Source: Lentilitoribacter sp. (GTDB lineage Bacteria > Pseudomonadota > Alphaproteobacteria > Rhizobiales > Rhizobiaceae). Taken from it: a stretch of DNA of 64,000 bases. This document shows positions 1 through 64,000 of the stretch, piece after piece. Numbering within the stretch: the stretch's first letter is position 1; each line of letters opens with the position of its first letter. The position numbers were made by a program, and so were the translations under genes. The notes under the pieces were generated by a model. That model was not told the origin of the DNA. It saw only the letters and a list, made by a program, of their open reading frames with translations, and made no database searches. Where the stretch lies: positions 795,254 through 859,253 of the forward strand of contig OY829371.1 of assembly GCA_963691785.1 (NCBI GenBank), in the 5' to 3' direction.

Positions 1-388
1 ATGCAACCGCAACAATGGATTTAATTCCCGGAACCGGCGCACTGTTATTGGCTTGTCGGGCTGCAGGATTGCGCGGTGCAGAAGGTGGTGGTGTTGCAGA
101 TGCTGTCGGACGTTGCGAGCTCGGTGCAGAGCCACCAGCGCGTTCTGCAGTAAAGATGACTGTCGCGCTGGTCACGCCATCCAGCTCTGTCACTGCCTTT
201 TGTGCTGCCAAACGCATGGGTTCAAGCTTCTCAGTTTGGTCAGATGGCACAGTGATCGTGAAAATGACTTTGCTGCCATCAATCATGATTGGGCTCACCA
301 TCCCGAGTGAGACGATATCGCCTTCAAGATCAGGGCCTTTAATAGTCTTAAGGCATTCGATGACTGTTTCTGTAGTTACTTGTGACAT
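1..388 (-). CDS. apbC: Mrp/ApbC (NBP35-family) Fe-S cluster carrier ATPase, N-terminal part; gene runs off the left edge
   Basis: Manual minus-strand translation from ATG at 388: MSQVTTETVIECLKTIKGPDLEGDIVSLGMVS...VPGIKSIVAVA. This is a DUF59-like N-terminus, a Pro/Ala linker and the residues that precede the Walker A motif of Mrp. Not in the ORF track because it is truncated. Confidence 0.85.
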   Translation of the reverse strand, partial: MSQVTTETVIECLKTIKGPDLEGDIVSLGMVSPIMIDGSKVIFTITVPSDQTEKLEPMRLAAQKAVTELDGVTSATVIFTAERAGGSAPSSQRPTASATPPPSAPRNPAARQANNSAPVPGIKSIVAVA

Positions 389-426
389 TTCTTGTCCTGC
401 TGTTTTATGAGTGCGACGGGGCAGTA

Positions 427-795
427 TTAATCGCGGGAAAGCCCTTTGGAGTTCAAGTCCTGAAGATATTCAGACCATCTTGCCTCTTTTTCCTCGATTA
501 ATTGCCGTAGATACGGCCAGTTAAATATGCCAGTATCATGCCCGTCCGAAAAAATAATGCGGATCGCATAACGCCCGACAGGTTCGATATTTGTGATAAG
601 AACATTGCGCTTGCCCACTTGGGTCACTTCTTGCCCTGGGCCATGCCCTTTGACTTCCGCAGAAGGCGATGAGATGCGCAGATATTCAGATGATAACTCG
701 CCTTCCATGCCGTCATGATAAAACAAACGCATAATACCGCGCTCTTTTGAAACGCGAATATCTTTGGGAATATCGTTTGAATTTTGATCGGTCAT
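427..795 (-). CDS. DUF971 family (gamma-butyrobetaine hydroxylase-like N-terminal domain) protein
   Basis: LSSEYLRISSPSAEVKGHG and EPVGRYAIRIIFSDGHDTGIFNWPYL motifs; start moved to MTDQN (ATG 795). Confidence 0.85.
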   Translation of the reverse strand: MTDQNSNDIPKDIRVSKERGIMRLFYHDGMEGELSSEYLRISSPSAEVKGHGPGQEVTQVGKRNVLITNIEPVGRYAIRIIFSDGHDTGIFNWPYLRQLIEEKEARWSEYLQDLNSKGLSRD

Positions 796-979
796 ATCTC
801 GGCGCCTAACAAGCACAATTTTCTTGGTTATTTTGACTACAGTTAGGAGCACAAATGCAGCCTGTCTAGGGTTTAGGTGTGATAAATTTTCAAATGGGTG
901 ATGTGTCGCACCATGAAAATGAAAATAATGCTTGAACGCAACGGTAAATCCAGAGATGTTTGGGCAAAAAAGGGGTCGG

Positions 980-1594
980 ATGAAAATTCTCGGTGCAATC
1001 ATTGCAGGTGGTCAATCCCGCCGTATGGCAGGTGCAAATAAGCTGTTGCTCAAGCTCGACGGTGAGCCTCTTATCGCGCGTGCAGCAAAGAGGCTTGGTG
1101 CACAGACGGCTAAGGTGGTGATCAATGTAAATGATTCTGAACCAATCATTGATGCACTGGGATATGACATTATTAGCGATGAACATGCCGACCATCAGGG
1201 GCCGTTAGCTGGCGTTTTTTCAGTACTCAATTGGGTTAAGCAAAACGATGGCGCAGTTGACTACATCATGACCGCGCCAGCGGATGCGCCATTCTTCCCC
1301 ACAAACCTGGTCGAAACGTTACAAAACGCAATTGGATCCCACGATATCGCAATCGCCCGATATAAAGGTTACTCACAGCAGCTTTTTGGCTTGTGGTCAG
1401 TCGATTGTTTTGATGATTTATCGATTTATCTCGAAAATCCAGATAATCGAAAAGTCATGACATTTATCAGATCAAAAAACTGGGTGCAGGTCGATATCAA
1501 GACACAGGAAATCGATCCATTTATGAATATAAATACGCCTGAAGAATGGGATAAGGCACAACAGATACTCGCTTCAAATGGTGAACTGGAATGA
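980..1594 (+). CDS. mobA: molybdenum cofactor guanylyltransferase
   Basis: IIAGGQSRRM N-terminal motif, GPLAG, PADAPF, FMNINTPEE; overlaps mobB start. Confidence 0.92.
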   Translation: MKILGAIIAGGQSRRMAGANKLLLKLDGEPLIARAAKRLGAQTAKVVINVNDSEPIIDALGYDIISDEHADHQGPLAGVFSVLNWVKQNDGAVDYIMTAPADAPFFPTNLVETLQNAIGSHDIAIARYKGYSQQLFGLWSVDCFDDLSIYLENPDNRKVMTFIRSKNWVQVDIKTQEIDPFMNINTPEEWDKAQQILASNGELE

Positions 1595-2100
1595 CGCAAA
1601 AAGTCTTTGGCATATCAGGATGGAAAAATTCCGGCAAAACAACGCTGACATCGGCCGTCATAAAAGAGCTCACAGCAAGAGGGTTGCGCGTATCCAGCGT
1701 TAAGCATGCCCATCATAATGTCGATGTGGATCAAGAAGGAACCGATAGCTACAAGCACCGCATATCAGGAGCCAGTGAAGTGATGCTCGCTTCGTCAAAA
1801 CGATTTGCGCTCATGCATGAAATTGCGGCAGGCGAAGAAGAGTGGAGCTTAGATCAGTTGCTGGAAAAAATGTCAGCGGTAGATCTCATACTGGTGGAAG
1901 GTTTCAAGTCCTCAAATATCCCCAAAATCCAAACGATCCGCAAAGCCAGTCTCGATAATGAGGGTAGGGGGCAGATGAACAATATCGTAGCTTATGCTGC
2001 AGATATGCCGATTGAAACGGATTTACCTATCCTTGACATCGATGATGTGGTGAAAGTTGCAGACTTTATTATCGAGTATTTGAATATAAATGTAAGTTAG
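1591..2100 (+). CDS. mobB: molybdopterin-guanine dinucleotide biosynthesis protein B
   Basis: GWKNSGKTT P-loop, SVKHAHH, GTDSYKH, LVEGFK. Confidence 0.93.
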   Translation: MTQKVFGISGWKNSGKTTLTSAVIKELTARGLRVSSVKHAHHNVDVDQEGTDSYKHRISGASEVMLASSKRFALMHEIAAGEEEWSLDQLLEKMSAVDLILVEGFKSSNIPKIQTIRKASLDNEGRGQMNNIVAYAADMPIETDLPILDIDDVVKVADFIIEYLNINVS

Positions 2101-2109
2101 TACTTACAT

Positions 2110-3231
2110 TTAGTATTTGCACAATGACTCGCCGGATACATCATTGATGTCATTCAGTCCTAATTGTGCGAGCGCGATACTAATGTCTGATGCAACATTA
2201 CCCGTATATTCTGTAAGTCCTTGCTTACCATTAGCCGCAATTGCGTAGGAGAATGGGCGTCCAAGGAAGGCGTAATTAGCCCCAAAAGCGTAAGATTTGA
2301 CGATATCTTCGCCGGAACGTAGACCGCTATCGAAAAATAACGGATAATCATTGCCAACCATGCGTCTGATTTCGCGCAGTGCCAAAATAGGGGCAGGGGC
2401 GCTATCCAGTTGACGTCCACCATGGCTGGAAACTTGAATAGCATCAACGCCAGCATCTTTCAGTTTCACCGCATCGCGCGGGTCCATCACACCTTTAACG
2501 ACGAGATTGCCTTGCCATTTATCGCGAATATCTTGAAGCAGGTTCCAATCAGCACCCGCACGGCTGCTTGTGCGATCAAATTCACCAAATTTTCCGCCGA
2601 AATTCGCTAATTCAGGTTTGCCATGAAACAGGGTCGACAGCGACCATTGCGGATGTAGCGCAAAATCTATGAATTGCGGCACGCCGATTTTAAATGGCAT
2701 TTTAAACCCACGGCGTAATTCACGTGGTCTGCGGCCAACTTCTGGCACATCTACAGTTAAGATAAGTGTCTGATAATCAGCGGCTTTCGCGCGATCAATC
2801 AGCTTAAACGAATCCTCTTTATTGCCGCTGAAATAAAGCTGAAACCATGCATTGCCTTCGGACATTTCCGCCATGTCTTCAAGTGATGTGGAGGCAGCGG
2901 TTGATACGCCAACAGGGACATTATTTTCCGCTGCAAATTGCGCGAGCAACTTATCCGCATCATGGCGCGCAAGGTTACACATACCCATCGGGCTGACGCC
3001 AAAGGGTAGGCCCATCTCTTGGCCAAAGAGTTTTGTTTTAATGTTGCGTTCAACGACATTGTTGAGAATGCGTGGTTGAAGACGAATTTTTGCAATCTCG
3101 TCGCGATTATATTGCTCACCGGTTTCTGTACCCGCTGCACCATCAATATAATCAAATACCATCCATGGGAGGCGCTTCTTAGCTAAGCGCCTCGCATCTT
3201 CATAAGAATGTATTCCATTATTGAGAAGCAT
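2110..3231 (-). CDS. FMN-dependent alpha-hydroxy-acid dehydrogenase (LldD family); by context a probable sulfolactate dehydrogenase (SlcD-like)
   Basis: FDYIDGAAG, LTVDVP, VVKGV, VSSHGGRQLD, DSGLRSGEDIVK motifs; directly downstream of comDE on the same strand. Confidence 0.85.
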   Translation of the reverse strand: MLLNNGIHSYEDARRLAKKRLPWMVFDYIDGAAGTETGEQYNRDEIAKIRLQPRILNNVVERNIKTKLFGQEMGLPFGVSPMGMCNLARHDADKLLAQFAAENNVPVGVSTAASTSLEDMAEMSEGNAWFQLYFSGNKEDSFKLIDRAKAADYQTLILTVDVPEVGRRPRELRRGFKMPFKIGVPQFIDFALHPQWSLSTLFHGKPELANFGGKFGEFDRTSSRAGADWNLLQDIRDKWQGNLVVKGVMDPRDAVKLKDAGVDAIQVSSHGGRQLDSAPAPILALREIRRMVGNDYPLFFDSGLRSGEDIVKSYAFGANYAFLGRPFSYAIAANGKQGLTEYTGNVASDISIALAQLGLNDINDVSGESLCKY

Positions 3232-3293
3232 TGATAAATCTCCTATGTAAGTAGTTAGTTACATAAGGCGCGAAAAATGCCTCAAACCAAGGA

Positions 3294-3857
3294 TTAGGCG
3301 TTGCGTTCAGCAACCGTTTTCATAAAGCGGTCGCGAATTACAACAGGATCCATGGTGATCACAGGAACTTTGATATTGCCGGATTCACACTTGCTGACAA
3401 TGATGGTCATCTTATCGCCATCCAACGCATCTTGAACGACTTGCGCTGTTTCTTCAGCAGAACATTCAATCACGTTTTCACAGCCACAGGCTTTTGCAAC
3501 AGCAGTCAGCGATGTTTTCTTGCCAGCATAAGTCGGCTGATCACCAGTTGAACCATAGCTACCATTATCGATGATCAAGAGGATGAAGTTATCAGCCACA
3601 TTGTTCGCAATCGTCGGCAAAGTACCGAAATTGGTCAAAACTGAGCCGTCACCATCAATTGAGATGACTTTTTCTTTTTGCGCAAGTGCAAGACCAAGAC
3701 CGATAGAAGATGAAAGACCCATCGTACCAAGCATGTAGAAATTGCTTGGTTGATCATCCATCAAATGCAATTCCTGGCTTGGAAGACCAATGTTACAAAC
3801 AACAAGCTGGTCGGAAATGATTGGCATAAGTTCTTTAAGTACGTCTGAGCGGATCAT
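3294..3857 (-). CDS. comE: sulfopyruvate decarboxylase beta subunit
   Basis: ThDP motif GDGS...IIDN, FYMLGTMGLSSSIGLG; start MIRSD (ATG 3857) one base after the comD stop. Confidence 0.9.
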   Translation of the reverse strand: MIRSDVLKELMPIISDQLVVCNIGLPSQELHLMDDQPSNFYMLGTMGLSSSIGLGLALAQKEKVISIDGDGSVLTNFGTLPTIANNVADNFILLIIDNGSYGSTGDQPTYAGKKTSLTAVAKACGCENVIECSAEETAQVVQDALDGDKMTIIVSKCESGNIKVPVITMDPVVIRDRFMKTVAERNA

Positions 3858-3858
3858 A

Positions 3859-4356
3859 TTAGTATCCTTTCCAGAATGAAGCATCAGTAAGGATGGCCAC
3901 AGGCTTGTTGCACATGAAGGTGTATTTCAAAATTTTATCGAGCTCTTCAACATCGTCTTCGTGGTGGAAGTGATAAGTTGGAATATTAAGTTGCGCGAGT
4001 AGTGCTTTTGTGTGCACAGCCATTTCCACCTGACATGCAACGGGTTCGCCAAGTTCACCACGATAGGAGATCAACATTGGCAACGGCATGCGGTAATATT
4101 GTGTCAGCGTTACAAGCGTATTGACTGTCACGCCAATCGCAGTGTTTTGCATGATGATAGCGGGACGTTTGCCGCCCATATAAGCACCAGCACAAAGGCC
4201 CATGCCTTCGTCTTCTTTATTGGCAGGAATGTGATAGATGTCATCACTTTCCTCGATTTTATCAATAACGCCAGCCAATTGCTTACATGGCACTGTCGTT
4301 ACAAAATTGACATCGTTGGCAACGAGGTCTGCAACTATTTTATCATTTACTGACAC
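3859..4356 (-). CDS. comD: sulfopyruvate decarboxylase alpha subunit
   Basis: TVPCKQL, KEDEGMGLCAGAYMGG, MQNTAIG motifs; GTG start. Confidence 0.9.
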   Translation of the reverse strand: MSVNDKIVADLVANDVNFVTTVPCKQLAGVIDKIEESDDIYHIPANKEDEGMGLCAGAYMGGKRPAIIMQNTAIGVTVNTLVTLTQYYRMPLPMLISYRGELGEPVACQVEMAVHTKALLAQLNIPTYHFHHEDDVEELDKILKYTFMCNKPVAILTDASFWKGY

Positions 4357-4456
4357 GGGATTCAGCTCCTATTTGGTGAGGTTAGAGCTGTTATTATATA
4401 AAAATAAATTTAATTCAAGGCAAAGATATTTGACAATAAGTAAAGAAAAATTTTAC

Positions 4457-5356
4457 TTAACTGTTGGTCTTTTCAGCCAATACAATATGTTCAATCGTAT
4501 TGAGTAATCTATCGATTAAAGTTGATTTCGAGCTGTTTTTGCGTGCCAGAATGCCTAAAATACGCCCCATAGACTGATCATCGCTTTGTGCATCCAACGG
4601 GATCTTGCGTAAGGTTTTAAAAATCGGATCTGGCACACACATATTGGGTGAGATTGAAACACCAAGATTATGTGAGATCATGCTGCTAAGCGTTTCAAGT
4701 GATTCCATTTCCATAGAAGGGCGCACAGAGATATTGTTCTTAATCAACCAATCTTCGGCCAAATGGCTGATTGAGGCGCGTCGTGACTGGCTAATATAGG
4801 GCATGGACTGCATGAGTTTAACCGGATCACTTTCTGTAACCTCAGGCGCTGTGAGCAAAACCAGCTCTTCTTCTACAAAGGGGCGCCAATCCATATGCGC
4901 GCCCACATGGGTGGGCATGGCAATCACCGCAGCGTCGATTGCGCCGCGTTCAAGTTGTTCATGCAGATCTTCAGATAGTCCCGGTACAACGCGAATATGC
5001 AGCTCTGGATAAGTTTCAATCAGTTTTTTGATCGACCGGGGGATCAGTTCCCGAATAACTGATGGCACGGCGCCAATGATCAGTTCACCATGTAATTGTG
5101 CAGTTCCGACAATATCATCAAGCATATTGTCATAGGCAAACACCACTTCTCGGGCTTTTGGGACCAATGCTTTGCCAAGCGCATTGAGTTGTGGCGACTT
5201 TTGCGATCGGTCAAACAATTCCACCTGCAGCTGATCTTCAAGCCGCTTCATCTGTTGCCCAACAGCGGCATGGGAGACATAAACTTTCTCTGCCGCAGCA
5301 CTGAAGCTTCCATGATCTGCAATGGCGATCAGAGTTTTTAAAAGTGAGATGGACAG
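4457..5356 (-). CDS. LysR family regulator; the HTH extends upstream of the tracked ORF and appears to start at CTG
   Basis: In-frame upstream translation (L/M)SISLLKTLIAIADHGSFSAAAEKVYVSHAAVGQQMKRLE is a complete LysR HTH. An in-frame TGA lies 4 codons above CTG 5356, and GAGGT is 6 nt upstream. Confidence 0.85.
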   Translation of the reverse strand: MSISLLKTLIAIADHGSFSAAAEKVYVSHAAVGQQMKRLEDQLQVELFDRSQKSPQLNALGKALVPKAREVVFAYDNMLDDIVGTAQLHGELIIGAVPSVIRELIPRSIKKLIETYPELHIRVVPGLSEDLHEQLERGAIDAAVIAMPTHVGAHMDWRPFVEEELVLLTAPEVTESDPVKLMQSMPYISQSRRASISHLAEDWLIKNNISVRPSMEMESLETLSSMISHNLGVSISPNMCVPDPIFKTLRKIPLDAQSDDQSMGRILGILARKNSSKSTLIDRLLNTIEHIVLAEKTNS

Positions 5357-5385
5357 ATCAAGACCTCAATCTTTGAGCGTGGAAC

Positions 5386-6180
5386 TTAGATGTCCAGCTT
5401 AACTTGATCTGCCACTTCTTTCAAACGACTTTCTGTTTCTTCGCCGATCACCAAATATTGTCCATCACCTTTGGACCAAGACAAGATATCAAATCCGTTG
5501 ATTGTATTTGATTTAGTTTCATCAGATCCCATCATTGAGCCTGAATTGCTTTGGAAACAGATTGCAATCACCGAACCTTCTTGATCCTTATACATAAGCT
5601 GAGCAACCGGTTTGCCTTTGACCACGAGCAATCTTGCACCCTGAAATTCAAATCCGGAATTGGTAATATCCGGAATTGAGAATGGCAAACCGGTTGTCTT
5701 GCTCAACCAGCCGACAATATGATCGGATTCATCCGCACCAACTTCCACCAAATGGCGTTTTTGTTGCGCATAAATACCATGGTAATCGGCGACATGATGC
5801 AGCCAACCGGTCGTTTGCGCGACGGTAATTTCTGGTTGATTGGTTTCATTATAGACAAAACCGCCAATGCCACCTGCAATCAACAACAAGAGACCAGCCG
5901 CCATCGAACGGAAACTGAAATTATTGTTCGCCGCTGCCGGTAAATGCTTCAAACTTGGTTTTAATTGCGCATTTTCGATCATTTGAACCAGATGCACAGG
6001 TGTTTTGTTGTCTAAAAAATTATCAAATTCGGTCAGCGCATGGTCATTTGCTAGAGCAAGTCTTTCAAATTCTTCCGAAACCGATGGGTCGGTTTCGATG
6101 AGATAACGAATTTCTTCAAGCTCATTTTCAGGCAATTCTTGATCAAGATATGCACTTAATTTTAAAGATATATCTCTCAT
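5386..6180 (-). CDS. transmembrane anti-sigma factor
   Basis: LSAYLDQEL N-terminus, single TM (MAAGLLLLIAGGIGGFVY), periplasmic domain with GARLL and AQLMY motifs; overlaps the ECF stop. Confidence 0.85.
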   Translation of the reverse strand: MRDISLKLSAYLDQELPENELEEIRYLIETDPSVSEEFERLALANDHALTEFDNFLDNKTPVHLVQMIENAQLKPSLKHLPAAANNNFSFRSMAAGLLLLIAGGIGGFVYNETNQPEITVAQTTGWLHHVADYHGIYAQQKRHLVEVGADESDHIVGWLSKTTGLPFSIPDITNSGFEFQGARLLVVKGKPVAQLMYKDQEGSVIAICFQSNSGSMMGSDETKSNTINGFDILSWSKGDGQYLVIGEETESRLKEVADQVKLDI

Positions 6181-6683
6181 GTCACTTCTTCCCTTGGTGT
6201 AAGGGTTTCGCTGATATTTTTTCGCGCCCTGTGGATGCGGCTCATAACCGTGCCGACGGGGATATCCATGGCTTGAGCTGCTTCTTTATAGGTAAAGCCT
6301 TCCTTGGCAACCAAAAGTAAGGTTTGCGATAATTCACTTGGCAAGCTCATAACAAGGCCGCTGATCTGGTGCGCAAATAGAGTCTCATCCACATCTTTAT
6401 TATCACTCAGATCATGTGCATCCTCGATTTGCATCTGCCCGGCTCCTTGTCTTACCTTTCGTTTACGCTGTTCACTGATCCAGGTATTTCTCATAACCGT
6501 GAAAGCCCAGCGATCCAGCGGTTGGCTGGAATCGTATTTGTCCCATTTCGCAAGCGCCTGCGTGCAGGTTTCTTGCAAAAGATCGTCAGCATCAGATGAT
6601 GATCGCGTGAGCGTTAAGGCATATCTTCGCAGCCTCGGCAAAAGCGCAACCATCCTGGCCTTAAATTCGTGTGGTGTTACCAA
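6177..6683 (-). CDS. ECF (sigma-70 group IV) RNA polymerase sigma factor
   Basis: LRRYALTLT, DADDLLQET, WAFTVMRN (region 2), GTVMSRIHRAR (region 4). Confidence 0.92.
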   Translation of the reverse strand: MVTPHEFKARMVALLPRLRRYALTLTRSSSDADDLLQETCTQALAKWDKYDSSQPLDRWAFTVMRNTWISEQRKRKVRQGAGQMQIEDAHDLSDNKDVDETLFAHQISGLVMSLPSELSQTLLLVAKEGFTYKEAAQAMDIPVGTVMSRIHRARKNISETLTPREEVT

Positions 6684-6919
6684 ATCAACTCACTACCAAC
6701 TTTGTTTCCCAACTTAATTTCTTTTGCCAAACTTTGATTTTTTCGCTTCAAAACTTGGCGTTCATTCCTATTACGCACCAAGTTTGAGATATATTCACAG
6801 AAAGGTGAAATAAAAAAAATTTGTTTTTGTGAATAAAAACCAAACCCAAGGCGTAATCCTTTCGTACCACGAATAAGAACACATTTTTTTCACGTTACAA
6901 AACCACAAAGGAACATATC

Positions 6920-7459
6920 ATGATGAAAGCAGTTACAATCGCCCTAGCCCTTACAATTCCAGCTTCTTTTGCGTTGGCAGCAGGATCAAGCAGCGACGAG
7001 CCACCGAAAAAAACGAAGACCTCTATGGAATGCAAAGACGGTAAGGTTTGGGATAAGAAAATGAAAAAATGTCTTGATGCAAAAAGTTCTTTGCTCACAG
7101 ACGATGCCCGCTATGAAGCCGTTCGCGAGCTGGCTTATGCTGGTCAATATCAAAATGCACAAACTATCCTTGCTTCTATGTCTGACCAATCAGACACACG
7201 TGTTCTCACATATTACGGCTTCACTCACCGTAAAGCAGGCAATGTAGATCTTGGCATGGCATACTACCAAAAAGCACTTGCAGCTGATCCAAACAATCTG
7301 CTTGCACGCTCATATATGGGCCAAGGTCTTGTTGCGCAGGGCGATAAAGCAGCCGCGCGTTTGCAATTGGTTGAAATCAATGCACGTGGCGGCAAAGGCA
7401 CATGGCCGGAAGTTGCTCTTGCCAATGCGATCAAGAGTGGCAAAGGCTATAGCTACTAA
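6920..7459 (+). CDS. secreted tetratricopeptide-repeat protein
   Basis: Signal peptide, Cys pair (MECKDG...KKC), TPR-like helices (LTYYGFTHRKAG, YYQKALAADPNNLLARSYMGQG); divergent from the ECF gene. Confidence 0.75.
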   Translation: MMKAVTIALALTIPASFALAAGSSSDEPPKKTKTSMECKDGKVWDKKMKKCLDAKSSLLTDDARYEAVRELAYAGQYQNAQTILASMSDQSDTRVLTYYGFTHRKAGNVDLGMAYYQKALAADPNNLLARSYMGQGLVAQGDKAAARLQLVEINARGGKGTWPEVALANAIKSGKGYSY

Positions 7460-7481
7460 GAATATCTAAAAACTAAATGAG

Positions 7482-7508
7482 AAGGCGGGTCGCACGATCC
7501 GCCTTTTT
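7482..7508 (+). terminator. intrinsic terminator hairpin
   Basis: AAGGCGGGTC-GCAC-GATCCGCCTT followed by a T-run, between convergent genes. Confidence 0.75.
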
Positions 7509-7791
7509 ATATGCGCGTGAAAATTTGCACTTTTTTATCAGCAATCATGTCTGCGACTGCAGCATCAAACTCTTTGAAATGTGTTGCAGCTAAATGAGCC
7601 TTAAACGCAGCTTCATCGTCATAAAGCTCATAGAGGAAAACGCATCTAGGATCGCTCTCGTCGATACACACATCAAATTGCCGACACTGTTCTTCCTCGG
7701 CCAATGATGCTTTTGCATTTCTGGTCATTAAGGGCATGAACTGATCAATGCATTCATCTTTTATCAGAAACGTGACACAAACCACATACAT
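7507..7791 (-). CDS. ABM/putative quinol monooxygenase (LsrG-like) protein
   Basis: MYVVCVTF, EEQCRQFDV, VFLYELYDDEAAFKAHLAATHF. Confidence 0.8.
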   Translation of the reverse strand: MYVVCVTFLIKDECIDQFMPLMTRNAKASLAEEEQCRQFDVCIDESDPRCVFLYELYDDEAAFKAHLAATHFKEFDAAVADMIADKKVQIFTRI

Positions 7792-7813
7792 ATTATCTGT
7801 CCTTGTAATCGAT

Positions 7814-8842
7814 CTAAAGATCAACGCGTCTGGCTTGTTCAGCCGATTGATAGGTGGCTTCGCTTGCTTTGATAACGGCTAGATAGTCATGGGCTTCGTT
7901 TTCAAACTCACCCTGACCATTAGCCGCCAATAAAATATGCTTGCAAAGCGCTTTCACGCAGCCACCACCAAAAGCGTTTCGATCCATTTCCAGCGAAATC
8001 GGAATAGTTTTTGAAACCAAAGAACCAAATGGTCGAAAGGTAATTTCACCCAATCCGTTTAGGTCTATCGTGCCTTTTTCGCCTTCGATCTGCATCACAC
8101 CCATGGTCCGGCGCAAATTATCTGTTGGGTGATCAGACAAGCGATTGCCATCAATAATGGACTGGCTGCCATTCTCATGGTTCATGATCACGATGCCACA
8201 ATCTTCTCCAGCGATCACCGGGTTTAGCTTTCGAATATCTGCATAGACGTTTTTAATCTCCCCAGACATCCAGCGAAAGAGATCAATGAAATGTACACCC
8301 GTCTCATGGATGAGCAGTCTCGGCATTTTTTGAAAAGCAGGTTGCCTTGAAAGATAAGCATCTGGTCCGCGGCCATCGCCTGGCCGTAAATAATATCTGG
8401 CCTGATAAATCTCACCCAAGCCACCATCATCAATGAAAGTTTTGATCGTGCGATACCATGGTTGGAAACGAAAGTTTTCGTGAATGAAAATTCGACATCC
8501 ACGTTCATTGGCAAGCGCAATCGCCTCTTCGGCTTGTTCAACGCTTAGACAAAACGGTTTTTGACAAATGATGATTTTATCTTTTGCTGCAAGCTTTTTA
8601 ATAAGATCAAAATGCGACGGAGGCGGTGTGACGATATCTATTATGTCTGGGTCGGATGCCACCACATCTGCCGCATCATCTGTTGCAATAAGACCGTATT
8701 TTTCGTTCGCCCAGGCGCGACGTTCTGCGGAAAAATCTGAAAGCGCGACAAGACGCGAACCTTTAAGTTCTGTCCAGGCATCTAAATGAAACTCGGCGAA
8801 ATAACCGAGGCCAACGACAGCGACTTTCAATTCACCACTCAT
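7814..8842 (-). CDS. Gfo/Idh/MocA family oxidoreductase
   Basis: GLGYFA Rossmann motif, CQKPF, HENFRF, ETGVHFIDL. Confidence 0.88.
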   Translation of the reverse strand: MSGELKVAVVGLGYFAEFHLDAWTELKGSRLVALSDFSAERRAWANEKYGLIATDDAADVVASDPDIIDIVTPPPSHFDLIKKLAAKDKIIICQKPFCLSVEQAEEAIALANERGCRIFIHENFRFQPWYRTIKTFIDDGGLGEIYQARYYLRPGDGRGPDAYLSRQPAFQKMPRLLIHETGVHFIDLFRWMSGEIKNVYADIRKLNPVIAGEDCGIVIMNHENGSQSIIDGNRLSDHPTDNLRRTMGVMQIEGEKGTIDLNGLGEITFRPFGSLVSKTIPISLEMDRNAFGGGCVKALCKHILLAANGQGEFENEAHDYLAVIKASEATYQSAEQARRVDL

Positions 8843-9942
8843 TTTAGCGCACCAATTTGTGCAAGCACTTCGTTCGTCATCGCCTTTGTGCCCATATCAC
8901 CACCAAATTCAAATGGGCGCAGGCGATTTTGTGCGAAACCATTATCGACGGCTTGATCGATGAGTTCTCCCGCTTTTGCAAATGCTTCGTTGCCGGATTT
9001 GTCCGCTAGATAATCAAGCATCAACGCGCCACTTAAAATGGCTGCAAGTGGATTGGCTTTATCTTGACCCATAATATCTGGCGCACTGCCATGCGCTGGT
9101 TGGAAAAGGCCAATCTCATCGCCAATTTCTGCACAAGATGCCATGCCCATGCCGCCAACCAAACCGCCGGCAAGGTCGGATAGAATATCGCCAAAGATGT
9201 TTTCCATCACCATGACATCAAATTCCCACGGCTTGCGAACAAGGTCCAATGCTTGGGCATCGACATAATTATAAGATGTTTCAACGTCCGGATTATCACC
9301 TTTGATCTCATCAAAAATCTGGCGGAAAAAGGCCATGGATTTGAATACATTGGCTTTATCTACACATGTAAGTCGCCCTAATTTCCCGCGCGCTTTACGA
9401 CGTCGAGCAAGATTAAAGGCAAATTTGTGCAAACGTTCTGTGGTATTTCGCGATACGAGCAGGCTGTCATAAACCTCTTCGTTTTCGACTATTTTGCTGC
9501 GATTATGCACGGCAGCTGAATAAAACAATCCTTCCGTGCTCTCGCGCAAGATGATCATGTCGACACCCGCAGCTCTTGGATCTGCAAGACGCTGCGGCGC
9601 GTTTGGATAGGCCTTAATTGGCCGAACACCAGCATATAGTCCATATCGATCACGCAATCTCAGGTGAGGGGAGATTTCCGTACCATCAGGATGTCGAATG
9701 GAGGGCAGCCCGATTGCACCCAAAAAAATCGCGTCAGATTCCCCTGCCTTTTCTTCGCCGCCTGGTTCGATATCAACGCCATGGTCTTTATAATAGCCCG
9801 CACCAGCTGCAATATCATTATAGTCCAGCGCACAATCGCCCACTTGCGCCATGGCTTGTTCAACAACTTGCAGCGTTGCCTCGGTGACATCAATTCCAAT
9901 TCCATCGCCGCGAATGACTGCAACGCTCTGTTTTAACGACAT
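8839..9942 (-). CDS. isocitrate/isopropylmalate/tartrate (beta-decarboxylating) dehydrogenase family
   Basis: GDGIGIDV, LRESTEGL, DKANVF, ENIFGDILSDL, HGSAPDI, NPLAAILS. Confidence 0.88.
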   Translation of the reverse strand: MSLKQSVAVIRGDGIGIDVTEATLQVVEQAMAQVGDCALDYNDIAAGAGYYKDHGVDIEPGGEEKAGESDAIFLGAIGLPSIRHPDGTEISPHLRLRDRYGLYAGVRPIKAYPNAPQRLADPRAAGVDMIILRESTEGLFYSAAVHNRSKIVENEEVYDSLLVSRNTTERLHKFAFNLARRRKARGKLGRLTCVDKANVFKSMAFFRQIFDEIKGDNPDVETSYNYVDAQALDLVRKPWEFDVMVMENIFGDILSDLAGGLVGGMGMASCAEIGDEIGLFQPAHGSAPDIMGQDKANPLAAILSGALMLDYLADKSGNEAFAKAGELIDQAVDNGFAQNRLRPFEFGGDMGTKAMTNEVLAQIGALK

Positions 9943-9953
9943 ACTTTTACTTT

Positions 9954-10625
9954 CTATAGCTGTTGAAGCTTATATTTTGCCAAAATGGCTAACAGCTCTG
10001 CACCGGCGCGTTCGCGATGCTCGCGGTAGACATTCCTGGCCTCCTCGATTTCACCTTTGATAATGTGTTCAACCACGGTTTTGTGTTCCGCTGTTGAACG
10101 ATAGGGTTTTTCGCGCATGCGCAAGGTGATCACGCGTGCACGATGTGCTTGGTCAAACATCAAGCTGGCAATGGATAAAAACCGCTTATTGCCATGAAGT
10201 ATGAGTAATTCTTTGTGAAATTCATCATCAGCATTTGCCCACGCTTCCAAATCATCGTCGTCAAGCGCCTGTTCCATGCGGGCAGTCGCATCGATAAGCG
10301 GTTTAAGCTCGGTTTCAGATAATTTCCGTGCAGCCAAAACTGCAACGGCTTCAGGTTCAATCGCTGTGAGAACCTCATAAATCTCTTTCATATCCTGTGG
10401 TAGGATGGGCAGAATATAAATCCCGCGTCGCGGCTTCATTTCAACCAAGCCATCGGCTTCTAAAAGCACAAGTGCCTCGCGCAAAGGCGTGCGGCTCATA
10501 CCCAATCGCTCCGCCATTTCTGGTTCCGTGCCGTGGAAACCAGGTGGCAGCCGATTTGAACGGATTTCCTGCTTTAGGCGCCGATAGGCGTCATTCACAA
10601 GACTGGATCTCGATTTCTGCATCAT
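9954..10625 (-). CDS. GntR/FCD family regulator
   Basis: GMSRTPLREAL HTH and FCD domain (DDEFH, EHKTVV); GGAG 8 nt upstream of ATG 10625. Confidence 0.9.
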   Translation of the reverse strand: MMQKSRSSLVNDAYRRLKQEIRSNRLPPGFHGTEPEMAERLGMSRTPLREALVLLEADGLVEMKPRRGIYILPILPQDMKEIYEVLTAIEPEAVAVLAARKLSETELKPLIDATARMEQALDDDDLEAWANADDEFHKELLILHGNKRFLSIASLMFDQAHRARVITLRMREKPYRSTAEHKTVVEHIIKGEIEEARNVYREHRERAGAELLAILAKYKLQQL

Positions 10626-10679
10626 GGGTTGTGCTCCTGGCAACAGAATTCGCATGATTTTTCCTTTACGTCAAATACT

Positions 10680-10695
10680 TTAATGTATACATTAA
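10680..10695. promoter_or_regulatory. putative GntR operator
   Basis: Perfect 16-bp palindrome TTAATGTATACATTAA between the divergent gntR and lactonase genes; a second half-site (TATACATT) lies about 30 bp right. Confidence 0.6.
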
Positions 10696-10762
10696 TATAA
10701 AACTTTGATTTTATACATTTAAATGCGAAAAATATGGCGTTGAGCCGGAGGTTGGAAGTTAA

Positions 10763-11557
10763 ATGTCGGATATTTGGGAAGTCTATGCGCTAAAATATGC
10801 GGACCGTAATTCAAGAACGCGAGCGGATAGTTTCATCGATGATGATCATGCTGGCGAACCCCACGGAATGGATTATTTCGTTTGGGTTTTATCCAATAAT
10901 GGCCGAAATATTGTCGTTGATACAGGTTATGACAGCGCAGAGGCAGACCGCCGTTCGCGACCAATTATTCGAGATCCGGCGAAATCAATTGAGGCCCTCA
11001 ATTTGAACGCTGAAACCGTCGATACGGTCATCATTACCCACCTTCATTATGATCATGCAGGTGGGCTTGATCGTTATCCCAATGCGATTTTTCATTTGCA
11101 GGCAGATGAAATGGCCTTTGCCACCGGCCCCTGCATGTGTGATCACACTCTTAAAGCACCATTTACAGTCAATCACGTCTGCGAAATGGTACGCCATGTC
11201 TATTCTGGACGTGTTGTCTTTCATGATGGATCGGCAGAAATTGCCCCCGGCGTACGCGTTCATAATGTTGGCGGACATTCCAATGGATTGCAGGTGGTCG
11301 AGGTGATGACCAAAACCGGGCCTTTATGTTTGGCATCCGATGCATCTCACTATTATGAGAATTTCATCGACAAAAAACCATTTCCAATTGTCTATAATAT
11401 GGATGCGATGTTTGCGGGATTTGATCGTATCGTCGAAATTGGCGGTTCCAACGACCGCGTGATCCCAGGCCATGATCCACTTGTGACACAGCTTTATCCA
11501 ACCCATGGCACATCTGGGTTTGTTTGGCGGCTGGATGCAGGAAAATTAAGAACCTAA
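10763..11557 (+). CDS. N-acyl homoserine lactonase family metallo-beta-lactamase-fold hydrolase
   Basis: THLHYDHAG (HxHxDH), GGHSNG, ASDASHYY, PGHDP. Confidence 0.85.
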   Translation: MSDIWEVYALKYADRNSRTRADSFIDDDHAGEPHGMDYFVWVLSNNGRNIVVDTGYDSAEADRRSRPIIRDPAKSIEALNLNAETVDTVIITHLHYDHAGGLDRYPNAIFHLQADEMAFATGPCMCDHTLKAPFTVNHVCEMVRHVYSGRVVFHDGSAEIAPGVRVHNVGGHSNGLQVVEVMTKTGPLCLASDASHYYENFIDKKPFPIVYNMDAMFAGFDRIVEIGGSNDRVIPGHDPLVTQLYPTHGTSGFVWRLDAGKLRT

Positions 11558-11560
11558 AAT

Positions 11561-12478
11561 CTAGCTATGCCAAACCTTTGGCAGCGTGTTTTTGTCATTT
11601 AAGACATTGATAATTGGAATGAGAGATTTGCGCAGCTCATAACTTGTTGCTGCGCTCATACGCACGACAAGCTTATGTGTTGTCCCGCCATGCAATTGCC
11701 AGATGCTTGTCCCGATATTGGCATTGGATGAGTGATTAATCTGCTCAAATTTCGCTTCTGCTTTCGGGCCAATATATAAGATAAAGGCAGTGGCAAGATC
11801 ACCCGATGTCACGGTGCTGCGCTTTAAAATCTGGTCAATATGACCATCGATCTTTTGGTTTTCAGCATGAATGAGCTGCTCATCATGATAAATGCGCCAG
11901 GTGTCTCTAAGAGACGCTGAGGTGACAATTTCATCCATAGCGGGGCGGCCAAACATTAGGGGCTCCACCATTAAGAATTCACTGCCTTGCGCCAGCTCCA
12001 CATGGATCGAGCGCTTCAAACGTGCTTGATCAAACAATATGGTTTCCTGTGGCAACCACGCAAAGGAGCCGCCTTTGCCGACTGAAATATCAACATCAAT
12101 TTTGGCAGGCATTGGACGCGAAGCTTTATAAATCCGCTCACAGGCCTGACTGGTAATGGTCAGTTCGGCGCCATCTTCCACACCAAACTTCCAGCTTAGG
12201 TGATCATCATCGGTGAGGCCACCCGACGTGTTGATCATTACCGCTTCAATTGGATCTTGTTTGTTGTGATTAGGCATGCGCAAACGCGCGCATCCTTCCT
12301 GGTAAAGACGTTCAAGCCGGTTTTGTGCACCGCTGCGTTTGACGAAAATTTCTCCATGCCCGCGTGCGCGCTGCATGTTTTTCACATTTTCATTGGTGGC
12401 AAGTAAATTGGCACTCATCGACATCTTAAACCTTTCACAATACCTATTTCGTTTATCGCGTTGTGTGATACTGCGCAA
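11561..12478 (-). CDS. ureD: urease accessory protein UreD; true start probably ~50 bp downstream of 12478
   Basis: LYQEGCARL, INTSGGL, TSQACERIYK, WLPQETILF, GRPAMDE. Confidence 0.88.
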   Translation of the reverse strand: MRSITQRDKRNRYCERFKMSMSANLLATNENVKNMQRARGHGEIFVKRSGAQNRLERLYQEGCARLRMPNHNKQDPIEAVMINTSGGLTDDDHLSWKFGVEDGAELTITSQACERIYKASRPMPAKIDVDISVGKGGSFAWLPQETILFDQARLKRSIHVELAQGSEFLMVEPLMFGRPAMDEIVTSASLRDTWRIYHDEQLIHAENQKIDGHIDQILKRSTVTSGDLATAFILYIGPKAEAKFEQINHSSNANIGTSIWQLHGGTTHKLVVRMSAATSYELRKSLIPIINVLNDKNTLPKVWHS

Positions 12479-12632
12479 TCCATTTTGGGAAATAAGCAGT
12501 TATAGCGGCGGGAATTGCGCGCCCACCGCATTGGAGCAACAAAAGCGAAGATAGCTTCGATTTTGTGTTTGCCGCGTTCAAGATCATCGGCTATGAAGAT
12601 ATTCGTTAAATGCCGATTACACGCGCATCAAT

Positions 12633-12709
<77 letters not shown>

Positions 12710-12772
12710 TTAACATACTGATATTATTGAATAATATATCTGATATTTACTTCCCATAGATCCTAAATATGC

Positions 12773-12873
12773 TAGCACAGAAATAGCACAGGTGTTTTAG
12801 GACGATATTGGGATCAATGTTTTCAATAACTTATGGACCTTGGGAATTGGCGTTTAGCACAGATTTAGCGCAG
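12773..12873 (+). repeat. tandem TAGCACAG repeats (putative integrase arm-type sites), left end
   Basis: TAGCACAG-AAA-TAGCACAG (12773-12791) and TAGCACAG-ATT-TAGCGCAG (12855-12873). Confidence 0.65.
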
Positions 12874-12905
12874 GCGTTCAGCTCTGCTTATCATGTGGGG
12901 GTGAG

Positions 12906-14234
12906 ATGATTCTGTCTGAGGAAGAGAAGAAAGAACTTCCCTACACGGTGTTTCGTCGTGGAGACAGTGGATCATATGGCTTGCGGTTTACGCTTGTTGA
13001 TAAGGATGGAAAGACAACACCTCAGTTTCGAATTGGCCTAGGAAAATGCAGTGAAGAAGAAGCCTATGCCAAAGCGGCAAAGGAATATGAACGTGCTGCT
13101 ATACGCAATGAAGAAGGACTATCTGTTGGTCCTGCTCGGTTCCATAAAGTCGCGCAGAGCTATGTGAGGCAGCTTTTATCTGAAGGTAAGAGCAGCAAAC
13201 GTAAATATGGTCATGCTCGTCATGCACAAGGTTGTGTCGAAAGATATTTCATTCCCTTTTTCAAACAATCATCTATCGGTGCAATCGGTCCTGCCAAGAT
13301 CAAAGAATATATGGAATGGCGAAAGTCCTATTGGATTACAGGGCCAGGTAAAGACATTGATGAAGAAGAACATGTCCGAGGCGAAAGCAAGGTTAGAATG
13401 CGCTTTCAAAAGATTGTTCCATCTGATGCCACATTGAAACGAGAAGCAAACTTTCTCAGAGGTGTGTTTAATCATGCCGTTGATAAAAACTATATTAAAG
13501 AAAGCGATGTTCCAAAGATCAGCTTTGGCAATGTCCAAACCAACAGACGCCCAGCTTTGACGAAAGAAGAATACAAAAGCTTGGAGCAAGTTGCCATTCA
13601 ACGATATATGGATGCCTGTAACTCAGAGATAACAGCCATCAACAAGAAAGAACGCCAGCAGCAGCTCGCCACGAAAGACAAGCTCATCTTCGAACGCAAG
13701 CAGATGGTTGAGTTCATCTATATTGCTGTCCAAACAGGAATGAGACCCGGAGAACTCTTCAATCTCAATTGGGGCCATATTGACGGATTAGATACCGCAC
13801 CCCTTGATGAGTTTGGTGACAGAAACATTCGCATCTTTGCCCATGGTAAAAACAAGAAGGGCAACCTCATTCCAGCAGCCCATACATCCAACGCGTTCCT
13901 CCAACTGAAAGAAGCTTACAAAACCCGCTTTGGCACCTATCCCAAAGATGAAGACCCCGTCTTTTGCGACGCAGTAGGCAACAGGCTAGTCTCACTCAAC
14001 AAACCACTTAATCAGCTGCTCAAAGCAGCAGGACTTCTTCATAATTCAGCAGGTGAGAAAATCTCCACCTATTGCTTCCGACACACCTATGCCACTTGGC
14101 AGCTTCAAAAGTCAGATGCAGTTGATATCTACACCCTCGCCATCAACATGCGCACATCTGTTGAGATGATTGAAAACTACTATTCAAAGCTCATTGCCAG
14201 TCTACATCAAAATCTATGCAAACAGGTAGTATAG
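12906..14234 (+). CDS. int: tyrosine recombinase / phage-type integrase
   Basis: QTGMRPGEL (catalytic Arg), HGK, YCFRHTYAT, MRTSVEMIENYY (Tyr nucleophile); N-terminal arm-binding-like domain. Confidence 0.93.
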   Translation: MILSEEEKKELPYTVFRRGDSGSYGLRFTLVDKDGKTTPQFRIGLGKCSEEEAYAKAAKEYERAAIRNEEGLSVGPARFHKVAQSYVRQLLSEGKSSKRKYGHARHAQGCVERYFIPFFKQSSIGAIGPAKIKEYMEWRKSYWITGPGKDIDEEEHVRGESKVRMRFQKIVPSDATLKREANFLRGVFNHAVDKNYIKESDVPKISFGNVQTNRRPALTKEEYKSLEQVAIQRYMDACNSEITAINKKERQQQLATKDKLIFERKQMVEFIYIAVQTGMRPGELFNLNWGHIDGLDTAPLDEFGDRNIRIFAHGKNKKGNLIPAAHTSNAFLQLKEAYKTRFGTYPKDEDPVFCDAVGNRLVSLNKPLNQLLKAAGLLHNSAGEKISTYCFRHTYATWQLQKSDAVDIYTLAINMRTSVEMIENYYSKLIASLHQNLCKQVV

Positions 14235-14527
14235 ACATACCGCTTAATATATTTCCGTCTGGCACAAGCGTATTGTTAGGTCTTGTGTCGGTATAAATGG
14301 ATTTGACGGAATTAATGGCCATTCAAAATTATGCTTGAGACGCCTTTGATTCTTAAACATACAAACTTTGTAGAAGCTTTTTTGTGTAGAAACGCCAATT
14401 ATTTTTAGTTGTAATGTTTATGGTAGTTTTAGCTACACTGAGCTTGTGAAATAGGTACCAATATCTGAAAAAGAATAATACAACTTTGATGCAGAGGCGA
14501 TAAGCAGGCAGTTTATCATGCTTAGAC

Positions 14528-16372
14528 TTATGAAATATCGTTCGGTTCGATTTGCGTATGTGAGTAGACAGTGTTCCTTGATACTCCCAATTTTCTTGCC
14601 GTTAACGCAATATTGGATTTGCATTCAGCAAAAACTCGATTGATTTCACGACACTTAGCTTCTTTCGCGCTATTCCCTTTGCAACGTGGACAAACTACAG
14701 TACGCAATTCCTGACCAGGAATATAGCGATGGACATGTTCAGCCCGTAAAATTGTAGCCGGGCAGTGTATGATTAAAGTAGTAAGTAACTTTTCCAAATC
14801 GTAGAAGTTGCTCAGCTTATGATTATCGAAGATGACATCTATTGCAGAACGGGATAATTGGTGATTTGCCGAAAGGCGAGACATTATTGAAACTGCTATT
14901 AATGCGGCATCCGTGCGCTCACTCAGTGCAGGGAGTTGAAACTCTTGCTGGCGTAACTTGGTGAAGGTCATGGAGACAAATTTAGACCAATGTTCTTGTT
15001 CTTTGGGCGGCTCATTTTCTGTGACGATGATCGACCATTTTGCCGAAGACTTGTGCTGCAACATTCGATTTACTAGCTGAGCTAATTGCTCCGAAGCATA
15101 TCCGGTCGCTTCTGACAGGTCTTCCAATACCAGAACACCACCCGATTCGATTGTAAATTTATCGCTTACGGTGTCACTGAAAAATTCGCCCGTCAATTCC
15201 TGACTGTCGGAGTTTAAGTTCGCAACCCTGCAATCCACAGCGATCAAAGGTTTTTCGGGACAAGTTGCCTGGTGCACAGCTTGTACAAATGTCGTACGTC
15301 CAGTTCCGGATGGGCCTATAACATATTGCGGCGTCATCATCTTAGCGGATCGAATTGCCAGCTTTAAACTGTTTCGAACTTGTTCGTCTCGGAACACTGG
15401 TGAGCTCGGAAGATTTGGAACTTCGTAAGTTGGCGGAAGGTTCAATGTCAAATTTTGTGAGTTTCGATTTGACGAAATCCTTGAAATGCGGAGCCGAGCA
15501 AAAAATGCAGAATTTAACCAGTCAACAAGTCGGACACTCTCTCCTCCACGCATAGCAGACAAATTCGAGTTGAAATCGGTCCTGAAGAGATCACTGAACT
15601 TGGTTAGGTTCGAAAAGTCCAATCCGTTCAAAAGTTGAGCGGCTCGACGGTTAGCGCCAAGGATCAAGCCTTGTTCATTGAAGCTAATCATACCAACGCT
15701 CTGTGTTTTCAAATACTCCTGTCGGGGATGAAATTGAATGATTATATTTGACCTATGATCCTCTACAAATAGACGGTTTTCTATGTTGGAAGCTGCCAGT
15801 TCAACCAATGCTTGGGTATGAAATTGACGCGCTGCGACCTCTGATGAAGCGTCAAGTAGGCCCACAATCTCGCCTTGACTGTTAAAGATTGGTGAGGACA
15901 CGCAAGAAACTTTACCGTGGGAAGAAAAATAGTGTTCAGGCCCCGTAACCATACTGGTGCGGCCGGTGTAAAGCGCAAGACCAAGCGCATTAGTACCACG
16001 ATGCTCTTCATCCCAGATGGTCCCGCAGCGAACCGCACGAGCACATTTAGACAAGCTAAATTCTGTATCCATAATTGCATCGAGCACAACACCGCGGTTG
16101 TCTGCAAATGCCGTCATATAGTTTGTACCGGCTATCTGGGTGCTCAATAGTTCGAGTTCTGGGCGTACCACACGTAGCAAAGCCTCATGTTTCTGACGAG
16201 TTTCGCGAAGGGCGGCCAATCCAATATCTGCATCCAGCGGTTTCCCGACTGGATCCAATCCGTGCCGTAAACATCTGTGCCAACTATCTGCAATATGCTC
16301 TGGAACAGCTCCTGGAGCAAAACGGCCTTTTGTTTCGAGCGCAGAGCGCGCTTTCATGAACATTGATTGCAC
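14528..16372 (-). CDS. GAF-domain (AcoR-like) Fis-HTH activator with a degenerate AAA+ domain
   Basis: SWHRC...GLDP, WDEEHRGTNALG GAF motifs and TARKLGVSRNTVY HTH. Walker A reads GPSGTGRT, Walker B reads LVLEDL, and there is no GAFTGA. GTG start with GGAGG RBS. Confidence 0.85.
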   Translation of the reverse strand: MQSMFMKARSALETKGRFAPGAVPEHIADSWHRCLRHGLDPVGKPLDADIGLAALRETRQKHEALLRVVRPELELLSTQIAGTNYMTAFADNRGVVLDAIMDTEFSLSKCARAVRCGTIWDEEHRGTNALGLALYTGRTSMVTGPEHYFSSHGKVSCVSSPIFNSQGEIVGLLDASSEVAARQFHTQALVELAASNIENRLFVEDHRSNIIIQFHPRQEYLKTQSVGMISFNEQGLILGANRRAAQLLNGLDFSNLTKFSDLFRTDFNSNLSAMRGGESVRLVDWLNSAFFARLRISRISSNRNSQNLTLNLPPTYEVPNLPSSPVFRDEQVRNSLKLAIRSAKMMTPQYVIGPSGTGRTTFVQAVHQATCPEKPLIAVDCRVANLNSDSQELTGEFFSDTVSDKFTIESGGVLVLEDLSEATGYASEQLAQLVNRMLQHKSSAKWSIIVTENEPPKEQEHWSKFVSMTFTKLRQQEFQLPALSERTDAALIAVSIMSRLSANHQLSRSAIDVIFDNHKLSNFYDLEKLLTTLIIHCPATILRAEHVHRYIPGQELRTVVCPRCKGNSAKEAKCREINRVFAECKSNIALTARKLGVSRNTVYSHTQIEPNDIS

Positions 16373-16438
16373 GATGTCCTCCCAACATTAGTGCGAATTT
16401 CTCATATTAAACTCGAGAAAAGGTAGGTTTACAAGTCA

Positions 16439-16490
16439 GGTGTTCATAAATTGAACACCATTTCTAGAGCCTGTTTCAGTTTTTGAACAC
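16439..16490. promoter_or_regulatory. tandem inverted repeats, putative binding sites of the GAF activator
   Basis: GGTGTTCA-N5-TGAACACC (perfect, 16439-16459) and TGTTTCA-N5-TGAACAC (16472-16490), centres 32 bp apart. Confidence 0.6.
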
Positions 16491-16609
16491 CGTTGCGATG
16501 CACTGCAATCATCAAAAATGTTTTCCTAACAGCATGAAACGCCGATCGCTCATTTCGAGCAAAGGGAAACGGCGTGCGGCCGTCTGAGGGCGAAAATAGG
16601 AGGAAATTT

Positions 16610-17365
16610 ATGTCTCAAGGGAAATTGATCGGAAAAACTGCAATTGTGTCTGGTGGCTCTCGCGGCATTGGTCGGGGAATTGCGTTGGCGCTAGCAAGCG
16701 AAGGTGCAGACATCGCGTTTTGTCATTTTCGTGACAGCGAGAATGCAGCTAATACAAAATCAGAAATTGAAGCATTGGGTCAGCAATGTATTGAGGCGGA
16801 ATGCGATGTCTCAAGTGTGGCTGAGGTTCAGGATTTTTACCAATCCGCAAAAGATGTATTCGGAGCTGTTGATATCTTAGTGAACAATGCAGGGCACAAT
16901 ATTACAGAAAAGTTTGAAGACATCAGCGAAGATAGTTTCGACCGCATGTTGAACGTGCACGTAAAGGGCACTTTCTTCATGGCGCAGACCGCTTACCGTG
17001 ACATGAAAGAGCGGGGCGAGGGGCGTATAATCAATATCACGTCGCAATTGGCCTATAAGGGTGCACCAACATTGACGCATTACTGTGCAGCAAAGGGTGC
17101 TAACGCAACTTTGACGCGTGCTTTGGCTCTTGAATCCGCGGGAACGGGTGTTCTTGTCAACGCTGTTGCTCCGGGTGTGACCAACACAGACCTCTTGACC
17201 CCGCTATCAGACGAACTTCTCAATACTTTAAAGGACGCTATTCCCCTTGGCCGGTTTGCGGAGGTCTCGGAGATTGCTCCATCCGTCGTATTCTTGGCTT
17301 CAGCAGAAGGAAGTTTTTTCCATGGAAGTTGTATCTCACCAAATGGTGGAGAAGTAATGTTTTAA
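16610..17365 (+). CDS. SDR family oxidoreductase
   Basis: SGGSRGIG, NNAG, YCAAK, VAPG; AGGAGG RBS before ATG 16610. Confidence 0.9.
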   Translation: MSQGKLIGKTAIVSGGSRGIGRGIALALASEGADIAFCHFRDSENAANTKSEIEALGQQCIEAECDVSSVAEVQDFYQSAKDVFGAVDILVNNAGHNITEKFEDISEDSFDRMLNVHVKGTFFMAQTAYRDMKERGEGRIINITSQLAYKGAPTLTHYCAAKGANATLTRALALESAGTGVLVNAVAPGVTNTDLLTPLSDELLNTLKDAIPLGRFAEVSEIAPSVVFLASAEGSFFHGSCISPNGGEVMF

Positions 17366-17393
17366 GCCATTGTTCGTTGGTTAGGAGATTTCC

Positions 17394-18446
17394 ATGAAAG
17401 CTCAAGTACTTCATGCGTATGACGATGAGTTAACAGCAAATAACTGGCTAACTTATCAGGATGTACCTGATCCAAAGATTTCCAAAGGGACCGATGTAAT
17501 TGTTCGAATTGGTGGGGCCGGTGTCTGCCGCACAGATATTCATGTAATCGAAGGCGTTTTACGACCTCACATGGACCCGCAAGGAAATTCACTCTTACCT
17601 TTGATTCTCGGGCACGAGAATGCCGGTTGGATTGAAGAAATTGGACCGGAGGTTGAGGGCTGTAAAAAGGGCGACCCTGTTATCGTTTACCCCAAAATTT
17701 CAAATGGGATTTGCACAGCCACTCGAAAAGGCCAAGACATGCATGGCGCCGGGAGTTTTCCCGGACTTGATTGTAACGGAGGTTATGCAGAGGCTCTTGT
17801 CACTTCTGCACGAAACATCATTTCCTTGCCCAGGCTGCTGGAACCCAAGGATGTTGCTCCTTATGCTAACGCAGGTCTAACGGCTTATCGAGCAGCCAAA
17901 AAAGCTACACATGATCTCTTGCCTGGTCAGTATGCTCTGGTCATTGGAGCCGGTGGATTAGGTCATGTAGCAATCCAAGTGCTACGTGCCATGTGCGCGG
18001 CTGAGATTATTGTTGTTGATGTAAATAATTCGTCTTTGCAGCTGGCGGAAGAATGCGGCGCGGATCACCTCATCAAAGCAGACGGGGGTGAAGTCGATGC
18101 AGTTTTGTCGCTAACCGATGGAAAAGGTGCAGAAGCTGTTCTTAATTTTGTTGGCGAACGGGGTGCTACGCATAAGGGACTTGCAATGACCCGAAGCGCG
18201 GGCAGCTACTACGTGATCGGCTATGGCGAAGAATTAAGAATACCGACTGTTGATCTCGTCATGACTGAGAAGAACATCGTTGGGAATCTCGGTGGAACTT
18301 GGGCGGAGCTATCAGAGCTGATGGAGCTTGTTCATCGGGGATTGGTTCAGCTTGAGACTAAAGAATTCAGTTTGAAAGACGCAAATCTTGCACTTCGTGA
18401 ATTGCACGAAGGCAAAATTAAAGGACGGGCTGTGCTCGTTCCATAG
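17394..18446 (+). CDS. medium-chain NAD(P)-dependent alcohol dehydrogenase
   Basis: GVCRTD, GHE, GAGGLG, GRAVLVP; the structural-Zn loop retains only one Cys. Confidence 0.88.
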   Translation: MKAQVLHAYDDELTANNWLTYQDVPDPKISKGTDVIVRIGGAGVCRTDIHVIEGVLRPHMDPQGNSLLPLILGHENAGWIEEIGPEVEGCKKGDPVIVYPKISNGICTATRKGQDMHGAGSFPGLDCNGGYAEALVTSARNIISLPRLLEPKDVAPYANAGLTAYRAAKKATHDLLPGQYALVIGAGGLGHVAIQVLRAMCAAEIIVVDVNNSSLQLAEECGADHLIKADGGEVDAVLSLTDGKGAEAVLNFVGERGATHKGLAMTRSAGSYYVIGYGEELRIPTVDLVMTEKNIVGNLGGTWAELSELMELVHRGLVQLETKEFSLKDANLALRELHEGKIKGRAVLVP

Positions 18447-18475
18447 AACATTCCAATTAAACTAGGGAGAAAAAT

Positions 18476-20014
18476 ATGAAAAACAAACTTATCGGGTCGA
18501 TTTCGGCCATTACAATTCTTGCTACTGGTATATTATCGCCAACGCTTGCCTCAGCGAATGACTATACCAAATATGGTATCGACGCTGACTTGCCAGGTAC
18601 ATGTAACTATGCGGCGATTGATGCTAAAGACTATTCAGGAAAAACGCTTGACGTTATTACACATGCTATCCCTGTAATTGGAGAACCAACCGCCCTTCAT
18701 GCAGAGCAGTTTGCTGAACTCACAGGCGCAGAAGTGAATATTGTGCATGTACCATTTGGAGATTTATTTCAGCGGATCATGATTCCTTTCCAATCCGGGG
18801 AAAACGCCTATGACGTCCTATTTTATGCGTCACTTTGGATTGGTGACTTCAATCGGTTCTTAGCTCCTGTGCCAGAGGCTTATACTAGCTCTTCAGGAAT
18901 GTCAGATGTGACTGATAGTTTCAAAGGTGTGGCGACCTGGAACGGTCAGATGATACAATATCCCATGGATGGCGACCGCCATTATTTGAAATATCGTACG
19001 GATGTATTTGAAAATCCTGAGATGCAGGCCATGTTCAAGGAGGCAACAGGACGTGATTTATCAGTTCCTGCGACCTGGGAAGAATATAACGAAGTTGCGA
19101 AAGTCTTTTCTGGTTTTGACTGGGATGGTGATGGTGAAGATAACTTTGGCTCAGCTGAAGTCGCTAAACGCGATGATCTGATGTTCTCAGCTTTCATTAG
19201 TCGAGCAGCACCTTATGCCAAACATCCAGACGTTGGAGGTGGATTTTTCTTTGATATTGAAACGATGGAGCCACTAATTAACACACCTGGATTTGTGAAG
19301 GGTTTGGAATTGTTCGTCGAAGCGCAACAGTCTTTCCCCCCAGGTGGTACCAGCTTTGGTTTGGGTGATGAAATCTTCTCCTTTGGTGGTGGGCAGACGC
19401 TCATGAGCTACTCTTGGGACGATGCATTTATTCAAGCACAACAGGAAGATAGTCGAATTCGCAACGCCGTAGGCGCGGCCCCGTTGCCTGGTGCAAAAGA
19501 GGTCTGGAACCGGGAAACCGGTCAATGGGATAGTTTTGAAGAGCCAAACCGAGCACCTTACATGACGTGGGGTTGGTCCTCGGCAGTGTCTAAAGAATCC
19601 AAGAACCAAGAAATGGCATTTGATTTTCTTTGTTTCTTTTCGAATGAAGCTAATACGTTCCACGATCTACAAATCGGCCGTTTCGGTGTGAACCCTTATC
19701 GCGATAGCCATTTTGAAAGCGCATTCTGGCAGGGGTTAGGCTGGGATGCTGATGTGGCTGATAGTTATGTCACCACCCTGTCAGAAATGGAGCTTAGTGC
19801 GAACCGTGTTTACGATCTTCGTGTTCCAGGTGTTGGACAGTTTATGTCTTCAATGGCGAATGGGGTCGCAGAGGCTCTGGCCGGTCAGAAATCTGCCCAG
19901 GAAGCATTGGATGGTGTAGCCAAAGAATGGTCTGACATAGTTGATCGCATAGGTGCAGATAGACTTCGTGATGCGTATGCCAACGTGGTTAGACTTGAGG
20001 ACAATGAGGACTAA
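18476..20014 (+). CDS. CUT1-family ABC transporter solute-binding protein
   Basis: Signal peptide; YDVLFY, PMDGD..LKYRTD, TWEEY motifs. Confidence 0.85.
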   Translation: MKNKLIGSISAITILATGILSPTLASANDYTKYGIDADLPGTCNYAAIDAKDYSGKTLDVITHAIPVIGEPTALHAEQFAELTGAEVNIVHVPFGDLFQRIMIPFQSGENAYDVLFYASLWIGDFNRFLAPVPEAYTSSSGMSDVTDSFKGVATWNGQMIQYPMDGDRHYLKYRTDVFENPEMQAMFKEATGRDLSVPATWEEYNEVAKVFSGFDWDGDGEDNFGSAEVAKRDDLMFSAFISRAAPYAKHPDVGGGFFFDIETMEPLINTPGFVKGLELFVEAQQSFPPGGTSFGLGDEIFSFGGGQTLMSYSWDDAFIQAQQEDSRIRNAVGAAPLPGAKEVWNRETGQWDSFEEPNRAPYMTWGWSSAVSKESKNQEMAFDFLCFFSNEANTFHDLQIGRFGVNPYRDSHFESAFWQGLGWDADVADSYVTTLSEMELSANRVYDLRVPGVGQFMSSMANGVAEALAGQKSAQEALDGVAKEWSDIVDRIGADRLRDAYANVVRLEDNED

Positions 20015-20088
20015 CCACCTTTTCTTACTGTTTTGGGGGTGCTTCGTCATCCCCAACTAAAACCCATTTCAAAGAACTGGAATTTGAT

Positions 20089-20955
20089 ATGCTTAAGCCA
20101 AAGCACTTCTTTTTGCTACCTGCTTTAATTACGCTCGCAGCAATCATCCTTTTCCCGCTTATTTTTACCGTTCGTGTGAGCTTTTCAAGCTGGGATGTTT
20201 ATCAAGCAGGGTTGGATTTTATCGGTGGGCGCAACTACACGCGTCTTTTTGAGGATACTCGTTTTTGGGAAAGCCTAATACGCCTTTCCGGTATGAGCTT
20301 CATTACTGTCACACTCCAATACGTTCTTGGGTTTGCACTAGCTTTGGCGGTTTGGAAGAATTTACCCGGTGGTCGAGTTTTTCGCATATTATTTTTGGTT
20401 CCAATGATGACTACGCCGGTTGTCATGTCTGTCATCTGGCGTACTGTGTTTCACGAGAGTTTGGGCCCAGCAAATGACCTACTCTCAATGATTGGTATTG
20501 GACCTGTGCCCTGGCTTTCTTCCGCGACTGGAGCATTCATAAGCGTGGTAATCGTCGAAGTTTGGCAGTGGACACCATTCATGTTCTTGTTACTGTTAGC
20601 CGGTCTTGTTTCGTTACCAAAAGAGCCGTACTTGGCCGCCGCCATTGACGGAGCTTCGCCGACGCGTACCTTCTGGCAAGTTACGTTCCCATTGATGGCC
20701 CCTATTTCTATCGGCGCGATTATAATTCGATTGATAGAAGCCTCGAAGATTATGGATACTGTTTATGTGATGACTTCTGGTGGACCCGGAACAGCCACCG
20801 AAACCCCTTCTTATTACATCTACATCCGAGGGTTAAGAGATTTCCAAGTAGGGTATTCCGCTGCGTTATCGCTCGCTTACCTTGTTCTGATGATAATCAC
20901 GCTAACAATTATCGCAAAGTTACTAATGCGCTTTCTTGTCGGAAAGGACGACTAA
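20089..20955 (+). CDS. carbohydrate ABC transporter permease
   Basis: Multiple TM segments; EAA-type loop (AAAIDGA); GGPGTAT. Confidence 0.9.
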   Translation: MLKPKHFFLLPALITLAAIILFPLIFTVRVSFSSWDVYQAGLDFIGGRNYTRLFEDTRFWESLIRLSGMSFITVTLQYVLGFALALAVWKNLPGGRVFRILFLVPMMTTPVVMSVIWRTVFHESLGPANDLLSMIGIGPVPWLSSATGAFISVVIVEVWQWTPFMFLLLLAGLVSLPKEPYLAAAIDGASPTRTFWQVTFPLMAPISIGAIIIRLIEASKIMDTVYVMTSGGPGTATETPSYYIYIRGLRDFQVGYSAALSLAYLVLMIITLTIIAKLLMRFLVGKDD

Positions 20956-20956
20956 T

Positions 20957-21802
20957 ATGGGACGCTCGTACAACATCATCAAATACTGTTGCCTAATGGT
21001 TTGGACCATATTTGTGGTTTTCCCCTTCCTATGGGCGCTGAGTACTTCATTCAAAGATGCAAATGCGGTCACCAGTGGCGCGCGCTACATTCCATGGATT
21101 GAATTTGAACCATCGGTCCAAGGATGGACATCACTGTTCGCTTCAGGGAGTCAAGGGATAAATATCGTAACGCCGTTCCTAAATTCGGCATCCGTAACCT
21201 TGCTAGCAAGCATTATAAGTCTTGGGCTTGGAACCCTAGCAGCATATGGCCTAAGCCGTTTTTCGTACAAAGTGGGCTTTGTTAAGAATTCCGATATTAC
21301 TTTTTTCTTTATTTCACAGCGCATTATGCCTCCAATTGTTTTGGCTATTCCATTCTTTCTTATGCTCAAAGAGATTCATTCCCTGGATACAATTTTGGGC
21401 CTGGTCATCGTCTATGTCGCTCTTCTTCTCCCGATTGCGGTGTGGGTGATGACCGATTTTTTTGCATCGATCCCAAAAGAACTAGACGAAATGGCGATGA
21501 TAGACGGGTGCACACCGATTGGAGCCTTTTTCAGAGTTGTCCTACCAAATTCAACAGCTGGCCTTATCGTCGCGGGGATGTTTTGTCTGATCTTTGGGTG
21601 GAATGACTTCTTTTTTGCTTTCATTCTTACTTTCACCGAAACGCAGCTTTTGCCGGTTGCAATTGTTTCCCTCAATTCATCTGTGACGCCGTGGTGGTCT
21701 TTGTCAGCATTCGCATTGATCTCCGTTACTCCGCTCGCATTAATCGCAATTGTAGTTGAACGTTTCATGTCACGAGGCTCTCTTGCAAGAGGATTCAGTT
21801 AA
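20957..21802 (+). CDS. carbohydrate ABC transporter permease
   Basis: TM segments; ELDEMAMIDGC; WNDFFFA. Confidence 0.9.
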   Translation: MGRSYNIIKYCCLMVWTIFVVFPFLWALSTSFKDANAVTSGARYIPWIEFEPSVQGWTSLFASGSQGINIVTPFLNSASVTLLASIISLGLGTLAAYGLSRFSYKVGFVKNSDITFFFISQRIMPPIVLAIPFFLMLKEIHSLDTILGLVIVYVALLLPIAVWVMTDFFASIPKELDEMAMIDGCTPIGAFFRVVLPNSTAGLIVAGMFCLIFGWNDFFFAFILTFTETQLLPVAIVSLNSSVTPWWSLSAFALISVTPLALIAIVVERFMSRGSLARGFS

Positions 21803-21806
21803 CGTC

Positions 21807-22853
21807 ATGCTTGTCTTAAAAAATCTATCAACAGTGGACCGCAAGCGTTCATTATCTAATTTGAATGTCGAACTAGAGAGCGGCAAGATTTACACTATTC
21901 TTGGTCGCACTGGCGCGGGGAAAACCGAACTTCTACGGACTTTAATGGGTCTGGATATGATTGCAAATGGCAGTCTGGAACTGGACGGTCAGGATCTTGC
22001 AAAATTGCCTGTTCGCAAGCGGGAAATGAGTATGGTTTACCAGCAATTCATTAACTACCCGCACCTCAGCGTGTTACAAAATGTGGCGTTTCCGTTGCGA
22101 CGTCAAGGACATTCGGTTGAAGGGGCTAATGAACGCGCGATATCTGCATTAACTCTTGTTGGGCTTTCTGGATTTGAAGATCGTATGCCACGCGAACTTT
22201 CTGGCGGTCAGCAGCAACGTGTTGCAATCGCCCGTGCCATTGTAAAAAAAGCTCGTATTCTATTGATGGACGAACCACTGGCCAATTTGGATTACAAACT
22301 TCGCGAAAAATTACGCGAAGAATTTCCACGACTTTTGGCAGAGAATACTGACGGGATTATCATTTATACGACAACTGAACCTGCGGAAGCCATGCAGCTC
22401 GGTGATGAGATGATCGTTATGCATGAAGGGCAAATCCTAACCAAAGGCGCTCCAGAAGAGATCTTTGAAGTACCTGCATCCGTTGAAGTTGCAAAGCTTA
22501 TTAGCGATCCGCCTGTATCCATTGTGAAGGGCGAGTTTGTGGACGGGCAGCTTGTTCTTGGAAAAAAGACCATACAATTTAGTGGGGAACCAGAAATAAC
22601 CCTGAATGGCACCATCCAAGTTGGCATCCGACCAGACGCTCTATCAGTCGGAGGAGACACGGTAGCGGAAGTAATATTATCCGAATTTTCTGGTTCCGAC
22701 ACAATTGTGCATCTGTCCCTGGAATTTGGTCCGGCGGTAATGCTTGTAGAGGGTATTCACGAATTCAAACCAGATCAGTCCATATCTGTATCGCTCGATA
22801 CATCCCGTCTGTTGCTGTTCACAGCAGACGGCAAAAATATTACAGAAAGATGA
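21807..22853 (+). CDS. ABC ATP-binding subunit, GlpS-like
   Basis: GRTGAGKT, MVYQQFINYP, LSGGQQQR, MDEPLANLDYKLRE. Confidence 0.88.
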   Translation: MLVLKNLSTVDRKRSLSNLNVELESGKIYTILGRTGAGKTELLRTLMGLDMIANGSLELDGQDLAKLPVRKREMSMVYQQFINYPHLSVLQNVAFPLRRQGHSVEGANERAISALTLVGLSGFEDRMPRELSGGQQQRVAIARAIVKKARILLMDEPLANLDYKLREKLREEFPRLLAENTDGIIIYTTTEPAEAMQLGDEMIVMHEGQILTKGAPEEIFEVPASVEVAKLISDPPVSIVKGEFVDGQLVLGKKTIQFSGEPEITLNGTIQVGIRPDALSVGGDTVAEVILSEFSGSDTIVHLSLEFGPAVMLVEGIHEFKPDQSISVSLDTSRLLLFTADGKNITER

Positions 22854-22857
22854 TGTC

Positions 22858-23931
22858 ATGGCAGAAATAGCTCTAAAAAATTTGGGTCATAGTTACTTTG
22901 CCAATCCAAAATCGGAAGAATACTATGCGCTAAAACCGGTGGACTTAGTTTGGGAGGATGGAAAGACCTATGCCTTGTTGGGCCCTTCAGGTTGTGGAAA
23001 GACCACTATGTTAAATACCATTTCCGGCTTGTTGCATCCATCGCATGGGCAGCTTTTGTTTGATGGTCGGGACGTAACCCAAACAAGTACAGCAGAACGA
23101 AACATTGCTCAGGTGTTTCAGTTTCCGGTAATTTATACTACTAAAACTGTTCGAGGGAATTTGTCGTTTCCCCTCGAATGCCGTAACTGGGATCCGAAAG
23201 ATATAGGTAAACGCGTTGCTGAAGTGTCCAAATTGTTGGAACTTGACGATATTCTAGATTTGCCAGCCCGTCGATTAACTGCTGACCAGAAACAATTGAT
23301 TTCATTAGGGCGAGGTTTGGTTAGAGATGATGTAAGTGCAGTTCTGCTAGATGAACCACTGACTGTGATTGATCCACAAATGAAATTTTCTTTGCGCCGA
23401 AAATTGCGTGAAATAAACCGGCAAACCGGCATAACCATGATTTTGGTTACCCATGATCAAAGTGAAGCCATGTCTTTCGCGGATGAAGTTGTAGTCATGA
23501 AGGATGGTCGAGTGCAACAATCGGGACGCCCCGAACAGTTATTCGAACGTCCAGAGAATACCTTCGTTGGTTATTTTATCGGATCACCGCCGATAAATCT
23601 GTTTAACGTTGATGTTCGGAATGATAGTTTGGTATGCCCGGCACTTGATCTGTCAGATATTCCACGCGGACAATTGCAGCCCGGTTCGTTGCAAATAGGC
23701 GTCCGCCCCGAACACCTCAGTTTTTCTGATCCGACCGATGACGGCGCTCTTGCAACCGTAGAAGCGTGTGAAGATCTTGGGATAGACAAAATTCTGAGCC
23801 TTCGGGCGGCCAATGGTGAATCCTTTAAAGTAAAGTCCCGTGCACGTCAGAAGATTGATATAGGTCGGAAACTTGCAATTTCAGTTGCGGCGAAGGATGT
23901 GTTGGTGTTTCAAGATGGTAAGCTTGCATAG
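22858..23931 (+). CDS. ABC ATP-binding subunit, GlpT-like
   Basis: GPSGCGKT, AQVFQFPVIY, degenerate signature LTADQKQLISLGRGLV. Confidence 0.88.
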   Translation: MAEIALKNLGHSYFANPKSEEYYALKPVDLVWEDGKTYALLGPSGCGKTTMLNTISGLLHPSHGQLLFDGRDVTQTSTAERNIAQVFQFPVIYTTKTVRGNLSFPLECRNWDPKDIGKRVAEVSKLLELDDILDLPARRLTADQKQLISLGRGLVRDDVSAVLLDEPLTVIDPQMKFSLRRKLREINRQTGITMILVTHDQSEAMSFADEVVVMKDGRVQQSGRPEQLFERPENTFVGYFIGSPPINLFNVDVRNDSLVCPALDLSDIPRGQLQPGSLQIGVRPEHLSFSDPTDDGALATVEACEDLGIDKILSLRAANGESFKVKSRARQKIDIGRKLAISVAAKDVLVFQDGKLA

Positions 23932-24418
23932 GTAATGGATTTATTCCTACTCAATTTTCGGAGGAATTACGGTTGCTAAGCTCAAAGTTCGGCTATTGGA
24001 TTTGAACTTGATATAGATCTACTCGCATTTGAATTGAACAAAATTCCGATGTATTGCGATATCATTAGATTGCATTGGCTTCCTTTAACTACTTTGTAGT
24101 AAAACAGGTCCGGGCCATATCCAATCAATCCACAACAGCAGTTGAAGACTGTTTTTGATCAGGTTTGAGAACTGTCCCGCTAATATAATCCTGTTGGGCT
24201 CAGAATTTTACGGATAAGATAAAGCTGTCAATGCGTTCTTTATCTGCCATCGTCGTGCCAAAATTTTCATTAAGAAGTCAATAGTTTAGGAACTACTTAT
24301 TCCGTTCAGGCCCGCTACCTCCCATTCTTAGACACTAGATTGATGGTTGTTCAGCTTTCAATTTCAGAAAAGGTCAGGCGCTTGTTTGGTCGCGAAGTTG
24401 TGACAGAAACGGATATTC

Positions 24419-24850
24419 TCAAATACCGCTATAATTGATTAGCTCAATTTCAAGTTCACGGATTCGCTGTTTTACACTATCGCTCAAAAGGGTCTCTAAA
24501 CAGCTTTTACGGTCCGCTGTGACATCTTCATACCCGTTGTGACTAGTCGCATCCAGCTCACATGATGGTGTCGCGGGATGATCGATGAATATATATGTTC
24601 CTTCTTTCAGTTCCGTTATCTGTTTCATAAACGCTTGGATACGAAATTCGGATTGTCTTGGCTCTTTTGGGTAGCCGTGAATACGTTTTAGGCCATAACC
24701 AAATGCGTCATCTGCCAAATCAAATTCCTCACAAAGGTCTGCTATAATTTCACCTAAGCTCGAATCAAAATCTTTAAAATGCTTAATCATATGAGAACTA
24801 ATATGAGTGTAAGCCATCAACGCCTAATGGACAGATGTTTTGATTTCTTA
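24419..24850 (-). pseudogene. C-terminal remnant of a YdjC/ChbG-type carbohydrate deacetylase
   Basis: THISSHM, GTYIFIDHPA, EDVTADR...IELINY motifs; in-frame stops upstream and the 5' half is missing next to the IS. Confidence 0.6.
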
Positions 24851-24935
24851 AGAGAGTGATTTAGGCTCATCATAGCCCTTATGGAGCGAATGATGAGACG
24901 AAAGCCCTCTCGGCGGTGAAACCGCCTGTCAGGTA

Positions 24936-25301
24936 ATAAACGAGCGCCGTACTGATGATGCAGATCGTGTAGTTAAGGATATACGGCGACAAACACGACG
25001 CAAATATTCCTCAGAAGATAAGATACGGATTGTATTAGCTGGCCTTCGTGGTGAAGACAGCATTGCGGAATTGTGTCGACAAGTGGGTATAGCCCAGAGC
25101 CAATATTATTCATGGTCCAAGGGGTTTCTGGAAGCTGGTAAGAAGCGATTGGCTGGTGACACCGCCAGAGAGGCAAATACTGGTGAGGTAAAGAACCTTC
25201 GCAAAGAGGCTCGTGATTTAAAGGAAGTGGTTGTTGAGCAGGCTCTGGAATTGCGCTTACTCAAAAAAAGCATGTACGAAGATGGGGGAGACGACGAATG
25301 A
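24936..25301 (+). CDS. IS3 OrfA (HTH); no canonical start codon found in frame
   Basis: ...DADRVVKDIRRQTRRKYSSEDKIRIVLAGLRGEDSIAELCR...LRLLKKS; the position where Met is expected reads ATA (24936). Confidence 0.7.
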   Translation: MNERRTDDADRVVKDIRRQTRRKYSSEDKIRIVLAGLRGEDSIAELCRQVGIAQSQYYSWSKGFLEAGKKRLAGDTAREANTGEVKNLRKEARDLKEVVVEQALELRLLKKSMYEDGGDDE

Positions 25302-26278
25302 GGTACCCCGCATCTGAAAAGCTTGAGATCATTAAGTTGGTTGAACAATCACATCTGTCTGCCAAGCAAACACTGGAAAAGCTGGGTATTCCACGATCCA
25401 CTTTTTACCGCTGGTATGATTTGTATCAAACTGGCGGCGTGGATGCTTTGGAAGATAAAGCCCCAATGCCAGCACGGGTATGGAACCGTATCCCTGATGA
25501 TATCCGTGAGCAAATTGTTGATTTAGCACTGAATGAGCCAGAGCTTTCGCCTCGTGAGCTGGCGGTCAGATTTACAGATCAACAGCAATACTTCGTGTCA
25601 GAAGCCAGCGTTTACAGGCTGCTTAAATCACATGACCTGATCACCAGCCCAGCATATATTGTTATGAAGGCTGCTGACGAGTTCCGTGATAAGACAACAG
25701 CACCCAATCAGCTTTGGCAAACAGACTTCACGTACCTCAAAATCATCGGCTGGGGTTGGTTCTATCTATCAACGGTGCTGGATGATTATTCCAGATATAT
25801 CATCGCTCATAAGTTCACACCGACCATGGCAACCAAGGATGTGACAGATACATTGGATTTAGCTTTGCAGGCTTCTGGCCGCGATCAAACAAAGGTCATT
25901 CACAAGCCACGACTTCTCTCAGATAACGGGCCTAGTTATGTCTCGACAGAGTTGGCAGAATATCTTGATGCCAATGGCATGGCTCACACCAGAGGTGCAC
26001 CATATCACCCTCAGACACAGGGCAAGATTGAGCGTTGGCACCAAACGCTGAAGAACCGCATCCTGTTAGAAAATTACTTCATACCTGGTGATCTAGAACG
26101 ACAAATCGAGGCTTTCATCGAACATTATAATTACAATCGGTATCATGAAAGTTTCAGCAATCTAACGCCTGCAGATGTTTACTTCGGGCGAGGAAAACAA
26201 ATCTTACAACAAAGAGAAAGGATCAAACAAAAGACTATTGAACAGCGACGCTTGCAAAACAAAAGACAAGCCGCATAA
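25298..26278 (+). CDS. IS3 OrfB DDE transposase
   Basis: WQTDFTY, LSDNGPSY, QGKIERWH (D-D-E). Confidence 0.93.
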   Translation: MRYPASEKLEIIKLVEQSHLSAKQTLEKLGIPRSTFYRWYDLYQTGGVDALEDKAPMPARVWNRIPDDIREQIVDLALNEPELSPRELAVRFTDQQQYFVSEASVYRLLKSHDLITSPAYIVMKAADEFRDKTTAPNQLWQTDFTYLKIIGWGWFYLSTVLDDYSRYIIAHKFTPTMATKDVTDTLDLALQASGRDQTKVIHKPRLLSDNGPSYVSTELAEYLDANGMAHTRGAPYHPQTQGKIERWHQTLKNRILLENYFIPGDLERQIEAFIEHYNYNRYHESFSNLTPADVYFGRGKQILQQRERIKQKTIEQRRLQNKRQAA

Positions 26279-26529
26279 TTAAACAAACAGATGAGCCAAA
26301 CTCTCCTCTAACCAATCAGCCAACTAGTCTCAAATCATATGATGACGGACACACTTTGCCTTCGGTAGTTATCTCTGCTGCACCGATGGCATTCATCTGA
26401 TTAAACCTGGCACTCTTTACTTTGCGAATGTGAAAAGAGCTTCCTTAAAAGATGGGCTGGAGAAATGAGAAAGATCAACAATGTATTAAAGTGGCGGCAC
26501 ATTACGGATGAAACCATGGGGTCACACTC

Positions 26530-26706
26530 ATGCTAATAGGTATTATCTTCGTCGTTAGTGTGATTTTCTTCTTTCTCACATTCCGCTTCGTTGGGTCTTT
26601 CATACGACCAACTTTAATCTTCCTATTCCATGGAAATCAATATGCGGTCCTCGCAGTTTTCTTCTTGGGATTCGGAGCTTGGGTCGTGTATAACTTGATG
26701 CAATGA
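26530..26706 (+). CDS. small hypothetical membrane protein (58 aa), not in the ORF track
   Basis: MLIGIIFVVSVIFFFLTFRFVGSFIRPTLIFLFHGNQYAVLAVFFLGFGAWVVYNLMQ; two hydrophobic segments. Confidence 0.45.
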   Translation: MLIGIIFVVSVIFFFLTFRFVGSFIRPTLIFLFHGNQYAVLAVFFLGFGAWVVYNLMQ

Positions 26707-26721
26707 AACAGGCGTAGTCTC

Positions 26722-27521
26722 GGTGGACATCTTTATCTCAAAGAGGTCCGCCAAAACGGCATGGAATAACAACATTCGTGTAACACGAAACTCCATTTTT
26801 CAATTCAGTGAGAATATTTCTAAGAAGCCCACAGAAGCCTGGCTATCGTTAGAATCTAGTCCGCTGCCAAATGTTAAGCGGACATTAATTGGAGTTTCGA
26901 CTGACTCTGTTTTTGGCCCTAAGCAGACTTTCGCCATATCTACCAACTTGTTGATGCCGAATGCTCGTGATAGGGTTCTGCGATGAAGTCGATCAAAATC
27001 CGACAGGCAACCGTTGACGATAAAGTTTTGCTCGGTGGGCTGATCAAGCACACAATCCGCGTTTCAAACTCCAGAGACTACGACCAAAGGTCAATCGATA
27101 TGCTGTGCGCGATATTTGAGCCGGAGCCTCTCGCCAAAAGAATTAAAAATGAGCTTATTCTTTTGTGTTTCGTTGGTGCTGCTCTTGTTGGAACGGTGGG
27201 GCTGAGAGAAGAATATCTGCGTTCGATGTTCGTCGAGCCTGCATATCAGGGGCAAGGGTTTGGCAAAGTACTGGTTGCAAGAATTGAAGAAGAAGCGCGA
27301 AAAAAAGAGATACCAGAAATTATGGTTCATTCCTCGCTAACAGCGCGAAAGTTTTATGCGGCCCTCGGCTATGAATTTGTGGAATTGCAATCACACCCTG
27401 AGGGACCATTCATCTTAATGAGAAAGCCGCTCCAATAACAGCTTTTGGCACCTTTCTGCATTCGGGTGACTAGCCGCTGATATCCGTTAATAGGTTCAAA
27501 GCAGACATTCGTGTAACACGA
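26722..27521. repeat. family of short imperfect hairpins (TCYGYT...AAGCRGAC) and a 17-bp direct repeat around the GNAT gene
   Basis: Hairpins at 26722-26752, 26859-26883, 26906-26927 and 27481-27509; ACATTCGTGTAACACGA at 26772-26788 and 27505-27521. Confidence 0.55.
26983..27438 (+). CDS. GNAT family N-acetyltransferase
   Basis: MFVEPAYQGQGFGKVL acetyl-CoA motif; ARKFYAALGY. Confidence 0.88.
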   Translation: MKSIKIRQATVDDKVLLGGLIKHTIRVSNSRDYDQRSIDMLCAIFEPEPLAKRIKNELILLCFVGAALVGTVGLREEYLRSMFVEPAYQGQGFGKVLVARIEEEARKKEIPEIMVHSSLTARKFYAALGYEFVELQSHPEGPFILMRKPLQ

Positions 27522-27592
27522 CACCCGATTTCGGAGTATCCTTTGATGGTCGAAAATGAGTCTAAAGTAGTCAAAAATAGCAGAATTTATTT

Positions 27593-27611
27593 TAGCACAA
27601 AAATAGCACAG
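27593..27611 (+). repeat. tandem TAGCACAR repeats (putative arm-type sites), right end
   Basis: TAGCACAA-AAA-TAGCACAG, same orientation and 11-bp period as the left-end pairs. Confidence 0.65.
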
Positions 27612-27658
27612 TAAACTTAAATAATTGATATTAATAGTTTTAATAATAATAATATTAA

Positions 27659-27703
27659 CTCCGAAGGCAGAGGTCGCAGATTCGAATTCTGCCGGGTGCG
27701 CCA
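27659..27703 (+). other. distal att site: 3' half of tRNA-Arg(CCG)
   Basis: 45 nt colinear with tRNA 12665-12709: first 15 nt identical, 7 mismatches in total, ends in CCA. Confidence 0.92.
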
Positions 27704-27758
27704 GTCTTTTCAAACGGTCTTTTTGCCTCAGATGCACTTTCATGCACCCTGGGCATAA

Positions 27759-29060
27759 TTACCCACCAGACTTATGCACCACAAGCTGTAATTGGTCTCC
27801 GATCGATTGTGACGTCGGTCCATTATAAAGATCAAAAGGCAGCTCTAGATATGTCCAGGTTTCGATCAATGCAGATGTTAAAGCCTGAATGTGGTCTTCT
27901 GTGTGCAATGGTGATGGTGTGATGCGCAGGCGCTCGGTTCCACGCGGCACAGTCGGATAATTGATGGGTTGGATATAGATATTATGGACCTGCATCAGCC
28001 TGTCAGAGGCTTGTTTGCATAGATCCGCATCCCCAACCCAGAGCGGGATAATATGCGTGTCAGACGGCATAAGCGGCAGCTCAGCGTCGTGGAGCGCCTG
28101 TTTTGTTTGTAACACGCGCAATTGCTGCTGCTCGCGCTCGAACGAAGAAGATTTTAAATGCTGAATGGAAGCAATTGCTGCACTGGCGATCGCAGGTGGC
28201 AAGGCTTTTGTGAAAATAAAACCCGGCGCATAGGACCGTACACAGTCAATGATATTTTTTGACCCTGCGATGTACCCACCTAACACTCCAAAGGCTTTTG
28301 CAAGTGTTCCCTCAATAATATCGATGCGATGCGCGAGGCCTTCGCGCTCAGTGATGCCTCCACCATGATCACCATACATGCCCACAGCGTGAACTTCATC
28401 AATATAGGTAATGGCGTTGTATTGATCTGCAAGATCGGCAATGTCCTTGATCGGGGCTACATCACCATCCATGGAATAGACGGATTCAAAGGCAATGATT
28501 TTGGGTCTGTCTAAGTCTTCTGCTGCCAAAATTTTTTCAAGATGTTCCAGATCGTTGTGGCGGAAGATTTTCTTAGCGCAACCTGACTGGCGTATCCCTT
28601 CAATCATGGAAGCATGATTAAACTCATCGGAGATGATTAAACAATTGGGTAGCAACTTTGGCAGTGTGGAAAGTGTCGCCTGGTTAGAAACAAATCCGGA
28701 TGTGAATACCAGGGCAGCTTCCTTGTTGTGAAGATCAGCGAGTTCCTTTTCAAGCGCTACAATTGGATGTGATGTGCCTGAAATATTCCGTGTACCGCCT
28801 GCTCCGGTGCCGATGCTAGACGCAGAATTTGACATTGCCTTTATCACATTTTCATGCTGCCCCATACCGAGATAATCGTTCGAACACCAAATCGTGACTT
28901 CTTTTGCTGTATCTTTGCCATTGTCTTTGGTGTCATCGTGCGTGCGATAAATGGCTTTTGGAAACGAACCAACAATCCGCTCCAGATCTGCGAAAACACG
29001 ATAGCGATTTTCATCACGGAGTTGATCAATTGCATTTTCAAAATAATGCTGATGTTTCAT
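27759..29060 (-). CDS. hemA: 5-aminolevulinate synthase (C4 pathway)
   Basis: [55 protein letters not shown]. Confidence 0.95.
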
Positions 29061-29130
29061 AGAATTTGATCCTTAGATTGTTAGTTTGTACTCACGTTTC
29101 CAAAAGCAGTTTTGGGCGAAAGGAGAGGGA

Positions 29131-29580
29131 TCACCCAAAAATTTTGGAAAAGAAGCCCTTTTTTGGAGGTTCTACAGTCGCGGCTGCGCTTTTCATAGCA
29201 CCAGCAACCAGTCCATATGTTTCAAGCCAGGCGTCTTTAACGTCAGGCGTGAATTCCTCGCCCAAACCCTTGTCGAGTGTGTAAATCAGCGCTTCACCAA
29301 CTGTGTCATAATGCTCGTCTTTAACGCCATATCCGACATGCTTTTTCGCCAGGTCCTGAATGGTCGGCAGGATTGTTTCCACCTGGTGCAAATTATTCAC
29401 GGCAACACCCAAAGTCTGCATCAATTTTGTTTTTTGATCTTTCATTTCCGCCGGAAACATAGAGCGTACGGAAGGCGCGATTTCAAACAGGCGGTCGTAA
29501 AAAATATCGGCAGCAGTTTCCGCAATGGGTTCAACTTTTGAAAAACTACCTTGAACCAGTTTAATTTGTTCTGGGGTCAT
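29131..29580 (-). CDS. single-domain (flavohaemoglobin-type) globin
   Basis: FYDRLFEIAP (TyrB10), DQKTKL (GlnE7), KKHVGYGV (HisF8), HYDTVGEAL; C-terminal KKGFFSKIFG. Confidence 0.92.
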   Translation of the reverse strand: MTPEQIKLVQGSFSKVEPIAETAADIFYDRLFEIAPSVRSMFPAEMKDQKTKLMQTLGVAVNNLHQVETILPTIQDLAKKHVGYGVKDEHYDTVGEALIYTLDKGLGEEFTPDVKDAWLETYGLVAGAMKSAAATVEPPKKGFFSKIFG

Positions 29581-29599
29581 TGATTTTCCTTTCTATTAA

Positions 29600-30064
29600 T
29601 CAATTTAAGTTTTGTGTGGCTGCCTCCTGGCCCCCACTGTGGTAGATCATGAAGCGAACGGCGGATTCCACTTCAATATCGGTTAGCTCATCATTGCCGC
29701 CGCGTGCGGGCATATTGCCGCCAGATGGGCTTAAGAAACCGTTTTGAGCATTGGCCACGAGAACCTCCAATCCCTTTTCAATTCGTGGTGCCCAAAATTT
29801 GGATCCAGTAATTTTCGGGGCGCCGAAATTTCCGGTTCCATGACAAATTTTGCAATTTTGATCCCAAACCTGCGCCCCTTCTTCAATAAGGGTGAATTCG
29901 GTTTTGGGGAGACGCTCGATTTTAACGAGGCGTTTTAATCCACGCTCTGGATAAGGCGGATATTCCACCTTAATTTCATCAGCGATGGTTCCATGGGTGA
30001 GCAAAAACCCACCCATGACAAAGACACCGCCAACAAATTTTTGAAATTTTGTCAGCTGTTTCAT
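29600..30064 (-). CDS. cytochrome c5-family monohaem protein
   Basis: Signal peptide, CKICH, GAPK, W..RIEKG, NMPARGG (axial Met); start MKQLT at 30064. Confidence 0.88.
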   Translation of the reverse strand: MKQLTKFQKFVGGVFVMGGFLLTHGTIADEIKVEYPPYPERGLKRLVKIERLPKTEFTLIEEGAQVWDQNCKICHGTGNFGAPKITGSKFWAPRIEKGLEVLVANAQNGFLSPSGGNMPARGGNDELTDIEVESAVRFMIYHSGGQEAATQNLN

Positions 30065-30068
30065 GGTG

Positions 30069-30638
30069 TTAGCCTTCCAATGGAATTCGGATAACAACGC
30101 CACCCATAACATCGCCAACTTTAAAGTCAGTCCGCGGGCTGTCTTTATGCTCGTTGTGACAAGTTGCGCAAACCTCAGCAACAGCCACATCGGCATAAAC
30201 GGCAGTGAAATATTTCAGATCATCAATGACTTCTTCACCGTAGAAATTTTCGCCAATATTATCGGCAACAAATTTCAAACCTTCTTTTTCAAGCTCGGTT
30301 TGGTTTTCCGCATTTGGCTTGTTAATCGGCCAAAGTGACTGCAAAGAATATTCAAAAAGGTCGGTGCGATCAGCCACAGCTTCTGCACCCATGCGGAACA
30401 TTTGAGCAGGGAGTGGTGCTGAAATATCATCTTCAAAATTCTCAGTCGCCTTGATCAATTTATGTTCAGCGACCAGACGGCCAACGATCATTTTCGTGTA
30501 GATTGTGCGGTCAGAATCCATCACTGCATGCAGCATGTCGGTGACGTCTGCGGGGTCAATGCCGTCGGCATTTGTTGTCGAAACTGGTATGGCGGCAAGC
30601 AGGGCGCCTGCAACCAGCATATTGATTATTTTCGACAT
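30069..30638 (-). CDS. secreted DUF3365 (Tll0287-like) haem c protein
   Basis: Signal peptide, PLPAQMFR, SLWPINKPN, CATCH, FKVGDVMGGVVIRIP. Confidence 0.8.
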   Translation of the reverse strand: MSKIINMLVAGALLAAIPVSTTNADGIDPADVTDMLHAVMDSDRTIYTKMIVGRLVAEHKLIKATENFEDDISAPLPAQMFRMGAEAVADRTDLFEYSLQSLWPINKPNAENQTELEKEGLKFVADNIGENFYGEEVIDDLKYFTAVYADVAVAEVCATCHNEHKDSPRTDFKVGDVMGGVVIRIPLEG

Positions 30639-30677
30639 GAGTATTATCTCCTTTGTGTTGCTTAAACGTGCAATAAA

Positions 30678-30722
30678 GCGAGGGATAGGATTTAGTGGGC
30701 CTAATCACGTCCTATTCCTCGC
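30678..30722 (-). other. intra-operon hairpin at the end of the multihaem gene
   Basis: GCGAGG-GATAGGA...TCCTATT-CCTCGC inverted repeat; weak U-tract on the minus strand. Confidence 0.45.
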
Positions 30723-32283
30723 GTCTCAATGCCCAATCGATGCTTTCAATATGCTTCGATGGACGCCCATTGAAATTATTTTCAACGAGTTCTGGGTCTG
30801 CCAGGGCATCAATGGAAAATCCTAACCCATGACATGACATACAAACCGGCCGGATCATTTTTTCGTTTGGCCGTAAAAAGTCGTTTTGATTGTGCGAAGT
30901 GAAGAAGCTGTCGCCAGCTTTAATTTTTGGCATATGGCAATCTGCGCAACTCACACCTGATCCTGGGGCGCCATCACCTGCAAGTTCCAACTGCCAAAGT
31001 TCAAAATGCCGCGAGTTAAAATAATTCTGCGTATGCGCATCATTATGACACGATGTGCAAGCTTCCACGGCAGCCACTTCAAGCTTGACGTCATGTGGTT
31101 TATGGCAGGTGTTGCAATTGCCAATTTCCATGTCATGCACATCCGGCTTCATCAAATCTTTGCGCGATGTTTGCCCCACGCTTGTGGGTCCCAATGGCGT
31201 ATCTTTGAACACATGCACCGCGACAGACATTGGGCCGTCAGCCTCAACGGTACGTGGCTTGGCGATCTCTGGGTGAAAACGCATACCATGCTTGCCCATT
31301 GTAAAGGTCTTGGCTTGGTTTTCATGGCAATCAGAACAAACGGCAAGCCCCGGTTTTTCGATCCAATTTTCTTCTAAAAGAACCAGATCAGTCATGTCTT
31401 TATAGTCTGGCGCGTGACAAGCCGCACAATTCAAACCGGCGCCAGCATGCGCTGATGTTTCCCATGCGGTGATAGCTTCCTCATCATGATATTGTTCGGG
31501 TGCGATCACATCTTTTGCATATAGAACAAGATCGAGCATCTCTTTCGCTTTCGCGCGATTATCAGGTTTTACCCCATCTTGCTCGGCGTTTTGGGTGTCG
31601 CGATCGTTCAAATATGATTCAAGTGCGGTGATCGGATCATCTTCGACCAAGGCGGTGCGGATGATCGGCGGTGTACGGCTCATTGCGGCAAATTCTTGAA
31701 TGGCATCGGGGAGAAAATCTTCACCATGGCCATGCTTGACTAAAAACGCTTCATAAAGCGCGGTATTGTCATGGTAGTTGTGGCAGCCAGCAGAGGCGCA
31801 TGTTGTAAACTCCAACCCGGCATGGCTTTCGCGTTCTTCACCAATTTTCGTGTGGCATGCAACGCAAAGATCCTGCGGCAAAGACACAGCCATGGGTCGG
31901 GTAATTTCCGGCACGTGTTCGGCATGGCAAGTTTGGCAGTAAAATGCATTTAATTGCGCACGTGTTTTGGCTTTTTTGGCACCTCTGAATTTTTTAGTCG
32001 GGTGGGAATCGTTTGCTGCGCTGAGCTCTTCAAGATGGCAGGTGCCGCATGCCTTGGTCATAGCCGCTGCAAGTTTTTTCGGGCTCTTAGTCAGATTGTC
32101 GATAAGCCCGGTTGTGTGGCAGCTTTCGCATGCCAGCTCAATTTGCCCGTGGGCTGCTGTTGTTTTCCCAATCAATAAAAGATGCCGTGGGCCACCAACA
32201 AAAACAACACCCATTATGATCATAATGCCCATGAGCGATAAGATGGTCCATAAAACCCAGAGCATATGATTTCGTTTAATCAA
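30712..32283 (-). CDS. membrane-anchored 11-haem cytochrome c
   Basis: Ten CxxCH (CESCH, CGTCH, CQTCH, CVACH, CAACH, CSDCH, CNTCH, CTSCH, CADCH, CMSCH) plus one CX4CH (CASAGCH); N-terminal TM; probable TTG start at 32283. Confidence 0.92.
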   Translation of the reverse strand: MIKRNHMLWVLWTILSLMGIMIIMGVVFVGGPRHLLLIGKTTAAHGQIELACESCHTTGLIDNLTKSPKKLAAAMTKACGTCHLEELSAANDSHPTKKFRGAKKAKTRAQLNAFYCQTCHAEHVPEITRPMAVSLPQDLCVACHTKIGEERESHAGLEFTTCASAGCHNYHDNTALYEAFLVKHGHGEDFLPDAIQEFAAMSRTPPIIRTALVEDDPITALESYLNDRDTQNAEQDGVKPDNRAKAKEMLDLVLYAKDVIAPEQYHDEEAITAWETSAHAGAGLNCAACHAPDYKDMTDLVLLEENWIEKPGLAVCSDCHENQAKTFTMGKHGMRFHPEIAKPRTVEADGPMSVAVHVFKDTPLGPTSVGQTSRKDLMKPDVHDMEIGNCNTCHKPHDVKLEVAAVEACTSCHNDAHTQNYFNSRHFELWQLELAGDGAPGSGVSCADCHMPKIKAGDSFFTSHNQNDFLRPNEKMIRPVCMSCHGLGFSIDALADPELVENNFNGRPSKHIESIDWALRREE

Positions 32284-32293
32284 ATCCCGTCCC

Positions 32294-34303
32294 CTAATAC
32301 ATATAAACAACGAGAACATGGATCGCGATCAGTACCGGCAAAGGCCATACCGCGATGATGTGTACCCACATTGGAAAGGTGCGCGGCTTGGCATTATTGG
32401 CGCTGAAACCACGCTCCTTTAATTCGTGTTCACCTCCTGTGATGAGACCAGCGATCGCGCCAAAAATGAGCGTAATGACGAAACTTAGCATCAAGAGGAG
32501 ATTAAAATTGCTGCCAAGTCGAAATCCGGTGTGCCAGACCAGGACGAGAGCGGCAGCAAAACCAATGATTAAATGTATAAGGCGCCAGGCTTGGTAACTG
32601 CCCAATTTGGATAAAAAACCAATTCGCTTTCGAAGCCCAATAATAGCCGCCGCGACAGATAGGCCGAGTAAGGTGTAGCCTGAATATTGCTTCCATATGG
32701 TGTCAAACCAAAGATCAAACCAAAAATCGTCCACGATGTAAGTGTCGGCCATGCCGATCCGTGGAAGCAACAAAGTAGCAAGGGCAGCCAAAGCACCAAG
32801 ACCGGATATGATGAGAAGCGCCTTCCACCATTTCACAGGTTCGGGTTTCATATCTCCTTGACCCAAAAGCTCATTGATCAATGGTCCGCAAGAGCCGCAA
32901 ACACTGTTGGCGCTTGTGGCTGAGCGGACATCATCGAGATTGGAAGCACCCAAGGTTATCGCATCGGAAATCGCGCCTTTCGTCACGCCAGTGCAATTGC
33001 AGATAATCGCTTCTTTGGGCCAGGTGGCAACGCTGTCATCTGCACCTTTCCACAATTGTCCAGAGCGTTGGAACGACCATATCTGCCAGGGCCAAACTGA
33101 AATTTTATCTCCAACGGCTTGCTGTAATTTTGTCGCTTCGGGCCAATCTCCGACACCTAAAGCTGCGACTAATTTTCCGCGCGAGACCAAAAGCCGACGA
33201 TAAACATCTGTCTCAATATCTCGATAGGTATAGCTTTTTATCCCGGGTTGTTGTTCGATGGATTCAAAATCGCCAATCGAGAACACATCAGCGCCGACCA
33301 CTTTTAATTTCGTGGTTGGTGTTGAACCTAAATAGATATTGCTCTCATCACCATTGATATCGGCAACAGCAATGTTTGTTTGCTCATAGCCCGGTCCAAC
33401 CAAGCCATAGACATGTTCATTGTGTTCAGCGCATTCACCGATCGCGTAAATATCGGGATCGGATGTGCACATTTGGTCATTGACGATGACACCGCGATTA
33501 TGCGCCAAACCAATCGCGGCAGGCAGCTGTGTATTGGCGCGAACGCCAGTACAAACAATCACAGTATCGGCTTTGATGGTATCACCATTTCCAAGTGTAA
33601 TAATTTCTGCGCGGGTATCGCCGTCAATTGATTGGACACGTTGGTTTACAACGACATCAATACCAATAGCCTCAATGCGGTCTTTTAATGTATTGCCAGC
33701 CGCTAAATCGAGTTGTCTTGGCATCAAACGATTTTCGTGTTCGACGACAGTGACCTTTGCGCCACGTTTGGCCATGCCTCTGGCAGCCTCGAGGCCAAGC
33801 AGTCCTCCGCCGATAACAACAACATTCCGGGCCGACATGGATCGGGCAATTAGAGCCTCGACATCATCAAAATTTCGGAACGAAAAAACACCTGATAGCT
33901 TCGAACCCTCAATATTGGGAATGAAGGCACGAGACCCAAGCGCGAAAATCAGTTTTGAATAGAAATATGTTCGACCGTTTGACGCTAGAACCTGCTTATT
34001 CTCTCGATCGATATCGATCGCCGACACACCATCATAACGATTGATTTTCCCTGGGCGAGGCGCATATTCGCTGGCATATATTTGCCCAAGCTGCGTCTCG
34101 CCGGCGAGAAGTGGGGTCAGTTTCACACGATTATAAGGACGCCAGCGTTCGGCATTTAACAGAATGACGTGGAACCCACTCCGCGACAATTCCTGCGCAG
34201 CACGCGTTCCTATAGGACCGCCACCGATAATAACGATGACGTTCTGATTGGCGACCGCAGTTTCGGCTTCTTCATCGAAGCCAATTTTCGTCGAGACATT
34301 CAT
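32294..34303 (-). CDS. NirB-N-terminus-like NAD(P)H/FAD oxidoreductase + BFD-like [2Fe-2S] + C-terminal di-haem b membrane domain fusion
   Basis: IIGGGPIG (FAD), VIGGGLLGLE (NAD), CNC...CGSC, then about 5 TM segments with two H-x13-H motifs; no sirohaem/4Fe-4S domain. Confidence 0.88.
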   Translation of the reverse strand: MNVSTKIGFDEEAETAVANQNVIVIIGGGPIGTRAAQELSRSGFHVILLNAERWRPYNRVKLTPLLAGETQLGQIYASEYAPRPGKINRYDGVSAIDIDRENKQVLASNGRTYFYSKLIFALGSRAFIPNIEGSKLSGVFSFRNFDDVEALIARSMSARNVVVIGGGLLGLEAARGMAKRGAKVTVVEHENRLMPRQLDLAAGNTLKDRIEAIGIDVVVNQRVQSIDGDTRAEIITLGNGDTIKADTVIVCTGVRANTQLPAAIGLAHNRGVIVNDQMCTSDPDIYAIGECAEHNEHVYGLVGPGYEQTNIAVADINGDESNIYLGSTPTTKLKVVGADVFSIGDFESIEQQPGIKSYTYRDIETDVYRRLLVSRGKLVAALGVGDWPEATKLQQAVGDKISVWPWQIWSFQRSGQLWKGADDSVATWPKEAIICNCTGVTKGAISDAITLGASNLDDVRSATSANSVCGSCGPLINELLGQGDMKPEPVKWWKALLIISGLGALAALATLLLPRIGMADTYIVDDFWFDLWFDTIWKQYSGYTLLGLSVAAAIIGLRKRIGFLSKLGSYQAWRLIHLIIGFAAALVLVWHTGFRLGSNFNLLLMLSFVITLIFGAIAGLITGGEHELKERGFSANNAKPRTFPMWVHIIAVWPLPVLIAIHVLVVYMY

Positions 34304-34328
34304 AAATTAACTCGCAAGAAATGTCGTC

Positions 34329-34379
34329 AAAAGAAAAAACGCCATATACGCAAATGTGATCACATTTGCGTATATGGCG
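34329..34379 (-). terminator. leader attenuator terminator
   Basis: Perfect 40-bp palindrome 34340-34379 followed on the minus strand by UUUUUUCUUUU, 37 nt before the ATG. Confidence 0.88.
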
Positions 34380-34407
34380 CCATTGCCCGAATGCCCTTCA
34401 TTGGGCA
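34376..34407 (-). promoter_or_regulatory. ANTAR dual-hexaloop antiterminator RNA motif
   Basis: P1 UGCCC-AAUGAA-GGGCA and P2 GGC-AAUGGC-GCC; both loops have A1/G4 and C-G closing pairs; P2 overlaps the terminator 5' arm. Confidence 0.85.
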
Positions 34408-34417
34408 GAACAAACTA

Positions 34418-34434
34418 TGCAAGTAGTGTGCCAA
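34418..34434 (-). promoter_or_regulatory. sigma-54 (-24/-12) promoter
   Basis: Minus strand TTGGCACACTACTTGCA matches TGGCAC-N5-TTGCW with correct GG-N10-GC spacing, just upstream of the ANTAR motif. Confidence 0.9.
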
Positions 34435-34516
34435 ACGAATTAAAGTAATAAAAACAATACAATCAAAGATTTTCTCAGAATGTAAATACAGGCTGAAAGT
34501 TTAAATTTTAGGGCTT

Positions 34517-34533
34517 TGCTCAATGTATGTGCA
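34517..34533. promoter_or_regulatory. NtrC-like enhancer site
   Basis: TGCTC-N7-GTGCA (one mismatch to TGCAC-N7-GTGCA) about 100 bp upstream of the sigma-54 promoter; adjacent TGCAC half-site at 34535. Confidence 0.65.
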
Positions 34534-34794
34534 GTGCACAATTTTAATCATCTTGGCAGATGAAAGTGATATGTTCAAATTAATGGCGCTGAACATAAAA
34601 GGCCTTTGTATTTGGACACCGATGAACTACGGGATAGATCAAACGTTAGGAAAATATTGCTCTAAATCGGTTTGGCTCACAAGATCTGGACCGCGCAGTT
34701 CGGACCAGATTAGCCTTACCGGTAATCAAAGTTAGAGCATTGTTTGCCCATAAGAATTGAGCTTACGAAAAGTGACTAAATTTAAATCGGTTCT

Positions 34795-35721
34795 TTAAAG
34801 CTCATGTGACCATGGCGGATTTGCACCGGATCTGGATACAGTTACAGCCGCCACTTTTGAGGCAAATTCCATGGCTTGTTTAAGCGGTTTTTCATCTATG
34901 TTTTTCAACGCGGACTTGGATAATAGATCCAGTTCTGAAAGCTTAGCCAATAGACCGCCATTAAAGCTGTCGCCAGCGCCAACAGTATCGGCAACAACAA
35001 CTTTATTAATCGCAATATCAATCGAGCTACCATCGCCATAATAGCCAGTGGAACCGTCTTCGCCTTTTGTCAGCACCACTAAGGACACGCCAAATTGAAG
35101 TAACTGATTGGCGGCTGCTTCAAGTGAAGCAGCATCCGGATAGATCCATTTGAGATCTTCATCCGAAATTTTTACAATATCACAAATGCCAAAGAGCTTT
35201 TCCAAGCGTTTGCGGTATTTGGTTTCGTCTGAAATGAAAGTCGTCCGTATATTCGGATCAAGCATGACCACAGAATTTGCTGACACTTTTTCAGCCAGTG
35301 CTGCATAACTCTCACCAGATGGTTCGCTTGCTAGGCTTATACCACCGAAGTAATAGGCCGCAATTGCTTCATCATTTGCGTGAAAATCATCAAATTGAAC
35401 CATCCGGCCGGCAGAGTTTTCGTCAAAGAAAGAATAGGACGCGTGTCCATCTTTCAGCTCAACAAAAGCCAGCGTCGTTGGGCGCTCGCTTTTCACCAAC
35501 TGAGATGTGTTGACATTGCTGGCAATTAGATCTCGTTCAAGCTGCTGCCCAAACATATCTTTGGATACGCCAGAGACCAAGGATACGTCTGCCCCCAGTC
35601 TCCCAAGCGTGATTGCGGTGTTAAAGATGGCCCCACCGGAATGGGGCACAAACGCTGTCTGGTCATCATCAATGCCAATAGCAATCATGTCGACCAGAGC
35701 TTCGCCACAGCAGATGATCAT
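34795..35721 (-). CDS. PfkB-family carbohydrate kinase (fructokinase-like)
   Basis: CGEALVD, GGAIFN, LDPNIR, DTVGAGDSF. Confidence 0.9.
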   Translation of the reverse strand: MIICCGEALVDMIAIGIDDDQTAFVPHSGGAIFNTAITLGRLGADVSLVSGVSKDMFGQQLERDLIASNVNTSQLVKSERPTTLAFVELKDGHASYSFFDENSAGRMVQFDDFHANDEAIAAYYFGGISLASEPSGESYAALAEKVSANSVVMLDPNIRTTFISDETKYRKRLEKLFGICDIVKISDEDLKWIYPDAASLEAAANQLLQFGVSLVVLTKGEDGSTGYYGDGSSIDIAINKVVVADTVGAGDSFNGGLLAKLSELDLLSKSALKNIDEKPLKQAMEFASKVAAVTVSRSGANPPWSHEL

Positions 35722-36776
35722 GAAATGCGTTTCTCGCTTTCCTTATCAAAATAATGAACGCGATCAGCGTCGACTTTAAAGTGCATAAGGTCACCTTTTG
35801 AATTTGATGCGAAATCTTCTGTCTTTACAATGAATTCAGAATTATCATCGCGGATTAAGTGTGCAATGATATGATCACCCAAACGCTCGATTAATTCAAG
35901 CTTGCCGCTAATGACTGCCTCTGATTTTTCACACGCAATAAGATGTTCAGGGCGGATACCGACGGCAACGTCACCGGCTGGTGTATTTTCAAGATCACCA
36001 ACGCTCTTGTCGCCACCAATGGAAACAGTTTTGCCATCGACTTTGGAGTTGAAAATATTCATCGCCGGGCTACCGATAAATTGAGCCACAAACAGATTGT
36101 CAGGCTTGTTATAAAGGTCCATTGGTTTACCAACTTGCTCAACATAGCCGAGACGCAAGACGACAATTTTATCCGCAAGTGTCATCGCTTCAACCTGATC
36201 GTGCGTCACATAGATCATGGTTGCGCCGAGACGCTCATGCAAGCGCGCAATTTCAAGTCGTGTTTGTCCGCGAAGCGCAGCATCAAGGTTTGACAAAGGC
36301 TCATCAAATAAGAATACCTCAGGCTCACGGACGATCGCGCGCCCAATGGCGACGCGTTGCCGCTGTCCCCCCGATAGAGCCCGAGGTGTTCTATCTAGAT
36401 AGTCGACGATATCAAGCACTTTTGCAGCTTGTTGTACACGTCGGTCAATTTCGTCCTTTGGCGTTTTGGCCTGTTTAAGTCCAAATGCCATATTGTTGTA
36501 AACTGTCATATGTGGATACAGCGCATAGGTCTGGAACACCATGGCAACACCACGTTTTGATGGCGCAACTTCGTTGACAACAGTGTCACCGATGGAAATT
36601 TCACCGCCTGATATTTCTTCAAGGCCCGCGATCATGCGCAGCAAGGTGGATTTACCGCAGCCTGAAGGCCCAACGAAAACGACAAATTCGCCATCTTCGA
36701 TATCAAGATTTACACCGTGCATGACCTCGACTTCGCCATAGGCCTTGACCACATCTCTGATTGTTAAACCCGCCAT
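35718..36776 (-). CDS. smoK: polyol ABC transporter ATP-binding protein
   Basis: GPSGCGKS, LSGGQRQR, FDEPLSNLD; cluster context. Confidence 0.85.
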   Translation of the reverse strand: MAGLTIRDVVKAYGEVEVMHGVNLDIEDGEFVVFVGPSGCGKSTLLRMIAGLEEISGGEISIGDTVVNEVAPSKRGVAMVFQTYALYPHMTVYNNMAFGLKQAKTPKDEIDRRVQQAAKVLDIVDYLDRTPRALSGGQRQRVAIGRAIVREPEVFLFDEPLSNLDAALRGQTRLEIARLHERLGATMIYVTHDQVEAMTLADKIVVLRLGYVEQVGKPMDLYNKPDNLFVAQFIGSPAMNIFNSKVDGKTVSIGGDKSVGDLENTPAGDVAVGIRPEHLIACEKSEAVISGKLELIERLGDHIIAHLIRDDNSEFIVKTEDFASNSKGDLMHFKVDADRVHYFDKESEKRIS

Positions 36777-38197
36777 TTTAATTCCATTTCTGTTATTGCA
36801 TTTGTTAAACCAGTGACAAATTCAGGATATTGATTTGGCAAATCCGCCCAGAGGCGTTTTGAATGCACAAATTCCGTTTCATTGCCCGGTTTGACAAGCG
36901 GTTCTAGTAAATCCCAGTAAGCTTCATGATAAGGAATGGGCATGCTGCCCTCGGCGGTACGTCGTGCAAAAACGTACCAGCTGGCAACACAATCAAATCC
37001 ATGCACTGGTGTTATGCCTTGTTGAAGGCAGGATTCGAGCGTCGGTCTGATGAAGACCGGCATTTTAGAAAAGCCATCCATGCAAATACGCTCGAGTTGA
37101 TCCGCAATTGCGCCATTTGAAAAGCGCTTTGCGATCATTGCCAGATAATCATTTTTATCCAGCGGAAGTTCCATATTTAAACCTGGCAGAACTTCTTTGA
37201 TTTCATAATCATCAAAAAACTTGCGAAGTTTTGGGTCGGCAAATGCTTGATCATACGTATCGTGGCCCGCTAATGCGCCAAGATAGCAAAGCCCGGTATG
37301 CCCACCATTTAAGATGCGAATTTTGGTTTCTTCGTATGGATCAACATCATCAACGATTTCGACACCAACTTTACCAATGTCCGGCATTGGTGCGCAGAAA
37401 TTACGTTCCACCACCCATTGCGAAAACGCCTCACCGTGGATCGGATCGTAATGACCAACACCAAAACTCGCAGCAATTTCTTGATAGAGAGTTTCATCTG
37501 CGCGCGGGGTAATACGATCCACCATTGAGCAGGGGAAGCTCACATTTTTTTCGACCCAGCTGAGCAGATCATCTTCGTTCTTGAGCGCGAGATAGTGCTT
37601 AAAATTATTCTCCAGCATGTGTCCGTTCGAACGAATATTGTCACAACAAAGAACGTTCGCGGGTGAGCCCGTTTCCTGAAAGCGGCGCTTCAATCCGTTT
37701 AATAAAAATGCATAGATCGACGATTCACGCTCACCAGAAATTTCTTCTGATATCAGCGGATCATGAGTGTTGAGAGAGAAATCATCATTCAGATAATATC
37801 CGCTTTCTGTGACCGTGATCGTGATCATATGCACATTGGAATTGGCGACCGCATTTTCAGCGCTCACCGCATCTTGCGACCAATCTAAAAACTGGCAATG
37901 CGAACGAACAAGACGCAATTCCTTATGACCCTCAGGTGAGGTGGTCTTGAGTATATAGCCATTTTCGACCTGGGATGAGTTCGCAAAAGACGATGATTCC
38001 CCAGCTCTTAAGTTAATCGCCGTTATGCCCCACCTTAGATCACCAGATTGCTCCATGTAATCATCAATATAAACAGCTTGATGCGCACGATGAAACGCAC
38101 CATAGCCCACATGGACAACACCAAGTGAACATTGCGAGCGGTCATAGCGCGTCGCAATGAGTTCGGGATTTGACTGATCGATTGAGGCTAACGTCAT
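36764..38197 (-). CDS. mannitol dehydrogenase family protein (mannitol/D-arabitol 2-dehydrogenase)
   Basis: HVGYGAFHRAHQA, TVTESGY, CCDN, SMVDRITP, KIRILNGGH. Confidence 0.92.
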   Translation of the reverse strand: MTLASIDQSNPELIATRYDRSQCSLGVVHVGYGAFHRAHQAVYIDDYMEQSGDLRWGITAINLRAGESSSFANSSQVENGYILKTTSPEGHKELRLVRSHCQFLDWSQDAVSAENAVANSNVHMITITVTESGYYLNDDFSLNTHDPLISEEISGERESSIYAFLLNGLKRRFQETGSPANVLCCDNIRSNGHMLENNFKHYLALKNEDDLLSWVEKNVSFPCSMVDRITPRADETLYQEIAASFGVGHYDPIHGEAFSQWVVERNFCAPMPDIGKVGVEIVDDVDPYEETKIRILNGGHTGLCYLGALAGHDTYDQAFADPKLRKFFDDYEIKEVLPGLNMELPLDKNDYLAMIAKRFSNGAIADQLERICMDGFSKMPVFIRPTLESCLQQGITPVHGFDCVASWYVFARRTAEGSMPIPYHEAYWDLLEPLVKPGNETEFVHSKRLWADLPNQYPEFVTGLTNAITEMELKWRV

Positions 38198-39090
38198 GAG
38201 CTTGCCTTCTGCTTTGGTGCTAGCTCATTCAAAGCAATGTCTCGATACTCGGATGGCGTCATGTCTTTCATTTTAAGGAACTGTCTGTTGAAATTAGCCA
38301 GGTTTTGAAAGCCGACTGCAAAGCAAATAGCTGAAACCTGATCATCGGTTGAATAGAGCATTGAACAGGCTTGGCTAATCCGAATGCGATTAACAAATTC
38401 TACGAATTTATTGCCTGTAAAACGTTGGAAGTTTCTCGAAAAAGCAGCCGGACTCATACCCGCCATGTTCGCTGCCATATCGATAGATATGTCTTCAGAA
38501 TAATGTTCAGATATGTAGTCGACGACCTCCGCGATACGCGCTTGTTTAGAATTACCTTCAGGCTGGATCATCCCAGCGACAGACAGTGCACGCTTCTCGG
38601 CATGCTCGTTAACGCGAACCAAGAAACGCAAAAATGCGACGATGCGTTCTGCTCCTTTGGTTGAGCGAATACGTTCAAAATGACCTTTGGCAAAGGTTGG
38701 ATTAAAGCCCGTGAATTCAATTCCGGATTTTGCCATTTCAAACATCGCGTCCATTTCGCGAAATTCTGGAAAGGCAACGGCCAACTGATCAATGCTTTCT
38801 TGGCTGAATTGCACCAGCATGTCGCGGATTTCAACAGGTTGTGGATCCGCAACTTCGTCGGTGATCCAGTTATGCGGTAAATGTGGTCCGGTCAGGAACA
38901 ACGAACCTGGCGAAAATTCACCAATATAATCACCCACAAAGGCTTTGCCGCGTGTGGCAACCACTAAATGAAGCTCATATTCGGGATGACTGTGCCAGCG
39001 ACACAAATCCGTCGGCCATCCGTGTTCAAGATAACGAATGGTTTCCGTTGCGCGATCAACATATTCAAACTCTGGCAGAATAATTGACAT
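38194..39090 (-). CDS. AraC-family regulator (MtlR-like)
   Basis: WHSHPEYELH cupin domain and double HTH (GFQNLANFNRQF). Confidence 0.9.
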   Translation of the reverse strand: MSIILPEFEYVDRATETIRYLEHGWPTDLCRWHSHPEYELHLVVATRGKAFVGDYIGEFSPGSLFLTGPHLPHNWITDEVADPQPVEIRDMLVQFSQESIDQLAVAFPEFREMDAMFEMAKSGIEFTGFNPTFAKGHFERIRSTKGAERIVAFLRFLVRVNEHAEKRALSVAGMIQPEGNSKQARIAEVVDYISEHYSEDISIDMAANMAGMSPAAFSRNFQRFTGNKFVEFVNRIRISQACSMLYSTDDQVSAICFAVGFQNLANFNRQFLKMKDMTPSEYRDIALNELAPKQKASS

Positions 39091-39093
39091 CGA

Positions 39094-39861
39094 TTACCTC
39101 AAGACATTCCCACCATCAACGCTGAGTGTTTGCGCAGTGATGTATTGCGATTGATCTGAGGCAAGAAATACAGCTGTACGTGCGACGTCTTCAGGTTTTC
39201 CCATGTAACCCAAAGGAACTTCTTCACCCACTTCACGCTTCTTTTGACCGATCTCTTTGTTTTCGAATTTTGCGAAGAGCGCATCAACGTCCTTCCACAT
39301 CGGTGTATCAATAACACCAGGTGAAATAGCATTAACGCGGATTTTATAAGGCGCAAGCGCCAATGCAGCAGATTGCGTATAGCTGATAATGGCTGCTTTT
39401 GTGGCGCAGTAATGCGCAACCAAAGCTTCACCCCTGTGGCCAGCCTGACTTGCCAGGTTAATAATAGAGCCTTGCTTGCCTTCTTTAACCATCGATTGAG
39501 CAGATGCTTGCATCACTGCATAGGCAGAACGAACGTTGAGCCCAAACAAACGATCATATTGTTTCAAGTCCGCTTCGAGGACATTTCCCATATCAAAGAT
39601 AGCCGCATTATTAAAAATAACGTCCGGATTCATCTCTGCAATCCAATCGGTGCATTCAGCAAGGCCATCATCGGACAAAAGATTCAGCCCGCGATATTCG
39701 CTCTCGCAATTACCGGTAAAGCTATCGCCAATATCAGTGGTAAACACTCGAGCCCCAAGTGCTGCAAAATGTTCAGCAGCTGATGCGCCGATGCCGCCAT
39801 TGGCACCGGTCACAAAGCAATTCTTTCCTGACAAGTCAGTCGGGGCAGGATTAAGGGTCAT
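39094..39861 (-). CDS. SDR sorbitol/L-iditol dehydrogenase (PolS/SmoS-like)
   Basis: TGANGGIG, NNAA, QAGHRGEALVAHYCATKAA, VDGG. Confidence 0.85.
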   Translation of the reverse strand: MTLNPAPTDLSGKNCFVTGANGGIGASAAEHFAALGARVFTTDIGDSFTGNCESEYRGLNLLSDDGLAECTDWIAEMNPDVIFNNAAIFDMGNVLEADLKQYDRLFGLNVRSAYAVMQASAQSMVKEGKQGSIINLASQAGHRGEALVAHYCATKAAIISYTQSAALALAPYKIRVNAISPGVIDTPMWKDVDALFAKFENKEIGQKKREVGEEVPLGYMGKPEDVARTAVFLASDQSQYITAQTLSVDGGNVLR

Positions 39862-40703
39862 TTAACAGCCCCAAATGTTAGACCTTGTACAAGCTGCTTC
39901 TGACAGAACCAACCAAGCACCACAATCGGACCCACGGCTGCCATAGACACCGCAGACAGTCTACCAAAGAACAAGCCCTCCGGAGCGCGGTTACCCTCGA
40001 TAAGCTTCGACAAAGTTGCTGCTTCCGTCGTTGTCAGGCGCACAGTCCAATAGGCTTCGTTCCAGCAGAAGATAAAGCAAAGCAGAGCGGTTGAGGCCAA
40101 GCCACCCCAGGCAAGCGGGAGAAGAATGTCTTTGATCTCGCCCCAAGTGCTGACACCGTCCATTTTACCCGCTTCAATAATCTCTTTCGGGATCTCTTTG
40201 AAGTAAGTAAAGAGCATCCAAATCACGATCGGCAGGTTAATCAAGCTCAAAACTATGATGATTAAAAAATGCGTATCAAACACACCCAGAAAGTTCTTCG
40301 TTAAGAACGTCATCGGATAAAGCACAGCGGCAGCAGGCAGCATTTTTGTCGACAGCATCCACATCAAGATATCTTTTGTGTGACGGCTTGGGTTAAACGC
40401 CATCGCATAAGCTGCCGGCACGCCTACAAATAATGTGAAGCCGGTCGCAAATGTTGTGGTGATGACCGAATTGGCTGCAAAGCGCCAATAGTCGTAGTTT
40501 TCCGCCATGTTGAGATAGTTATCTAGCGTTGGTGTAAAAAAGAACAAGAATTCAGGCTTCACCGCATCGGCATCTGTTTTGAAGCTGGTAAAGGCCAGCC
40601 AGAAGATTGGAAAGAAGAAGAGCAATCCAACCACCCATGCCATCGTTGGGCGCATGATATTACCAAATTTAGAAGATTGAGAAACAATAGCCATATCAGT
40701 CAC
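39858..40703 (-). CDS. smoG: polyol ABC transporter permease
   Basis: TM segments, EAGKMDG, KQLVQGLTFGAVK. Confidence 0.85.
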   Translation of the reverse strand: MTDMAIVSQSSKFGNIMRPTMAWVVGLLFFFPIFWLAFTSFKTDADAVKPEFLFFFTPTLDNYLNMAENYDYWRFAANSVITTTFATGFTLFVGVPAAYAMAFNPSRHTKDILMWMLSTKMLPAAAVLYPMTFLTKNFLGVFDTHFLIIIVLSLINLPIVIWMLFTYFKEIPKEIIEAGKMDGVSTWGEIKDILLPLAWGGLASTALLCFIFCWNEAYWTVRLTTTEAATLSKLIEGNRAPEGLFFGRLSAVSMAAVGPIVVLGWFCQKQLVQGLTFGAVK

Positions 40704-41657
40704 CTAGTCCATTAAGCTCTTGCCAATCATGCGCAGCAAGAAAAACGCAACGATATTGGCGAGGATGACAGCAAAGATACCAGTCGCACTCGCAGCTCCA
40801 ATATTGTTAGACGCAAACTCACCGATAAGATAAGGCAGGTTTTTATTCCCGTTTCCGCGGCTGACAATTTCAATCTCGGCATATAGCGAGAGATGGAAAA
40901 TCGACTGGATCATGATCACGATCGCAATCGGCCGTGCCAGGTGTGGGATTGTTAAATTTCGGAATTGAGACCATGCATTGGCACCATCAAGCACCGCAGC
41001 CTCCTTCTGCTGCTGATCTTCAGATTGCAAGGAAGTCATAAAGATTAGCACAGCAAATGGTGTCCATTGCCACGTCACCATAATGATAACAGCATAGGCA
41101 GATGTTTGAGTTGCCCGGAATGAAATGGGTTCAATTTCCGGCCATAATTGGAAGAAACCGCCGATGAGTGGAAGGCTTTTCATTCCGGCAATGATCTCGT
41201 TGATACCAGCAACAGCCAAACCGTTAAGACCAAGCACAGGATCAAGTATCATGTTGATCCACAAAACTGCATTCACCGCAGGCATCACGAAAAATGGTGA
41301 TATCAGTAGTACGCGCACAATGCCGCGACCTGGGAATGATTTGTTGATCAAGACCGCAATGGCAAGACCAAGTGTCACGGTGAGGATCAGGATCGATCCA
41401 ACAATGAATAAACTGTTGGAGACCGCAAACCAGAAGTCTTTGGCGTTAAAAAGTACATATTCGTAGTTACCAAGGCCACGCCAATTGCTCAGGCTCGGCG
41501 TCGTCCATTCTGGGCGGCGATTACTGTTTAGAACATAACGAATAAAAGAGAAATAAAGGGTCATAGAGAGCGGAACAAGCATCCAGACCAATAATAGCAA
41601 CACAGCGGGCGTTTGCAGCAGTCGCGGGAGCGTTCGTTTTGTAGACATCGTTCTCAT
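40704..41657 (-). CDS. smoF: polyol ABC transporter permease
   Basis: TM segments, WQWTPFA, EAAVLDGA. Confidence 0.85.
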   Translation of the reverse strand: MRTMSTKRTLPRLLQTPAVLLLLVWMLVPLSMTLYFSFIRYVLNSNRRPEWTTPSLSNWRGLGNYEYVLFNAKDFWFAVSNSLFIVGSILILTVTLGLAIAVLINKSFPGRGIVRVLLISPFFVMPAVNAVLWINMILDPVLGLNGLAVAGINEIIAGMKSLPLIGGFFQLWPEIEPISFRATQTSAYAVIIMVTWQWTPFAVLIFMTSLQSEDQQQKEAAVLDGANAWSQFRNLTIPHLARPIAIVIMIQSIFHLSLYAEIEIVSRGNGNKNLPYLIGEFASNNIGAASATGIFAVILANIVAFFLLRMIGKSLMD

Positions 41658-41827
41658 ACCCCTATTGGGAGCGTAGGCTCCTTATTGAAAAACGGATTTT
41701 AGTTGAAGGTATTTCCAACCTGGCGCCACAGTCTAGTGTGACCCAACCCAAAGAAACAATCAAATGCTTCTCAGGATGAAAATCCGGCGGCAGATGCCAC
41801 CGGACTTCACGTTTAGTTAGCTAATGC

Positions 41828-43111
41828 TTAGTAGTAGCCTGCTTCTGACATAATCGCATCAGCAGCTTTTTGGGCAGCCGCTAGAGCGTCGTCTACAGAC
41901 TTAGCACCTGAAAGAGCCGCAGCCATTTCTTGTGCAACAGCAGAACCAACTTCTGGGAACTCAGGGATCGCAGCGAACTGAACACCTACATATGGCTTCA
42001 GGTCTGTTGCTTCCGGAGCAGCTGATTCAATCGCAGCCATTTCAGCGGCAGCGAACTTCGCAACAGCTTGGAACTCAGGGTATGCATATGTTGATGCACG
42101 TGTACCTGTTGGTACTTTGCCCCAACCAAACTCTGGGTGATCAGCAACTGCTTTGATGTACTCTTTTGAAGTTGACCATTCGATGAATTTTTTAGCTTCA
42201 TCTGAGTTTGGTGAACCTGCAGGTACAGCCATTGCCCATGCCCACAACCAGTTTGCACCAACTGGGTTACCAGCATTTGGTGACTGAGCGTATGCAACAC
42301 CGTCAACTTCTAGGAATGACGCAGCAATTGTCGCATCAATCCACATGCCACATTTACCTTCGTTGTAAAGAGCAAGGATTTCGTTGAATGAGTTACCTTC
42401 TGAACCTGGAGGTCCGTAGTTACCCAATAGATCAACGTAGAAGTTAATTGCAGCTTTCCATTCAGCTGATTCAAGCTGTGGTTTGAAGTCTTTATCGAAC
42501 CAAGCACCACCGAATGAGTTCACAACAGTTGTGATAAACGCCATGTTATCACCCCAGCCTGGCTTACCGCGCAAACATGCACCGTAAACGCCTGCATCTG
42601 GGTTATGCATAGCAGCTGCAGCTTTTTTGATGTTATCCCATGAATCATTGTCAGCAACTGTAACACCAGCTGCGTCGGCTAGATCTTTACGATACATAAC
42701 CATTGAAGATTCACCGTAGAATGGGGCAGCGTAGAGTGTGCCATTGTGTGACAAACCATTACGCATAGCTGGCAACATATCATCAATGTCATAATCAGCA
42801 CTGAATTCTAGTGCTTCAATCCAACCTGCTTCACCCCAAATTGGAGCTTCCTGCATGCCGATATTGATGATGTCATACTGACCACCGCCTGTAGCAGTGT
42901 CGGAAGTTACTTGCTCACGCAAGACGCCTTCTTCCAAAGAAACCCAGTTTAGCTTAACGCCAGTTTCTTCAGTATACTTCTCAGCAACTTTCTGCATGTT
43001 AATCATGTGACCGTTGTTCACGATCGCAATTGTTAACTCAGCAGCAGTAGCTGTAAGTGCTGTTGATGTGCACAGTGCAAGGGCGATTGCACCTTTCCTA
43101 ATTACTTTCAT
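41828..43111 (-). CDS. smoE: sorbitol/mannitol ABC transporter binding protein
   Basis: Signal peptide, EGVLREQVTSD, PFYGESSM, LRGKPGWGDN, QFAAIPEF. Confidence 0.88.
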   Translation of the reverse strand: MKVIRKGAIALALCTSTALTATAAELTIAIVNNGHMINMQKVAEKYTEETGVKLNWVSLEEGVLREQVTSDTATGGGQYDIINIGMQEAPIWGEAGWIEALEFSADYDIDDMLPAMRNGLSHNGTLYAAPFYGESSMVMYRKDLADAAGVTVADNDSWDNIKKAAAAMHNPDAGVYGACLRGKPGWGDNMAFITTVVNSFGGAWFDKDFKPQLESAEWKAAINFYVDLLGNYGPPGSEGNSFNEILALYNEGKCGMWIDATIAASFLEVDGVAYAQSPNAGNPVGANWLWAWAMAVPAGSPNSDEAKKFIEWSTSKEYIKAVADHPEFGWGKVPTGTRASTYAYPEFQAVAKFAAAEMAAIESAAPEATDLKPYVGVQFAAIPEFPEVGSAVAQEMAAALSGAKSVDDALAAAQKAADAIMSEAGYY

Positions 43112-43869
43112 AAATTCCTCCCTGGAAATAGACGCCCCATGCGTCTTGAGAAAATCATCGTTTAAAACATGCGCACTCGTCTAATATTTTTATTGCTATG
43201 ATATATACTATTTTGTCAATTATTTCGCTGTTTTATTAAAAAATATGATGTTTTTGTACAAGCGCACGGTATTTATGCAGTATTTGAGCTGTTTCTCGAC
43301 GTTGAGATTTTGTGACCTGAGGAGCTCAATTGTCATTGACGCACTGCAATATAAGGCTTTGATTCATTTTATAACGTGACGTTCAAAAATCTGATTTTAG
43401 AAAATGCATGTTCTGAAAAAGGTGAAAAAAGTATCACCATCTAGCGGCGCATAAAAAATAAGCAATCAGACTAAGAGTATTTGTTGCCTGAAACACTCAT
43501 GGAGAAACTAAGTATAAGGCAAAAATTTCAGGAAAACTTCGAACAATTTTGGTTAGTCTGAAAAGTGATTTGCGACAAAATGGAACTGCCTAATAAGTTC
43601 GGATAAGGCAGGATAACTTTTGATGCCGTGAATATACCTGATAATATAAAAGAGTTGGTTGTACCCACCGTGTGCCCACAATGCGGGACAATTATTCAAA
43701 AAATCACAAGTTAATTCGATTTAAACCGATTAGAATTTGTCAGGCCTATTTGCAAGCGAGCTGACTTTATGTATGCATCCCTATCACTTTACATCAGTGA
43801 ACTGTTGGGTGCCAATCCAAAACAATTTTCCGAGGTGAGAAGAGAAGCCTCGGATTGATAGGAAAAGAC

Positions 43870-45438
43870 ATGACCATAATTGGAACGCCGAAAGAATCAG
43901 TGAAGGATGAAAATCGCGTCGCGATGACACCGCAATCTGTCAAAGAACTTCAAAAACTTGGCTATGATTGCATAATTCAAAGTGGAGCAGGCGACGCTGC
44001 TCGTTTTTCAGACGCTGACTATAAAGACGCGGGTGCTAGTGTCGTTAAGACAGCAAAAGACCTTTGGGACAAAGCCGATGTTGTTGCCAAGGTTCGTCCG
44101 CCGAGCGCAACTGAATCTAAAAAAATGCGCGACGGCCAAACCGTCGTTAGTTTCGTGTATCCAACGGATAATGAAAAGCTGATGAAAACTGCAGCCGAAG
44201 CCGGCAGCACATTAATTGCAATGGATATGGTGCCACGTATTTCTCGTGCACAGAAAATGGACGCATTGTCCTCCATGGCAAATATTGCGGGTTATCGCGC
44301 TGTTGTTGAAGCAAGTAATAATTTCGGTCGTTTCTTCACCGGTCAAATTACAGCAGCTGGTAAAGTACCGCCTGCAAAAATCATGGTGGTCGGTGCTGGT
44401 GTTGCAGGTCTTGCTGCCATTGGCGCTGCGCAAAGCATGGGCGCTATTGTTCGTGCCTTTGATGTGCGTCCGGAAGTTGCTGAGCAAATTGAATCCATGG
44501 GTGCTGAATTCCTGTTCCTTGATTTTGAAGATAATCAGGATGGTGCAGGTACTGGCGGTTATGCGGCGCCATCTTCCCCTGAATTCCGTGAAAAGCAATT
44601 GGCGCTCTTCCGTGAGCAAGCCCCTGATGTTGACATCGTTATCACAACGGCTTTGATCCCGGGACGCGACGCACCAAAGCTTTGGCTTAAAGACATGGTT
44701 GAAGCCATGAAGCCAGGTTCCGTTGTTGTCGACTTGGCTGCAGAGCGTGGCGGTAACTGCGATCTGACGGTAAAAGATGAGAAGATTGAAACTGAAAATG
44801 GTGTGACGATTATTGGTTACACAGACTTCCCAAGCCGCATGGCAACTCAGTCTTCAACGCTTTATGCAACCAATATCCGCCATATGATGACCGATCTGAC
44901 ACCTGAAAAAGATGGTGTGATTGTCCATGACATGGAAGATGACGTGATCCGCGGTGCAACGGTTGCCCATAAGAAAGAGATTACCTTCCCACCGCCAAAG
45001 CCAAAGATTGCAGCGATTGCTGCTGCCAAACCGAAAGAGCCTGAAAAGACTTCGGAAGAACTGGCAGCAGAAGAAGCAGCCGCCTTTAAAAAGGCAACGA
45101 AACAACAAGTTGGCCTACTGTTAGCGGGTGGTCTTCTTGTGCTCGGTGTTGGTACTGTTGCGCCAGCAAGCTTCATGCAGCATTTCATTGTGTTTGTCTT
45201 GGCCGTATTTGTTGGCTTCCAAGTTATTTGGAATGTAAGCCATTCCCTACATACACCTTTGATGGCTGTGACCAATGCGATTTCATCGATCATCATCTTG
45301 GGTGCATTGATGCAAATCGGGTCTGGGTCCTTCCTCGTTATTCTCCTTGCTGCATTATCTGTCTTTATGGCGAGTTTGAATATCTTTGGTGGCTTCCTCG
45401 TCACGCGTCGCATGCTTGCCATGTTCCAGAAGTCTTAA
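43870..45438 (+). CDS. pntA: NAD(P) transhydrogenase alpha subunit (fused dI plus TM)
   Basis: RAQKMDALSS, GAGVAGL, HSLHTPLMAVTNAISS. Confidence 0.96.
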   Translation: MTIIGTPKESVKDENRVAMTPQSVKELQKLGYDCIIQSGAGDAARFSDADYKDAGASVVKTAKDLWDKADVVAKVRPPSATESKKMRDGQTVVSFVYPTDNEKLMKTAAEAGSTLIAMDMVPRISRAQKMDALSSMANIAGYRAVVEASNNFGRFFTGQITAAGKVPPAKIMVVGAGVAGLAAIGAAQSMGAIVRAFDVRPEVAEQIESMGAEFLFLDFEDNQDGAGTGGYAAPSSPEFREKQLALFREQAPDVDIVITTALIPGRDAPKLWLKDMVEAMKPGSVVVDLAAERGGNCDLTVKDEKIETENGVTIIGYTDFPSRMATQSSTLYATNIRHMMTDLTPEKDGVIVHDMEDDVIRGATVAHKKEITFPPPKPKIAAIAAAKPKEPEKTSEELAAEEAAAFKKATKQQVGLLLAGGLLVLGVGTVAPASFMQHFIVFVLAVFVGFQVIWNVSHSLHTPLMAVTNAISSIIILGALMQIGSGSFLVILLAALSVFMASLNIFGGFLVTRRMLAMFQKS

Positions 45439-45451
45439 GGGGAGAAGTTAA

Positions 45452-46894
45452 ATGAGTATTGGTCTTACTACGGCTGCATATGTTGTTGCAGCAGTCCTCT
45501 TCATTCTGTCCCTTGGTGGTCTGTCAGGACAAGAAAGTGCGAAGCGCGCGGTTTGGTATGGTATTGTTGGGATGGCTTTGGCTGTTCTTGCAACATTGAT
45601 GGGTCCAGGATCTGGTCTTTGGTATTTGTCTATACCGCTCATCATTGGTGGTGGTGTCATTGGTTATATGGTCGCCCAGCGTGTTCAAATGACAGAGATG
45701 CCGCAACTTGTTGCAGCCATGCACTCGCTCGTAGGTCTAGCGGCTGTATTTGTTGCCTTCATTGCGCATTTTGAAATAGATAATGTGCGTTATGCGCAAG
45801 AAGTCTCTGGTGAAGATGTAAAATCACTTGGCGCTTTTGCAGCTTTAATTGCCAAGAAGTCAGCGGTTGAAATCAACATTCTTCGTGTTGAATTATATCT
45901 CGGTCTATTCATCGGTGCGATCACATTCACCGGTTCTGTTATTGCCTTTGGTAAGCTTGCCGGCAAGGTGACATCGGCCGCTGAAAAGCTACCAGGTGGC
46001 CATGCGCTTAATGCTGGCGCTGCGATCATCTCGTTGATCTGTTTGATCTGGTATTTCAACACCGGTGGTCTTTTGCCGCTCATCATCATGACAATCATGG
46101 CGCTGTTTATCGGTTACCATTTGATCATGGGTATCGGTGGCGCTGATATGCCAGTTGTTGTGTCCATGCTGAATTCATATTCTGGTTGGGCTGCAGCAGC
46201 GATCGGTTTTTCATTGGGCAACGACCTTCTCATTGTGGTTGGTGCGCTTGTGGGTTCATCCGGTGCCATTTTGTCCTACATCATGTGTAAAGCGATGAAC
46301 CGTTCGTTCATTAGCGTTATTCTTGGTGGCTTTGGTGGTGCCTCTGGTCCTGCGATGGAAATTGAAGGCGAGCAAATCGCCATCGATGCAGATGGTGTTG
46401 CAACAGCCCTTGATGAAGCTGATAGCATTGTCATCGTGCCAGGTTACGGCATGGCGGTTGCCCAAGCTCAGGCTTCGATTTCCGAGCTAACAAGACGCCT
46501 TCGCGCAAAAGGCAAAGAAGTTCGTTTTGCCATTCACCCAGTTGCAGGTCGTTTGCCTGGTCATATGAACGTGCTATTGGCGGAAGCCAAAGTACCATAT
46601 GACATTGTGATGGAAATGGATGAAATCAACGATGATTTCCCAGACACTGATGTGTGTATCATTGTTGGTTCCAACGACATTGTGAACCCAGCAGCACAAG
46701 AAGATCCAAATTCTCCAATTGCCGGCATGCCTGTATTGGAAGTATGGAAAGCCAAACAAGTGTTTGTGTCAAAACGTGGTCAGGGTACTGGTTATTCTGG
46801 CATCGAGAACCCGCTTTTCTTTAAAGAGAATACGCGCATGTTCTATGGTGATGCGAAACAGTCTGTCGACATGTTGCTGCAGAAAATTTCATAA
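45452..46894 (+). CDS. pntB: NAD(P) transhydrogenase beta subunit
   Basis: [40 protein letters not shown]. Confidence 0.96.
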
Positions 46895-46918
46895 TTCGGT
46901 CTTTCCAGTTAGATTTAT

Positions 46919-46952
46919 AAGGCGAGGGCGGTTGATCCGCCCTCGTTTTTTA
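46919..46952 (+). terminator. intrinsic terminator after pntB
   Basis: CGAGGGCGG-TTGAT-CCGCCCTCG followed by TTTTTT. Confidence 0.85.
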
Positions 46953-46958
46953 TGCCGA

Positions 46959-46972
46959 TTGATCTGGCTCAA
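46959..46972. promoter_or_regulatory. FNR/FixK-type box
   Basis: TTGAT-CTGG-CTCAA centred about 55 bp upstream of the VIT1 start. Confidence 0.6.
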
Positions 46973-47020
46973 GGTACTCATCCATCTACTATCCTACGCT
47001 GGTGACAGATTGGAGAGGAT

Positions 47021-47728
47021 ATGGAGCACGGACATTCGATCAAGGAAATTCGTCAAAGACTGACGGAGAAGAACGCACCCAGCGATTTGCGAGATTTCGT
47101 TTATGGCAGCATAGATGGCACGATCACGACTTTTGCAATTGTTGCAGGTGTCGAAGGTGCAAATCTGTCACCGTCCATCATCATCGCGCTCGGGTTTGCG
47201 AATGTGTTAGCCGACGGGTTTTCCATGGCCGCAAGCAATTATAGTGGCACAAAGGCCGAGCTTGATGACATGAAGCGTTTACGGCAAGTTGAACTTCGCC
47301 ATCTACAGACCAATCCAGAAGGTGAACGAGAGGAAATTCGTCAGATACTGATATTAAAGGGGCTGGAAGGAGAGGTTCTGGAAGGCGCTGTTGAGGCCAT
47401 CACATCTCAGCAAGAACGTTGGATTGATATGATGATGGTCGAGGAATATGGCGTGCTGCCGCAAAACCCAAATCCAATACGTGCAGCCCTCATTACGTTT
47501 TTTGCCTTCGTGATCTGTGGGATGATACCGCTACTCTCTTATATGTTGTGTTTGGGAGATGCCTTTTTGGCTGCTGCCATTGGCACGGGGGTGACATTCT
47601 TTTTCATCGGTGCGCTGAAAAGCAGATGGTCTTTGCAGCATTGGATGTGGTCAGGATTGGAAACACTTGGCATTGGCGGTATTGCAGCGGCCTTAGCTTA
47701 TTTTGTCGGAACACTCTTTGCCAGTTAG
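47021..47728 (+). CDS. VIT1/CCC1 family Fe/Mn transporter
   Basis: DFVYGSIDGTITTFAIVAG, ADGFSMAASNY, EREEIRQI. Confidence 0.9.
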   Translation: MEHGHSIKEIRQRLTEKNAPSDLRDFVYGSIDGTITTFAIVAGVEGANLSPSIIIALGFANVLADGFSMAASNYSGTKAELDDMKRLRQVELRHLQTNPEGEREEIRQILILKGLEGEVLEGAVEAITSQQERWIDMMMVEEYGVLPQNPNPIRAALITFFAFVICGMIPLLSYMLCLGDAFLAAAIGTGVTFFFIGALKSRWSLQHWMWSGLETLGIGGIAAALAYFVGTLFAS

Positions 47729-49212
47729 TCAAAGCCCTTTTCATATATGTTTTGAATAACTTTATGCAGTGCCTGTTCAAGATCTGATGAAATGAGACCG
47801 GGGCCAGCCACGTTGCCCGCTTCGCCATGGAACCAAACACCAGCGCAAGCGGCTTCAAACTCTGCCATGCCTTGGGCCAATAAACCGCAAATCATGCCGC
47901 ATAATACATCGCCACTGCCAGCTGTTGCCAGCCAAGGCGGTGCATTGTTTGAGATTGCGGCGTTTCCATTTGCTTCGGCGATCACACTATCTGGTCCCTT
48001 CAACACAATAGTTGCGTCCGCGCGTTGAGCCGCTGATATGGTCTTAGCAAGTTTGTCATTTTCAGATGCAAGATCGGGAAACAGGCGGGCAAATTCACCG
48101 TCATGCGGCGTTAATATGGTTGGCGCTGATCTGGTCTTATTAACATCAAACAATTCTTCGGGTTTTTGCGAAAACGCAGTTAGCGCGCCCGCATCTAACA
48201 CGACAGATCTTTTACTTTTCAATATGAGTTTCACCAGATCGCGCGTGGTGTGGTTAGGATCAAGGCCTGGCCCCAGACTGATGGCATTAATCCTATTGTC
48301 GCCGAGAATGCATTCTAGATCCTGAGCACAATCCATTTGTGTCAGCATGATTGCATCGGAGTGTGCCGCATGGGCTGGCATCGTTTCCAAAGGGCAGGCA
48401 ATGGTTACCAATCCAGCACCTATTCTTAGAGCTGCTTTTGCCATTAAACGTGCAGCGCCGGATTTGTCCAAGCCACCCGATATTGCCAGAGCATGACCAC
48501 GATTATATTTATGACCGGTTTCTGTCAGAAACGGATATTGATCTTGCCATAAGGCCGGTATGTTTAAAAAGCTTCTCGGTGCAATCTCAGTTAGGACGTC
48601 TTCTTTAATGCCGATTTGCCCAAGAAAAACCTCACCGCACAATTGTCGGCCAGGATATAGAAAATGCCCGGGCTTATAGCGAAAGAATGTTGCCGTAACA
48701 TTCGCTTGAACTGCGCATTCTGAAATCACGCCAGATTTTCCGTTTACGCCACTTGGCAGATCCACAGCCAAGACCGGGGTCGCAGATGCATTGATCGTTT
48801 TGATAAATTCGGCATAGTGACCTTCGATATTGCGCGTAAGGCCAGCACCAAAAATAGCGTCGACAATTAGATCGTATTTGTCAAAATCTGGGTCGCTTAA
48901 TAGTTCCGCATCTTTGGACATCTGATCAAATGCGAGTTTCGCATCGCCCGATATCTTGCTCTGATCACCGATAATTGACACGCTGACCTTGCAATCCTTG
49001 TTCAGCAGCAAATTGGCGAGCACAAAGCCATCGCCACCATTATTGCCGGTGCCTGCAACGATCAAAACCCTTAGTGCTTTTGGAAAATGTTTTTCAATCG
49101 CTGCAAATAATATTTCCCCCGCTTTTTGCATGAGCTCTATGCCAGGAATACCGCCCTTTATGGTCAATGCATCTGCTTTTGACATCTGATCTGGGGTTAA
49201 GAGTTCATGCAT
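47725..49212 (-). CDS. nnr: bifunctional NAD(P)HX epimerase/dehydratase
   Basis: GTGNNGGDG, DAIFGAGL, DLPSG, HKYNRG, LTPHDGEF, LATAGSGDVL. Confidence 0.93.
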   Translation of the reverse strand: MHELLTPDQMSKADALTIKGGIPGIELMQKAGEILFAAIEKHFPKALRVLIVAGTGNNGGDGFVLANLLLNKDCKVSVSIIGDQSKISGDAKLAFDQMSKDAELLSDPDFDKYDLIVDAIFGAGLTRNIEGHYAEFIKTINASATPVLAVDLPSGVNGKSGVISECAVQANVTATFFRYKPGHFLYPGRQLCGEVFLGQIGIKEDVLTEIAPRSFLNIPALWQDQYPFLTETGHKYNRGHALAISGGLDKSGAARLMAKAALRIGAGLVTIACPLETMPAHAAHSDAIMLTQMDCAQDLECILGDNRINAISLGPGLDPNHTTRDLVKLILKSKRSVVLDAGALTAFSQKPEELFDVNKTRSAPTILTPHDGEFARLFPDLASENDKLAKTISAAQRADATIVLKGPDSVIAEANGNAAISNNAPPWLATAGSGDVLCGMICGLLAQGMAEFEAACAGVWFHGEAGNVAGPGLISSDLEQALHKVIQNIYEKGFD

Positions 49213-49295
49213 AAAAGATCCTGCGATTAGTATGCCTCACATTTAAAAAAGCGAGACTGGCGGCTTGATAATAACTTGAAAAAATATCGAACGCT

Positions 49296-49309
49296 TTGAT
49301 CTGGCGCAA
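49296..49309. promoter_or_regulatory. FNR/FixK-type box
   Basis: TTGAT-CTGG-CGCAA centred about 55-60 bp upstream of the USP start. Confidence 0.55.
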
Positions 49310-49357
49310 GGCGCTTGGTTGCGCGCTCCACTAAAGTGAAGGCAACACAAAGGAGAA

Positions 49358-50218
49358 GTGAATATGAGCAAAGATACTATTTTGACCTTTATAGGCACCT
49401 CATGTCCTGATGACACAGTGCAAAAGGCAATCGTTATGGCAGAGGAAGCAAATGCCCATCTGTCTGTTGTGATTATTGCTGTTGCCCCGCAATTATATTC
49501 CTATGGCTATGGCATTGCTTATGGCCGTTTTGTTGGTGTTGAAAATTGGTCTGAAGAGATCAAAGATATGACCGATGATATTAATGCCAAATCTGATTCC
49601 GTTGAAAAAATGGTCCAAGAAGCTGGTATCTCAGCTGATATTGTCATGGAGTTTTGTGACGTTTCGGTTCTGCGCAGCGCGGTAACGAGCCATGCATGCC
49701 TTGCCGATCGCGTTGTTCTTTTGGAGCATTCAGGATTGCCCGCTGATGTCTTGGATGGCGTGATATCCGGCGTTATTTTTGACGCGCCTTCGGGGCTTAT
49801 TCACGGACAAAATAGCGACAAAGCCGCGGTAGCGAGCAAACACGCCTTTATTGCCTGGGATTCGAGCAAACATTGTGCAGCGGCAATTAAAAGCGCTCTG
49901 CCTTTGTTTAGTAGCGAAACTGAAGTCACCATTGCGGTGTTTGATCCGGTCAGACGTGAAGGTGAAGATGGTGAAGAGCCTGGTGCGGATCTAGCGAGTT
50001 GGCTCAGCCGTCATGATTTGAAAGTCACAATTGAGCAATATCCATCTGGTGGTGACGAAATTGGAAATTGCATCTTAAAACGCGCAAGAGAAAAAGGTGC
50101 CGATCTGGTCGTCATGGGCGGTTACGGACATATGAAAATTCGCCAGCAGTTGTTTGGTGGGACCACAGAAACCATGCTCGAACAAAAGGAATTGCCGATC
50201 TTAATCGCACATAAATAA
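49358..50218 (+). CDS. tandem-domain universal stress protein
   Basis: IAWDSSK, ADLVVMGGYGH..R...GGTT. Confidence 0.9.
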   Translation: MNMSKDTILTFIGTSCPDDTVQKAIVMAEEANAHLSVVIIAVAPQLYSYGYGIAYGRFVGVENWSEEIKDMTDDINAKSDSVEKMVQEAGISADIVMEFCDVSVLRSAVTSHACLADRVVLLEHSGLPADVLDGVISGVIFDAPSGLIHGQNSDKAAVASKHAFIAWDSSKHCAAAIKSALPLFSSETEVTIAVFDPVRREGEDGEEPGADLASWLSRHDLKVTIEQYPSGGDEIGNCILKRAREKGADLVVMGGYGHMKIRQQLFGGTTETMLEQKELPILIAHK

Positions 50219-50252
50219 CTCATGTTTAGGCGCGGCTTTCGCGCCCATTCTC

Positions 50253-51173
50253 TTATTGCATCACAGAAAGTTCAGGGAGTTCGCGTTCGGCGGTTCGTCT
50301 GATCAGTGATGCGATCTCGTTAAATAGTGTCGCGTGGACTGAGCGTTTGCGCCAGGTCAAACCCAATTGGCGATAAAGGTTTACGGCATTGACATTTAGA
50401 ACAGCAATTTCATTGCGGTTTTTGATCTCTGATTTCACGTAAAGTGCCGGCAAAAATGCCAAGCCAACATTCATCCCAACCATCAAGCGCAAAGTATCAA
50501 GGCTGGTGCCTTCGTAATCGCGCAAGGGGCTCGCGCCCCAATCCTCGCAGAGCTGACTGATTTGATCATGCATATGATGCCCTCGCTCAATCACTAAGAC
50601 ATTTTGTCCTTTCAAGTCTGTTCGATCAATTTGCGTGCGTGCTGCAAGTGGGTGATCAGGAGATGCAATTACTAAAAAGGGCTCTCGGAACAATTGTTCA
50701 ACGACAAGATCTGAATGTTTGATCGGCAAAGGCGAGATAACAACGTCATGGATACCTTCCTTGAGTTCAAGTTGCAGATCTTGTGGTTTTCCTTCTTTTA
50801 CATAGAGTTTCAAATTTGGATAGTTCTGGTGCATTTGCGGCACGATATAGGGCAGCAAATAAGGGCCCAATGTTGGCGGTACGCCGATACGTATGGTGCC
50901 CTCAAAACCATGCTGGGACGCGGCCGCCAGTGTTTTGATCTCCTCAACCTCTGACAAAATGCCTCTCGACCGTTCAGATATCTCGCGCCCCAAAGGGGTT
51001 AGCATCACTTTGCCTGTATCGCGCTCAACCAACCGTGCTTTGAGTTGTTTCTCCAGCTCCTGGATCTGAGTGCTCAAGGTTGGTTGTGTCACATTCATGC
51101 GTTCAGCGGCGCGTCGAAAATGAAGTTCCTGTGATAGCGCGACAAGGTAACTGAGTTGTCTAAGAGTTGTCAT
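50253..51173 (-). CDS. OxyR-related LysR regulator lacking the peroxidatic Cys
   Basis: LysR HTH, GVPPTLGPYLLP; the OxyR GHCLRDQ segment reads GHHMHDQ. Confidence 0.85.
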   Translation of the reverse strand: MTTLRQLSYLVALSQELHFRRAAERMNVTQPTLSTQIQELEKQLKARLVERDTGKVMLTPLGREISERSRGILSEVEEIKTLAAASQHGFEGTIRIGVPPTLGPYLLPYIVPQMHQNYPNLKLYVKEGKPQDLQLELKEGIHDVVISPLPIKHSDLVVEQLFREPFLVIASPDHPLAARTQIDRTDLKGQNVLVIERGHHMHDQISQLCEDWGASPLRDYEGTSLDTLRLMVGMNVGLAFLPALYVKSEIKNRNEIAVLNVNAVNLYRQLGLTWRKRSVHATLFNEIASLIRRTAERELPELSVMQ

Positions 51174-51337
51174 TGTAAAGAGACCAATTGGTTAGATATG
51201 AAATCTATAGATAAAATCAAATAAAAATACGTACGTTAATAGTTTTAATCTATCACACTTTGTTTAAATATCAATTGGTAAATACGTCGCATGCGCAATA
51301 GATGATGTGAGTATGAAACCAATGATGGATATAAAAA

Positions 51338-51469
51338 ATGAATGCCTTTGATTTAATATTCATTGCGCTCGCAAGCCCACTGATTGGAATATTGCTTTAT
51401 GGATTTTATGTTTTCCATTTTGACCCGTCGGCAAAAATAAAAATCGACCTCCGACGAATGGCAAAATAG
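51338..51469 (+). CDS. small hypothetical single-TM protein (43 aa), not in the ORF track
   Basis: MNAFDLIFIALASPLIGILLYGFYVFHFDPSAKIKIDLRRMAK; weak RBS. Confidence 0.35.
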   Translation: MNAFDLIFIALASPLIGILLYGFYVFHFDPSAKIKIDLRRMAK

Positions 51470-51560
51470 CAATATTACCTCCAAGAGCATCGGCGCATCA
51501 CTCCCTTCCCCTCGGATGTGCCGATGCTCGAATTTTAAATGCCTACTAAAGTACGTCCTT

Positions 51561-52520
51561 ATGGAAAATCTTCTGTCACCTGTCATACTCTTCTTCATAT
51601 TGGGGGGCTTAGCAGCGTTTGCGCGCTCTGATCTCACCATCCCTGAAACACTCTCTAAAACGCTTTCTCTTTATTTGATGTGTGCAATCGGCCTTAAAGG
51701 TGGGGTGCTCATTTCAAATAATGGTTTTACGATTGACTTGCTATTTGCCGGTACGGCTGGCCTGTTGCTGAGTTTCTTACTGCCAATCTTAGCCTTTGCC
51801 ATTCTTCGAAGTTTTGGCAGGCTGGACACAACAAATGCAGCGGCGGTTTCCGCCCACTATGGCTCGGTGAGTGTGGTAACGTTCATCACCGCAAATCAGG
51901 TGCTCAGCGATAAAGGAATGGCGCCCGCAGGGTATATGATCGCCGTCTTGGCCTTGATGGAAACACCTGCGATCATATCCGGTCTGTTCCTTGCCAAACG
52001 CGGTTCAACATTGAGCTTCCAGCCCAATAGCGATTTGATGCGTGAGACATTGCTCAATGGATCAATCATATTGCTTACGGGTAGTTTCATCATCGGTATC
52101 ATCATTGGCAAGGACGGCTTTGCGCCAATCGCGCCAGTCTTTGAGACAGGATTTACAGGGCTATTATGTTTGTTCCTGCTTGATATGGGACTGCTGGCGG
52201 TCCGGCGTTTGCGCAACGCGAGAAGCCTAACATTCCGCCTTGTCATTTTGGGCATCGCTTTCCCAATTATGAATGGTCTCATTGGAACCATAATTGGTGC
52301 AGCTGTCGGACTTGATGCCGGCACAACAACAGCACTTGCAATATTGGCGGCCAGTGCGTCTTACATCGCAGTTCCTGCTGCAATGAGATTGGCACTTCCC
52401 AAAGCCGATGCCGGACTTTATCTTGCCATGTCACTGGCAATCACATTCCCATTTAATGTGATCATCGGTATTCCTCTCTTCAATCAAATCGCAATCTATA
52501 TGGTGCAGCTATGGTCGTAA
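51561..52520 (+). CDS. sbtA: sodium-dependent bicarbonate transport family permease (SbtA/DUF897)
   Basis: LSPVILFFILG, AHYGSVSVVTF, FLLDMG, ASASYIAVPAAMR, TFPFNVIIGIP. Confidence 0.92.
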   Translation: MENLLSPVILFFILGGLAAFARSDLTIPETLSKTLSLYLMCAIGLKGGVLISNNGFTIDLLFAGTAGLLLSFLLPILAFAILRSFGRLDTTNAAAVSAHYGSVSVVTFITANQVLSDKGMAPAGYMIAVLALMETPAIISGLFLAKRGSTLSFQPNSDLMRETLLNGSIILLTGSFIIGIIIGKDGFAPIAPVFETGFTGLLCLFLLDMGLLAVRRLRNARSLTFRLVILGIAFPIMNGLIGTIIGAAVGLDAGTTTALAILAASASYIAVPAAMRLALPKADAGLYLAMSLAITFPFNVIIGIPLFNQIAIYMVQLWS

Positions 52521-52825
52521 CTACTGAACGAAAAAAGATCGAAATACTTATCGACAGACCCTTAATGAAGCGGTTGCGCCAGCTGGCAAAAGATGTCGAA
52601 ATTTCCGGCTATACGGTTTTCAATGCCATTGGTGGAGAAGGCGGGCAGGGGCGTTGGCGTGATGATCAAGTCACTGGCGGCGCTGGCAGCAAGATATTAT
52701 TTGTCTCCATTTTGGATCAGGAGAAAGCTGGCGAATTTCTAGCCGCTCTTGAACCGTTGCTAGACGAATATGGTTTGCGGGTTTCTATTTCCACCGTGGA
52801 AGTGATCCGCGCGGATCGGTTCTAG
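52511..52825 (+). CDS. sbtB: P-II-like SbtB protein
   Basis: KKIEILID, SGYTV...GEGGQG, VEVIRADRF; overlaps the sbtA stop. Confidence 0.85.
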   Translation: MVVTTERKKIEILIDRPLMKRLRQLAKDVEISGYTVFNAIGGEGGQGRWRDDQVTGGAGSKILFVSILDQEKAGEFLAALEPLLDEYGLRVSISTVEVIRADRF

Positions 52826-52937
52826 CGTTCTTACATCAACCATACGTCAAAATTAAAAAATTGTAATTTTGAAATGATTGAAACTCGGCAATTCATTTCC
52901 CACATCTGGATTAACGATTTAGGAGACGGAGATAAAA

Positions 52938-53738
52938 ATGAGCTTAAACCAATTGTTTGACCAGTTTTTGGGTAGTCAGCAGAATAATGCAAATGCCGCG
53001 CAGAACAATAATGCGCAAGGCGGCGGCGGAATTGCCGATTTAGCCAATAATATCCCAGGTGGCTTAGTGGGTGGTTTGGCGGCCGGTGGCCTGCTTGGCG
53101 TTCTTATGGGAAACAAAAAAGCACGGAAAACAGTTGGCAAAGTCGCAGGTGGTGCTGTTGGTCTTGGTGGTGCAGCAATTTTGGGCGCTGTCGCTTTTAA
53201 TGCCTATAAGAATTGGCAATCTGGCCAATCAGCCCCTGAACCGGCGCCATCAGCCCCAGCAGGTTCTGCATATTCTTCACCAACTGCGCGAGCACAAGTG
53301 CCTCATGTGCCAGCACAAGCGATACCGCAAGCCCCGGCAAATGAAGCTAATTTTGACCCGACAAAGGTAAAAGCTGCGGATGGCAGCCCGTTTCAACTCG
53401 CACTCGTGAAAGCGATGATTTCTGCAGCCAATGCTGACGGTCACATCGATGCAAAAGAGCAGGCGGCGATCTTTGATTCCGTTAATAAACTTGAGCTGGA
53501 AGCAGAAGATAAAGCTGTGATTTTCGATACGCTTCAAAACCCACCTGAGATCGGCGAAATCGCGGCGCTTGCCAATGGTTTGGAGCAGGCAAGCGAGATC
53601 TATCTTGTATCCAGAATGGCGATCGATCCTGACCGCCCGAGCGAGAAGGCTTATCTATATGATTTAGCGGTTATGATGAGTTTGCCGCAGGATTTGGTGG
53701 CGCATTTAGAGCATCAAATTAGCCAGCAACAAGGCTGA
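52938..53738 (+). CDS. DUF533/TerB-like membrane protein
   Basis: Gly-rich TM region, AMISAANADGHIDAKE, EIYLVSRMAID. Confidence 0.82.
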   Translation: MSLNQLFDQFLGSQQNNANAAQNNNAQGGGGIADLANNIPGGLVGGLAAGGLLGVLMGNKKARKTVGKVAGGAVGLGGAAILGAVAFNAYKNWQSGQSAPEPAPSAPAGSAYSSPTARAQVPHVPAQAIPQAPANEANFDPTKVKAADGSPFQLALVKAMISAANADGHIDAKEQAAIFDSVNKLELEAEDKAVIFDTLQNPPEIGEIAALANGLEQASEIYLVSRMAIDPDRPSEKAYLYDLAVMMSLPQDLVAHLEHQISQQQG

Positions 53739-53836
53739 TTTTTTTAATCGGTTTTCAGTTATTTATTGATTGTCGCAATGGGCTCAAACTGCTAGAGAAA
53801 ATAGCATAATTTTTATCTTCCAGATTGAGCCCAAAA

Positions 53837-54769
53837 ATGACCAAAGCACCATATAAAATTGGCGTGGTTGGTGTTGGTGAGATTGCCAAAAACCAGCATA
53901 TCCCTTCCATCAATAGGAACCCGGATTTTGAATTCGCAGCGGGTGTTAGCCGGCATCAAAAAACCGAAGGCGTTGATAATTTCACTGCCATCGAAGATAT
54001 GATCTCAGCACGACCTGACATCGATGTGGTTTCGCTTTGTGTGCCGCCGCAAGTGCGCTACGGGATTGCTTGGGCAGCTCTGGAAGCAGACAAGCATGTG
54101 ATGCTCGAAAAACCCCCTGGGATTTCCGTCGTCGAAGTGGAAAGCTTAGCGCGTTTTGCTGAGCAACAGGGCGTGACTTTATTTGCCACTTGGCATTCGC
54201 GCTATGCCGCTGCGGTTGAGACTGCAAAGAACTGGCTGGCTGATAAAAAAATCACTGATGTGAAAATCATCTGGAAAGAAGATGTCAAACATTGGCACCC
54301 AGGTCAGACGTGGATCTGGCAAGCAGGTGGCATGGGTGTGTTTGACCCTGGCATTAATGCATTGTCAATTTTAACGCATATCATGAATGTGCCATTTCAC
54401 TTGCAGGAGGCAGACCTTGCTTTCCCAAGCAATTGTGAAACACCGATTGCTGCACAGCTAAAACTTTCTGGCAATGATGCATTGTCTCTGACAGCCGATT
54501 TTGACTGGCGTCAAACCGGACCGCAGCATTGGGACATTTATGTTCAAACGACAGAAGGCGAAGTACATCTCGCCAATGGCGGCAATGATATGTTGATCGA
54601 TGGCAAGGCGCATTTCAGTGCTGATAATGCCGAATATGATAATATCTACGCAAGATTTGCCGAGCTCTTGAAATCAAATCAATCCGATATTGATCTCATG
54701 CCGCTAAAACATGTGGCCGATGCCTTTATGCTGGGCAAGAGATCAGTTGTCGAAGCGTTTGAAGAATAG
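53837..54769 (+). CDS. Gfo/Idh/MocA galactose/L-arabinose 1-dehydrogenase-like protein
   Basis: VGVGEIA..QH, LEKPPG, ATWHSR, WKEDVKHWHPGQ, GVFDPGINALS. Confidence 0.85.
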   Translation: MTKAPYKIGVVGVGEIAKNQHIPSINRNPDFEFAAGVSRHQKTEGVDNFTAIEDMISARPDIDVVSLCVPPQVRYGIAWAALEADKHVMLEKPPGISVVEVESLARFAEQQGVTLFATWHSRYAAAVETAKNWLADKKITDVKIIWKEDVKHWHPGQTWIWQAGGMGVFDPGINALSILTHIMNVPFHLQEADLAFPSNCETPIAAQLKLSGNDALSLTADFDWRQTGPQHWDIYVQTTEGEVHLANGGNDMLIDGKAHFSADNAEYDNIYARFAELLKSNQSDIDLMPLKHVADAFMLGKRSVVEAFEE

Positions 54770-54771
54770 TC

Positions 54772-54939
54772 TTACGTTAGATATTTGAGCGCGATCCAAA
54801 GACCGATCGTGCCCCAAAAACACATATTGATGAAAGAGCGCATCACACCGCCATCTTCTTCAATGCTGACGCCTAAACGGTCAAGAACGAGTGTTCCGGG
54901 CATTAAAAATACTTTGAGCACGAGATTGAGTAATGTCAT
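54772..54939 (-). CDS. small membrane protein (55 aa) translationally coupled to the truncated haemoglobin
   Basis: ATGA overlap with the trHb stop; MTLLNLVLKVFLMPG...FINMCFWGTIGLWIALKYLT. Confidence 0.65.
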   Translation of the reverse strand: MTLLNLVLKVFLMPGTLVLDRLGVSIEEDGGVMRSFINMCFWGTIGLWIALKYLT

Positions 54940-55379
54940 TTTCGAGTTCCTTTCAGAGATGTCCATTCCGGGTGAGACTGAAATGGATCTTTGTTTCGAG
55001 CGAGCCAAAGGCTTGAGGCGATCCGCATGGCTGTGGTTTTCACATGCAATGCTGTCGTCTCGTCAAAGAGTTGATTGGCCGTTTCGCTGAAGAGTTCCAG
55101 CCATTGCATGAAGTCTTCGGTATGTAATCCTTCAATCTGATTATGTTTGGGAACAGGCTGTCCTTTATATTCGCCTGTTTTGAGCAAAACTGATCGCCAA
55201 AAAGCTTTCATTTTTTCAAGATGCGGTTCCCAATTGCCATCAATCACCTGTTCAAAAATTGGTCCGAGTTGCGGATCCCTGCGCACACTTTTGTAAAATT
55301 CATCAACGAGCTGAGAAATTTGATCATGGGTGATTGACAGATTGCTCGCGGCACGGATTTGGGTTGGATTGTCTAACAT
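54936..55379 (-). CDS. group III truncated haemoglobin
   Basis: LVDEFY...DPQLGPIF, HLEKMKAFW, PVPKH, F..WLELF. Confidence 0.9.
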   Translation of the reverse strand: MLDNPTQIRAASNLSITHDQISQLVDEFYKSVRRDPQLGPIFEQVIDGNWEPHLEKMKAFWRSVLLKTGEYKGQPVPKHNQIEGLHTEDFMQWLELFSETANQLFDETTALHVKTTAMRIASSLWLARNKDPFQSHPEWTSLKGTRK

Positions 55380-55394
55380 CTTCAGTGATCATTT

Positions 55395-55466
55395 ATACAT
55401 TCATTTAATTTGCATCTTTTATATCTCATGTCTTTATGCTAAATGCAACATATAAAATGAATGTAT
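55395..55466. promoter_or_regulatory. inverted repeat in the trHb/Rrf2 divergent promoter, putative Rrf2 operators
   Basis: ATACATTCATTT (55395-55406) and AAATGAATGTAT (55455-55466), with inner TTGCAT/ATGCAA. Confidence 0.45.
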
Positions 55467-55478
55467 TAGGAAGATGAT

Positions 55479-55880
55479 ATGCGCCTTAATCAAGCGAGTG
55501 ATTTTGCATTGAGAATTTTAATGCTTTTAGCGGATCAAAAAGACCCTCTGACGGTCGACGAAATCTCAACACGGCTTGATATTGCAAAATCCCATGCCAT
55601 GAAAATCGTCGCAAAGCTGGTTAAGGCCGAGATCCTTTTATCTCTGAGAGGCCGCACGGGTGGCGTGTTGTTGGGCAAGCCAACTCAAGACATCATTATC
55701 GGCGATGTTGTGCGCATCGTCGAAGCAGATTTTGCCATTGTCGAATGCATGCAACCGGGCAATCAGGCGTGTATGTTCCTGCCCAGCTGCAAGTTGAAAG
55801 GCGTCATGCATCAAGCGCGAACCGCATTTTTAAAAGTGCTGGATGCGCAAAATCTCGACATGATTGTTTCAAGACCCTAG
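55479..55880 (+). CDS. Rrf2 family regulator, NsrR-like
   Basis: SDFALR, RGRTGG wing, three Cys (C-x7-C-x5-C). Confidence 0.85.
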   Translation: MRLNQASDFALRILMLLADQKDPLTVDEISTRLDIAKSHAMKIVAKLVKAEILLSLRGRTGGVLLGKPTQDIIIGDVVRIVEADFAIVECMQPGNQACMFLPSCKLKGVMHQARTAFLKVLDAQNLDMIVSRP

Positions 55881-55882
55881 CC

Positions 55883-58258
55883 CTATTCCCCGTAGGGAAC
55901 CCACACATTCTTGACCTGCGTTGCTTGGCGCAAGAATTCATCGCTGGCACCTTGATTTTCATCAAACCAATCAATTGCCATTCCATCATTACACCAAGTG
56001 CGCTTTACATTATGTGCGGATGCCTCTTCAACCATCTTGGAACCAGATTTATCGCCATGATACCAAATGGCATCCACACCTGCATGCTCAGCCAAAGTTT
56101 TGGCCAACGAGTAGCGATCACCGGTTACAATATTGACGACACCGGACGGCAAGTCAGATGTTTCAAATACTTGATAAAGATCCGTCACAGATAATGGGTT
56201 CTGGGTAGAAGGCACAGTGACCACCGCATTACCCATAGCAATTGCAGGCGCAACCATTGACGTAAAGGCGAGCAGTGGCGCTTCATCAGGGCATACCAAT
56301 CCCATCACACCATTAGCTTCCTTCATGGCCAAAGCAACACCTCGGATGGGCACAGAATGCACATAGCCATCATATTTATCCGCCCATGCTGCATAGGTGA
56401 ACCATCTGCTGATGGCGGTCGACACTTCATTGGCTGCAGCTTTTGCACTTGAACCAGATACCTGCTGCAATCGGGCGGCAAACTCATCTGCGCGGGCAGA
56501 TAGATTTTCGCCGATATAGTAAAGGATTTGCGCTCTTAGATGCCCGGTTGAATTCGCCCAAGATTTTGCAGCTGTTGCCGCTTCAACCGCATTGCGGATA
56601 TCTTTGCGATTTCCGTCGCCAACATGACCAATAAGTTTGCCTTTCGGACTATAGATAGCACGCGCGTAACCACTATCAGGACGTGCCTGTTTGCCGCCAA
56701 TATAAAGCTTGGCTGTGCGATCAATATCAGATGTGATGACATCGTCACTTGGTGTGCTGGCCGAACTTAAAACGATTGGCTTCAAGCCTTTTAGGAATGT
56801 TGGTTTAACATATTCAAACAATCCTTCGCGACCACCTTCGCGACCAAAACCACTTTCGCGCATGCCGCCAAATCCGACCGCCGCATCAAAGTGGTTGGTG
56901 CAGTTCACCCAGACCACACCGGCCTTAACCTTGGGTGCGATGTCCATGGCAAGATTAATATTCTCCATCCATACGCTGGCCGCCAATCCGTAGCGGGTGT
57001 TATTGGCAAGTTGCACAGCTTCCGACGGAGTGCGGAATGTCATTGATACAAGCACCGGGCCGAAAATTTCTTCCTGTGCGACATGGGACGCAGTATCCAC
57101 ATTGGCAAGCAGTGTGGGTGGATAGAAAAAACCTTCCGATGGCAAATCCCCATCAGGCTGAATTAGTTCTGCACCTTCATCTAATCCGCGCTGGACAAGC
57201 GATTTGATGGTATTCAGCTGGTTTTCATCGATGATCGCACCAATGTCGGTCGATTTATCCAGCGGATCACCGACACGAAGGTTCTTAATGCGCAGGCGAA
57301 GCTTATCGATGAATTTTTGCGCGATCGGCTCCTGCACCAAAAGGCGAGATCCGGCGCAACACACTTGGCCTTGGTTAAACCAAATCGCGTCGACTATGCC
57401 TTCAACGGCGCTATCTAAATCGGCATCATCAAAAACGATAAAGGGTGATTTGCCACCGAGTTCGAGCGTTAGTTTTTTCCCTGATCCTGCTGTGCGTGTA
57501 CGAATTAGGCGTCCAACTTCTGTTGAACCTGTAAAGGCAACCTTATCAATGCCGTCATGTTCGGTTAGCGCGGCACCGATTGAGCCATCACCGGTGACAA
57601 GATTAACAACGCCTTTGGGTAGGCCCGCTTCTTGACAAATTTGCGCAAACAAATTCGCTGTGATGGATGTCAGTTCAGCCGGTTTTAAAACAACCGTATT
57701 TCCCATGGCCAGCGCTGGTGCAATTTTCCAAGCAAGCATTAAAAGCGGGAAGTTCCAAGGGATAACTTGACCCACCACACCAACAGGTTCCATGCCGGGC
57801 AATTCGCGTTCCATCAATTGCGCCCAACCGGCATGATGATAAAAATGTCGGGCAACAAGCGGCACATCAATATCGCGAGATTCGCGAATGGGTTTGCCAT
57901 TATCAAGGCTTTCAAGCACAGCAAATAACCGCGAATGTTTTTGGATCAAACGTGCAATCGCATACAAATATTTTGCGCGCTCGTGGCCAGATAGTTTTGC
58001 CCAAGGGCCCTGTGCTTTGCGCGCAGCTTTGACCGCATTATCAACATCGGTTTCTGTTGCAGTTTGAATTTGCGCCAAACGTTCACCGGTCGCGGGATTA
58101 ATGGTATCAAAATAAACCGGCGCATCATGGTCGACAAATTCGCCATTGATAAATGGTTTGATGGTCCATTCACGTGCATCCAGCCATTTAAGGGCAGGGG
58201 ATGTATCTTCAGGTGCCGTGCCGTAGTCCATGGTGTTCAAAATCTCTTCAATATTCAT
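55883..58258 (-). CDS. two-domain (ALDH16-type) aldehyde dehydrogenase
   Basis: IPWNFP, FTGSTEVG, LELGGKSP, QGQVCCAGS, EEIFGP, then a second non-catalytic ALDH fold; 791 aa. Confidence 0.92.
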   Translation of the reverse strand: MNIEEILNTMDYGTAPEDTSPALKWLDAREWTIKPFINGEFVDHDAPVYFDTINPATGERLAQIQTATETDVDNAVKAARKAQGPWAKLSGHERAKYLYAIARLIQKHSRLFAVLESLDNGKPIRESRDIDVPLVARHFYHHAGWAQLMERELPGMEPVGVVGQVIPWNFPLLMLAWKIAPALAMGNTVVLKPAELTSITANLFAQICQEAGLPKGVVNLVTGDGSIGAALTEHDGIDKVAFTGSTEVGRLIRTRTAGSGKKLTLELGGKSPFIVFDDADLDSAVEGIVDAIWFNQGQVCCAGSRLLVQEPIAQKFIDKLRLRIKNLRVGDPLDKSTDIGAIIDENQLNTIKSLVQRGLDEGAELIQPDGDLPSEGFFYPPTLLANVDTASHVAQEEIFGPVLVSMTFRTPSEAVQLANNTRYGLAASVWMENINLAMDIAPKVKAGVVWVNCTNHFDAAVGFGGMRESGFGREGGREGLFEYVKPTFLKGLKPIVLSSASTPSDDVITSDIDRTAKLYIGGKQARPDSGYARAIYSPKGKLIGHVGDGNRKDIRNAVEAATAAKSWANSTGHLRAQILYYIGENLSARADEFAARLQQVSGSSAKAAANEVSTAISRWFTYAAWADKYDGYVHSVPIRGVALAMKEANGVMGLVCPDEAPLLAFTSMVAPAIAMGNAVVTVPSTQNPLSVTDLYQVFETSDLPSGVVNIVTGDRYSLAKTLAEHAGVDAIWYHGDKSGSKMVEEASAHNVKRTWCNDGMAIDWFDENQGASDEFLRQATQVKNVWVPYGE

Positions 58259-58269
58259 GTGTTGTCCTG

Positions 58270-59265
58270 CTAACCAATTGGATGGCGATTTGCGGCGGAA
58301 TAGCGCCCGGTAATATGATGTTCAAGCTGGCGTTCAATGTCCCCCAATAGCGATGAAGCACCAAATCTAAAGAGCTCAGGTTCAAGCCAATTGCGGCCAA
58401 GTTCTTCTTTCATCAAAGTAAGATAGGTCAACGAATCTTTCGCTTTTGAAATACCGCCCGCAGGCTTGTAACCGACAGCAAAACCGGTGCGGGCGCCATA
58501 GTCTCTAATTGCTCGGACCATGGTTAGGCTCACGGGCAGTGTCGCATTGACGCTCTCTTTGCCGGTTGACGTTTTGATGAAATCAGCCCCTGCCATCATG
58601 CAGATGAGAGACGCGCGGGCAACATTGCGCAATGTTCCCAATTCACCTGTGGCCAAAATGGCTTTCACATGCGCGTCTCCACATGCCTGACGAAACTCCT
58701 GCATCTCTTTATAAAGCGCTTGCCAATTTCCTTCGAGCACATGACGGCGCGAAATCACGATATCGATCTCTTTGGCCCCGGCTGCGACGGACATCTCGAT
58801 CTCTTTGAGTTTAAGTATATGCGGGGTTAAGCCTGCAGGAAATCCGGTCGAGACGGCAGCAACGGGAATGTTTGTGCCTTCTAACGCATGAACAGCTGTT
58901 TCGATCATTTCGTGATAAACGCAAACAGCACCCGTCGTAATATTACGCTTTTCCAGCCCCAAAGCTTCGATAATATCAGCACGAATAGGCTGCTTGGCTT
59001 TTGCGCATAAGCGGCGAACGCGATTTGCGGTATCATCACCGGATAAAGTGGTGAGATCCATGCATTCAACAGCTTTGATCAGCCATGCGGCCTGGAAGTT
59101 TTTCTTAATGCTCCGGCGCGCAGGAAAACTAGCAGCGCGGCGTTCGATAGCGGATTTGTTGGCTTGAACAGCTTCGACCCAATCTAGATCAAGCGGTATG
59201 CCCTCATTTCGTTTCAGCGTTGCTGAATCTTCTTCCAGCAGATGAACTGTACTTTGATACGTCAT
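58270..59265 (-). CDS. deoC: deoxyribose-phosphate aldolase (long type)
   Basis: MDLTTLSGDD, STGFPAG, EIDIVI, KAILATGEL, FIKTSTGK, KPAGGI, RFGASSLL. Confidence 0.95.
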   Translation of the reverse strand: MTYQSTVHLLEEDSATLKRNEGIPLDLDWVEAVQANKSAIERRAASFPARRSIKKNFQAAWLIKAVECMDLTTLSGDDTANRVRRLCAKAKQPIRADIIEALGLEKRNITTGAVCVYHEMIETAVHALEGTNIPVAAVSTGFPAGLTPHILKLKEIEMSVAAGAKEIDIVISRRHVLEGNWQALYKEMQEFRQACGDAHVKAILATGELGTLRNVARASLICMMAGADFIKTSTGKESVNATLPVSLTMVRAIRDYGARTGFAVGYKPAGGISKAKDSLTYLTLMKEELGRNWLEPELFRFGASSLLGDIERQLEHHITGRYSAANRHPIG

Positions 59266-59420
59266 AAAAAGGCTCTCATTTTTGGCAGAAATATCAAAGA
59301 AAATTGATTTGATGTCCCGCCGAATAACTTTACGTTCCGTGTTGGTATTTTCCAAGTTTTATATTTAAAGTTGGAAAAGCGAGCTTCATACTCGGCAACG
59401 AATGGGAATTCTTAGACCAA

Positions 59421-59999
59421 ATGGTAAAAAATGTCGACAGTCTTTTATCACAAGTTCGATCCTGCGAATTATGTGACGGCTTACCATTGGGGCCAAGACC
59501 TATATTGCAAGTTAGCGCGTCGGCAAAAATTCTCATTGCTGGTCAGGCGCCGGGACGCATCACGCACCATAAGGGTATACCATTTGATGACCCTTCGGGT
59601 AATCGCTTGCGCGACTGGCTTGGTATCTCGCGAGTAGAATTTTATGACCCCTCAAAAATCGCGCTTGTGCCAATGGGCTTTTGTTTTCCAGGCACAGGTA
59701 AAGGCGGCGATTTGCCACCGCGAAAAGAATGCGCAGATACATGGCGCATCCCAGTTTTAGAGCAACTTCAGCAGATCGAGCTGACTTTGGTGATCGGCCA
59801 ATATGCCATCGATTGGCATATTGCAGATGATCAAAAAATGACACTCACGGACCGCGTCGCAAACTGGAAAAATTATATGCCAGATATGCTGCCATTGCCG
59901 CATCCCAGCCCGAGAAATAATCGCTGGCTCAAACGTAATCCATGGTTTGAGGAAGACGTTTTGCCAGCGCTTAAAGCCCGTGTTGGGGAATTGATCTGA
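59421..59999 (+). CDS. uracil-DNA glycosylase superfamily protein
   Basis: IAGQAPG, FDDPSGNRLRDW, PMGFCFPG, PLPHPSPRN. Confidence 0.88.
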   Translation: MVKNVDSLLSQVRSCELCDGLPLGPRPILQVSASAKILIAGQAPGRITHHKGIPFDDPSGNRLRDWLGISRVEFYDPSKIALVPMGFCFPGTGKGGDLPPRKECADTWRIPVLEQLQQIELTLVIGQYAIDWHIADDQKMTLTDRVANWKNYMPDMLPLPHPSPRNNRWLKRNPWFEEDVLPALKARVGELI

Positions 60000-60002
60000 T
60001 AG

Positions 60003-61901
60003 CTATTTCTTAAACCATATCACATCGGTCGATGCGATTGTTTGCCCGCGATACTCATGTGATTGCGTTGAATAGTTCCACACAAAGGTATGTTCTTTCG
60101 TCTCGCGTTTGCGCACGCCACGAGGCAATTCTTCATAAGAAACGCCAGCGCTCTCAAGAATTGATGAGATAATGCGTTTATAAGCGTCTTCATCAAGCCA
60201 CGCGCCGAGATAATACCAATTATCCTTTTGCACCAGAACCGCATTTCCATCTGATATGCGTTCAAGCACGATTTCGCTGGTTTCAAGCTCCTCGATCCAG
60301 GAATGGGCGTAACCGCCTGTGAGAAGATCACGTTGAATGCCTTCGCGCAATGTTTCAAGGCGCGACACTTTCAAATCCAGATGATTAATATCCGGCGCAA
60401 GGTTGGCAGGTATTTGGAAATCAGCAGTCTTAGAATTAAACCGCGGACCGGCAAGGACGGCACCATCAAAATTATTCAAACGCGTTTTAAACGCATCATC
60501 AAGGGTAAAGAGGCTTGGAACAATCGCAATTTTATAACCATCCAGATCTTGATCTTTGGAGATAACATCTACATCGACACCCAAGCTGCGAAGCACTTGA
60601 TAGGCTTGATAGACCAGATTGAAATAATAAAAATTCGCGCCTTGTGGCTGCGTGTCCGTTGCCCATTGTGATGGATAATCGAAGATAAGCGCAACGGGCG
60701 CCTGCAATTGGGTGACTTCGCCAATATCGGTCAAATCAGCTTTGACCTGTCGGGCTTCAATCATCCCACGTGCTTCGACACTGTCTGGACGCAAAAGGCC
60801 GGCATGCATTTGCTCTTGCGCAAAGGGTGCTTGGCGCCAACGGAAATAATTGACGCTTTCTGCCCCATGCGCGATTGCTTCCAAGCTCCATAACCGCACC
60901 ATGCCATCAAGTGGAGATGGGTTGAAAGACGCCCAATTTACTGGACCGGGTTGCTGTTCCATCACCCATAAACGACCATTGCCAACCGAACGATATAGAT
61001 CATGGTGGAAGGCCTGAAAATCAGGATCACCTTGTTGCAGATATTCTGCTTTAAAATCATCATTTTCAGATGAGATCATCTCTAAAAAGCCGATCGGATA
61101 ACTATCCCAGCTGGCGATATCGAGATCTGCACCAACATCGAAATGATCAAAATCGGTGGTCTTGCCCATGTAGTTATGAACAAGCGGCGCATCTGAATAT
61201 TTGCGGATGACATCGGCTTGCAATTTGTTAAAGCTGACCAATTGATCAGACGCAAAACGGCGGAAATCCATTACATGTGAAGGGTTCGGTTCTGTGACCG
61301 TTAAGTTTGGCAGATCGACATCCGAAAATTCTGAATATTCCATCGACCAGAAAACATTGCCCCAGGCTTTGTTTAAAGCATCAGGCGACTGATATTTCTG
61401 AGATAACCAATTACGAAACTCTTCGCGTGCGGATTGGCTATAAGATATTGTCGTATCATGACAGCCATATTCGTTATCCGTCTGCCAGGATTGAACCGCC
61501 GGATGGCTGCCATATCGCTCGGCCATCTTTTCCACGATGCGTACGCATTCACGACGATAGCCTTGATGTGAAAAACAATAATGACGGCGTGAGCCAAACC
61601 CGCGCGGGATGCCTTTTTCGTCTAAAGCAATCATGTCCGGATGTTTGTTTAAGATCCATTTTGGTGGGGTCGCAGTTGGCGTTCCCATGATGATCTTAAG
61701 GCCAGCATTGGCGAGGACATCAACCGCGCGATCGAGCCATTCCCAATCAAATTTACTTTCGCTTGGTTCGATGCGGCTCCAGGCAAATTCGCCAATGCGC
61801 ACCCAAGTGAGCCCCAACTCAGCCATGCGGCGTGCATCTTCAACCCAAATCTCTTCAGGCCAATGCTCTGGATAATAACATGTTCCTAAAACTGGCTTCA
61901 T
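60003..61901 (-). CDS. GH42 beta-galactosidase
   Basis: YYPEHW, RIGEFAWS, WQTDNEYGCH, WVMEQQPG, FRWR, EQMHAG. Confidence 0.95.
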   Translation of the reverse strand: MKPVLGTCYYPEHWPEEIWVEDARRMAELGLTWVRIGEFAWSRIEPSESKFDWEWLDRAVDVLANAGLKIIMGTPTATPPKWILNKHPDMIALDEKGIPRGFGSRRHYCFSHQGYRRECVRIVEKMAERYGSHPAVQSWQTDNEYGCHDTTISYSQSAREEFRNWLSQKYQSPDALNKAWGNVFWSMEYSEFSDVDLPNLTVTEPNPSHVMDFRRFASDQLVSFNKLQADVIRKYSDAPLVHNYMGKTTDFDHFDVGADLDIASWDSYPIGFLEMISSENDDFKAEYLQQGDPDFQAFHHDLYRSVGNGRLWVMEQQPGPVNWASFNPSPLDGMVRLWSLEAIAHGAESVNYFRWRQAPFAQEQMHAGLLRPDSVEARGMIEARQVKADLTDIGEVTQLQAPVALIFDYPSQWATDTQPQGANFYYFNLVYQAYQVLRSLGVDVDVISKDQDLDGYKIAIVPSLFTLDDAFKTRLNNFDGAVLAGPRFNSKTADFQIPANLAPDINHLDLKVSRLETLREGIQRDLLTGGYAHSWIEELETSEIVLERISDGNAVLVQKDNWYYLGAWLDEDAYKRIISSILESAGVSYEELPRGVRKRETKEHTFVWNYSTQSHEYRGQTIASTDVIWFKK

Positions 61902-63982
61902 GATAAATGCTGTCCTTCAATCACCCACATGGTTGCTGGGAATGCTGATGGTAGTCGGAAACCTTGCTGCATGAGGCTTTTACCACTCATTTCGAGTGAG
62001 CGGTGGCTCAATGCTGTTTTGCCTCGACTTGTTGTCGCTGCATCTTCAGCGTTTCGCAAGGTAATTTTATAGCGCGCATCGGGATTTAGCCCCGTTAGTC
62101 GCGTTGGCTTTGCAAGAATTGCCTCAGCTGGTGTCATTTGAGCCACAAAAACCACAAAGCGATCTTTGTCTTGCGCAACACAAATTTCACCCAATTGAGA
62201 AGTATCTGCAATATCCAATCTATGGGTAAATCCAGCATGCATCCATTCACGATTATCTTTATACCACTGCGTGATGTCTTTGAGCGTTTCAAACTCATCC
62301 TCGGTCAGCTCGCGCGGATCCATTTCAAAACCCATATGGCGGCTGGCCGCGACATAGCCGCGGAATGACATGGATAATACGCGACCCGATGTGTGGCATT
62401 TGCGCGGGCCCACATGCGAACCCACCACATCGGATGGCAACCAAAGCGCAGCATTATGTTGCATCAAAAAGCGTTCGATCGCATCGTTACTGTCTGATAA
62501 CCACACGCGCTGGCAATGCTCAAGAACACCGAAATCAATGCGTCCACCACCGGAAGCACATGATTCAAACTCCACTTCTGGGTTTGCATCGCGCAAGCGT
62601 TTGATCAACTCATAAAAGCCGAATGTCTGCGCCGTTAGCTGGAACGGTAACACCCGGTTATGATCCCATTTCACATAGGTGATCGGATGGTTTGATAAAA
62701 TATCATTGACCGCATCAAAGAGGTAATCGCGCACTTCAGGCAGTGTGAGATTAAGCAGCATTTGATGTCGCCCAAGCAATTGATCAGGTGCACCCAAAGC
62801 CCAGTCTGGATGTGCACGATAAAGATCACTATCTGGATTAACCATTTCCGGCTCAAACCAGATGCCAAACTCCATACCAAGATCATTGACATGGTCAATC
62901 AACGGTGAAAGACCATCAGGGAATTTGCGCGGATCAACCGTCCAGTCGCCAAGACCTGAATGATCATCATCACGAACGCCAAACCAGCCGTCATCGAGCA
63001 CAAAACGTTCAGCACCAAGCGCAGCAGCTCTGTCGGCAATTTCTTTTAATTCACCAAGCTCGTGATTGAAATAAACCGCTTCCCAGCAATTATAATGCAC
63101 CGGGCGCGGGCGTTCTGATGCTTTGAACGGCAACACATGCGCACGGGCGTGATGCTGGAAGTTTTTAGCCAAGCCATTAAAGCCCTGATCTGAATAAGTA
63201 ACAAACAAAGATGCTGTTTCTTTTTCAGAGACAAGTTCACTATGGGCATCATTCGCATGACCAAATTGCACCTGACGTCGACCATCAGGCAATTGCTCGG
63301 TGATCATCTTGCGGCCACCGGACCAGCCATAATGGAAGCCAAAGCAGGCACCCATGCTGTTTGTCGTGCCAACTTCAGGGATGATAAGACCCGGGAAGGA
63401 TTCATGCCCCGTCCGACCAGATGCCGTATCACGCAGTCTTGCACCGGCACTCCAGGGGTGGTGATTATGTTGAAACTCACCACACCAACGACCGGTAATC
63501 TCTATCGTCTCAACTGAATTTTGCGTTGCTGGCAATACAGGTGTTGAAAGCCATTCGATAAACATCGGTGTCGCACATTTGGCTGTTGTTTTCAGCTCAA
63601 ACATATCGCTTTCAATATGCGCAATGAGATCAAAAATCAGCGTAATGCCGGTCTTTGGATCCTTGCATGTGAACTTAATCGCATTGGTTTGCACCTCCGC
63701 TTTGCGTTCTGTGAAACGTGGAAAGACATTTTTTCCATCGGTTCCACGGAAGATACTTCCCAATTGCCCTTGATAAGTGGCGCTAATTTGCGGGCTTAAA
63801 GATGTCAGCGGCAGATCATCCAGCATGCCACCTAAAATATCACCCTCATTGCTGAGAGCGATTTGTTCCAGATCTTCATAAATAGGTAAGGCCGAGTCCC
63901 AATAGCAAACAAAGGGGAGACTATCTCCCCTTTGAACTAACACTATTGTCTGACTAGGCGTATCCAAACGCCATGTCTTCAT
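61898..63982 (-). CDS. GH36 alpha-galactosidase
   Basis: NCWEAVYF, FVLDDGWFG, FGIWFEPEM, YVKWDHNR, CASGGGRID; GGAG RBS before ATG 63982. Confidence 0.95.
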   Translation of the reverse strand: MKTWRLDTPSQTIVLVQRGDSLPFVCYWDSALPIYEDLEQIALSNEGDILGGMLDDLPLTSLSPQISATYQGQLGSIFRGTDGKNVFPRFTERKAEVQTNAIKFTCKDPKTGITLIFDLIAHIESDMFELKTTAKCATPMFIEWLSTPVLPATQNSVETIEITGRWCGEFQHNHHPWSAGARLRDTASGRTGHESFPGLIIPEVGTTNSMGACFGFHYGWSGGRKMITEQLPDGRRQVQFGHANDAHSELVSEKETASLFVTYSDQGFNGLAKNFQHHARAHVLPFKASERPRPVHYNCWEAVYFNHELGELKEIADRAAALGAERFVLDDGWFGVRDDDHSGLGDWTVDPRKFPDGLSPLIDHVNDLGMEFGIWFEPEMVNPDSDLYRAHPDWALGAPDQLLGRHQMLLNLTLPEVRDYLFDAVNDILSNHPITYVKWDHNRVLPFQLTAQTFGFYELIKRLRDANPEVEFESCASGGGRIDFGVLEHCQRVWLSDSNDAIERFLMQHNAALWLPSDVVGSHVGPRKCHTSGRVLSMSFRGYVAASRHMGFEMDPRELTEDEFETLKDITQWYKDNREWMHAGFTHRLDIADTSQLGEICVAQDKDRFVVFVAQMTPAEAILAKPTRLTGLNPDARYKITLRNAEDAATTSRGKTALSHRSLEMSGKSLMQQGFRLPSAFPATMWVIEGQHLS

Positions 63983-64000
63983 TTTACTTAACTGCTCCAA

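Follow-up and report, generated by a model that had tools for sequence, protein, structure and literature searches.

An undecahaem c-type cytochrome with an HAO/ONR/NrfA-homologous C-terminal block as a probable electron wire of a conserved three-part membrane module

Results

An undecahaem cytochrome gene in a conserved cassette

The window analysed here is a stretch of 64,000 nucleotides from Lentilitoribacter sp. (assembly GCA_963691785.1, contig OY829371.1, forward-strand positions 795,254 to 859,253). The following features lie at the locus, listed from upstream to downstream with their positions in the window:

34418..34433, minus strand: candidate sigma-54-type promoter TGGCACactacTTGCA, upstream of the flavoprotein gene (motif scan)
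34338..34381, minus strand: perfect 20-bp hairpin with a T-run in the 5' leader (dG -43 kcal/mol, z -5.5)
32294..34303, minus strand: flavoprotein, a NirB-N-terminal-like FAD/NAD(P)H reductase with a BFD-type [2Fe-2S] domain and a C-terminal 5-TM domain (Pfam, NCBIfam)
32297..32851, minus strand: membrane domain with His pairs 577/591 and 648/662 (hydropathy scan, weak DUF4405 match)
30712..32283, minus strand: undecahaem c-type cytochrome gene, 523 aa from TTG 32283
30069..30638, minus strand: secreted Tll0287-like (sCache_haem) protein with one CATCH motif (Pfam, E = 3e-16)
29600..30064, minus strand: membrane-anchored or secreted monohaem class-I cytochrome c with a CKICH motif (Pfam)
29131..29580, minus strand: cytoplasmic single-domain globin (Pfam, NCBIfam)
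27759..29060, minus strand: 5-aminolevulinate synthase, at the cassette end (TIGR01821, 639 bits against a cut-off of 339)

The longest open reading frame of the cytochrome gene extends to an ATG at 32319 (535 aa). The TTG at 32283 is the likely start, being favoured by the lengths of the homologues and by the 10-nt gap that it leaves after the stop codon of the upstream gene; moreover, a Shine-Dalgarno-like stretch, GGGGACGGGA, precedes it. Residue numbers below are those of the frame from ATG 32319, from which 12 must be subtracted for the TTG start.

Translation of the minus strand gave ten CxxCH motifs and one CASAGCH, arranged as five plus six around a haem-free linker of 117 residues (H180 to C298), in agreement with a preliminary description of this DNA, which had put the linker at about 120 aa. 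The first block reads CESCH, CGTCH, CQTCH, CVACH and CASAGCH (first Cys at 64, 91, 128, 152 and 174), and the second CAACH, CSDCH, CNTCH, CTSCH, CADCH and CMSCH (first Cys at 298, 328, 402, 421, 458 and 493). Of the 23 cysteines, 22 belong to haem motifs and the remaining one lies upstream of the TTG start. This richness in CxxCH is not due to chance, since shuffling the residues yielded 0.06 motifs on average and three at most. All 11 haem sites were invariant in 60 and in 76 homologues, and 11 out of 11 were kept in 33 divergent cluster representatives (28-45% identity).

The flavoprotein gene lies upstream of the cytochrome gene, and its cofactor motifs were conserved in 45 sequences. The histidines of its membrane domain form two i/i+14 pairs, all four being 100% conserved in 78 sequences, and the domain gave a DUF4405 match below threshold (E = 0.002, 19 bits against a cut-off of 26.7). 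It is therefore presumed from sequence to hold two b haems; DUF4405-type domains have been published as haem-b transmembrane electron-transfer modules. Locus analysis indicated that this membrane domain is common to all architectures, in which it is fused to a NirB-type reductase (as in the window), to an FNR-type reductase (locus L085) or to GPP34, or stands alone. The NirB-type and FNR-type NAD(P)H flavoreductases are unrelated, and each comes with a BFD [2Fe-2S] domain. A word-indexed homologue search with the membrane domain returned six matches and no new architecture.

The membrane domain, the undecahaem cytochrome and the haem-c Cache protein form a module that is conserved in at least 588 species and often also holds the cytochrome c and the globin. 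Culturable carriers include Thalassococcus halodurans, Donghicola eburneus, Epibacterium ulvae, Acuticoccus and Pelagimonas. A membrane-domain protein adjoins the cytochrome gene in 79 of 82 loci, and the Tll-like gene lies directly downstream of it in 80 of 84. In the Tll-like protein M80, H164 and M178 are invariant and there is no Cys axial ligand; searched against the PDB as a single sequence and as a profile, it gave no significant match, Tll0287 included. The genes for the monohaem cytochrome c, the globin and 5-aminolevulinate synthase are found in 31, 45 and 5 of 84 loci, respectively, and no other neighbour outside the cassette is conserved in more than 12 of 82. The PDB relatives of the globin are HGbI-type globins, neuroglobin and Vitreoscilla Hb, and its co-conservation weakly hints at NO- or O2-related chemistry. 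A biofilm metatranscriptome contains relatives of the operon. Literature searches found no prior description of the undecahaem protein or of the operon.

Promoter and leader

The sigma-54-type promoter was found with at most one mismatch in 7 of 43 type-A loci, compared with 0.3 in shuffles, and we regard this predicted promoter as real in the lineage of the window; it is absent from Rhodobacteraceae and from type-B loci. A single candidate activator is encoded in the window, at 14528-16372, with a GAF domain and no sigma-54 activation domain. The leader hairpin is kept in the two closest loci and belongs to no Rfam family, the search giving a sub-threshold generic hairpin match only. Upstream of the cassette, boxes for FNR/NnrR, NsrR, Irr, RirA and Fur were not enriched over shuffles in 76 loci.

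The N-terminal block, the CX4CH site and the linker

The cytochrome itself is divided as follows:

32194..32265, minus strand: N-terminal transmembrane signal-anchor helix, ORF residues 19-42 (hydropathy scan and AF2)
31771..32151, minus strand: N-block with five haem sites, residues 57-183 (translation and conservation)
31780..31800, minus strand: CX4CH haem-5 site, C174-A-S-A-G-C179-H180 (conservation)
31429..31779, minus strand: haem-free linker, residues 181-297 (alignment and AF2)
30715..31464, minus strand: C-block with six haem sites (haems 6-11) on an HAO/ONR/NrfA-type scaffold (AF2, Foldseek, profiles)
31117..31323, minus strand: stretch between haems 7 and 8, residues 333-401, without Cys (alignments)

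AF2 placed the N-terminal helix at residues 13-40 with a pLDDT of up to 96. The N-block that follows carries five conserved candidate distal histidines (57, 106, 135, 166 and 183) and is matched by Pfam Cytochrom_c3_2 (E = 6e-16). Its profile showed only weak similarity to PDB entries, the best being OcwA (7e-5), followed by NrfH (2e-3) and ACIII ActA (about 1e-2). No cytochrome c3 structure was retrieved by this search; the N-block was accordingly rejected as a cytochrome c3, and the parallel with c3 is one of motif and literature. The proposal that the N-block is fed by membrane b haems is reasonable, given the two conserved i/i+14 His pairs and the weak DUF4405 match encoded just upstream.

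The haem-5 site is followed directly by an invariant N-Y/F-H-D-N. Conservation across the family peaks in the resulting peptide GCHN[FY]HDN, to which AF2 gave a pLDDT below 50. The CX4CH spacing had been thought to mark a functionally special haem. It is invariant among relatives at 40% identity or more, but a plain CxxCH stands at this site in 8 of the 33 divergent representatives, indicating that the spacing is dispensable, and cytochrome c3, which holds CX4CH twice, provides a precedent; a special role is thus not borne out. No dedicated haem-lyase gene was found in the cassette by gene list and Pfam. The haems of cytochrome c3 are ordinary bis-His electron carriers.

The linker is poorly conserved in sequence, varies from 68 to 117 aa among homologues and is predicted by AF2 to be helical with high pLDDT.

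The C-terminal block has lost the catalytic haem position

The preliminary description took the six-haem C-block for an HAO/NrfA-superfamily-like module. The kinship held, as a remote one. The C-block profile matched TvNiR (1e-12), ONR (3e-9), NrfA (1e-8) and HAO (1e-6) in the PDB. Moreover, an AF2 model of the C-block alone (pLDDT 90.9) returned from Foldseek seven top matches that all belong to the HAO family (probability 0.91-0.99, TMq 0.38-0.51); the full-length model gave only E values above 1, only the C-block alone being informative.

The C-block shares with the HAO/ONR/NrfA group the fold and the order of haem motifs of the C-terminal four-haem module. The registers obtained with NrfA, TvNiR and HAO agree, haems 8-11 of the cytochrome corresponding to NrfA haems 2-5 and HAO haems 5-8. 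Thus, haem 8 aligns with NrfA haem 2, TvNiR haem 5 and HAO haem 5, haem 9 with HAO haem 6, and haem 10 (CADCHMPK) with NrfA haem 4, and the CxxCHMPK...H...CxxCH signature of the NrfA electron-transfer haems 2-5 is present. Haems 6-7 match TvNiR haems 1-2, that is, the N-terminal haems of octahaem enzymes.

Residues 333-401 are where NrfA, ONR and HAO hold the catalytic haem motif. This stretch aligns with the segment of NrfA 1oah that directly follows the catalytic CWNCK, and in HAO the haem-4 motif, closed by H233, immediately precedes the aligned haem 5. The cytochrome has no CxxCK, as had been noted before, and neither CxxCK nor an extra haem motif occurs anywhere in any member (33 divergent representatives), all of which lack a Cys at the catalytic position. 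Alignment to NrfA further indicated that the active-site loops are shortened or missing. Haems 8 and 9 are spaced by 19 aa and haems 9 and 10 by 37 aa, whereas the corresponding spacings in NrfA are much longer, about 41 and 74 aa. As judged from these alignments, the catalytic haem position (NrfA haem 1, HAO haem 4) is pruned. Since there is no Cys at this position and the loops are shortened, a role of the C-block as an HAO/NrfA-like catalytic module is unlikely.

Haem ligation and candidate catalytic residues

In the 33 representatives, the non-motif histidines conserved at 97% or more number 11, as do the haems, a match that is arithmetic and not structural. Outside the N-block, the candidate ligands are His 291, 344, 409, 429, 438 and 476. 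Conservation of 94% or more was confined to the haem Cys and His, the 11 other His, two Met (M488 and M364) and a few structural residues, and K487, E486, R356 and Q478 fell below this level. One conserved distal His would thus be available for each haem, with no conserved catalytic residue. Because the number of conserved non-motif His equals that of the haems, a pure bis-His wire, the very outcome that the preliminary description had set against its own proposal, is the more likely reading.

It is doubtful, yet conceivable, that the cytochrome has enzymatic activity of its own at a non-canonical active site, in which NAD(P)H-derived electrons would reduce a small periplasmic N- or S-oxide. 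The HAO/NrfA pocket might be refilled, for example by haem 5 (CX4CH) from the N-block. Alternatively, an open haem like that of OTR, MccA and c554, which sits at framework position 2, may have been kept by the undecahaem cytochrome. Members of the homologous group generally reduce nitrite or NO in vitro, with catalytic haems at position 2 or 4. In agreement with an active site, H429 (100%) and D427 (91%) align, with a shift of one residue, with HAO Asp267/His268, which follow the haem-6 motif; these are distal-pocket residues and not haem ligands, and MtrA, a pure wire, has a similar CxxCH-DD...S-H pattern. Moreover, the pocket may be remodelled around the strongly conserved segment 476-490, which lies at what we take to be the place of the HAO pocket residue Tyr334. 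The two most conserved peptides, GCHN[FY]HDN and LRPNEKMI, are also the two segments of lowest AF2 confidence, as would fit packing that depends on a cofactor, and the conservation of M488 and M364 points in the same direction. Against an enzyme, the 11 conserved histidines suffice for 11 bis-His haems, the candidate catalytic residues K487, E486, R356 and Q478 vary, the CX4CH spacing can be dispensed with, and the matches to OTR and MccA were not significant.

Discussion

A wire subunit in a transmembrane electron route

The cytochrome is a chimera of a five-haem N-block, a variable helical linker and a six-haem C-block homologous to HAO, ONR and NrfA. It is probably a periplasm-facing wire or capacitor subunit, held in the inner membrane by its N-terminal helix, of a conserved three-part module. 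Given that the C-block is devoid of the catalytic haem of its family, the wire role is the most likely one and the NrfA label is wrong. Electrons would pass from NAD(P)H through FAD, the [2Fe-2S] centre and two b haems across the membrane to the 11 c haems, and from these to the Cache-haem protein and/or the monohaem cytochrome c. Each of the 11 haems would be six-coordinate; most or all would be bis-His, with M488 or M364 as a possible Met ligand of a single His/Met haem. The CX4CH site would be an ordinary one, served by the general maturation system.

The two separate NAD(P)H-flavoreductase fusions support a low-potential electron route across the inner membrane, and from them we infer a flow from NAD(P)H to the periplasm. 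The system, by which NAD(P)H in the cytoplasm would most likely supply the periplasm with electrons, is widespread and was previously undescribed. We tentatively consider as possible that the trio is a new kind of transmembrane electron export, NAD(P)H-fed in the window, with a small-molecule site on the Cache-haem subunit or in a refilled HAO-type pocket. Such a system would work like NOX or a ferric reductase, except for its terminus, a chain of 13 c haems in the periplasm. The small molecule would be NO, O2 or a related species, and its reactive site would be either the Cache-haem subunit, where the Cys ligand known from Tll0287 is missing, or the vacated pocket once refilled by another haem.

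The reverse flow is improbable: in this case a donor in the periplasm or outside the cell would reduce the periplasmic haems, and the b haems would relay the electrons to the quinone pool or to the cytoplasmic flavoprotein. It should be noted that the type-B (GPP34) and stand-alone versions of the membrane domain have no NAD(P)H module, which counts against the assumed direction; furthermore, HAO-type relatives are oxidative enzymes and multihaem wires are reversible. However, two independent fusions to NAD(P)H flavoreductases with [2Fe-2S] domains are easier to explain as electron input, and the described role of known relatives of this membrane-domain type (MsrQ, PepSY-like proteins, DUF4405) lies in redox activities outside the cytosol. 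For most donors it would also be uphill for bis-His c haems to reduce NAD(P)+.

Many homologue records carry the name NrfA, the ammonia-forming nitrite reductase (cytochrome c552). That the protein truly is one is highly improbable, and we consider this membership refuted: Pfam Cytochrom_C552 (PF02335) is passed (37 bits against 24) over residues 439-497 only, that is, the last two haems, while the NrfA equivalogs are missed by more than 500 bits (NF008339, 23.4 against 595; TIGR03152, 20.3 against 692.5), CxxCK is lacking and no member has a haem motif at the catalytic position, the active-site loops are reduced, and the 11 haems, the membrane anchor and the different partners, with nrfH and nrfBCD genes absent, do not fit.

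These findings matter for annotation, as this protein goes by the name "ammonia-forming nitrite reductase NrfA c552" in hundreds of genomes and MAGs of marine Alpha- and Gammaproteobacteria. Because it has no catalytic haem of the NrfA kind, DNRA potential inferred from such labels is unsafe. The HAO/ONR/NrfA group evolved by pruning and grafting of haem modules, and the cytochrome is a natural case of both: the scaffold of an enzyme seems to have become a wire, fused with a membrane-anchored haem block. The trio also points to an uncharacterised low-potential electron route across the inner membrane in marine bacteria that are aerobic and largely of the ubiquinone type. Moreover, stand-alone Cache-haem (Tll0287-like) proteins, whose function the recent literature explicitly leaves open, gain a concrete partner and a testable role. 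The export reading, if true, would give them a first function and would represent an undescribed periplasmic redox activity for aerobic marine bacteria and sponge symbionts.

Comparison with known systems

In structure, the best matches of the C-block are members of the HAO family (N. europaea HAO, 4fas/4n4n; Kuenenia Kustc0458, 6h5l; Brocadia HAO, 6t5e). The profile alignment is colinear over HAO residues 139-320, and in it haems 8 and 9 of the cytochrome pair with HAO haems 5 and 6, the D-H region and a His placed two residues past the motif being shared. In contrast to the eight haems of HAO and HDH, catalytic haem 4 included, the C-block has six, with no motif directly before haem 8, the motifs of haem 4 (P460) and haem 1 being missing, and an extra membrane-anchored five-haem block is added here. 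In addition, Tyr467, which cross-links the catalytic haem in oxidative members, lies about 100 residues after haem 8 in HAO, whereas the cytochrome ends 38 residues after haem 11 (H497) and leaves no room for it.

In sequence, TvNiR/ONR and NrfA are the strongest matches, and the CADCHMPK...TSH...CxxCH of the C-block corresponds to NrfA haems 4-5 (TvNiR 7-8). NrfA differs by its catalytic CxxCK (rarely CxxCH) upstream of haem 2, which has no counterpart here, by active-site loops (Tyr, His, Ca site) that are shortened or missing in the C-block, and by its partners.

The nonahaem OcwA, the undecahaem OmhA and cytochrome c554 belong to the same homologous group, and c554 is a precedent for a derivative that is non-catalytic and serves electron transfer only. 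OcwA and OmhA are cell-surface terminal reductases of Gram-positive metal reducers, with another haem complement and other partners, and their similarity to the undecahaem cytochrome is weak and segmental only. OcwA keeps open-coordination haems. The decahaem DmsE/MtrA model TIGR03508 reached 50.6 bits against 192, over residues 277-343 only. Of OTR and MccA, whose catalytic haem at framework position 2 is open or Lys-ligated, OTR gave no match, and MccA, whose CX15CH motif is absent from the cytochrome, gave an E value of 5.4.

The N-block resembles cytochrome c3 in its CX4CH site, of which each c3 molecule has two; one of these reads C-G-T-A-G-C-H, compared with C-A-S-A-G-C-H in the undecahaem cytochrome. 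Pfam Cytochrom_CIII scored 22.8 bits against 22.9 over residues 290-338, away from the CX4CH site, and membership of the c3 family does not follow. With NrfH, CymA, NapC and ActA, the N-block has in common that four or five haems lie close together behind a membrane helix at the N-terminus. The NrfH model TIGR03153 gave 18.9 bits against 134 (NCBIfam E = 1e-3), the N-block having five haems and not four; moreover, unlike in NrfH, NapC and CymA, the electrons appear to enter from a separate di-haem-b domain and not from a quinol site.

This domain is similar to DUF4405, PepSY-like proteins, MsrQ/FRD and eukaryotic NOX, which bridge the membrane by two His pairs set on two helices. As in those di-haem-b exporters, a cytoplasmic flavin/NAD(P)H module would serve an extracytoplasmic acceptor; the system described here differs from them by the NirB- or FNR-type fusion through a BFD [2Fe-2S] domain and by delivery to a periplasmic chain of 13 c haems.

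The gene cassette and the undecahaem cytochrome

The undecahaem cytochrome is encoded within a cassette of co-directional genes, which are separated by short gaps or overlap:

34303-32294, minus strand: flavoprotein, with a NirB-N-terminal-like FAD/NAD(P)H part, a BFD [2Fe-2S] domain and a 5-TM domain
30712-32319, minus strand: undecahaem cytochrome, longest ORF, 535 aa
30638-30069, minus strand: Tll0287-like protein
30064-29600, minus strand: monohaem cytochrome c
29580-29131, minus strand: globin
29060-27759, minus strand: 5-aminolevulinate synthase, the last cassette gene

For the undecahaem cytochrome, the TTG at 32283 is the likely start, since it lies 10 nt past the stop of the upstream gene, follows a GGGGACGGGA stretch and agrees with homologue lengths; residues are numbered here from 32319, and numbering from the TTG is lower by 12. 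The longest monohaem cytochrome c ORF (29600-30196, minus strand) shares 128 nt with the Tll-like gene. Homologues of 146–154 aa indicate that its real start is ATG 30064, 4 nt past the Tll-like stop.

Translation bore out the ten CxxCH motifs and single CASAGCH of the preliminary description, as well as the lack of CxxCK. Five motifs (CESCH, CGTCH, CQTCH, CVACH, CASAGCH; N-block, haems 1–5) precede six others (CAACH, CSDCH, CNTCH, CTSCH, CADCH, CMSCH; C-block, haems 6–11), and the haem-free linker, put earlier at about 120 aa, measures 117 residues. The motifs account for 22 of the 23 cysteines, and shuffled sequences contained a mean of 0.06 CxxCH. Residues 19-42 form an N-terminal hydrophobic helix, the membrane anchor. 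The N-block matches Pfam Cytochrom_c3_2, and its profile resemblance to OcwA, NrfH and ACIII ActA is weak. Across the family the linker spans 68–117 aa, is poorly conserved and is predicted to be helical. Predicted alone, the C-block gave a confident model (pLDDT 90.9, pTM 0.84).

A conserved three-part core

The Tll-like gene lies 3' of the cytochrome in 80 of 84 loci, and a protein that shares the membrane domain of the flavoprotein lies 5' of it in 79 of 82, its cytoplasmic part being variable. Versions with a NirB-type reductase and BFD occur in 48 loci, usually with globin and often with cytochrome c, and GPP34 versions in about 33 loci from Gammaproteobacteria and sponge MAGs, without globin. 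In these latter loci (L020, L022, L040 and about 30 others), the gene directly upstream of the cytochrome has its di-haem-b membrane domain fused to GPP34 (Golgi phosphoprotein 3-like; Pfam E 3e-41) in place of the flavoreductase. A further version (L085:125-2758, 877 aa) combines two cNMP-binding domains, BFD [2Fe-2S], an FNR-type FAD domain and the same membrane domain, which suggests cyclic-nucleotide control of electron export, while in locus L086 the membrane domain stands alone as a separate 212-aa protein. From this comparison, the invariant core consists of the membrane domain, the undecahaem cytochrome and the Cache-haem (Tll-like) protein, and it has acquired NAD(P)H flavoreductases of two unrelated types.

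In the flavoprotein, the Rossmann motifs and C435-x-C437...C469-x-x-C472 are conserved. The His pairs 577/591 and 648/662 of its 5-TM domain are 100% conserved (n = 78 sequences), and this domain weakly resembles DUF4405, a published haem-b transmembrane electron-transfer module. The Tll-like partner is one of the stand-alone sCache_haem proteins, a class with a redox role suspected in the literature; it differs from Tll0287 in lacking the Cys ligand, and M80, H164 and M178 are invariant.

The 5-aminolevulinate synthase closes the cassette in the window and in 4 other loci of the 84, and probably supplies haem to a module needing about 16 haems. Roughly 1.5 kb past its end there is an IS-type transposase (25071-26278, plus strand; HTH and rve integrase core, 326 aa) after a small overlapping ORF, which may place the cassette at the edge of mobile or rearranged DNA.

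The CX4CH site is not a mark of a special haem

The haem 5 site, C174-A-x-x-G-C179-H180, is invariant among relatives down to about 40% identity, and the N-Y/F-H-D-N directly after it is the family's most conserved peptide. Its conservation holds only in part, since the spacing is lost in 8 of 33 divergent representatives (28–45% identity), which have a plain CxxCH and retain the CHNYHDN context. The haem is thus conserved and the X4 spacing dispensable. Tetrahaem cytochrome c3 has CX4CH twice, and its haems are ordinary bis-His carriers. The gene content of the cassette includes no dedicated haem lyase of the kind that accompanies the CxxCK of NrfA and the CX15CH of MccA. The X4 spacing thus gives no sign of a special haem, and the earlier suggestion of this haem as a candidate for the catalytic one is not supported.

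The C-block is an HAO/NrfA-like scaffold without the catalytic haem position

Profile searches with the C-block matched TvNiR (1e-12), ONR (3e-9), NrfA (1e-8) and HAO (1e-6), and also IhOCC and OcwA. Fold comparison of the predicted C-block structure placed HAO-family proteins on top: the best seven Foldseek matches all belong to this family (probability 0.91–0.99, TMq 0.38–0.51), with short NrfA segments below them. The residue registers against NrfA, TvNiR and HAO are mutually consistent. Haems 10 and 11 (CADCHMPK...TSH...CMSCH) correspond to NrfA haems 4-5 and TvNiR haems 7-8; haem 8 (CNTCH-x2-H) aligns to NrfA haem 2 (CANCHDP), TvNiR haem 5 (CFMCHDPH) and HAO haem 5 (C239DNCH-x2-H246); and haem 9 aligns to HAO haem 6 (C259ATCH263). 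Haems 6 and 7 align to TvNiR haems 1-2 or HAO haems 2-3, a register left ambiguous by repeated di-haem units.

The segment upstream of haem 8 aligns with residues 147-199 of NrfA (1oah), directly after the catalytic CWNCK, and the catalytic haem-4 motif of HAO ends at H233, immediately upstream of the region aligned with the C-block. No family member has a Cys at the catalytic-haem position, and CxxCK and any twelfth haem motif are likewise absent from all of them. H395, in the stretch before haem 8, is only 30% conserved. Haems 8 and 9 are 19 aa apart and haems 9 and 10 are 37 aa apart; the same spacings are much longer in NrfA, where those segments build the active site.

Given the profile and Foldseek matches, the agreeing registers and the lack of a Cys at the catalytic place, the C-block is a scaffold of the HAO/ONR/NrfA type in which framework positions 5–8 and two N-terminal positions are retained and catalytic position 4 is missing. 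The HAO/NrfA-superfamily-like module first suggested therefore stands as homology, but its catalytic haem position is lost.

Conserved residues and electron route

Exactly eleven non-motif His (57, 106, 135, 166, 183, 291, 344, 409, 429, 438 and 476) are at least 97% conserved in both data sets, and H349, H196 and H523 are lost in divergent members. Besides haem Cys and His, conservation of at least 94% is limited to two Met (364, 488) and a few Gly, Pro, Asp and hydrophobic residues; K487 (85%), Q478 (71%), E486 (47%) and R356 (21%) are less conserved. Judged from the alignments, this pattern is that of an electron-transfer multihaem protein, and the undecahaem cytochrome is probably a wire or capacitor without a catalytic haem. 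An enzyme with a non-canonical site seems rather unlikely on this pattern, with the caveat that H429 and D427 align with the functional pocket residues His268 and Asp267 of HAO, and that the conserved segment 476-490 presumably falls at the HAO Tyr334 position. A CxxCH-DD...S-H-like pattern is seen in the pure wire MtrA as well.

With domain content, cofactor-ligand conservation, synteny and homology registers established, a route can be proposed for such a wire. NAD(P)H would reduce FAD, and electrons would move on through the [2Fe-2S] cluster, cross the membrane by way of two b haems, reach the N-block next to the membrane, travel along the 11 haems and be handed to the Cache-haem protein and/or cytochrome c. 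In aerobic marine bacteria it would be thermodynamically sensible for NAD(P)H, and not ubiquinol, to feed a low-potential bis-His chain. A reversed electron flow is very unlikely. With a globin and an additional ALA synthase in the cassette, NO/O2-related chemistry and a large need for haem can be suspected.

Regulation and expression

The leader region considered (34304-34560, minus strand) contains the following:

34418-34433, minus strand: perfect sigma-54 promoter, TGGCACactacTTGCA, in the operon leader
about 34528-34540, minus strand: inverted repeat TGTGCA-n-TGCACA, TGTGCAcTGCACA, upstream of the sigma-54 promoter
34338-34381, minus strand: 20-bp perfect hairpin with a T-run, between the promoter and the start codon

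All three are kept in the two closest loci. The inverted repeat may be an activator site. The hairpin resembles an attenuator or terminator; it occurs only once in the window and has no Rfam counterpart. Across loci, classical FNR, NsrR, Irr, RirA and Fur boxes were not enriched, and no activator gene for the sigma-54 promoter was found in the window. A 614-aa GAF-domain protein (14528-16372, minus strand) has an N-terminus like AcoR-type regulators; it was rejected as an obvious activator, having no detectable sigma-54 activation domain.

A biofilm metatranscriptome (run X14) contains relatives of the operon. Contig depth there, a poor measure of expression, was greatest for the Tll0287-like gene (about 150–176), against 2–39 for the cytochrome and 0–5 for the flavoprotein, a contrast that hints at an internal promoter or unequal transcript stability.

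Distribution and relation to known multihaem cytochromes

About 1959 database proteins match the undecahaem cytochrome, and relatives occur in at least 588 species-level genomes. The carriers are mostly marine Alphaproteobacteria (a Rhizobiaceae MAG at 91% identity, Lentilitoribacter at 81%, Roseibium, Acuticoccus, many Rhodobacteraceae, Minwuia and Defluviicoccus), together with Gammaproteobacteria (Arenicellales, Granulosicoccaceae, Pseudomonadales); sponge-associated MAGs are numerous among them. Among 1.84 billion cluster representatives searched, 199 clusters reach E ≤ 1e-30, which makes the family a compact one. Two homologues, P0239 (BFD domain, membrane segment and cytochrome N-block, the C-terminus seeming to be frameshifted) and P0214 (an MFS-like 12-TM protein and cytochrome, 831 aa), appear fused and may be true fusions or gene-calling artefacts.

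Homologues are named "ammonia-forming cytochrome c nitrite reductase subunit c552", "cytochrome c3 family" or "DmsE family decahaem", and a literature search found no paper describing the family. The NrfA label, which stems from a Pfam match covering the last two haems only, is misleading, and a true NrfA is hardly credible.

The features that define NrfA, ONR, HAO, NrfH, DmsE/MtrA and c3 are in each case lacking from the undecahaem cytochrome, which at superfamily level belongs to the HAO/ONR/NrfA homologous group. The C-block fits the "pruning and grafting" of haems published for this group, a picture that also takes in the non-catalytic cytochrome c554, the nonahaem OcwA and the undecahaem OmhA. 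What is new is a pruned catalytic scaffold joined to a membrane-anchored haem block, within an undescribed three-component module.

Follow-up and report, generated by a model that had tools for sequence, protein, structure and literature searches.

A NirB-type flavoprotein fused to a four-histidine membrane domain heads a conserved cassette rich in haem proteins and may export electrons from NADH to the periplasm

Introduction

The NADPH oxidases NOX5, SpNOX and CsNOX resemble the protein described here in that a cytoplasmic NAD(P)H-flavin module and a membrane domain are parts of a single chain, and in that helices three and five of the latter each bear a pair of histidines about 13 residues apart. 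In NOX enzymes these pairs hold two stacked b haems, and electrons are carried outward. A second likeness is with the DUF4405, MsrQ and PepSY-like cytochromes, which also have a small membrane domain with four central, highly conserved histidines, for which both haem b and the passage of electrons across the membrane to periplasmic redox partners have been shown or proposed (PMC11334425). A DUF4405 protein has in fact been found experimentally to bind haem b through its four central histidines, and the published members of that family have six helices, stand alone, and are tied to ApbE flavinylation (PMC11334425).

The reductase part of the protein leads to nitrate assimilation, where NirB (NCBIfam TIGR02374) shares the FAD, NADH and BFD [2Fe-2S] modules found here. 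The nirBD operons are controlled by NasT antitermination, as our cassette may be, and the NasT-NalA-nirBD system provides the match for that leader (PMC10783516); the target of ANTAR proteins is defined as dual hexaloop hairpins with A1 and G4 (PMC8934654). Dual control of nas operons by NtrC/RpoN and NasST is known. Also under NasT control is the Flp-Bjgb system of Bradyrhizobium (narK-bjgb-flp-nasC), a precedent for a flavoprotein paired with a globin (PMC4724949). As for the periplasmic side, a family of stand-alone sCache_haem proteins was described in bioRxiv 10.64898/2026.02.01.703092, where its function was still to be delineated. Our literature search for a NirB-like protein with a membrane domain, or for the cassette, found no paper, most subscription journals being outside its coverage.

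Results

The reductase half

All positions are those of the window, the whole 64-kb stretch of Lentilitoribacter sp. DNA that was analysed. The target and its reductase domains are encoded as follows:

32294..34303, minus strand: coding sequence of the target, 669 residues, with a NirB-type NADH/FAD reductase, a BFD [2Fe-2S] domain and a five-helix, four-histidine membrane domain
33395..34237, minus strand: Pyr_redox_2 FAD/NAD(H) domain, residues 23-303 (Pfam, E 1e-62)
33104..33319, minus strand: Rubredoxin_C-type C-terminal domain of the reductase, residues 329-400 (Pfam, E 5.7e-15)
32861..33007, minus strand: BFD-like [2Fe-2S] domain (Fer2_BFD), residues 433-481 (Pfam, E 4.5e-14)

An earlier note on this DNA had recognised FAD and NAD Rossmann motifs and a single BFD cluster, a reading borne out by the Pfam domains, by the FAD motif GGGPIG and the NAD motif GGGLLG, both of which are invariant columns in the homologue alignment, and by the cysteines of the BFD domain (C435-x-C437 ... 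C469-x2-C472), kept in 120-121 of the 121 aligned sequences. Another invariant residue, E188, closes the second Rossmann beta-strand and suggests NADH as the donor, an inference from general knowledge of Rossmann folds. The NirB model TIGR02374 matches residues 23-481 through its positions 1-466 of 794 only, with a score of 392 bits against a cutoff of 578, and therefore the sirohaem/4Fe-4S half is absent from the target, in which Pfam gave no match to NIR_SIR_ferr or NIR_SIR either. Judged by sequence, the N-terminal cytoplasmic half of the target is a homologue of NirB residues 1-466; the sirohaem/[4Fe-4S] half, made of NIR_SIR_ferr and NIR_SIR, belongs to NirB only, whereas the target has the membrane domain instead, as the earlier note had claimed. 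Its suspicion that such proteins would be mislabelled was justified as well, as homologues are called 'nitrite reductase (NADH) large subunit' or 'Nitrite reductase [NAD(P)H]'.

The membrane domain

32297..32836, minus strand: membrane domain, residues 490-669, from AlphaFold2, hydropathy and positive-inside loops; weakly DUF4405-like
32531..32575, minus strand: histidine pair of TM3, H577-x13-H591, invariant in 121 of 121 homologues; proposed axial ligands, one per haem b
32318..32362, minus strand: histidine pair of TM5, H648-x13-H662, invariant in 121 of 121; proposed second axial ligands

AlphaFold2 models the C-terminus of the target as five long helices (pLDDT 82.9), with TM1 at about residues 493-515, TM2 at 541-560, TM3 at 574-596, TM4 at 603-624 and TM5 at 646-669. 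A hydropathy scan (19-residue Kyte-Doolittle mean of at least 1.5) returned four segments, the second helix being less hydrophobic. The two strings quoted earlier for the histidine pairs, IHLIIGFAAALVLVWH and VHIIAVWPLPVLIAIH, both occur in the translation, and the claim of about five transmembrane helices with two H-x13-H pairs agrees with the five modelled helices and with the four histidines, which are invariant in all 121 homologues at identities down to 48%. Both pairs are also retained in GPP34- and FNR-type relatives of the membrane domain, at 38-45% identity, and W573/R574 and a WPxP motif are likewise kept across the 121 homologues and three architectures. The loops rich in lysine and arginine, TM2-3 (mean 5.4) and TM4-5 (mean 4.1), agree with an N-in, C-out topology, in which H577 and H648 would lie close to the cytoplasmic side of the membrane and H591 and H662 close to its periplasmic side. 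The earlier note had conceded that its reading would fall if the histidine pairs lay outside the membrane or if the C-terminal region were not conserved. Both pairs lie within membrane helices 3 and 5 by AlphaFold2 and hydropathy, and mean identity to the query is 0.585 in the C-terminal domain, near the 0.60-0.66 of the flavoprotein domains; the target has thus withstood every such objection that can be tested computationally. We regard two haems as the most likely content of the domain, with the caveat that haem b binding is inferred and that no haem-binding or activity data exist for any member.

Kinship with ferric reductases, MsrQ or cytochrome b561, also raised in the earlier note, is supported by the spacing of the histidine pairs on helices 3 and 5 but not by any match in sequence or fold, where all results were sub-threshold or null. 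No Pfam model scored above threshold against the target membrane domain. DUF4405 (PF14358), with 19.0 bits against a cutoff of 26.7 (E 0.002), is the only Pfam family that recurs, matching 16 of the 34 family members scanned at E < 1, always below threshold; Ni_hydr_CYTB gave sub-threshold matches in 4/34 and Ferric_reduct (PF01794) in 3/34 (best E 0.019, below threshold). A Foldseek search with the model of the membrane domain found no solved di-haem membrane protein resembling it (best E 0.16), and no NOX, STEAP or MsrQ was among the top 50 matches listed. A profile of the membrane-domain alignment retrieved nothing from the PDB sequences, and hhalign of this profile against E. coli MsrQ (from NC_000913.3) was null, a weak test given its single-sequence template. 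Unlike the published DUF4405 proteins, the target has five helices, and is fused to a reductase, and no ApbE link was seen. Unlike NOX enzymes, its reductase has the pyridine-nucleotide-disulfide-oxidoreductase (NirB) fold with a [2Fe-2S] BFD cluster, and lies at the N-terminus rather than the C-terminus; its helices number five rather than six, and its likely acceptor is a multihaem cytochrome c rather than O2.

Homologues and alternative fusions

The family is present in 322 species genomes and forms 719 clusters at 50% identity, and is conserved well beyond chance; the cultivable species Hartmannibacter diazotrophicus, Actibacterium atlanticum and Thalassococcus halodurans are among its carriers. 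The membrane domain is also found on other partners. Rare relatives carry, like NOX5, EF-hands and an FNR-like dehydrogenase: protein P0263 has the order EF-hand, BFD, FAD_binding_6, NAD_binding_1 and membrane domain, and P0323 has three cNMP-binding domains ahead of BFD, an FNR-like module and the membrane domain, both H-x13-H pairs being kept in either protein. A homologous 10-haem cytochrome (37% identity, E 1e-100) adjoins P0323 downstream and, in fact, a multihaem cytochrome is the next gene in all architectures whose flank was examined. In a further variant the membrane domain is fused to GPP34 and has no reductase domain, while the cytochrome and sCache_haem partners are retained; this shows that the membrane domain is able to work without a fused NAD(P)H module. 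No globin was detected in the GPP34- and FNR-type loci, where the cytochrome partner is present.

The cassette

Of 63 related loci of the NirB-fusion type, to which all synteny counts refer, at least 61 have the target homologue at the head of a fixed cassette of flavo-cytochrome b, 11-haem cytochrome c and sCache_haem protein. In the window its other members are:

30712..32265, minus strand: membrane-anchored 11-haem cytochrome c, following the target in at least 61 of 63 loci
30069..30638, minus strand: periplasmic stand-alone Tll0287-like/sCache_haem c-type haem protein (PF11845, E 3e-16), in 62 of 63 loci
29600..30064, minus strand: periplasmic monohaem cytochrome c (Pfam Cytochrome_CBB3, E 7e-12), in 43 of 63 loci, homologues of 140-155 residues
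29131..29580, minus strand: cytoplasmic single-domain globin related to the Hmp globin domain (Pfam Globin, E 9e-18), in 56 of 63 loci
27759..29060, minus strand: 5-aminolevulinate synthase (TIGR01821, 639 bits against a cutoff of 338)

The genes flanking the cassette vary from locus to locus, and clustering of the flanking ORFs yielded no further conserved neighbour beyond nas genes, present in six loci. Most large clusters of flanking ORFs were shadow ORFs on the opposite strand.

Ten CxxCH motifs and one Cx4CH, all invariant in 75 sequences, identify the partner as an 11-haem protein. Its longest ORF starts at 32319, but conservation starts near residue 16 of this version, and the start is therefore probably the Met at 32265. 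Like NrfH/CymA-type cytochromes, it has an N-terminal membrane helix followed by c-type haems. AlphaFold2 modelled its N-terminal pentahaem part with low confidence. The sCache_haem protein (60.6 bits against a cutoff of 24.1 for PF11845) has a signal-like N-terminus and one CATCH motif and, as read from the sequences, no other cysteine, whereas Tll0287 has an extra cysteine that is a possible axial ligand. For the monohaem cytochrome the longest ORF extends to 30196, and the start is probably the Met at 30064, before the signal peptide. The globin matches positions 3-136 of the NCBIfam flavohaemoprotein model (E 1.5e-22). The 5-aminolevulinate synthase, which would supply haem precursor, is an optional member, with an equivalent position in 8 of the 63 loci.

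Proposed promoter and leader RNA

34528..34541, minus strand: inverted repeat TTGTGCACTGCACA, about 105 nt upstream of the -24 element, conserved in 7 relatives
34418..34433, minus strand: probable sigma-54 promoter TGGCAC-N5-TTGCA, the only match in the 64 kb on both strands
34392..34407, minus strand: leader hairpin P1, ugccc-AAUGAA-gggca, an ANTAR-type hexaloop with A1 and G4
34376..34387, minus strand: leader hairpin P2, ggc-AAUGGC-gcc, a hexaloop with A1 and G4
34328..34381, minus strand: intrinsic terminator, a perfect 20-bp stem and a U-run, 35 nt before the ATG

The sigma-54 motif is conserved in seven relatives (L004, L005, L006, L015, L026, L030 and L032). By position alone, the TTGTGCACTGCACA repeat sits where an activator binding site is expected. 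The GAFTGA activator motif occurs nowhere in the window, which has a weak GAF-AAA+ ORF 18 kb from the cassette, and across 84 loci it was found in only three ORFs (L026, L049 and L050), none of them consistently adjoining the cassette.

The leader folds at -42.4 kcal/mol (z = -7.2) and meets the two structural criteria for an ANTAR target, with two adjacent A1/G4 hexaloop hairpins of which the second overlaps the 5' arm of the terminator. The terminator stem begins, in fact, at 34381, inside the P2 span, and because the terminator 5' arm opens with the six bases (GGCGCC) that form the 3' end of the P2 loop and its 3' arm, P2 and the terminator would be mutually exclusive. The density of AAYGNN hexaloop hairpins is 4.30 per kb in leaders versus 0.128 per kb elsewhere, the looser pattern A..G.. 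gave 99 hairpins against 17 expected from shuffles, and hexaloop enrichment was seen in 54 of 60 leaders. An Rfam scan of the leader returned only spurious, sub-threshold matches to miRNA-like hairpins. The 20-bp palindrome had also been considered as an operator for NsrR, CRP or NorR, a reading that was dropped as the dual hexaloop with terminator fitted and proved conserved.

Link to nitrate assimilation

A link to nitrate assimilation, both regulatory and genomic, was missing from the earlier note. Homologues of nasT (ANTAR), nasS/nrtA and nrtB adjoin the cassette in six loci (L022, L023, L024, L068, L082 or L084), and an ANTAR gene lies by the cassette in six related loci (Pfam E 4e-19). 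The leaders of the nrtA homologues in L082 and L068 have the same sigma-54, hexaloop and terminator design as the cassette, and those in L084, L022 and L023 have parts of it. No nas or ANTAR gene was found among the ORFs of the window scanned with family models. A full-length nirB with NIR_SIR_ferr and NIR_SIR domains lies near the cassette in L082, and the cassette system is hence not simply a replacement for NirB. On these grounds the operon could belong to the nitrate-assimilation regulon of NtrC/sigma-54 and NasT (ANTAR), supplying electrons from NADH to periplasmic nitrogen-oxide reduction, an assignment that we put forward tentatively and that may well prove wrong.

Discussion

Our preferred reading is that the target is a membrane flavo-iron-sulfur cytochrome b and exports electrons from NADH to the periplasm by way of the 11-haem cytochrome. 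The cytoplasmic half would oxidise NADH and pass the electrons to FAD, from which they might travel through the BFD [2Fe-2S] cluster to an inner haem b (H577/H648), then to an outer haem b (H591/H662), and on to the membrane-anchored 11-haem cytochrome c encoded next door. This, in turn, would hand them to two periplasmic proteins, sCache_haem and monohaem cytochrome c, where, more tentatively, they could reduce a nitrogen-oxide by-product or substrate such as NO, nitrite or hydroxylamine, while the cytoplasmic globin, perhaps kept reduced by the target flavoprotein, might remove NO within the cell. The logic of such a path is akin to that of an NADPH oxidase, although the parts are different. 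Domain content, invariance of the proposed ligands, topology, the fixed cassette, the alternative reductase fusions and the regulatory elements are all established by our analysis, whereas haem b occupancy, direction of flow and direct contact between the two proteins are inferred, and with these reservations we hold the path as far as the periplasmic haem proteins to be probable, though far from certain. Support comes from the occurrence of the same membrane domain on a second NAD(P)H reductase (BFD, FAD_binding_6 and NAD_binding_1), again with a multihaem cytochrome gene next to it; two unrelated BFD-bearing NAD(P)H reductases fused to the same domain are what would be expected if the reductase feeds the haems directly.

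The strongest competitor is a coupling to quinone, where the four-histidine domain would react with quinone as a di-haem cytochrome b of the NarI, FdnI or CybB kind. The fusion would then be a dedicated NADH:quinone reductase, or the membrane domain would oxidise quinol, and the 11-haem cytochrome would draw on the quinone pool through an NrfH/CymA-like N-terminal head. The GPP34 variants, which keep the cytochrome and sCache_haem partners without any reductase, lend weight to this possibility, because their membrane domain must accept electrons elsewhere, possibly from quinol; so do the Ni_hydr_CYTB matches in 4 of 34 members. NrfH-type proteins are quinol dehydrogenases, and since residues 35-181 of the 11-haem protein are weakly NrfH-like (E 0.0012), quinol could also feed electrons in there. 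That match reaches only 18.9 bits against a cutoff of 134, however, and the first haem motif of the protein lacks the CxxCHxM that is the signature of NrfH. That this one domain has been fused to NAD(P)H reductase modules of two unrelated kinds, both with a BFD cluster, also argues against a quinone-coupled system, which we consider unlikely but would keep in mind.

Less plausible still is that the protein serves the cytoplasm only, the flavoprotein reducing a ferric globin or a nitrate reductase and the helices merely anchoring or regulating it. A globin does accompany the target in 56 of 63 loci, and Flp-Bjgb is a precedent under NasT control: Flp was proposed to keep the Bjgb globin reduced (PMC4724949), and the target flavoprotein may do likewise for the cassette globin. 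Flp is described as a cytoplasmic-type oxidoreductase, in an account that mentions neither a membrane domain nor a multihaem cytochrome or sCache_haem protein (PMC4724949; the sequences were not compared). Four invariant histidines, W573/R574 and WPxP would not persist in a plain anchor through 121 homologues and three architectures; in the GPP34- and FNR-type variants a cytochrome partner is present and no globin was detected, and the most closely linked partners are periplasmic haem proteins.

We are just as sceptical that the flavo-cytochrome b and the 11-haem protein together form an NADH-dependent periplasmic reductase of nitrite (or hydroxylamine) to ammonium, which would make 'nitrite reductase' a correct name for the complex though not for the polypeptide. 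The nas-type regulation and the nas genes adjoining the cassette would suit such an enzyme, PGAP labels the partner 'ammonia-forming cytochrome c nitrite reductase subunit c552', and its C-terminal two-haem module resembles those of NrfA and the octahaem nitrite reductases: the last two haems are like haems 7-8 of octahaem nitrite reductase, the pattern CADCHMPK ... SH ... CxxCH aligning with TvNiR residues 370-433 (E 1e-7). The likeness ends there, as CxxCK, the motif of a catalytic haem, is missing from all 75 sequences of the 11-haem partner, which scores 20-23 bits with the NrfA equivalog models, whose cutoffs are 595-692. The same sequences have 12-13 conserved histidines outside the haem motifs, enough for all 11 haems to be bis-His and, with CxxCK missing, the protein may therefore be a pure electron wire without a catalytic haem. 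AlphaFold2 followed by Foldseek did not reveal the substrate, giving only a local match of 59-67 columns to W. succinogenes NrfA and no global fold match. The full-length nirB beside the cassette in L082 is a further argument against this enzyme. Finally, reverse flow, with the haem proteins oxidising a periplasmic substrate and sending electrons inward to NAD+, is formally open to a reversible cofactor chain but would run against the membrane potential and uphill to NAD+ (-320 mV) by thermodynamic inference, and with the sole measured stand-alone sCache_haem protein at +123 mV (bioRxiv 10.64898/2026.02.01.703092) we give it hardly any credence.

Beyond the export path, it is conceivable, though we are doubtful, that the cassette of five to six genes is a complete and so far unrecognised NADH-powered periplasmic reductase or scavenger of nitrogen oxides, the outer arm of the NtrC/NasT regulon, with membrane domains that would be a new quinone-free di-haem b type, with the first defined function for sCache_haem, and with a flavoprotein that also reduces the globin.

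In the collections searched, our results correct two systematic misannotations, that of the target as the large subunit of NADH nitrite reductase and that of its partner as the c552 ammonia-forming nitrite reductase. They also give a genetic context to stand-alone sCache_haem proteins and a candidate reductase for single-domain globins. Each set of cassette proteins would hold about 16 haems, and some genomes add a dedicated ALA synthase. Should haem binding and export driven by NADH be confirmed, the target would be a bacterial counterpart of NADPH oxidase built from half of NirB, a [2Fe-2S] cluster and a DUF4405-like domain, and in marine and soil Alpha- and Gammaproteobacteria the regulon for nitrate assimilation would have an unexpected, haem-rich periplasmic branch, where cytoplasmic reducing power would reach periplasmic haem enzymes, possibly without the respiratory chain.

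The flavoprotein and its membrane domain

32294-34303, minus strand: open reading frame of 669 aa, NirB-like flavoprotein with a C-terminal membrane domain

Pfam places Pyr_redox_2 at aa 23-303 (E 1e-62), Rubredoxin_C at 329-400 and Fer2_BFD at 433-481 of this protein, and gives no above-threshold family match for aa 482-669. Because the NCBIfam NirB model aligns only up to model position 466 of 794, scoring 392 bits where the cutoff is 578, the protein corresponds to the front half of NirB without its sirohaem/[4Fe-4S] catalytic half, in agreement with the earlier note. Its nearest solved sequence relatives are N-terminal domains of the NirB family and ferredoxin or rubredoxin reductases, none of the closest of which covers the C-terminus. 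The four BFD cysteines are kept in 120-121 of 121 aligned homologues. Genes of this type are named 'FAD-dependent oxidoreductase' or 'nitrite reductase large subunit' in databases, the latter being the mislabelling that had been anticipated. In one related protein, P0338 (1262 aa), about 590 residues without a Pfam match separate the BFD domain of the NirB-type reductase (aa 450-497) from the membrane domain (aa 1088-1262).

Full-length homologues number more than 100 (650-720 aa, 48-99% identity, query coverage 92-100%). The two histidine-bearing strings from which haem binding had been proposed, H577-x13-H591 (TM3) and H648-x13-H662 (TM5), are both found in the sequence, and all four histidines are invariant in the 121-sequence alignment, as are W573, R574 and a W653-P654-x-P656 motif. 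With a mean identity to the query of 0.585, against 0.60-0.66 for the flavoprotein domains, the C-terminal region is conserved, and the proposal could have been refuted on this point. For aa 483-669, AlphaFold2 (alignment of 34 sequences) predicted five long helices with a pLDDT of 82.9. Loops TM2-3 and TM4-5 average 5.4 and 4.1 lysines plus arginines, the remaining two 2.0 and 1.0. Hydropathy and loop charges fit an N-in, C-out topology with five crossings, which would keep the histidine pairs inside the membrane, H577 and H648 one turn off the cytoplasmic face and H591 and H662 near the periplasmic face, an arrangement typical of a stacked pair of bis-His haems. Topology, the other point on which the proposal could be checked, does not refute it either.

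In an exhaustive profile search covering 1.84 billion representative proteins, only 719 clusters had the membrane domain at E ≤ 0.001. In the 150 best hits listed, it sits no more than four residues from the C-terminus; the exceptions are four short proteins (P0270, P0272, P0361 and P0388). Of 34 members, 16 matched DUF4405 (at best with E 0.002 and 19 bits, where 26.7 is the cutoff), 4 Ni_hydr_CYTB and 3 Ferric_reduct, always below threshold, all three families being presumably members of Pfam's two-haem cytochrome clan. No match was found by Foldseek against the PDB, by profile search of PDB sequences, or by hhalign of the domain profile to E. coli MsrQ. We therefore call the domain DUF4405-like and do not file it under the ferric-reductase, MsrQ or b561 families. 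Purified DUF4405 proteins bind haem b by pyridine haemochrome assay, and have four central histidines, as in MsrQ and PepSY proteins (PMC11334425).

The gene cassette

A pattern scan using one genome per species found the membrane domain encoded in 322 species. The best 80 loci are mostly from Rhodobacterales, Hyphomicrobiales and other Alphaproteobacteria, with some Gammaproteobacteria, and the closest of them belong to Rhizobiaceae MAGs (88-92% identity). The NirB-type fusion is the majority architecture, and over the 63 such loci with enough downstream sequence, the genes found downstream were:

Multihaem cytochrome: at least 61 of 63 loci
Tll0287-like protein: 62 of 63 loci
Globin: 56 of 63 loci
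Monohaem cytochrome c: 43 of 63 loci
5-aminolevulinate synthase: 8 of 63 loci

Genes flanking the cassette vary from locus to locus. All six cassette genes are present in the window, from 27759 to 34303, and the longest reading frames of two of them overlap the gene upstream:

30712-32319, minus strand: 11-haem cytochrome, overlap of 26 nt
29600-30196, minus strand: monohaem cytochrome, overlap of 128 nt

Conservation and predicted signal peptides point to later real starts, at 32265 and 30064, respectively.

The 11-haem protein, whose nearest named relative is from a Lentilitoribacter MAG, has an N-terminal membrane helix and 12-13 conserved additional histidines; ten CxxCH motifs and one Cx4CH are kept in 75/75 sequences, in which CxxCK is absent. 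It resembles NrfA or octahaem nitrite reductase only over the last two haems (E 1e-7). With NrfA model scores of 20-23 bits, where 595-692 would be required, its PGAP name, 'ammonia-forming cytochrome c nitrite reductase c552', is unsupported.

The third gene (30069-30638) encodes a stand-alone sCache_haem protein of the Tll0287-like type. This class binds haem c and its function is still to be delineated; the sole member measured was redox-carrier-like, with a potential of +123 mV, and bound NO weakly, while Cys/His haem ligation is predicted for the Tll0287-like proteins (bioRxiv 10.64898/2026.02.01.703092). Such ligation cannot apply here, since a CATCH motif holds the only cysteines.

About 1.5 kb past the 5-aminolevulinate synthase end of the cassette lies an rve-type DDE (insertion-sequence) transposase with HTH domains (25298-26278, plus strand), with a GNAT acetyltransferase (26983-27438) in between. 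Ten kb upstream of the flavoprotein gene are pntA and pntB, for the membrane NAD(P) transhydrogenase (43855-46894, plus strand), a proximity that is probably coincidental, though relevant to NADH/NADPH supply.

Predicted promoter, leader and a proposed link to nitrate assimilation

Analysis of the 490 nt upstream of the flavoprotein gene identified:

34418-34433, minus strand: predicted sigma-54 promoter TGGCAC-N5-TTGCA, single match in the 64-kb window
34528-34541: inverted repeat, consensus roughly TTGYGC-N3-GCACAA, conserved in loci L004, L005, L006, L015, L026 and L030
34328-34433, minus strand: predicted operon leader, with the sigma-54 promoter, an ANTAR-type dual hexaloop and a terminator

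By our own estimate about 0.1 matches to the promoter motif would be expected by chance, and it is kept in the same six loci plus L032. The inverted repeat is located 100-127 nt ahead of the -24 element, a position suited to binding of an activator, perhaps NtrC-like; it does not match the textbook NtrC site, and no activator gene was found nearby. Eighteen kb from the promoter lies a 614-aa reading frame (14528-16372, minus strand) without a GAFTGA motif, whose product combines a GAF domain and a C-terminal HTH with weak matches to sigma-54-interaction/AAA+ domains; this is possibly an enhancer-binding protein that is atypical or degenerate.

The transcript is predicted to start with hairpin P1 (ugccc-AAUGAA-gggca), followed by hairpin P2 (ggc-AAUGGC-gcc) and then a terminator whose 20-bp stem is perfect and which ends in a U-run; the six bases GGCGCC belong both to P2 and to the terminator 5' arm. 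On their own, the first 41 nt fold as P1 and P2, the full leader as P1 and the terminator (-42.4 kcal/mol, z = -7.2). ANTAR targets are defined by two hexaloop hairpins, with A1 and G4 in the loops, of which the second overlaps the terminator (PMC8934654), and by this anatomy the leader, which has no corresponding Rfam family, is a predicted ANTAR antiterminator target. In the related loci, leaders contain 4.30 AAYGNN hexaloop hairpins per kb, compared with 0.128 per kb elsewhere, with at least one in 45 of 61 leaders. A looser A..G.. pattern gave 99 hairpins in 54 of 60 leaders vs 17 in shuffles; their loops have A at position 2 (73/99), a pyrimidine at position 3 (79/99) and a C-G closing pair (86/99), other stem positions being freely variable.

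NasT, an ANTAR protein, acts by antitermination on the nirBD leader NalA (PMC10783516), and nas operons are under dual control by NtrC/RpoN plus NasST or NasR. An ANTAR gene (nasT) adjoins the cassette in six loci (L022, L023, L024, L068, L082 and L084), all with NMT1_2 genes (nasS/nrtA) alongside, only a downstream nrtA in the case of L082, and five with an ABC permease (nrtB). A full-length nirB, NIR_SIR domains included, is present in L082 as well. The nrtA-homologue leaders of L082 and L068 combine a sigma-54 promoter, cAAYGNNg hairpins and a terminator, as in the leader studied here, and those of L084, L022 and L023 have part of this design. Among the reading frames of the window that were scanned with family models, there were no nas genes. 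A close precedent is provided by the Bradyrhizobium narK-bjgb-flp-nasC operon.

In a second architecture, found in Gamma- and Alphaproteobacteria, a GPP34 domain (GOLPH3-like, PF05719) precedes the membrane domain (about 390 aa, no redox module, both H-x13-H pairs kept; L066, L067, L071, L073, L076, L077, L078, L079, L081 and L083, with L078, whose reading frame is shorter, placed by similarity only). A multihaem cytochrome still follows and the sCache_haem protein is usual. As no ANTAR leader, globin or cytochrome c was found in these variants, the nitrate link appears specific to the NirB-type cassette, for which a nitrogen-oxide role can be put forward only tentatively.

Proposed electron export and its alternatives

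In a third, rare architecture, a BFD cluster and a ferredoxin-NADP-reductase-type module (FAD_binding_6 and NAD_binding_1) precede the membrane domain, again with both H-x13-H pairs. Ahead of these, P0263 (951 aa) has an EF-hand pair and P0323 (1013 aa; loci L086 and L087) three cNMP-binding domains, a calcium- or cyclic-nucleotide-regulated kind of layout that resembles NOX5. P0263 carries the JGI name 'nitric-oxide synthase'. P0323 is bacterial, and the gene downstream of it encodes a 10-haem protein homologous to the 11-haem one (37% identity, E 1e-100). One membrane domain has thus been joined to two NAD(P)H-flavin modules that are unrelated and both include a BFD cluster, and a multihaem cytochrome follows in the NirB-, GPP34- and cNMP/FNR-type flanks examined, as expected if the domain relays reductase electrons across the membrane to the cytochrome. 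These fusions are, from sequence, our strongest new argument for electron export, and the proposed single-polypeptide NAD(P)H-to-periplasm exporter gains from them; its haem b binding, however, is only inferred, and we consider the mechanism reasonably probable rather than established.

The GPP34 variant indicates that the domain is able to work without a fused reductase, so quinol-linked input stays possible; we nevertheless hold quinone-coupled operation to be unlikely, as fusion of two unrelated reductases to the same domain is what a direct relay would predict. Improbable to a greater degree is a purely cytoplasmic reductase, with the membrane part as an anchor. Equally doubtful is a true periplasmic assimilatory nitrite reductase complex, given a partner without CxxCK and far below the NrfA cutoffs. 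Reverse electron flow is the least probable of these alternatives.

In the electron-export mechanism, electrons would pass from NADH, suggested as donor by an invariant E188 closing the second Rossmann strand, to FAD, [2Fe-2S], the inner and then the outer haem b, the 11-haem cytochrome, the sCache_haem protein and cytochrome c, and an unidentified periplasmic acceptor. Nitrogen limitation plus nitrate or nitrite would induce expression, and the globin would handle cytoplasmic NO, and may get electrons from the same flavoprotein. Because the chain would dissipate membrane potential, the cassette seems suited less to energy conservation than to detoxification, scavenging or redox balancing. Neither this architecture nor this cassette was found described in the available literature. 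NADPH oxidases and MsrQ/Fre work by the principle that would apply to the protein studied here, a di-haem membrane relay supplied with electrons by an NAD(P)H flavoprotein; what would be new in this system are its parts, its set of partners and its regulon, the relay principle being already known.

Follow-up and report, generated by a model that had tools for sequence, protein, structure and literature searches.

ANTAR proteins act on a dual hexaloop whose loops carry an A at position 1 (A1) and a G at position 4 (G4), and whose second hairpin (P2) overlaps a terminator (PMC8934654). The eut leaders of Enterococcus faecalis, which are controlled by EutV, possess two such hexaloops, a short linker and a P2 hairpin within the terminator; extending the linker by 20 nt abolishes EutV action (PMC8934654). 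The locus described here shares these features. In contrast, the eut leaders respond to ethanolamine by means of the EutW/EutV two-component system, have another promoter type, and belong to another phylum. For the nasF operon of Klebsiella oxytoca/pneumoniae, a promoter dependent on NtrC and sigma-54 has been combined with antitermination by NasR (Lin & Stewart 1996, Chai & Stewart 1998/1999, as cited in PMC10783516). There, as proposed here, two signals are combined: nitrogen limitation acts at the sigma-54 promoter, and nitrate/nitrite acts at a terminator in the leader, which is relieved by an ANTAR protein that binds hexaloop hairpins. However, the regulator of Klebsiella is the NIT-ANTAR protein NasR and the cargo is nasFEDCBA, whereas in our case NasT/NasS likely act in trans on a haem-protein operon.

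The nirBD leader of Pseudomonas putida (NalA/NasT-NasS), on which NtrBC/RpoN and NasT act (PMC10783516), resembles the present leader in its dual hexaloop, whose A1 and G4 are required there for NasT-dependent read-through, and in the control by NtrBC/RpoN that is proposed here. NasST systems are also found in Azotobacter, Paracoccus, and Bradyrhizobium, and NasT controls operons beyond assimilation, namely nos and nap in Bradyrhizobium (PMC6759348, PMC4724949). In contrast to the operon studied here, the NasT targets of Pseudomonas, Azotobacter, Paracoccus and Bradyrhizobium are characterized operons for the reduction of nitrate/nitrite or of N-oxides. The globin and the flavoprotein of our operon have a partial parallel in function in Bradyrhizobium, where the globin Bjgb and the flavoprotein Flp are co-expressed with NasC (PMC4724949, PMC6759348).

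Leaders of similar architecture are those of rhizobial nasT-nasS-[leader]-narK/nirB clusters. For example, in the Rhizobium lusitanum locus (L051:8500-8660) the order is nasT, nasS, sigma-54 promoter, dual hexaloop, terminator, a gene for an MFS transporter, and nirB. Like ours, leaders such as that of L051 combine a sigma-54 promoter, P1 (with a stem of 6 bp), a 4-nt linker, P2 (GGC[AAAGCC]GCC), and a terminator built from the loop and the 3' arm of P2. They differ in that genes of the regulator are found in cis directly upstream and that the loops read AAAGCY instead of AAUGGC. Moreover, the distance from promoter to P1 is 30-40 nt in the rhizobial clusters but about 0 nt in our sequence.

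The analysed stretch of 64,000 nucleotides from Lentilitoribacter sp. (in the following, the window) has a G+C content of 46%, and no compositional anomaly was seen in it. On the minus strand, a gap of 490 bp separates a pfkB-type kinase gene, which ends at 34795, from a gene coding for a protein of 669 residues, which starts with the ATG at 34303. This gap contains, in this order, a dyad-rich element, an A+T-rich spacer, a sigma-54 consensus, P1, linker, P2, a palindrome, and a U-tract (Table 1). The spacer between the enhancer element and the promoter consists of 74% A+T, and no IHF consensus was found between the two. A sequence-only reading had claimed a leader of four layers, consisting of an NtrC site, a sigma-54 promoter, an ANTAR dual hexaloop, and an overlapping terminator. 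Upon re-reading of the sequence, all of these elements were found on the minus strand where they had been placed. Bases and position of the NtrC-type motif were correct as well; merely its spelling, TGCTC-N7-GTGCA, renders these bases as read on the plus strand.

Table 1. Positions of the leader elements and of the six operon genes in the window.
Feature	Position	Strand	Description or basis
Upstream activator-type element	34517..34540	-	TGTGC-N3-GCACA overlapping TGCAC-N7-GAGCA; centre at about -118 from predicted start
Inverted repeat TGTGC-N3-GCACA	34540-34528	-	sequence
NtrC-like dyad TGCAC-ATACATT-GAGCA	34533-34517	-	1 mismatch to TGCAC-N7-GTGCA
Sigma-54 (-24/-12) promoter TGGCAC-ACTAC-TTGCA	34433-34418	-	exact consensus match
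P1 hairpin UGCCC[AAUGAA]GGGCA	34407-34392	-	hexaloop with A1 and G4; -7.7 kcal/mol
Linker UUCG, 4 nt	34391-34388	-	between P1 and P2
P2 hairpin GGC[AAUGGC]GCC	34387-34376	-	hexaloop with A1 and G4; -2.8 kcal/mol
Terminator hairpin	34338..34381	-	up to 20 pairs, 4-nt loop GAUC; -30.7 kcal/mol
Perfect 20+20 palindrome, no spacer, 40 bp	34340-34379	-	core of terminator hairpin
U-tract UUUUUUCUUUU, directly 3' of terminator stem	34339-34329	-	sequence and terminator scan
Gene 1, NirB-like FAD/NAD(P)H flavoprotein, 669 aa	32294..34303	-	Pfam, NCBIfam, TM segments, alignment
Gene 2, multihaem cytochrome c	30712..32319	-	10 CxxCH and 1 CxxxxCH; start codon uncertain
Gene 3, Tll0287-like protein	30069..30638	-	one CxxCH motif, signal-like N-terminus
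Gene 4, monohaem cytochrome c	29600..30064	-	internal ATG 30064 favoured
Gene 5, single-domain globin	29131..29580	-	resembles globin domain of flavohaemoprotein (Hmp)
Gene 6, 5-aminolevulinate synthase (ALAS)	27759..29060	-	TIGR01821, 639 bits, above cut-off

We consider it likely that these elements form an antitermination leader of the NasT/NasR class behind a sigma-54 promoter, and that this leader serves as a two-signal nitrogen-control switch of the six-gene operon. The case is built on sequence: on the elements themselves, on the mutual exclusivity of two folds, on conservation and covariation, and on kinship with leaders that adjoin nasT-nasS.

Individually, the elements are weak and none of them beats chance. 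The exact sigma-54 consensus occurs once in the window compared to an expectation of 0.21, and 17 of 100 shuffled sequences contained at least one copy. NtrC-like dyads with up to one mismatch were found twice, whereas the shuffles predict 3.4. For dual hexaloops with loops of the type A..G.., 12 occurrences are opposed to about 10 expected ones, and for AA.G.. loops the single occurrence compares with an expectation of 1.1. A dual hexaloop combined with an overlapping terminator was observed once, with 0.065 expected. The loose dual-hexaloop descriptor was rejected as evidence, because its frequency is no rarer than chance. Significance arises because all parts co-occur in order, on one strand and in one 5' untranslated region, and because they are conserved in other genomes.

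The chance frequencies bear on the explanation that the hexaloops are coincidental. In that case, nothing but a constitutive attenuator or insulating terminator would follow the sigma-54 promoter, or the palindrome would act as DNA, i.e. as a cruciform or an operator. Loose dual hexaloops are indeed expected about once per window, and the palindrome is unusually long and perfect. Nevertheless, we regard this explanation as highly improbable. In lineages whose terminator sequence is entirely different, the hairpins covary and the identities of their loops are retained, and a covariance model of these leaders cross-detects those linked to nasT-nasS. Furthermore, a terminator located between a promoter and its own operon would, if never relieved, silence six conserved genes.

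The covariation was deduced as follows. Leaders from eight lineages were aligned as P1-linker-P2; the protein identity of the orthologous loci retrieved ranges from 92% to about 45%. As in known ANTAR leaders, two adjacent stem-loops with loops of six nucleotides each are present, and both loops, AAUGAA and AAUGGC, contain A1 and G4. Across 19 related leaders, A2 and G4 never vary; position 1 is always A in P2, and A or G in P1. The short linker of 4 nt has the same length in the rhizobial leaders adjacent to nasT-nasS. The P1 stem occurs as UGCCC/GGGCA, GUCC/GGGC, CGCCC/GGGCG, GUAUCC/GGAUGC, and GCGACC/GGUCGC, and the P2 stem as GGC/GCC, GAC/GUC, CGC/GUG, GGGC/GCUC, and UGC/GCA. In the alignment of 19 sequences, whose fitting to a covariance model somewhat flatters the pairing figures, 93.8% of the cells are paired, compared to at most 62% with the partners slid. 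Compensatory double changes occur at six of nine pairs, and none of 500 shuffles reached the observed values. The fold of the 121-nt leader has a z-score of -5.1 versus shuffles.

Three covariance models were used for searches. R1 was trained solely on leaders of the haem-protein operon family; applied to 1.58 Mb of fetched loci, it gave a single match in the window. All of its significant matches to non-training sequences lie on the coding strand of nitrate-assimilation loci from Rhizobium, Mesorhizobium, Sinorhizobium, Aquamicrobium, Hyphomicrobium, and Magnetovibrio. In these loci, a REC-ANTAR gene lies shortly upstream of the match, in most cases with an NMT1-type gene after it, which corresponds to nasT-nasS. 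For the leave-clade-out model R3, the window and its close relatives were omitted from training. With filters off, R3 ranked the leader of the window first with 24.3 bits (E-value 0.0014), the next best match scoring 11.6 bits; it also recovered the leaders of the close relatives L100, L098, and L081. R2 was derived from ten near-identical canonical leaders of rhizobia. It recovered L084, L085, and L001 at the correct place and missed the leader of the window (6.1 bits, E-value 8). We read this failure as over-specialization of R2; it is still counted as a failed test. In Rfam, nothing was found for the leader at gathering scores, and sub-threshold matches were rejected as spurious long-hairpin (miRNA) matches. 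Thus, the dual hexaloop claimed at the outset is borne out by covariation, by the invariant loop positions, and by the detection of nasT-nasS-adjacent leaders with R1 and of the leader of the window with R3, R2 being contrary.

The terminator scan called a hairpin of 20 pairs, eight of which are G-C pairs, with the T-run tail TTTTTTCTTTT at 34339-34329. This is a stable, G+C-based stem abutting a U-tract, as expected for Rho-independent termination. In this stem, 18 Watson-Crick pairs come from the palindrome, and closing pairs are added at the base. The last base of the P2 loop is at the same time the first base of the palindrome, which thus overlaps the 3' arm of P2. In the minimum-energy fold, positions 4-6 of the P2 loop are pulled into the terminator stem; the 3' half of the P2 loop and the 3' arm thus double as the base of this stem. 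P2 therefore overlaps the 5' arm of an intrinsic terminator, and the two folds are mutually exclusive. Given the free energies listed in Table 1, P2 cannot prevail without help, and this is the mark of an antiterminator that depends on a protein. If the formation of P2 is forced, a residual hairpin of 14 bp forms, which ends 4 nt short of the U-tract. An intrinsic terminator whose stem does not abut the U-tract does not terminate transcription.

The same overlap, in which the 5' arm of the terminator equals the 3' half of the P2 loop plus the 3' arm, was found in L081, L084, L092, L001, L051, L075, L018, and L067. The P2-overlapping terminator postulated from the sequence is consequently seen in the window and in eight other folded leaders. 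The fold of L083 is less clear, and no clear terminator was found in the folded leaders L085, L086, and L087. The terminator sequences of lineages that share the P2 overlap are unrelated.

The 40-bp palindrome had been described as perfect and loopless, which is correct, and it is unique in the window and not a repeated element. The additional remark that it could extrude as a cruciform is unsupported: in the closest relative the palindrome is imperfect, yet RNA pairing is intact. This relative is L100, whose multihaem protein is 92% identical to that of the window. Its terminator stem differs at four pair positions, namely by two double compensatory changes and two G.U pairs, such that the symmetry of the DNA is broken and all 20 RNA pairs are kept. 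The terminator stems of L098 and L081 contain a mismatch and wobbles. Retention of RNA pairs with concomitant loss of DNA symmetry argues for selection on the RNA hairpin and further weakens the notion of coincidence. Judging from these relatives, the perfect DNA palindrome is private to the genome of the window, where it is a long terminator stem and not an element at the DNA level. A function as cruciform or operator was rejected on the basis of the close-relative alignment.

The sequence TGGCAC-N5-TTGCA at 34433-34418 is the sole exact sigma-54 consensus in the window. It contains the -24 GG and the -12 GC elements with the exact spacing of TGGCAC-N5-TTGCW. For comparison, 21 leaders were scored, which comprise leaders of the haem-protein operon family and canonical nas leaders. 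A match of at least nine of 11 bases within about 80 nt upstream of P1 was found in 16 of them, which together with the exact match substantiates the proposed promoter. Among the proteins encoded in the window is an AcoR-like one that contains a sigma-54-interaction domain; the organism therefore uses sigma-54. The standard spacing from the -12 element predicts a transcription start near 34407, which is the first base of P1. A start at this base would leave a P1 stem of 4 or 5 bp, which we count against our preferred explanation. Taken together, comparative evidence strongly supports three of the four layers, i.e. the putative sigma-54 promoter, dual hexaloop, and terminator.

The remaining layer is the upstream dyad. 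Within the window, the NtrC-like dyad has one mismatch over the ten outer bases, it constitutes one clear site, and its frequency is not above chance. The NtrC consensus TGCACC-N5-GGTGCA is that of enteric bacteria, and there are usually at least two sites per enhancer. The position of the element 34517-34540 is kept in close relatives. In 13 of the 17 leaders that bear a promoter, canonical nas leaders among them, a dyad deviating from TGCAC-N7-GTGCA by at most two mismatches has its centre between -118 and -149; since many of the loci are related, this count overstates independence. Separate lineages sharing this position are the clade of the window, L084, L092, L002, and the rhizobial clusters. 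The fact that the dyad geometry is shared with canonical nas leaders speaks for a common activator, and that of nas operons is NtrC (PMC10783516). Hence, what holds of the NtrC layer is the recurring position of the dyad; the dyad is not significant within the window alone. An NtrC site at this putative element is plausible, not proven.

Alternatively, the same RNA switch could be combined with a promoter driven by another enhancer-binding protein, e.g. one of the NO-responsive NorR type. The operon would then respond to nitrosative stress and nitrate and not to nitrogen limitation. The lack of significance of the NtrC-like dyad in the window is in line with this possibility, as is the fact that the most strictly conserved upstream feature in the clade of the window is the other inverted repeat, TGTGC-N3-GCACA. 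It also fits an operon with haem proteins and a globin that resembles the globin domain of the NO-inducible flavohaemoprotein. However, dyads similar to TGCAC-N7-GTGCA also occur at -118 to -149 upstream of nasT-nasS-linked leaders, which points to one shared activator, and no NorR-like gene is adjacent at any inspected locus. We therefore judge control by a NorR-type protein to be unlikely and retain NtrC as the preferred activator.

The next question concerns the ANTAR protein. A profile of 30 NasT homologues was compared at maximum sensitivity with the six-frame translation of the window; no ANTAR gene was found, the best E-value being 2.5. This agrees with the initial statement that such a gene is lacking from the window, and we concur with the deduction drawn from it that the regulator must act in trans. 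Among orthologous operons, a nasS-nasT pair (Pfam ANTAR) is divergently adjacent in L087, and an ANTAR gene ends about 640 nt upstream in L002. At the other inspected loci, no ANTAR gene was detected within 10 kb of the operon, and the neighbourhoods are unrelated. The neighbourhoods in L087 and L002 would provide independent support for an ANTAR protein serving this operon family.

An ANTAR protein other than NasT, for example a NIT-ANTAR protein of the NasR type or an orphan, could sense a signal different from nitrate/nitrite perceived by NasS. This is conceivable in that targets of ANTAR proteins in general share the RNA motif (PMC8934654) and the regulator gene is not within the window. 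On the other hand, the alphaproteobacterial ANTAR genes found beside nas leaders code for REC-ANTAR NasT paired with NasS, and it is a nasS-nasT pair that adjoins the orthologous operon in L087. Such a protein is thus even less probable than a NorR-type activator, and the cognate regulator is most likely NasT, presumably encoded elsewhere in the genome.

The preferred mechanism, for which we infer the transcription start, the identities of both trans-acting proteins, and the signals, would operate as follows. In nitrogen limitation, an enhancer-binding protein, most likely NtrC, would bind about 118 nt upstream and switch on the sigma-54 promoter at 34433-34418. Transcription would begin at about 34407, at or beside the first base of P1. 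In the default state, the 20-bp hairpin abutting the U-tract should halt transcription about 30 nt before the ATG. If nitrate or nitrite is present, NasS would release NasT, which would bind both AANGNN hexaloops and hold the weak 3-bp helix of P2 closed. P2 would thereby take the G+C-rich bases of the terminator foot and leave the 14-bp hairpin located 4 nt from the U-tract. As long as P2 is held, RNA polymerase would read through into the six-gene operon.

The operon thus controlled is not a standard nas or nirBD operon, which had been overlooked in the sequence-only reading. Gene 1 codes for the FAD/NAD part and the BFD-type [2Fe-2S] domain of NirB without the sirohaem half. Its C-terminus is a fused membrane domain, which contains invariant histidines and four or more TM segments; no sequence relative of this domain was found in the PDB. 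The NCBIfam model nirB scored 392 compared to a cut-off of 578, and the match is limited to residues 23-481. An exact look-up of the 669-residue protein returned no record. The sirohaem/[4Fe-4S] part is absent and neither nirD nor nasA follows downstream, which does not agree with a NirBD/nas operon.

The multihaem cytochrome c encoded by gene 2 carries a TM or signal segment at its N-terminus. Its resemblance to octahaem/NrfA nitrite reductases is limited to about 65 residues at the C-terminus (E-value 1e-7 to TvNiR), and the NCBIfam score is 23 bits compared to a cut-off of 595. For the AlphaFold model (pLDDT 75.7), no significant match was found in the PDB, the best Foldseek E-value being 4.9. 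The protein thus has no full-length similarity in sequence or fold to the NrfA/octahaem nitrite reductases. Its closest named relative stems from a MAG of Lentilitoribacter sp. (81%). For gene 4, the listed ORF extends to 30196, and homologues with 138-154 residues point to the ATG at 30064. Gene 6 is the last gene of the conserved module; an ALAS gene of its own is a feature of the operon in the clade of the window. Nucleotide homology between the window and L081 is confined to 27904-34459, and therefore promoter, leader, and the six genes behave as one transferable module. In public annotation, the operon carries the loose names "nitrite reductase large subunit" and "cytochrome c552", and no paper on the haem-protein operon was found in the literature.

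Orthologues of the operon are numerous, and most of them originate from Alphaproteobacteria. A metagenome search with the membrane domain of gene 1 yielded seven loci. Among the matches listed in a search of genome contigs were generic NirB genes (best 43%) and no close orthologue; these generic NirB loci were reused as canonical nas comparators. The leader was detected in 11 of about 21 loci of the operon family for which upstream sequence was available, which makes it common and not universal. With the covariance models, no leader was found upstream of L094, L096, L088, L089, L002, and the distant planctomycete and verrucomicrobial homologues. Inspection by eye revealed variant hairpins in L002, L088, L089, and L095, whereas L094, L096, and the distant homologues showed none.

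The regulatory architecture is textbook, as known from Klebsiella nasF and Pseudomonas nirBD, and has meanwhile been explained in structural terms (PMC8934654); it adds nothing new to the biology of ANTAR proteins or sigma-54. New is the cargo, an uncharacterized haem-rich operon in place of the standard genes of nitrate assimilation. A tentative idea, which we put forward with clear reservation, is that the operon handles assimilatory nitrite, hydroxylamine, or NO by a new route based on haem c. Electrons of cytoplasmic NAD(P)H might be carried across the membrane by the fused flavoprotein domain and reach a multihaem reductase in the periplasm, and module and leader might be mobile and plug into the resident NasT/NtrC circuitry. 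The leader can be taken as a functional label that would tie the conserved operon to nitrogen limitation and to nitrate/nitrite. This label offers a testable hypothesis on the role of a gene set that is present in many marine Alphaproteobacteria. The operon is also a clean example of a gene set that brings its own leader along and yet depends on regulators encoded elsewhere. An uncharacterized, widespread operon, mainly of marine Alphaproteobacteria, hence appears to belong to the NtrC/NasT regulon.

The operon behind the leader is of neither the nas nor the nirBD type. Its first gene codes for a NirB-like flavoprotein that carries a fused membrane domain, and the others for a cytochrome c with 11 haem motifs, a Tll0287-like protein, a cytochrome c, a globin and 5-aminolevulinate synthase (ALAS). 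The operon is kept as one block by many Alphaproteobacteria and by some Gamma- and Betaproteobacteria. Parts of the operon bear the names NrfA or NirB in public annotation, but it falls below the cut-offs of both families.

Two ORFs (29600-30196 and 30712-32319) appear to be over-extended at their mechanically assigned starts. Because homologues of the cytochrome c encoded by the former comprise 138-154 aa, its gene probably starts at an internal ATG at 30064. The latter ORF, the multihaem gene, overlaps the preceding flavoprotein gene by 26 nt, and its homologues comprise 506-529 aa; its start as listed is uncertain.

Features of the operon and of other regions in the window
Feature	Position	Strand	Remark
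tRNA gene	12633-12706	+	
Phage-integrase-family gene	12906-14234	+	directly after the tRNA gene
AcoR-like activator	14528-16372		GAF, sigma-54-interaction domain, HTH
IS3-type transposase ORF	25298-26278		integrase core
Operon behind the leader	27759-34303	minus	
Small globin-like ORF	54936-55379	-	weak Protoglobin match
Rrf2-family regulator	55479-55880	+	

Since the flanks of the module (promoter, leader and the six operon genes) differ in the relatives L081/L098 and L100, its arrangement is consistent with mobility. The IS3-type transposase ORF lies approximately 1.5 kb past the final gene of the module. Elsewhere in the window, the junction of the tRNA and integrase genes (12633-14234) may be the edge of an integrated element; the G+C content, taken in 2-kb windows, shows no anomaly.

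At L087, a nasS-nasT pair (L087:407-2178) adjoins the orthologous operon in divergent orientation. The P1-type loops of its leader begin with G (GAUGAA, GAUGCC), and the corresponding hairpins are followed by a third one, CCGC[AAAGCC]GUGG. The nitrate-assimilation cluster of Mesorhizobium temperatum contains two near-identical NasT-type leader copies (L039:4854-4893 and L039:8338-8377), each preceded by its own sigma-54 promoter. An additional hairpin, UGCCC[AAACAAA]GGGCA, is located upstream of the L083 sigma-54 promoter (L083:9790-9815). In Actibacterium (L086:9800-9960), the unit CGGGCAA(C/U)G is repeated three times with a linker of 15 nt, and neither a clear terminator nor a sigma-54 promoter was seen in this region. 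This arrangement may reflect a variant of the mechanism, such as control at the level of translation.

The Rrf2-family regulator and the globin-like ORF form a divergent pair (54936-55880), which could be an NO-responsive pair of the NsrR type. The gene of the AcoR-like activator adjoins short-chain and zinc dehydrogenase genes. The presence of this activator shows that sigma-54-dependent transcription is in use in the organism.
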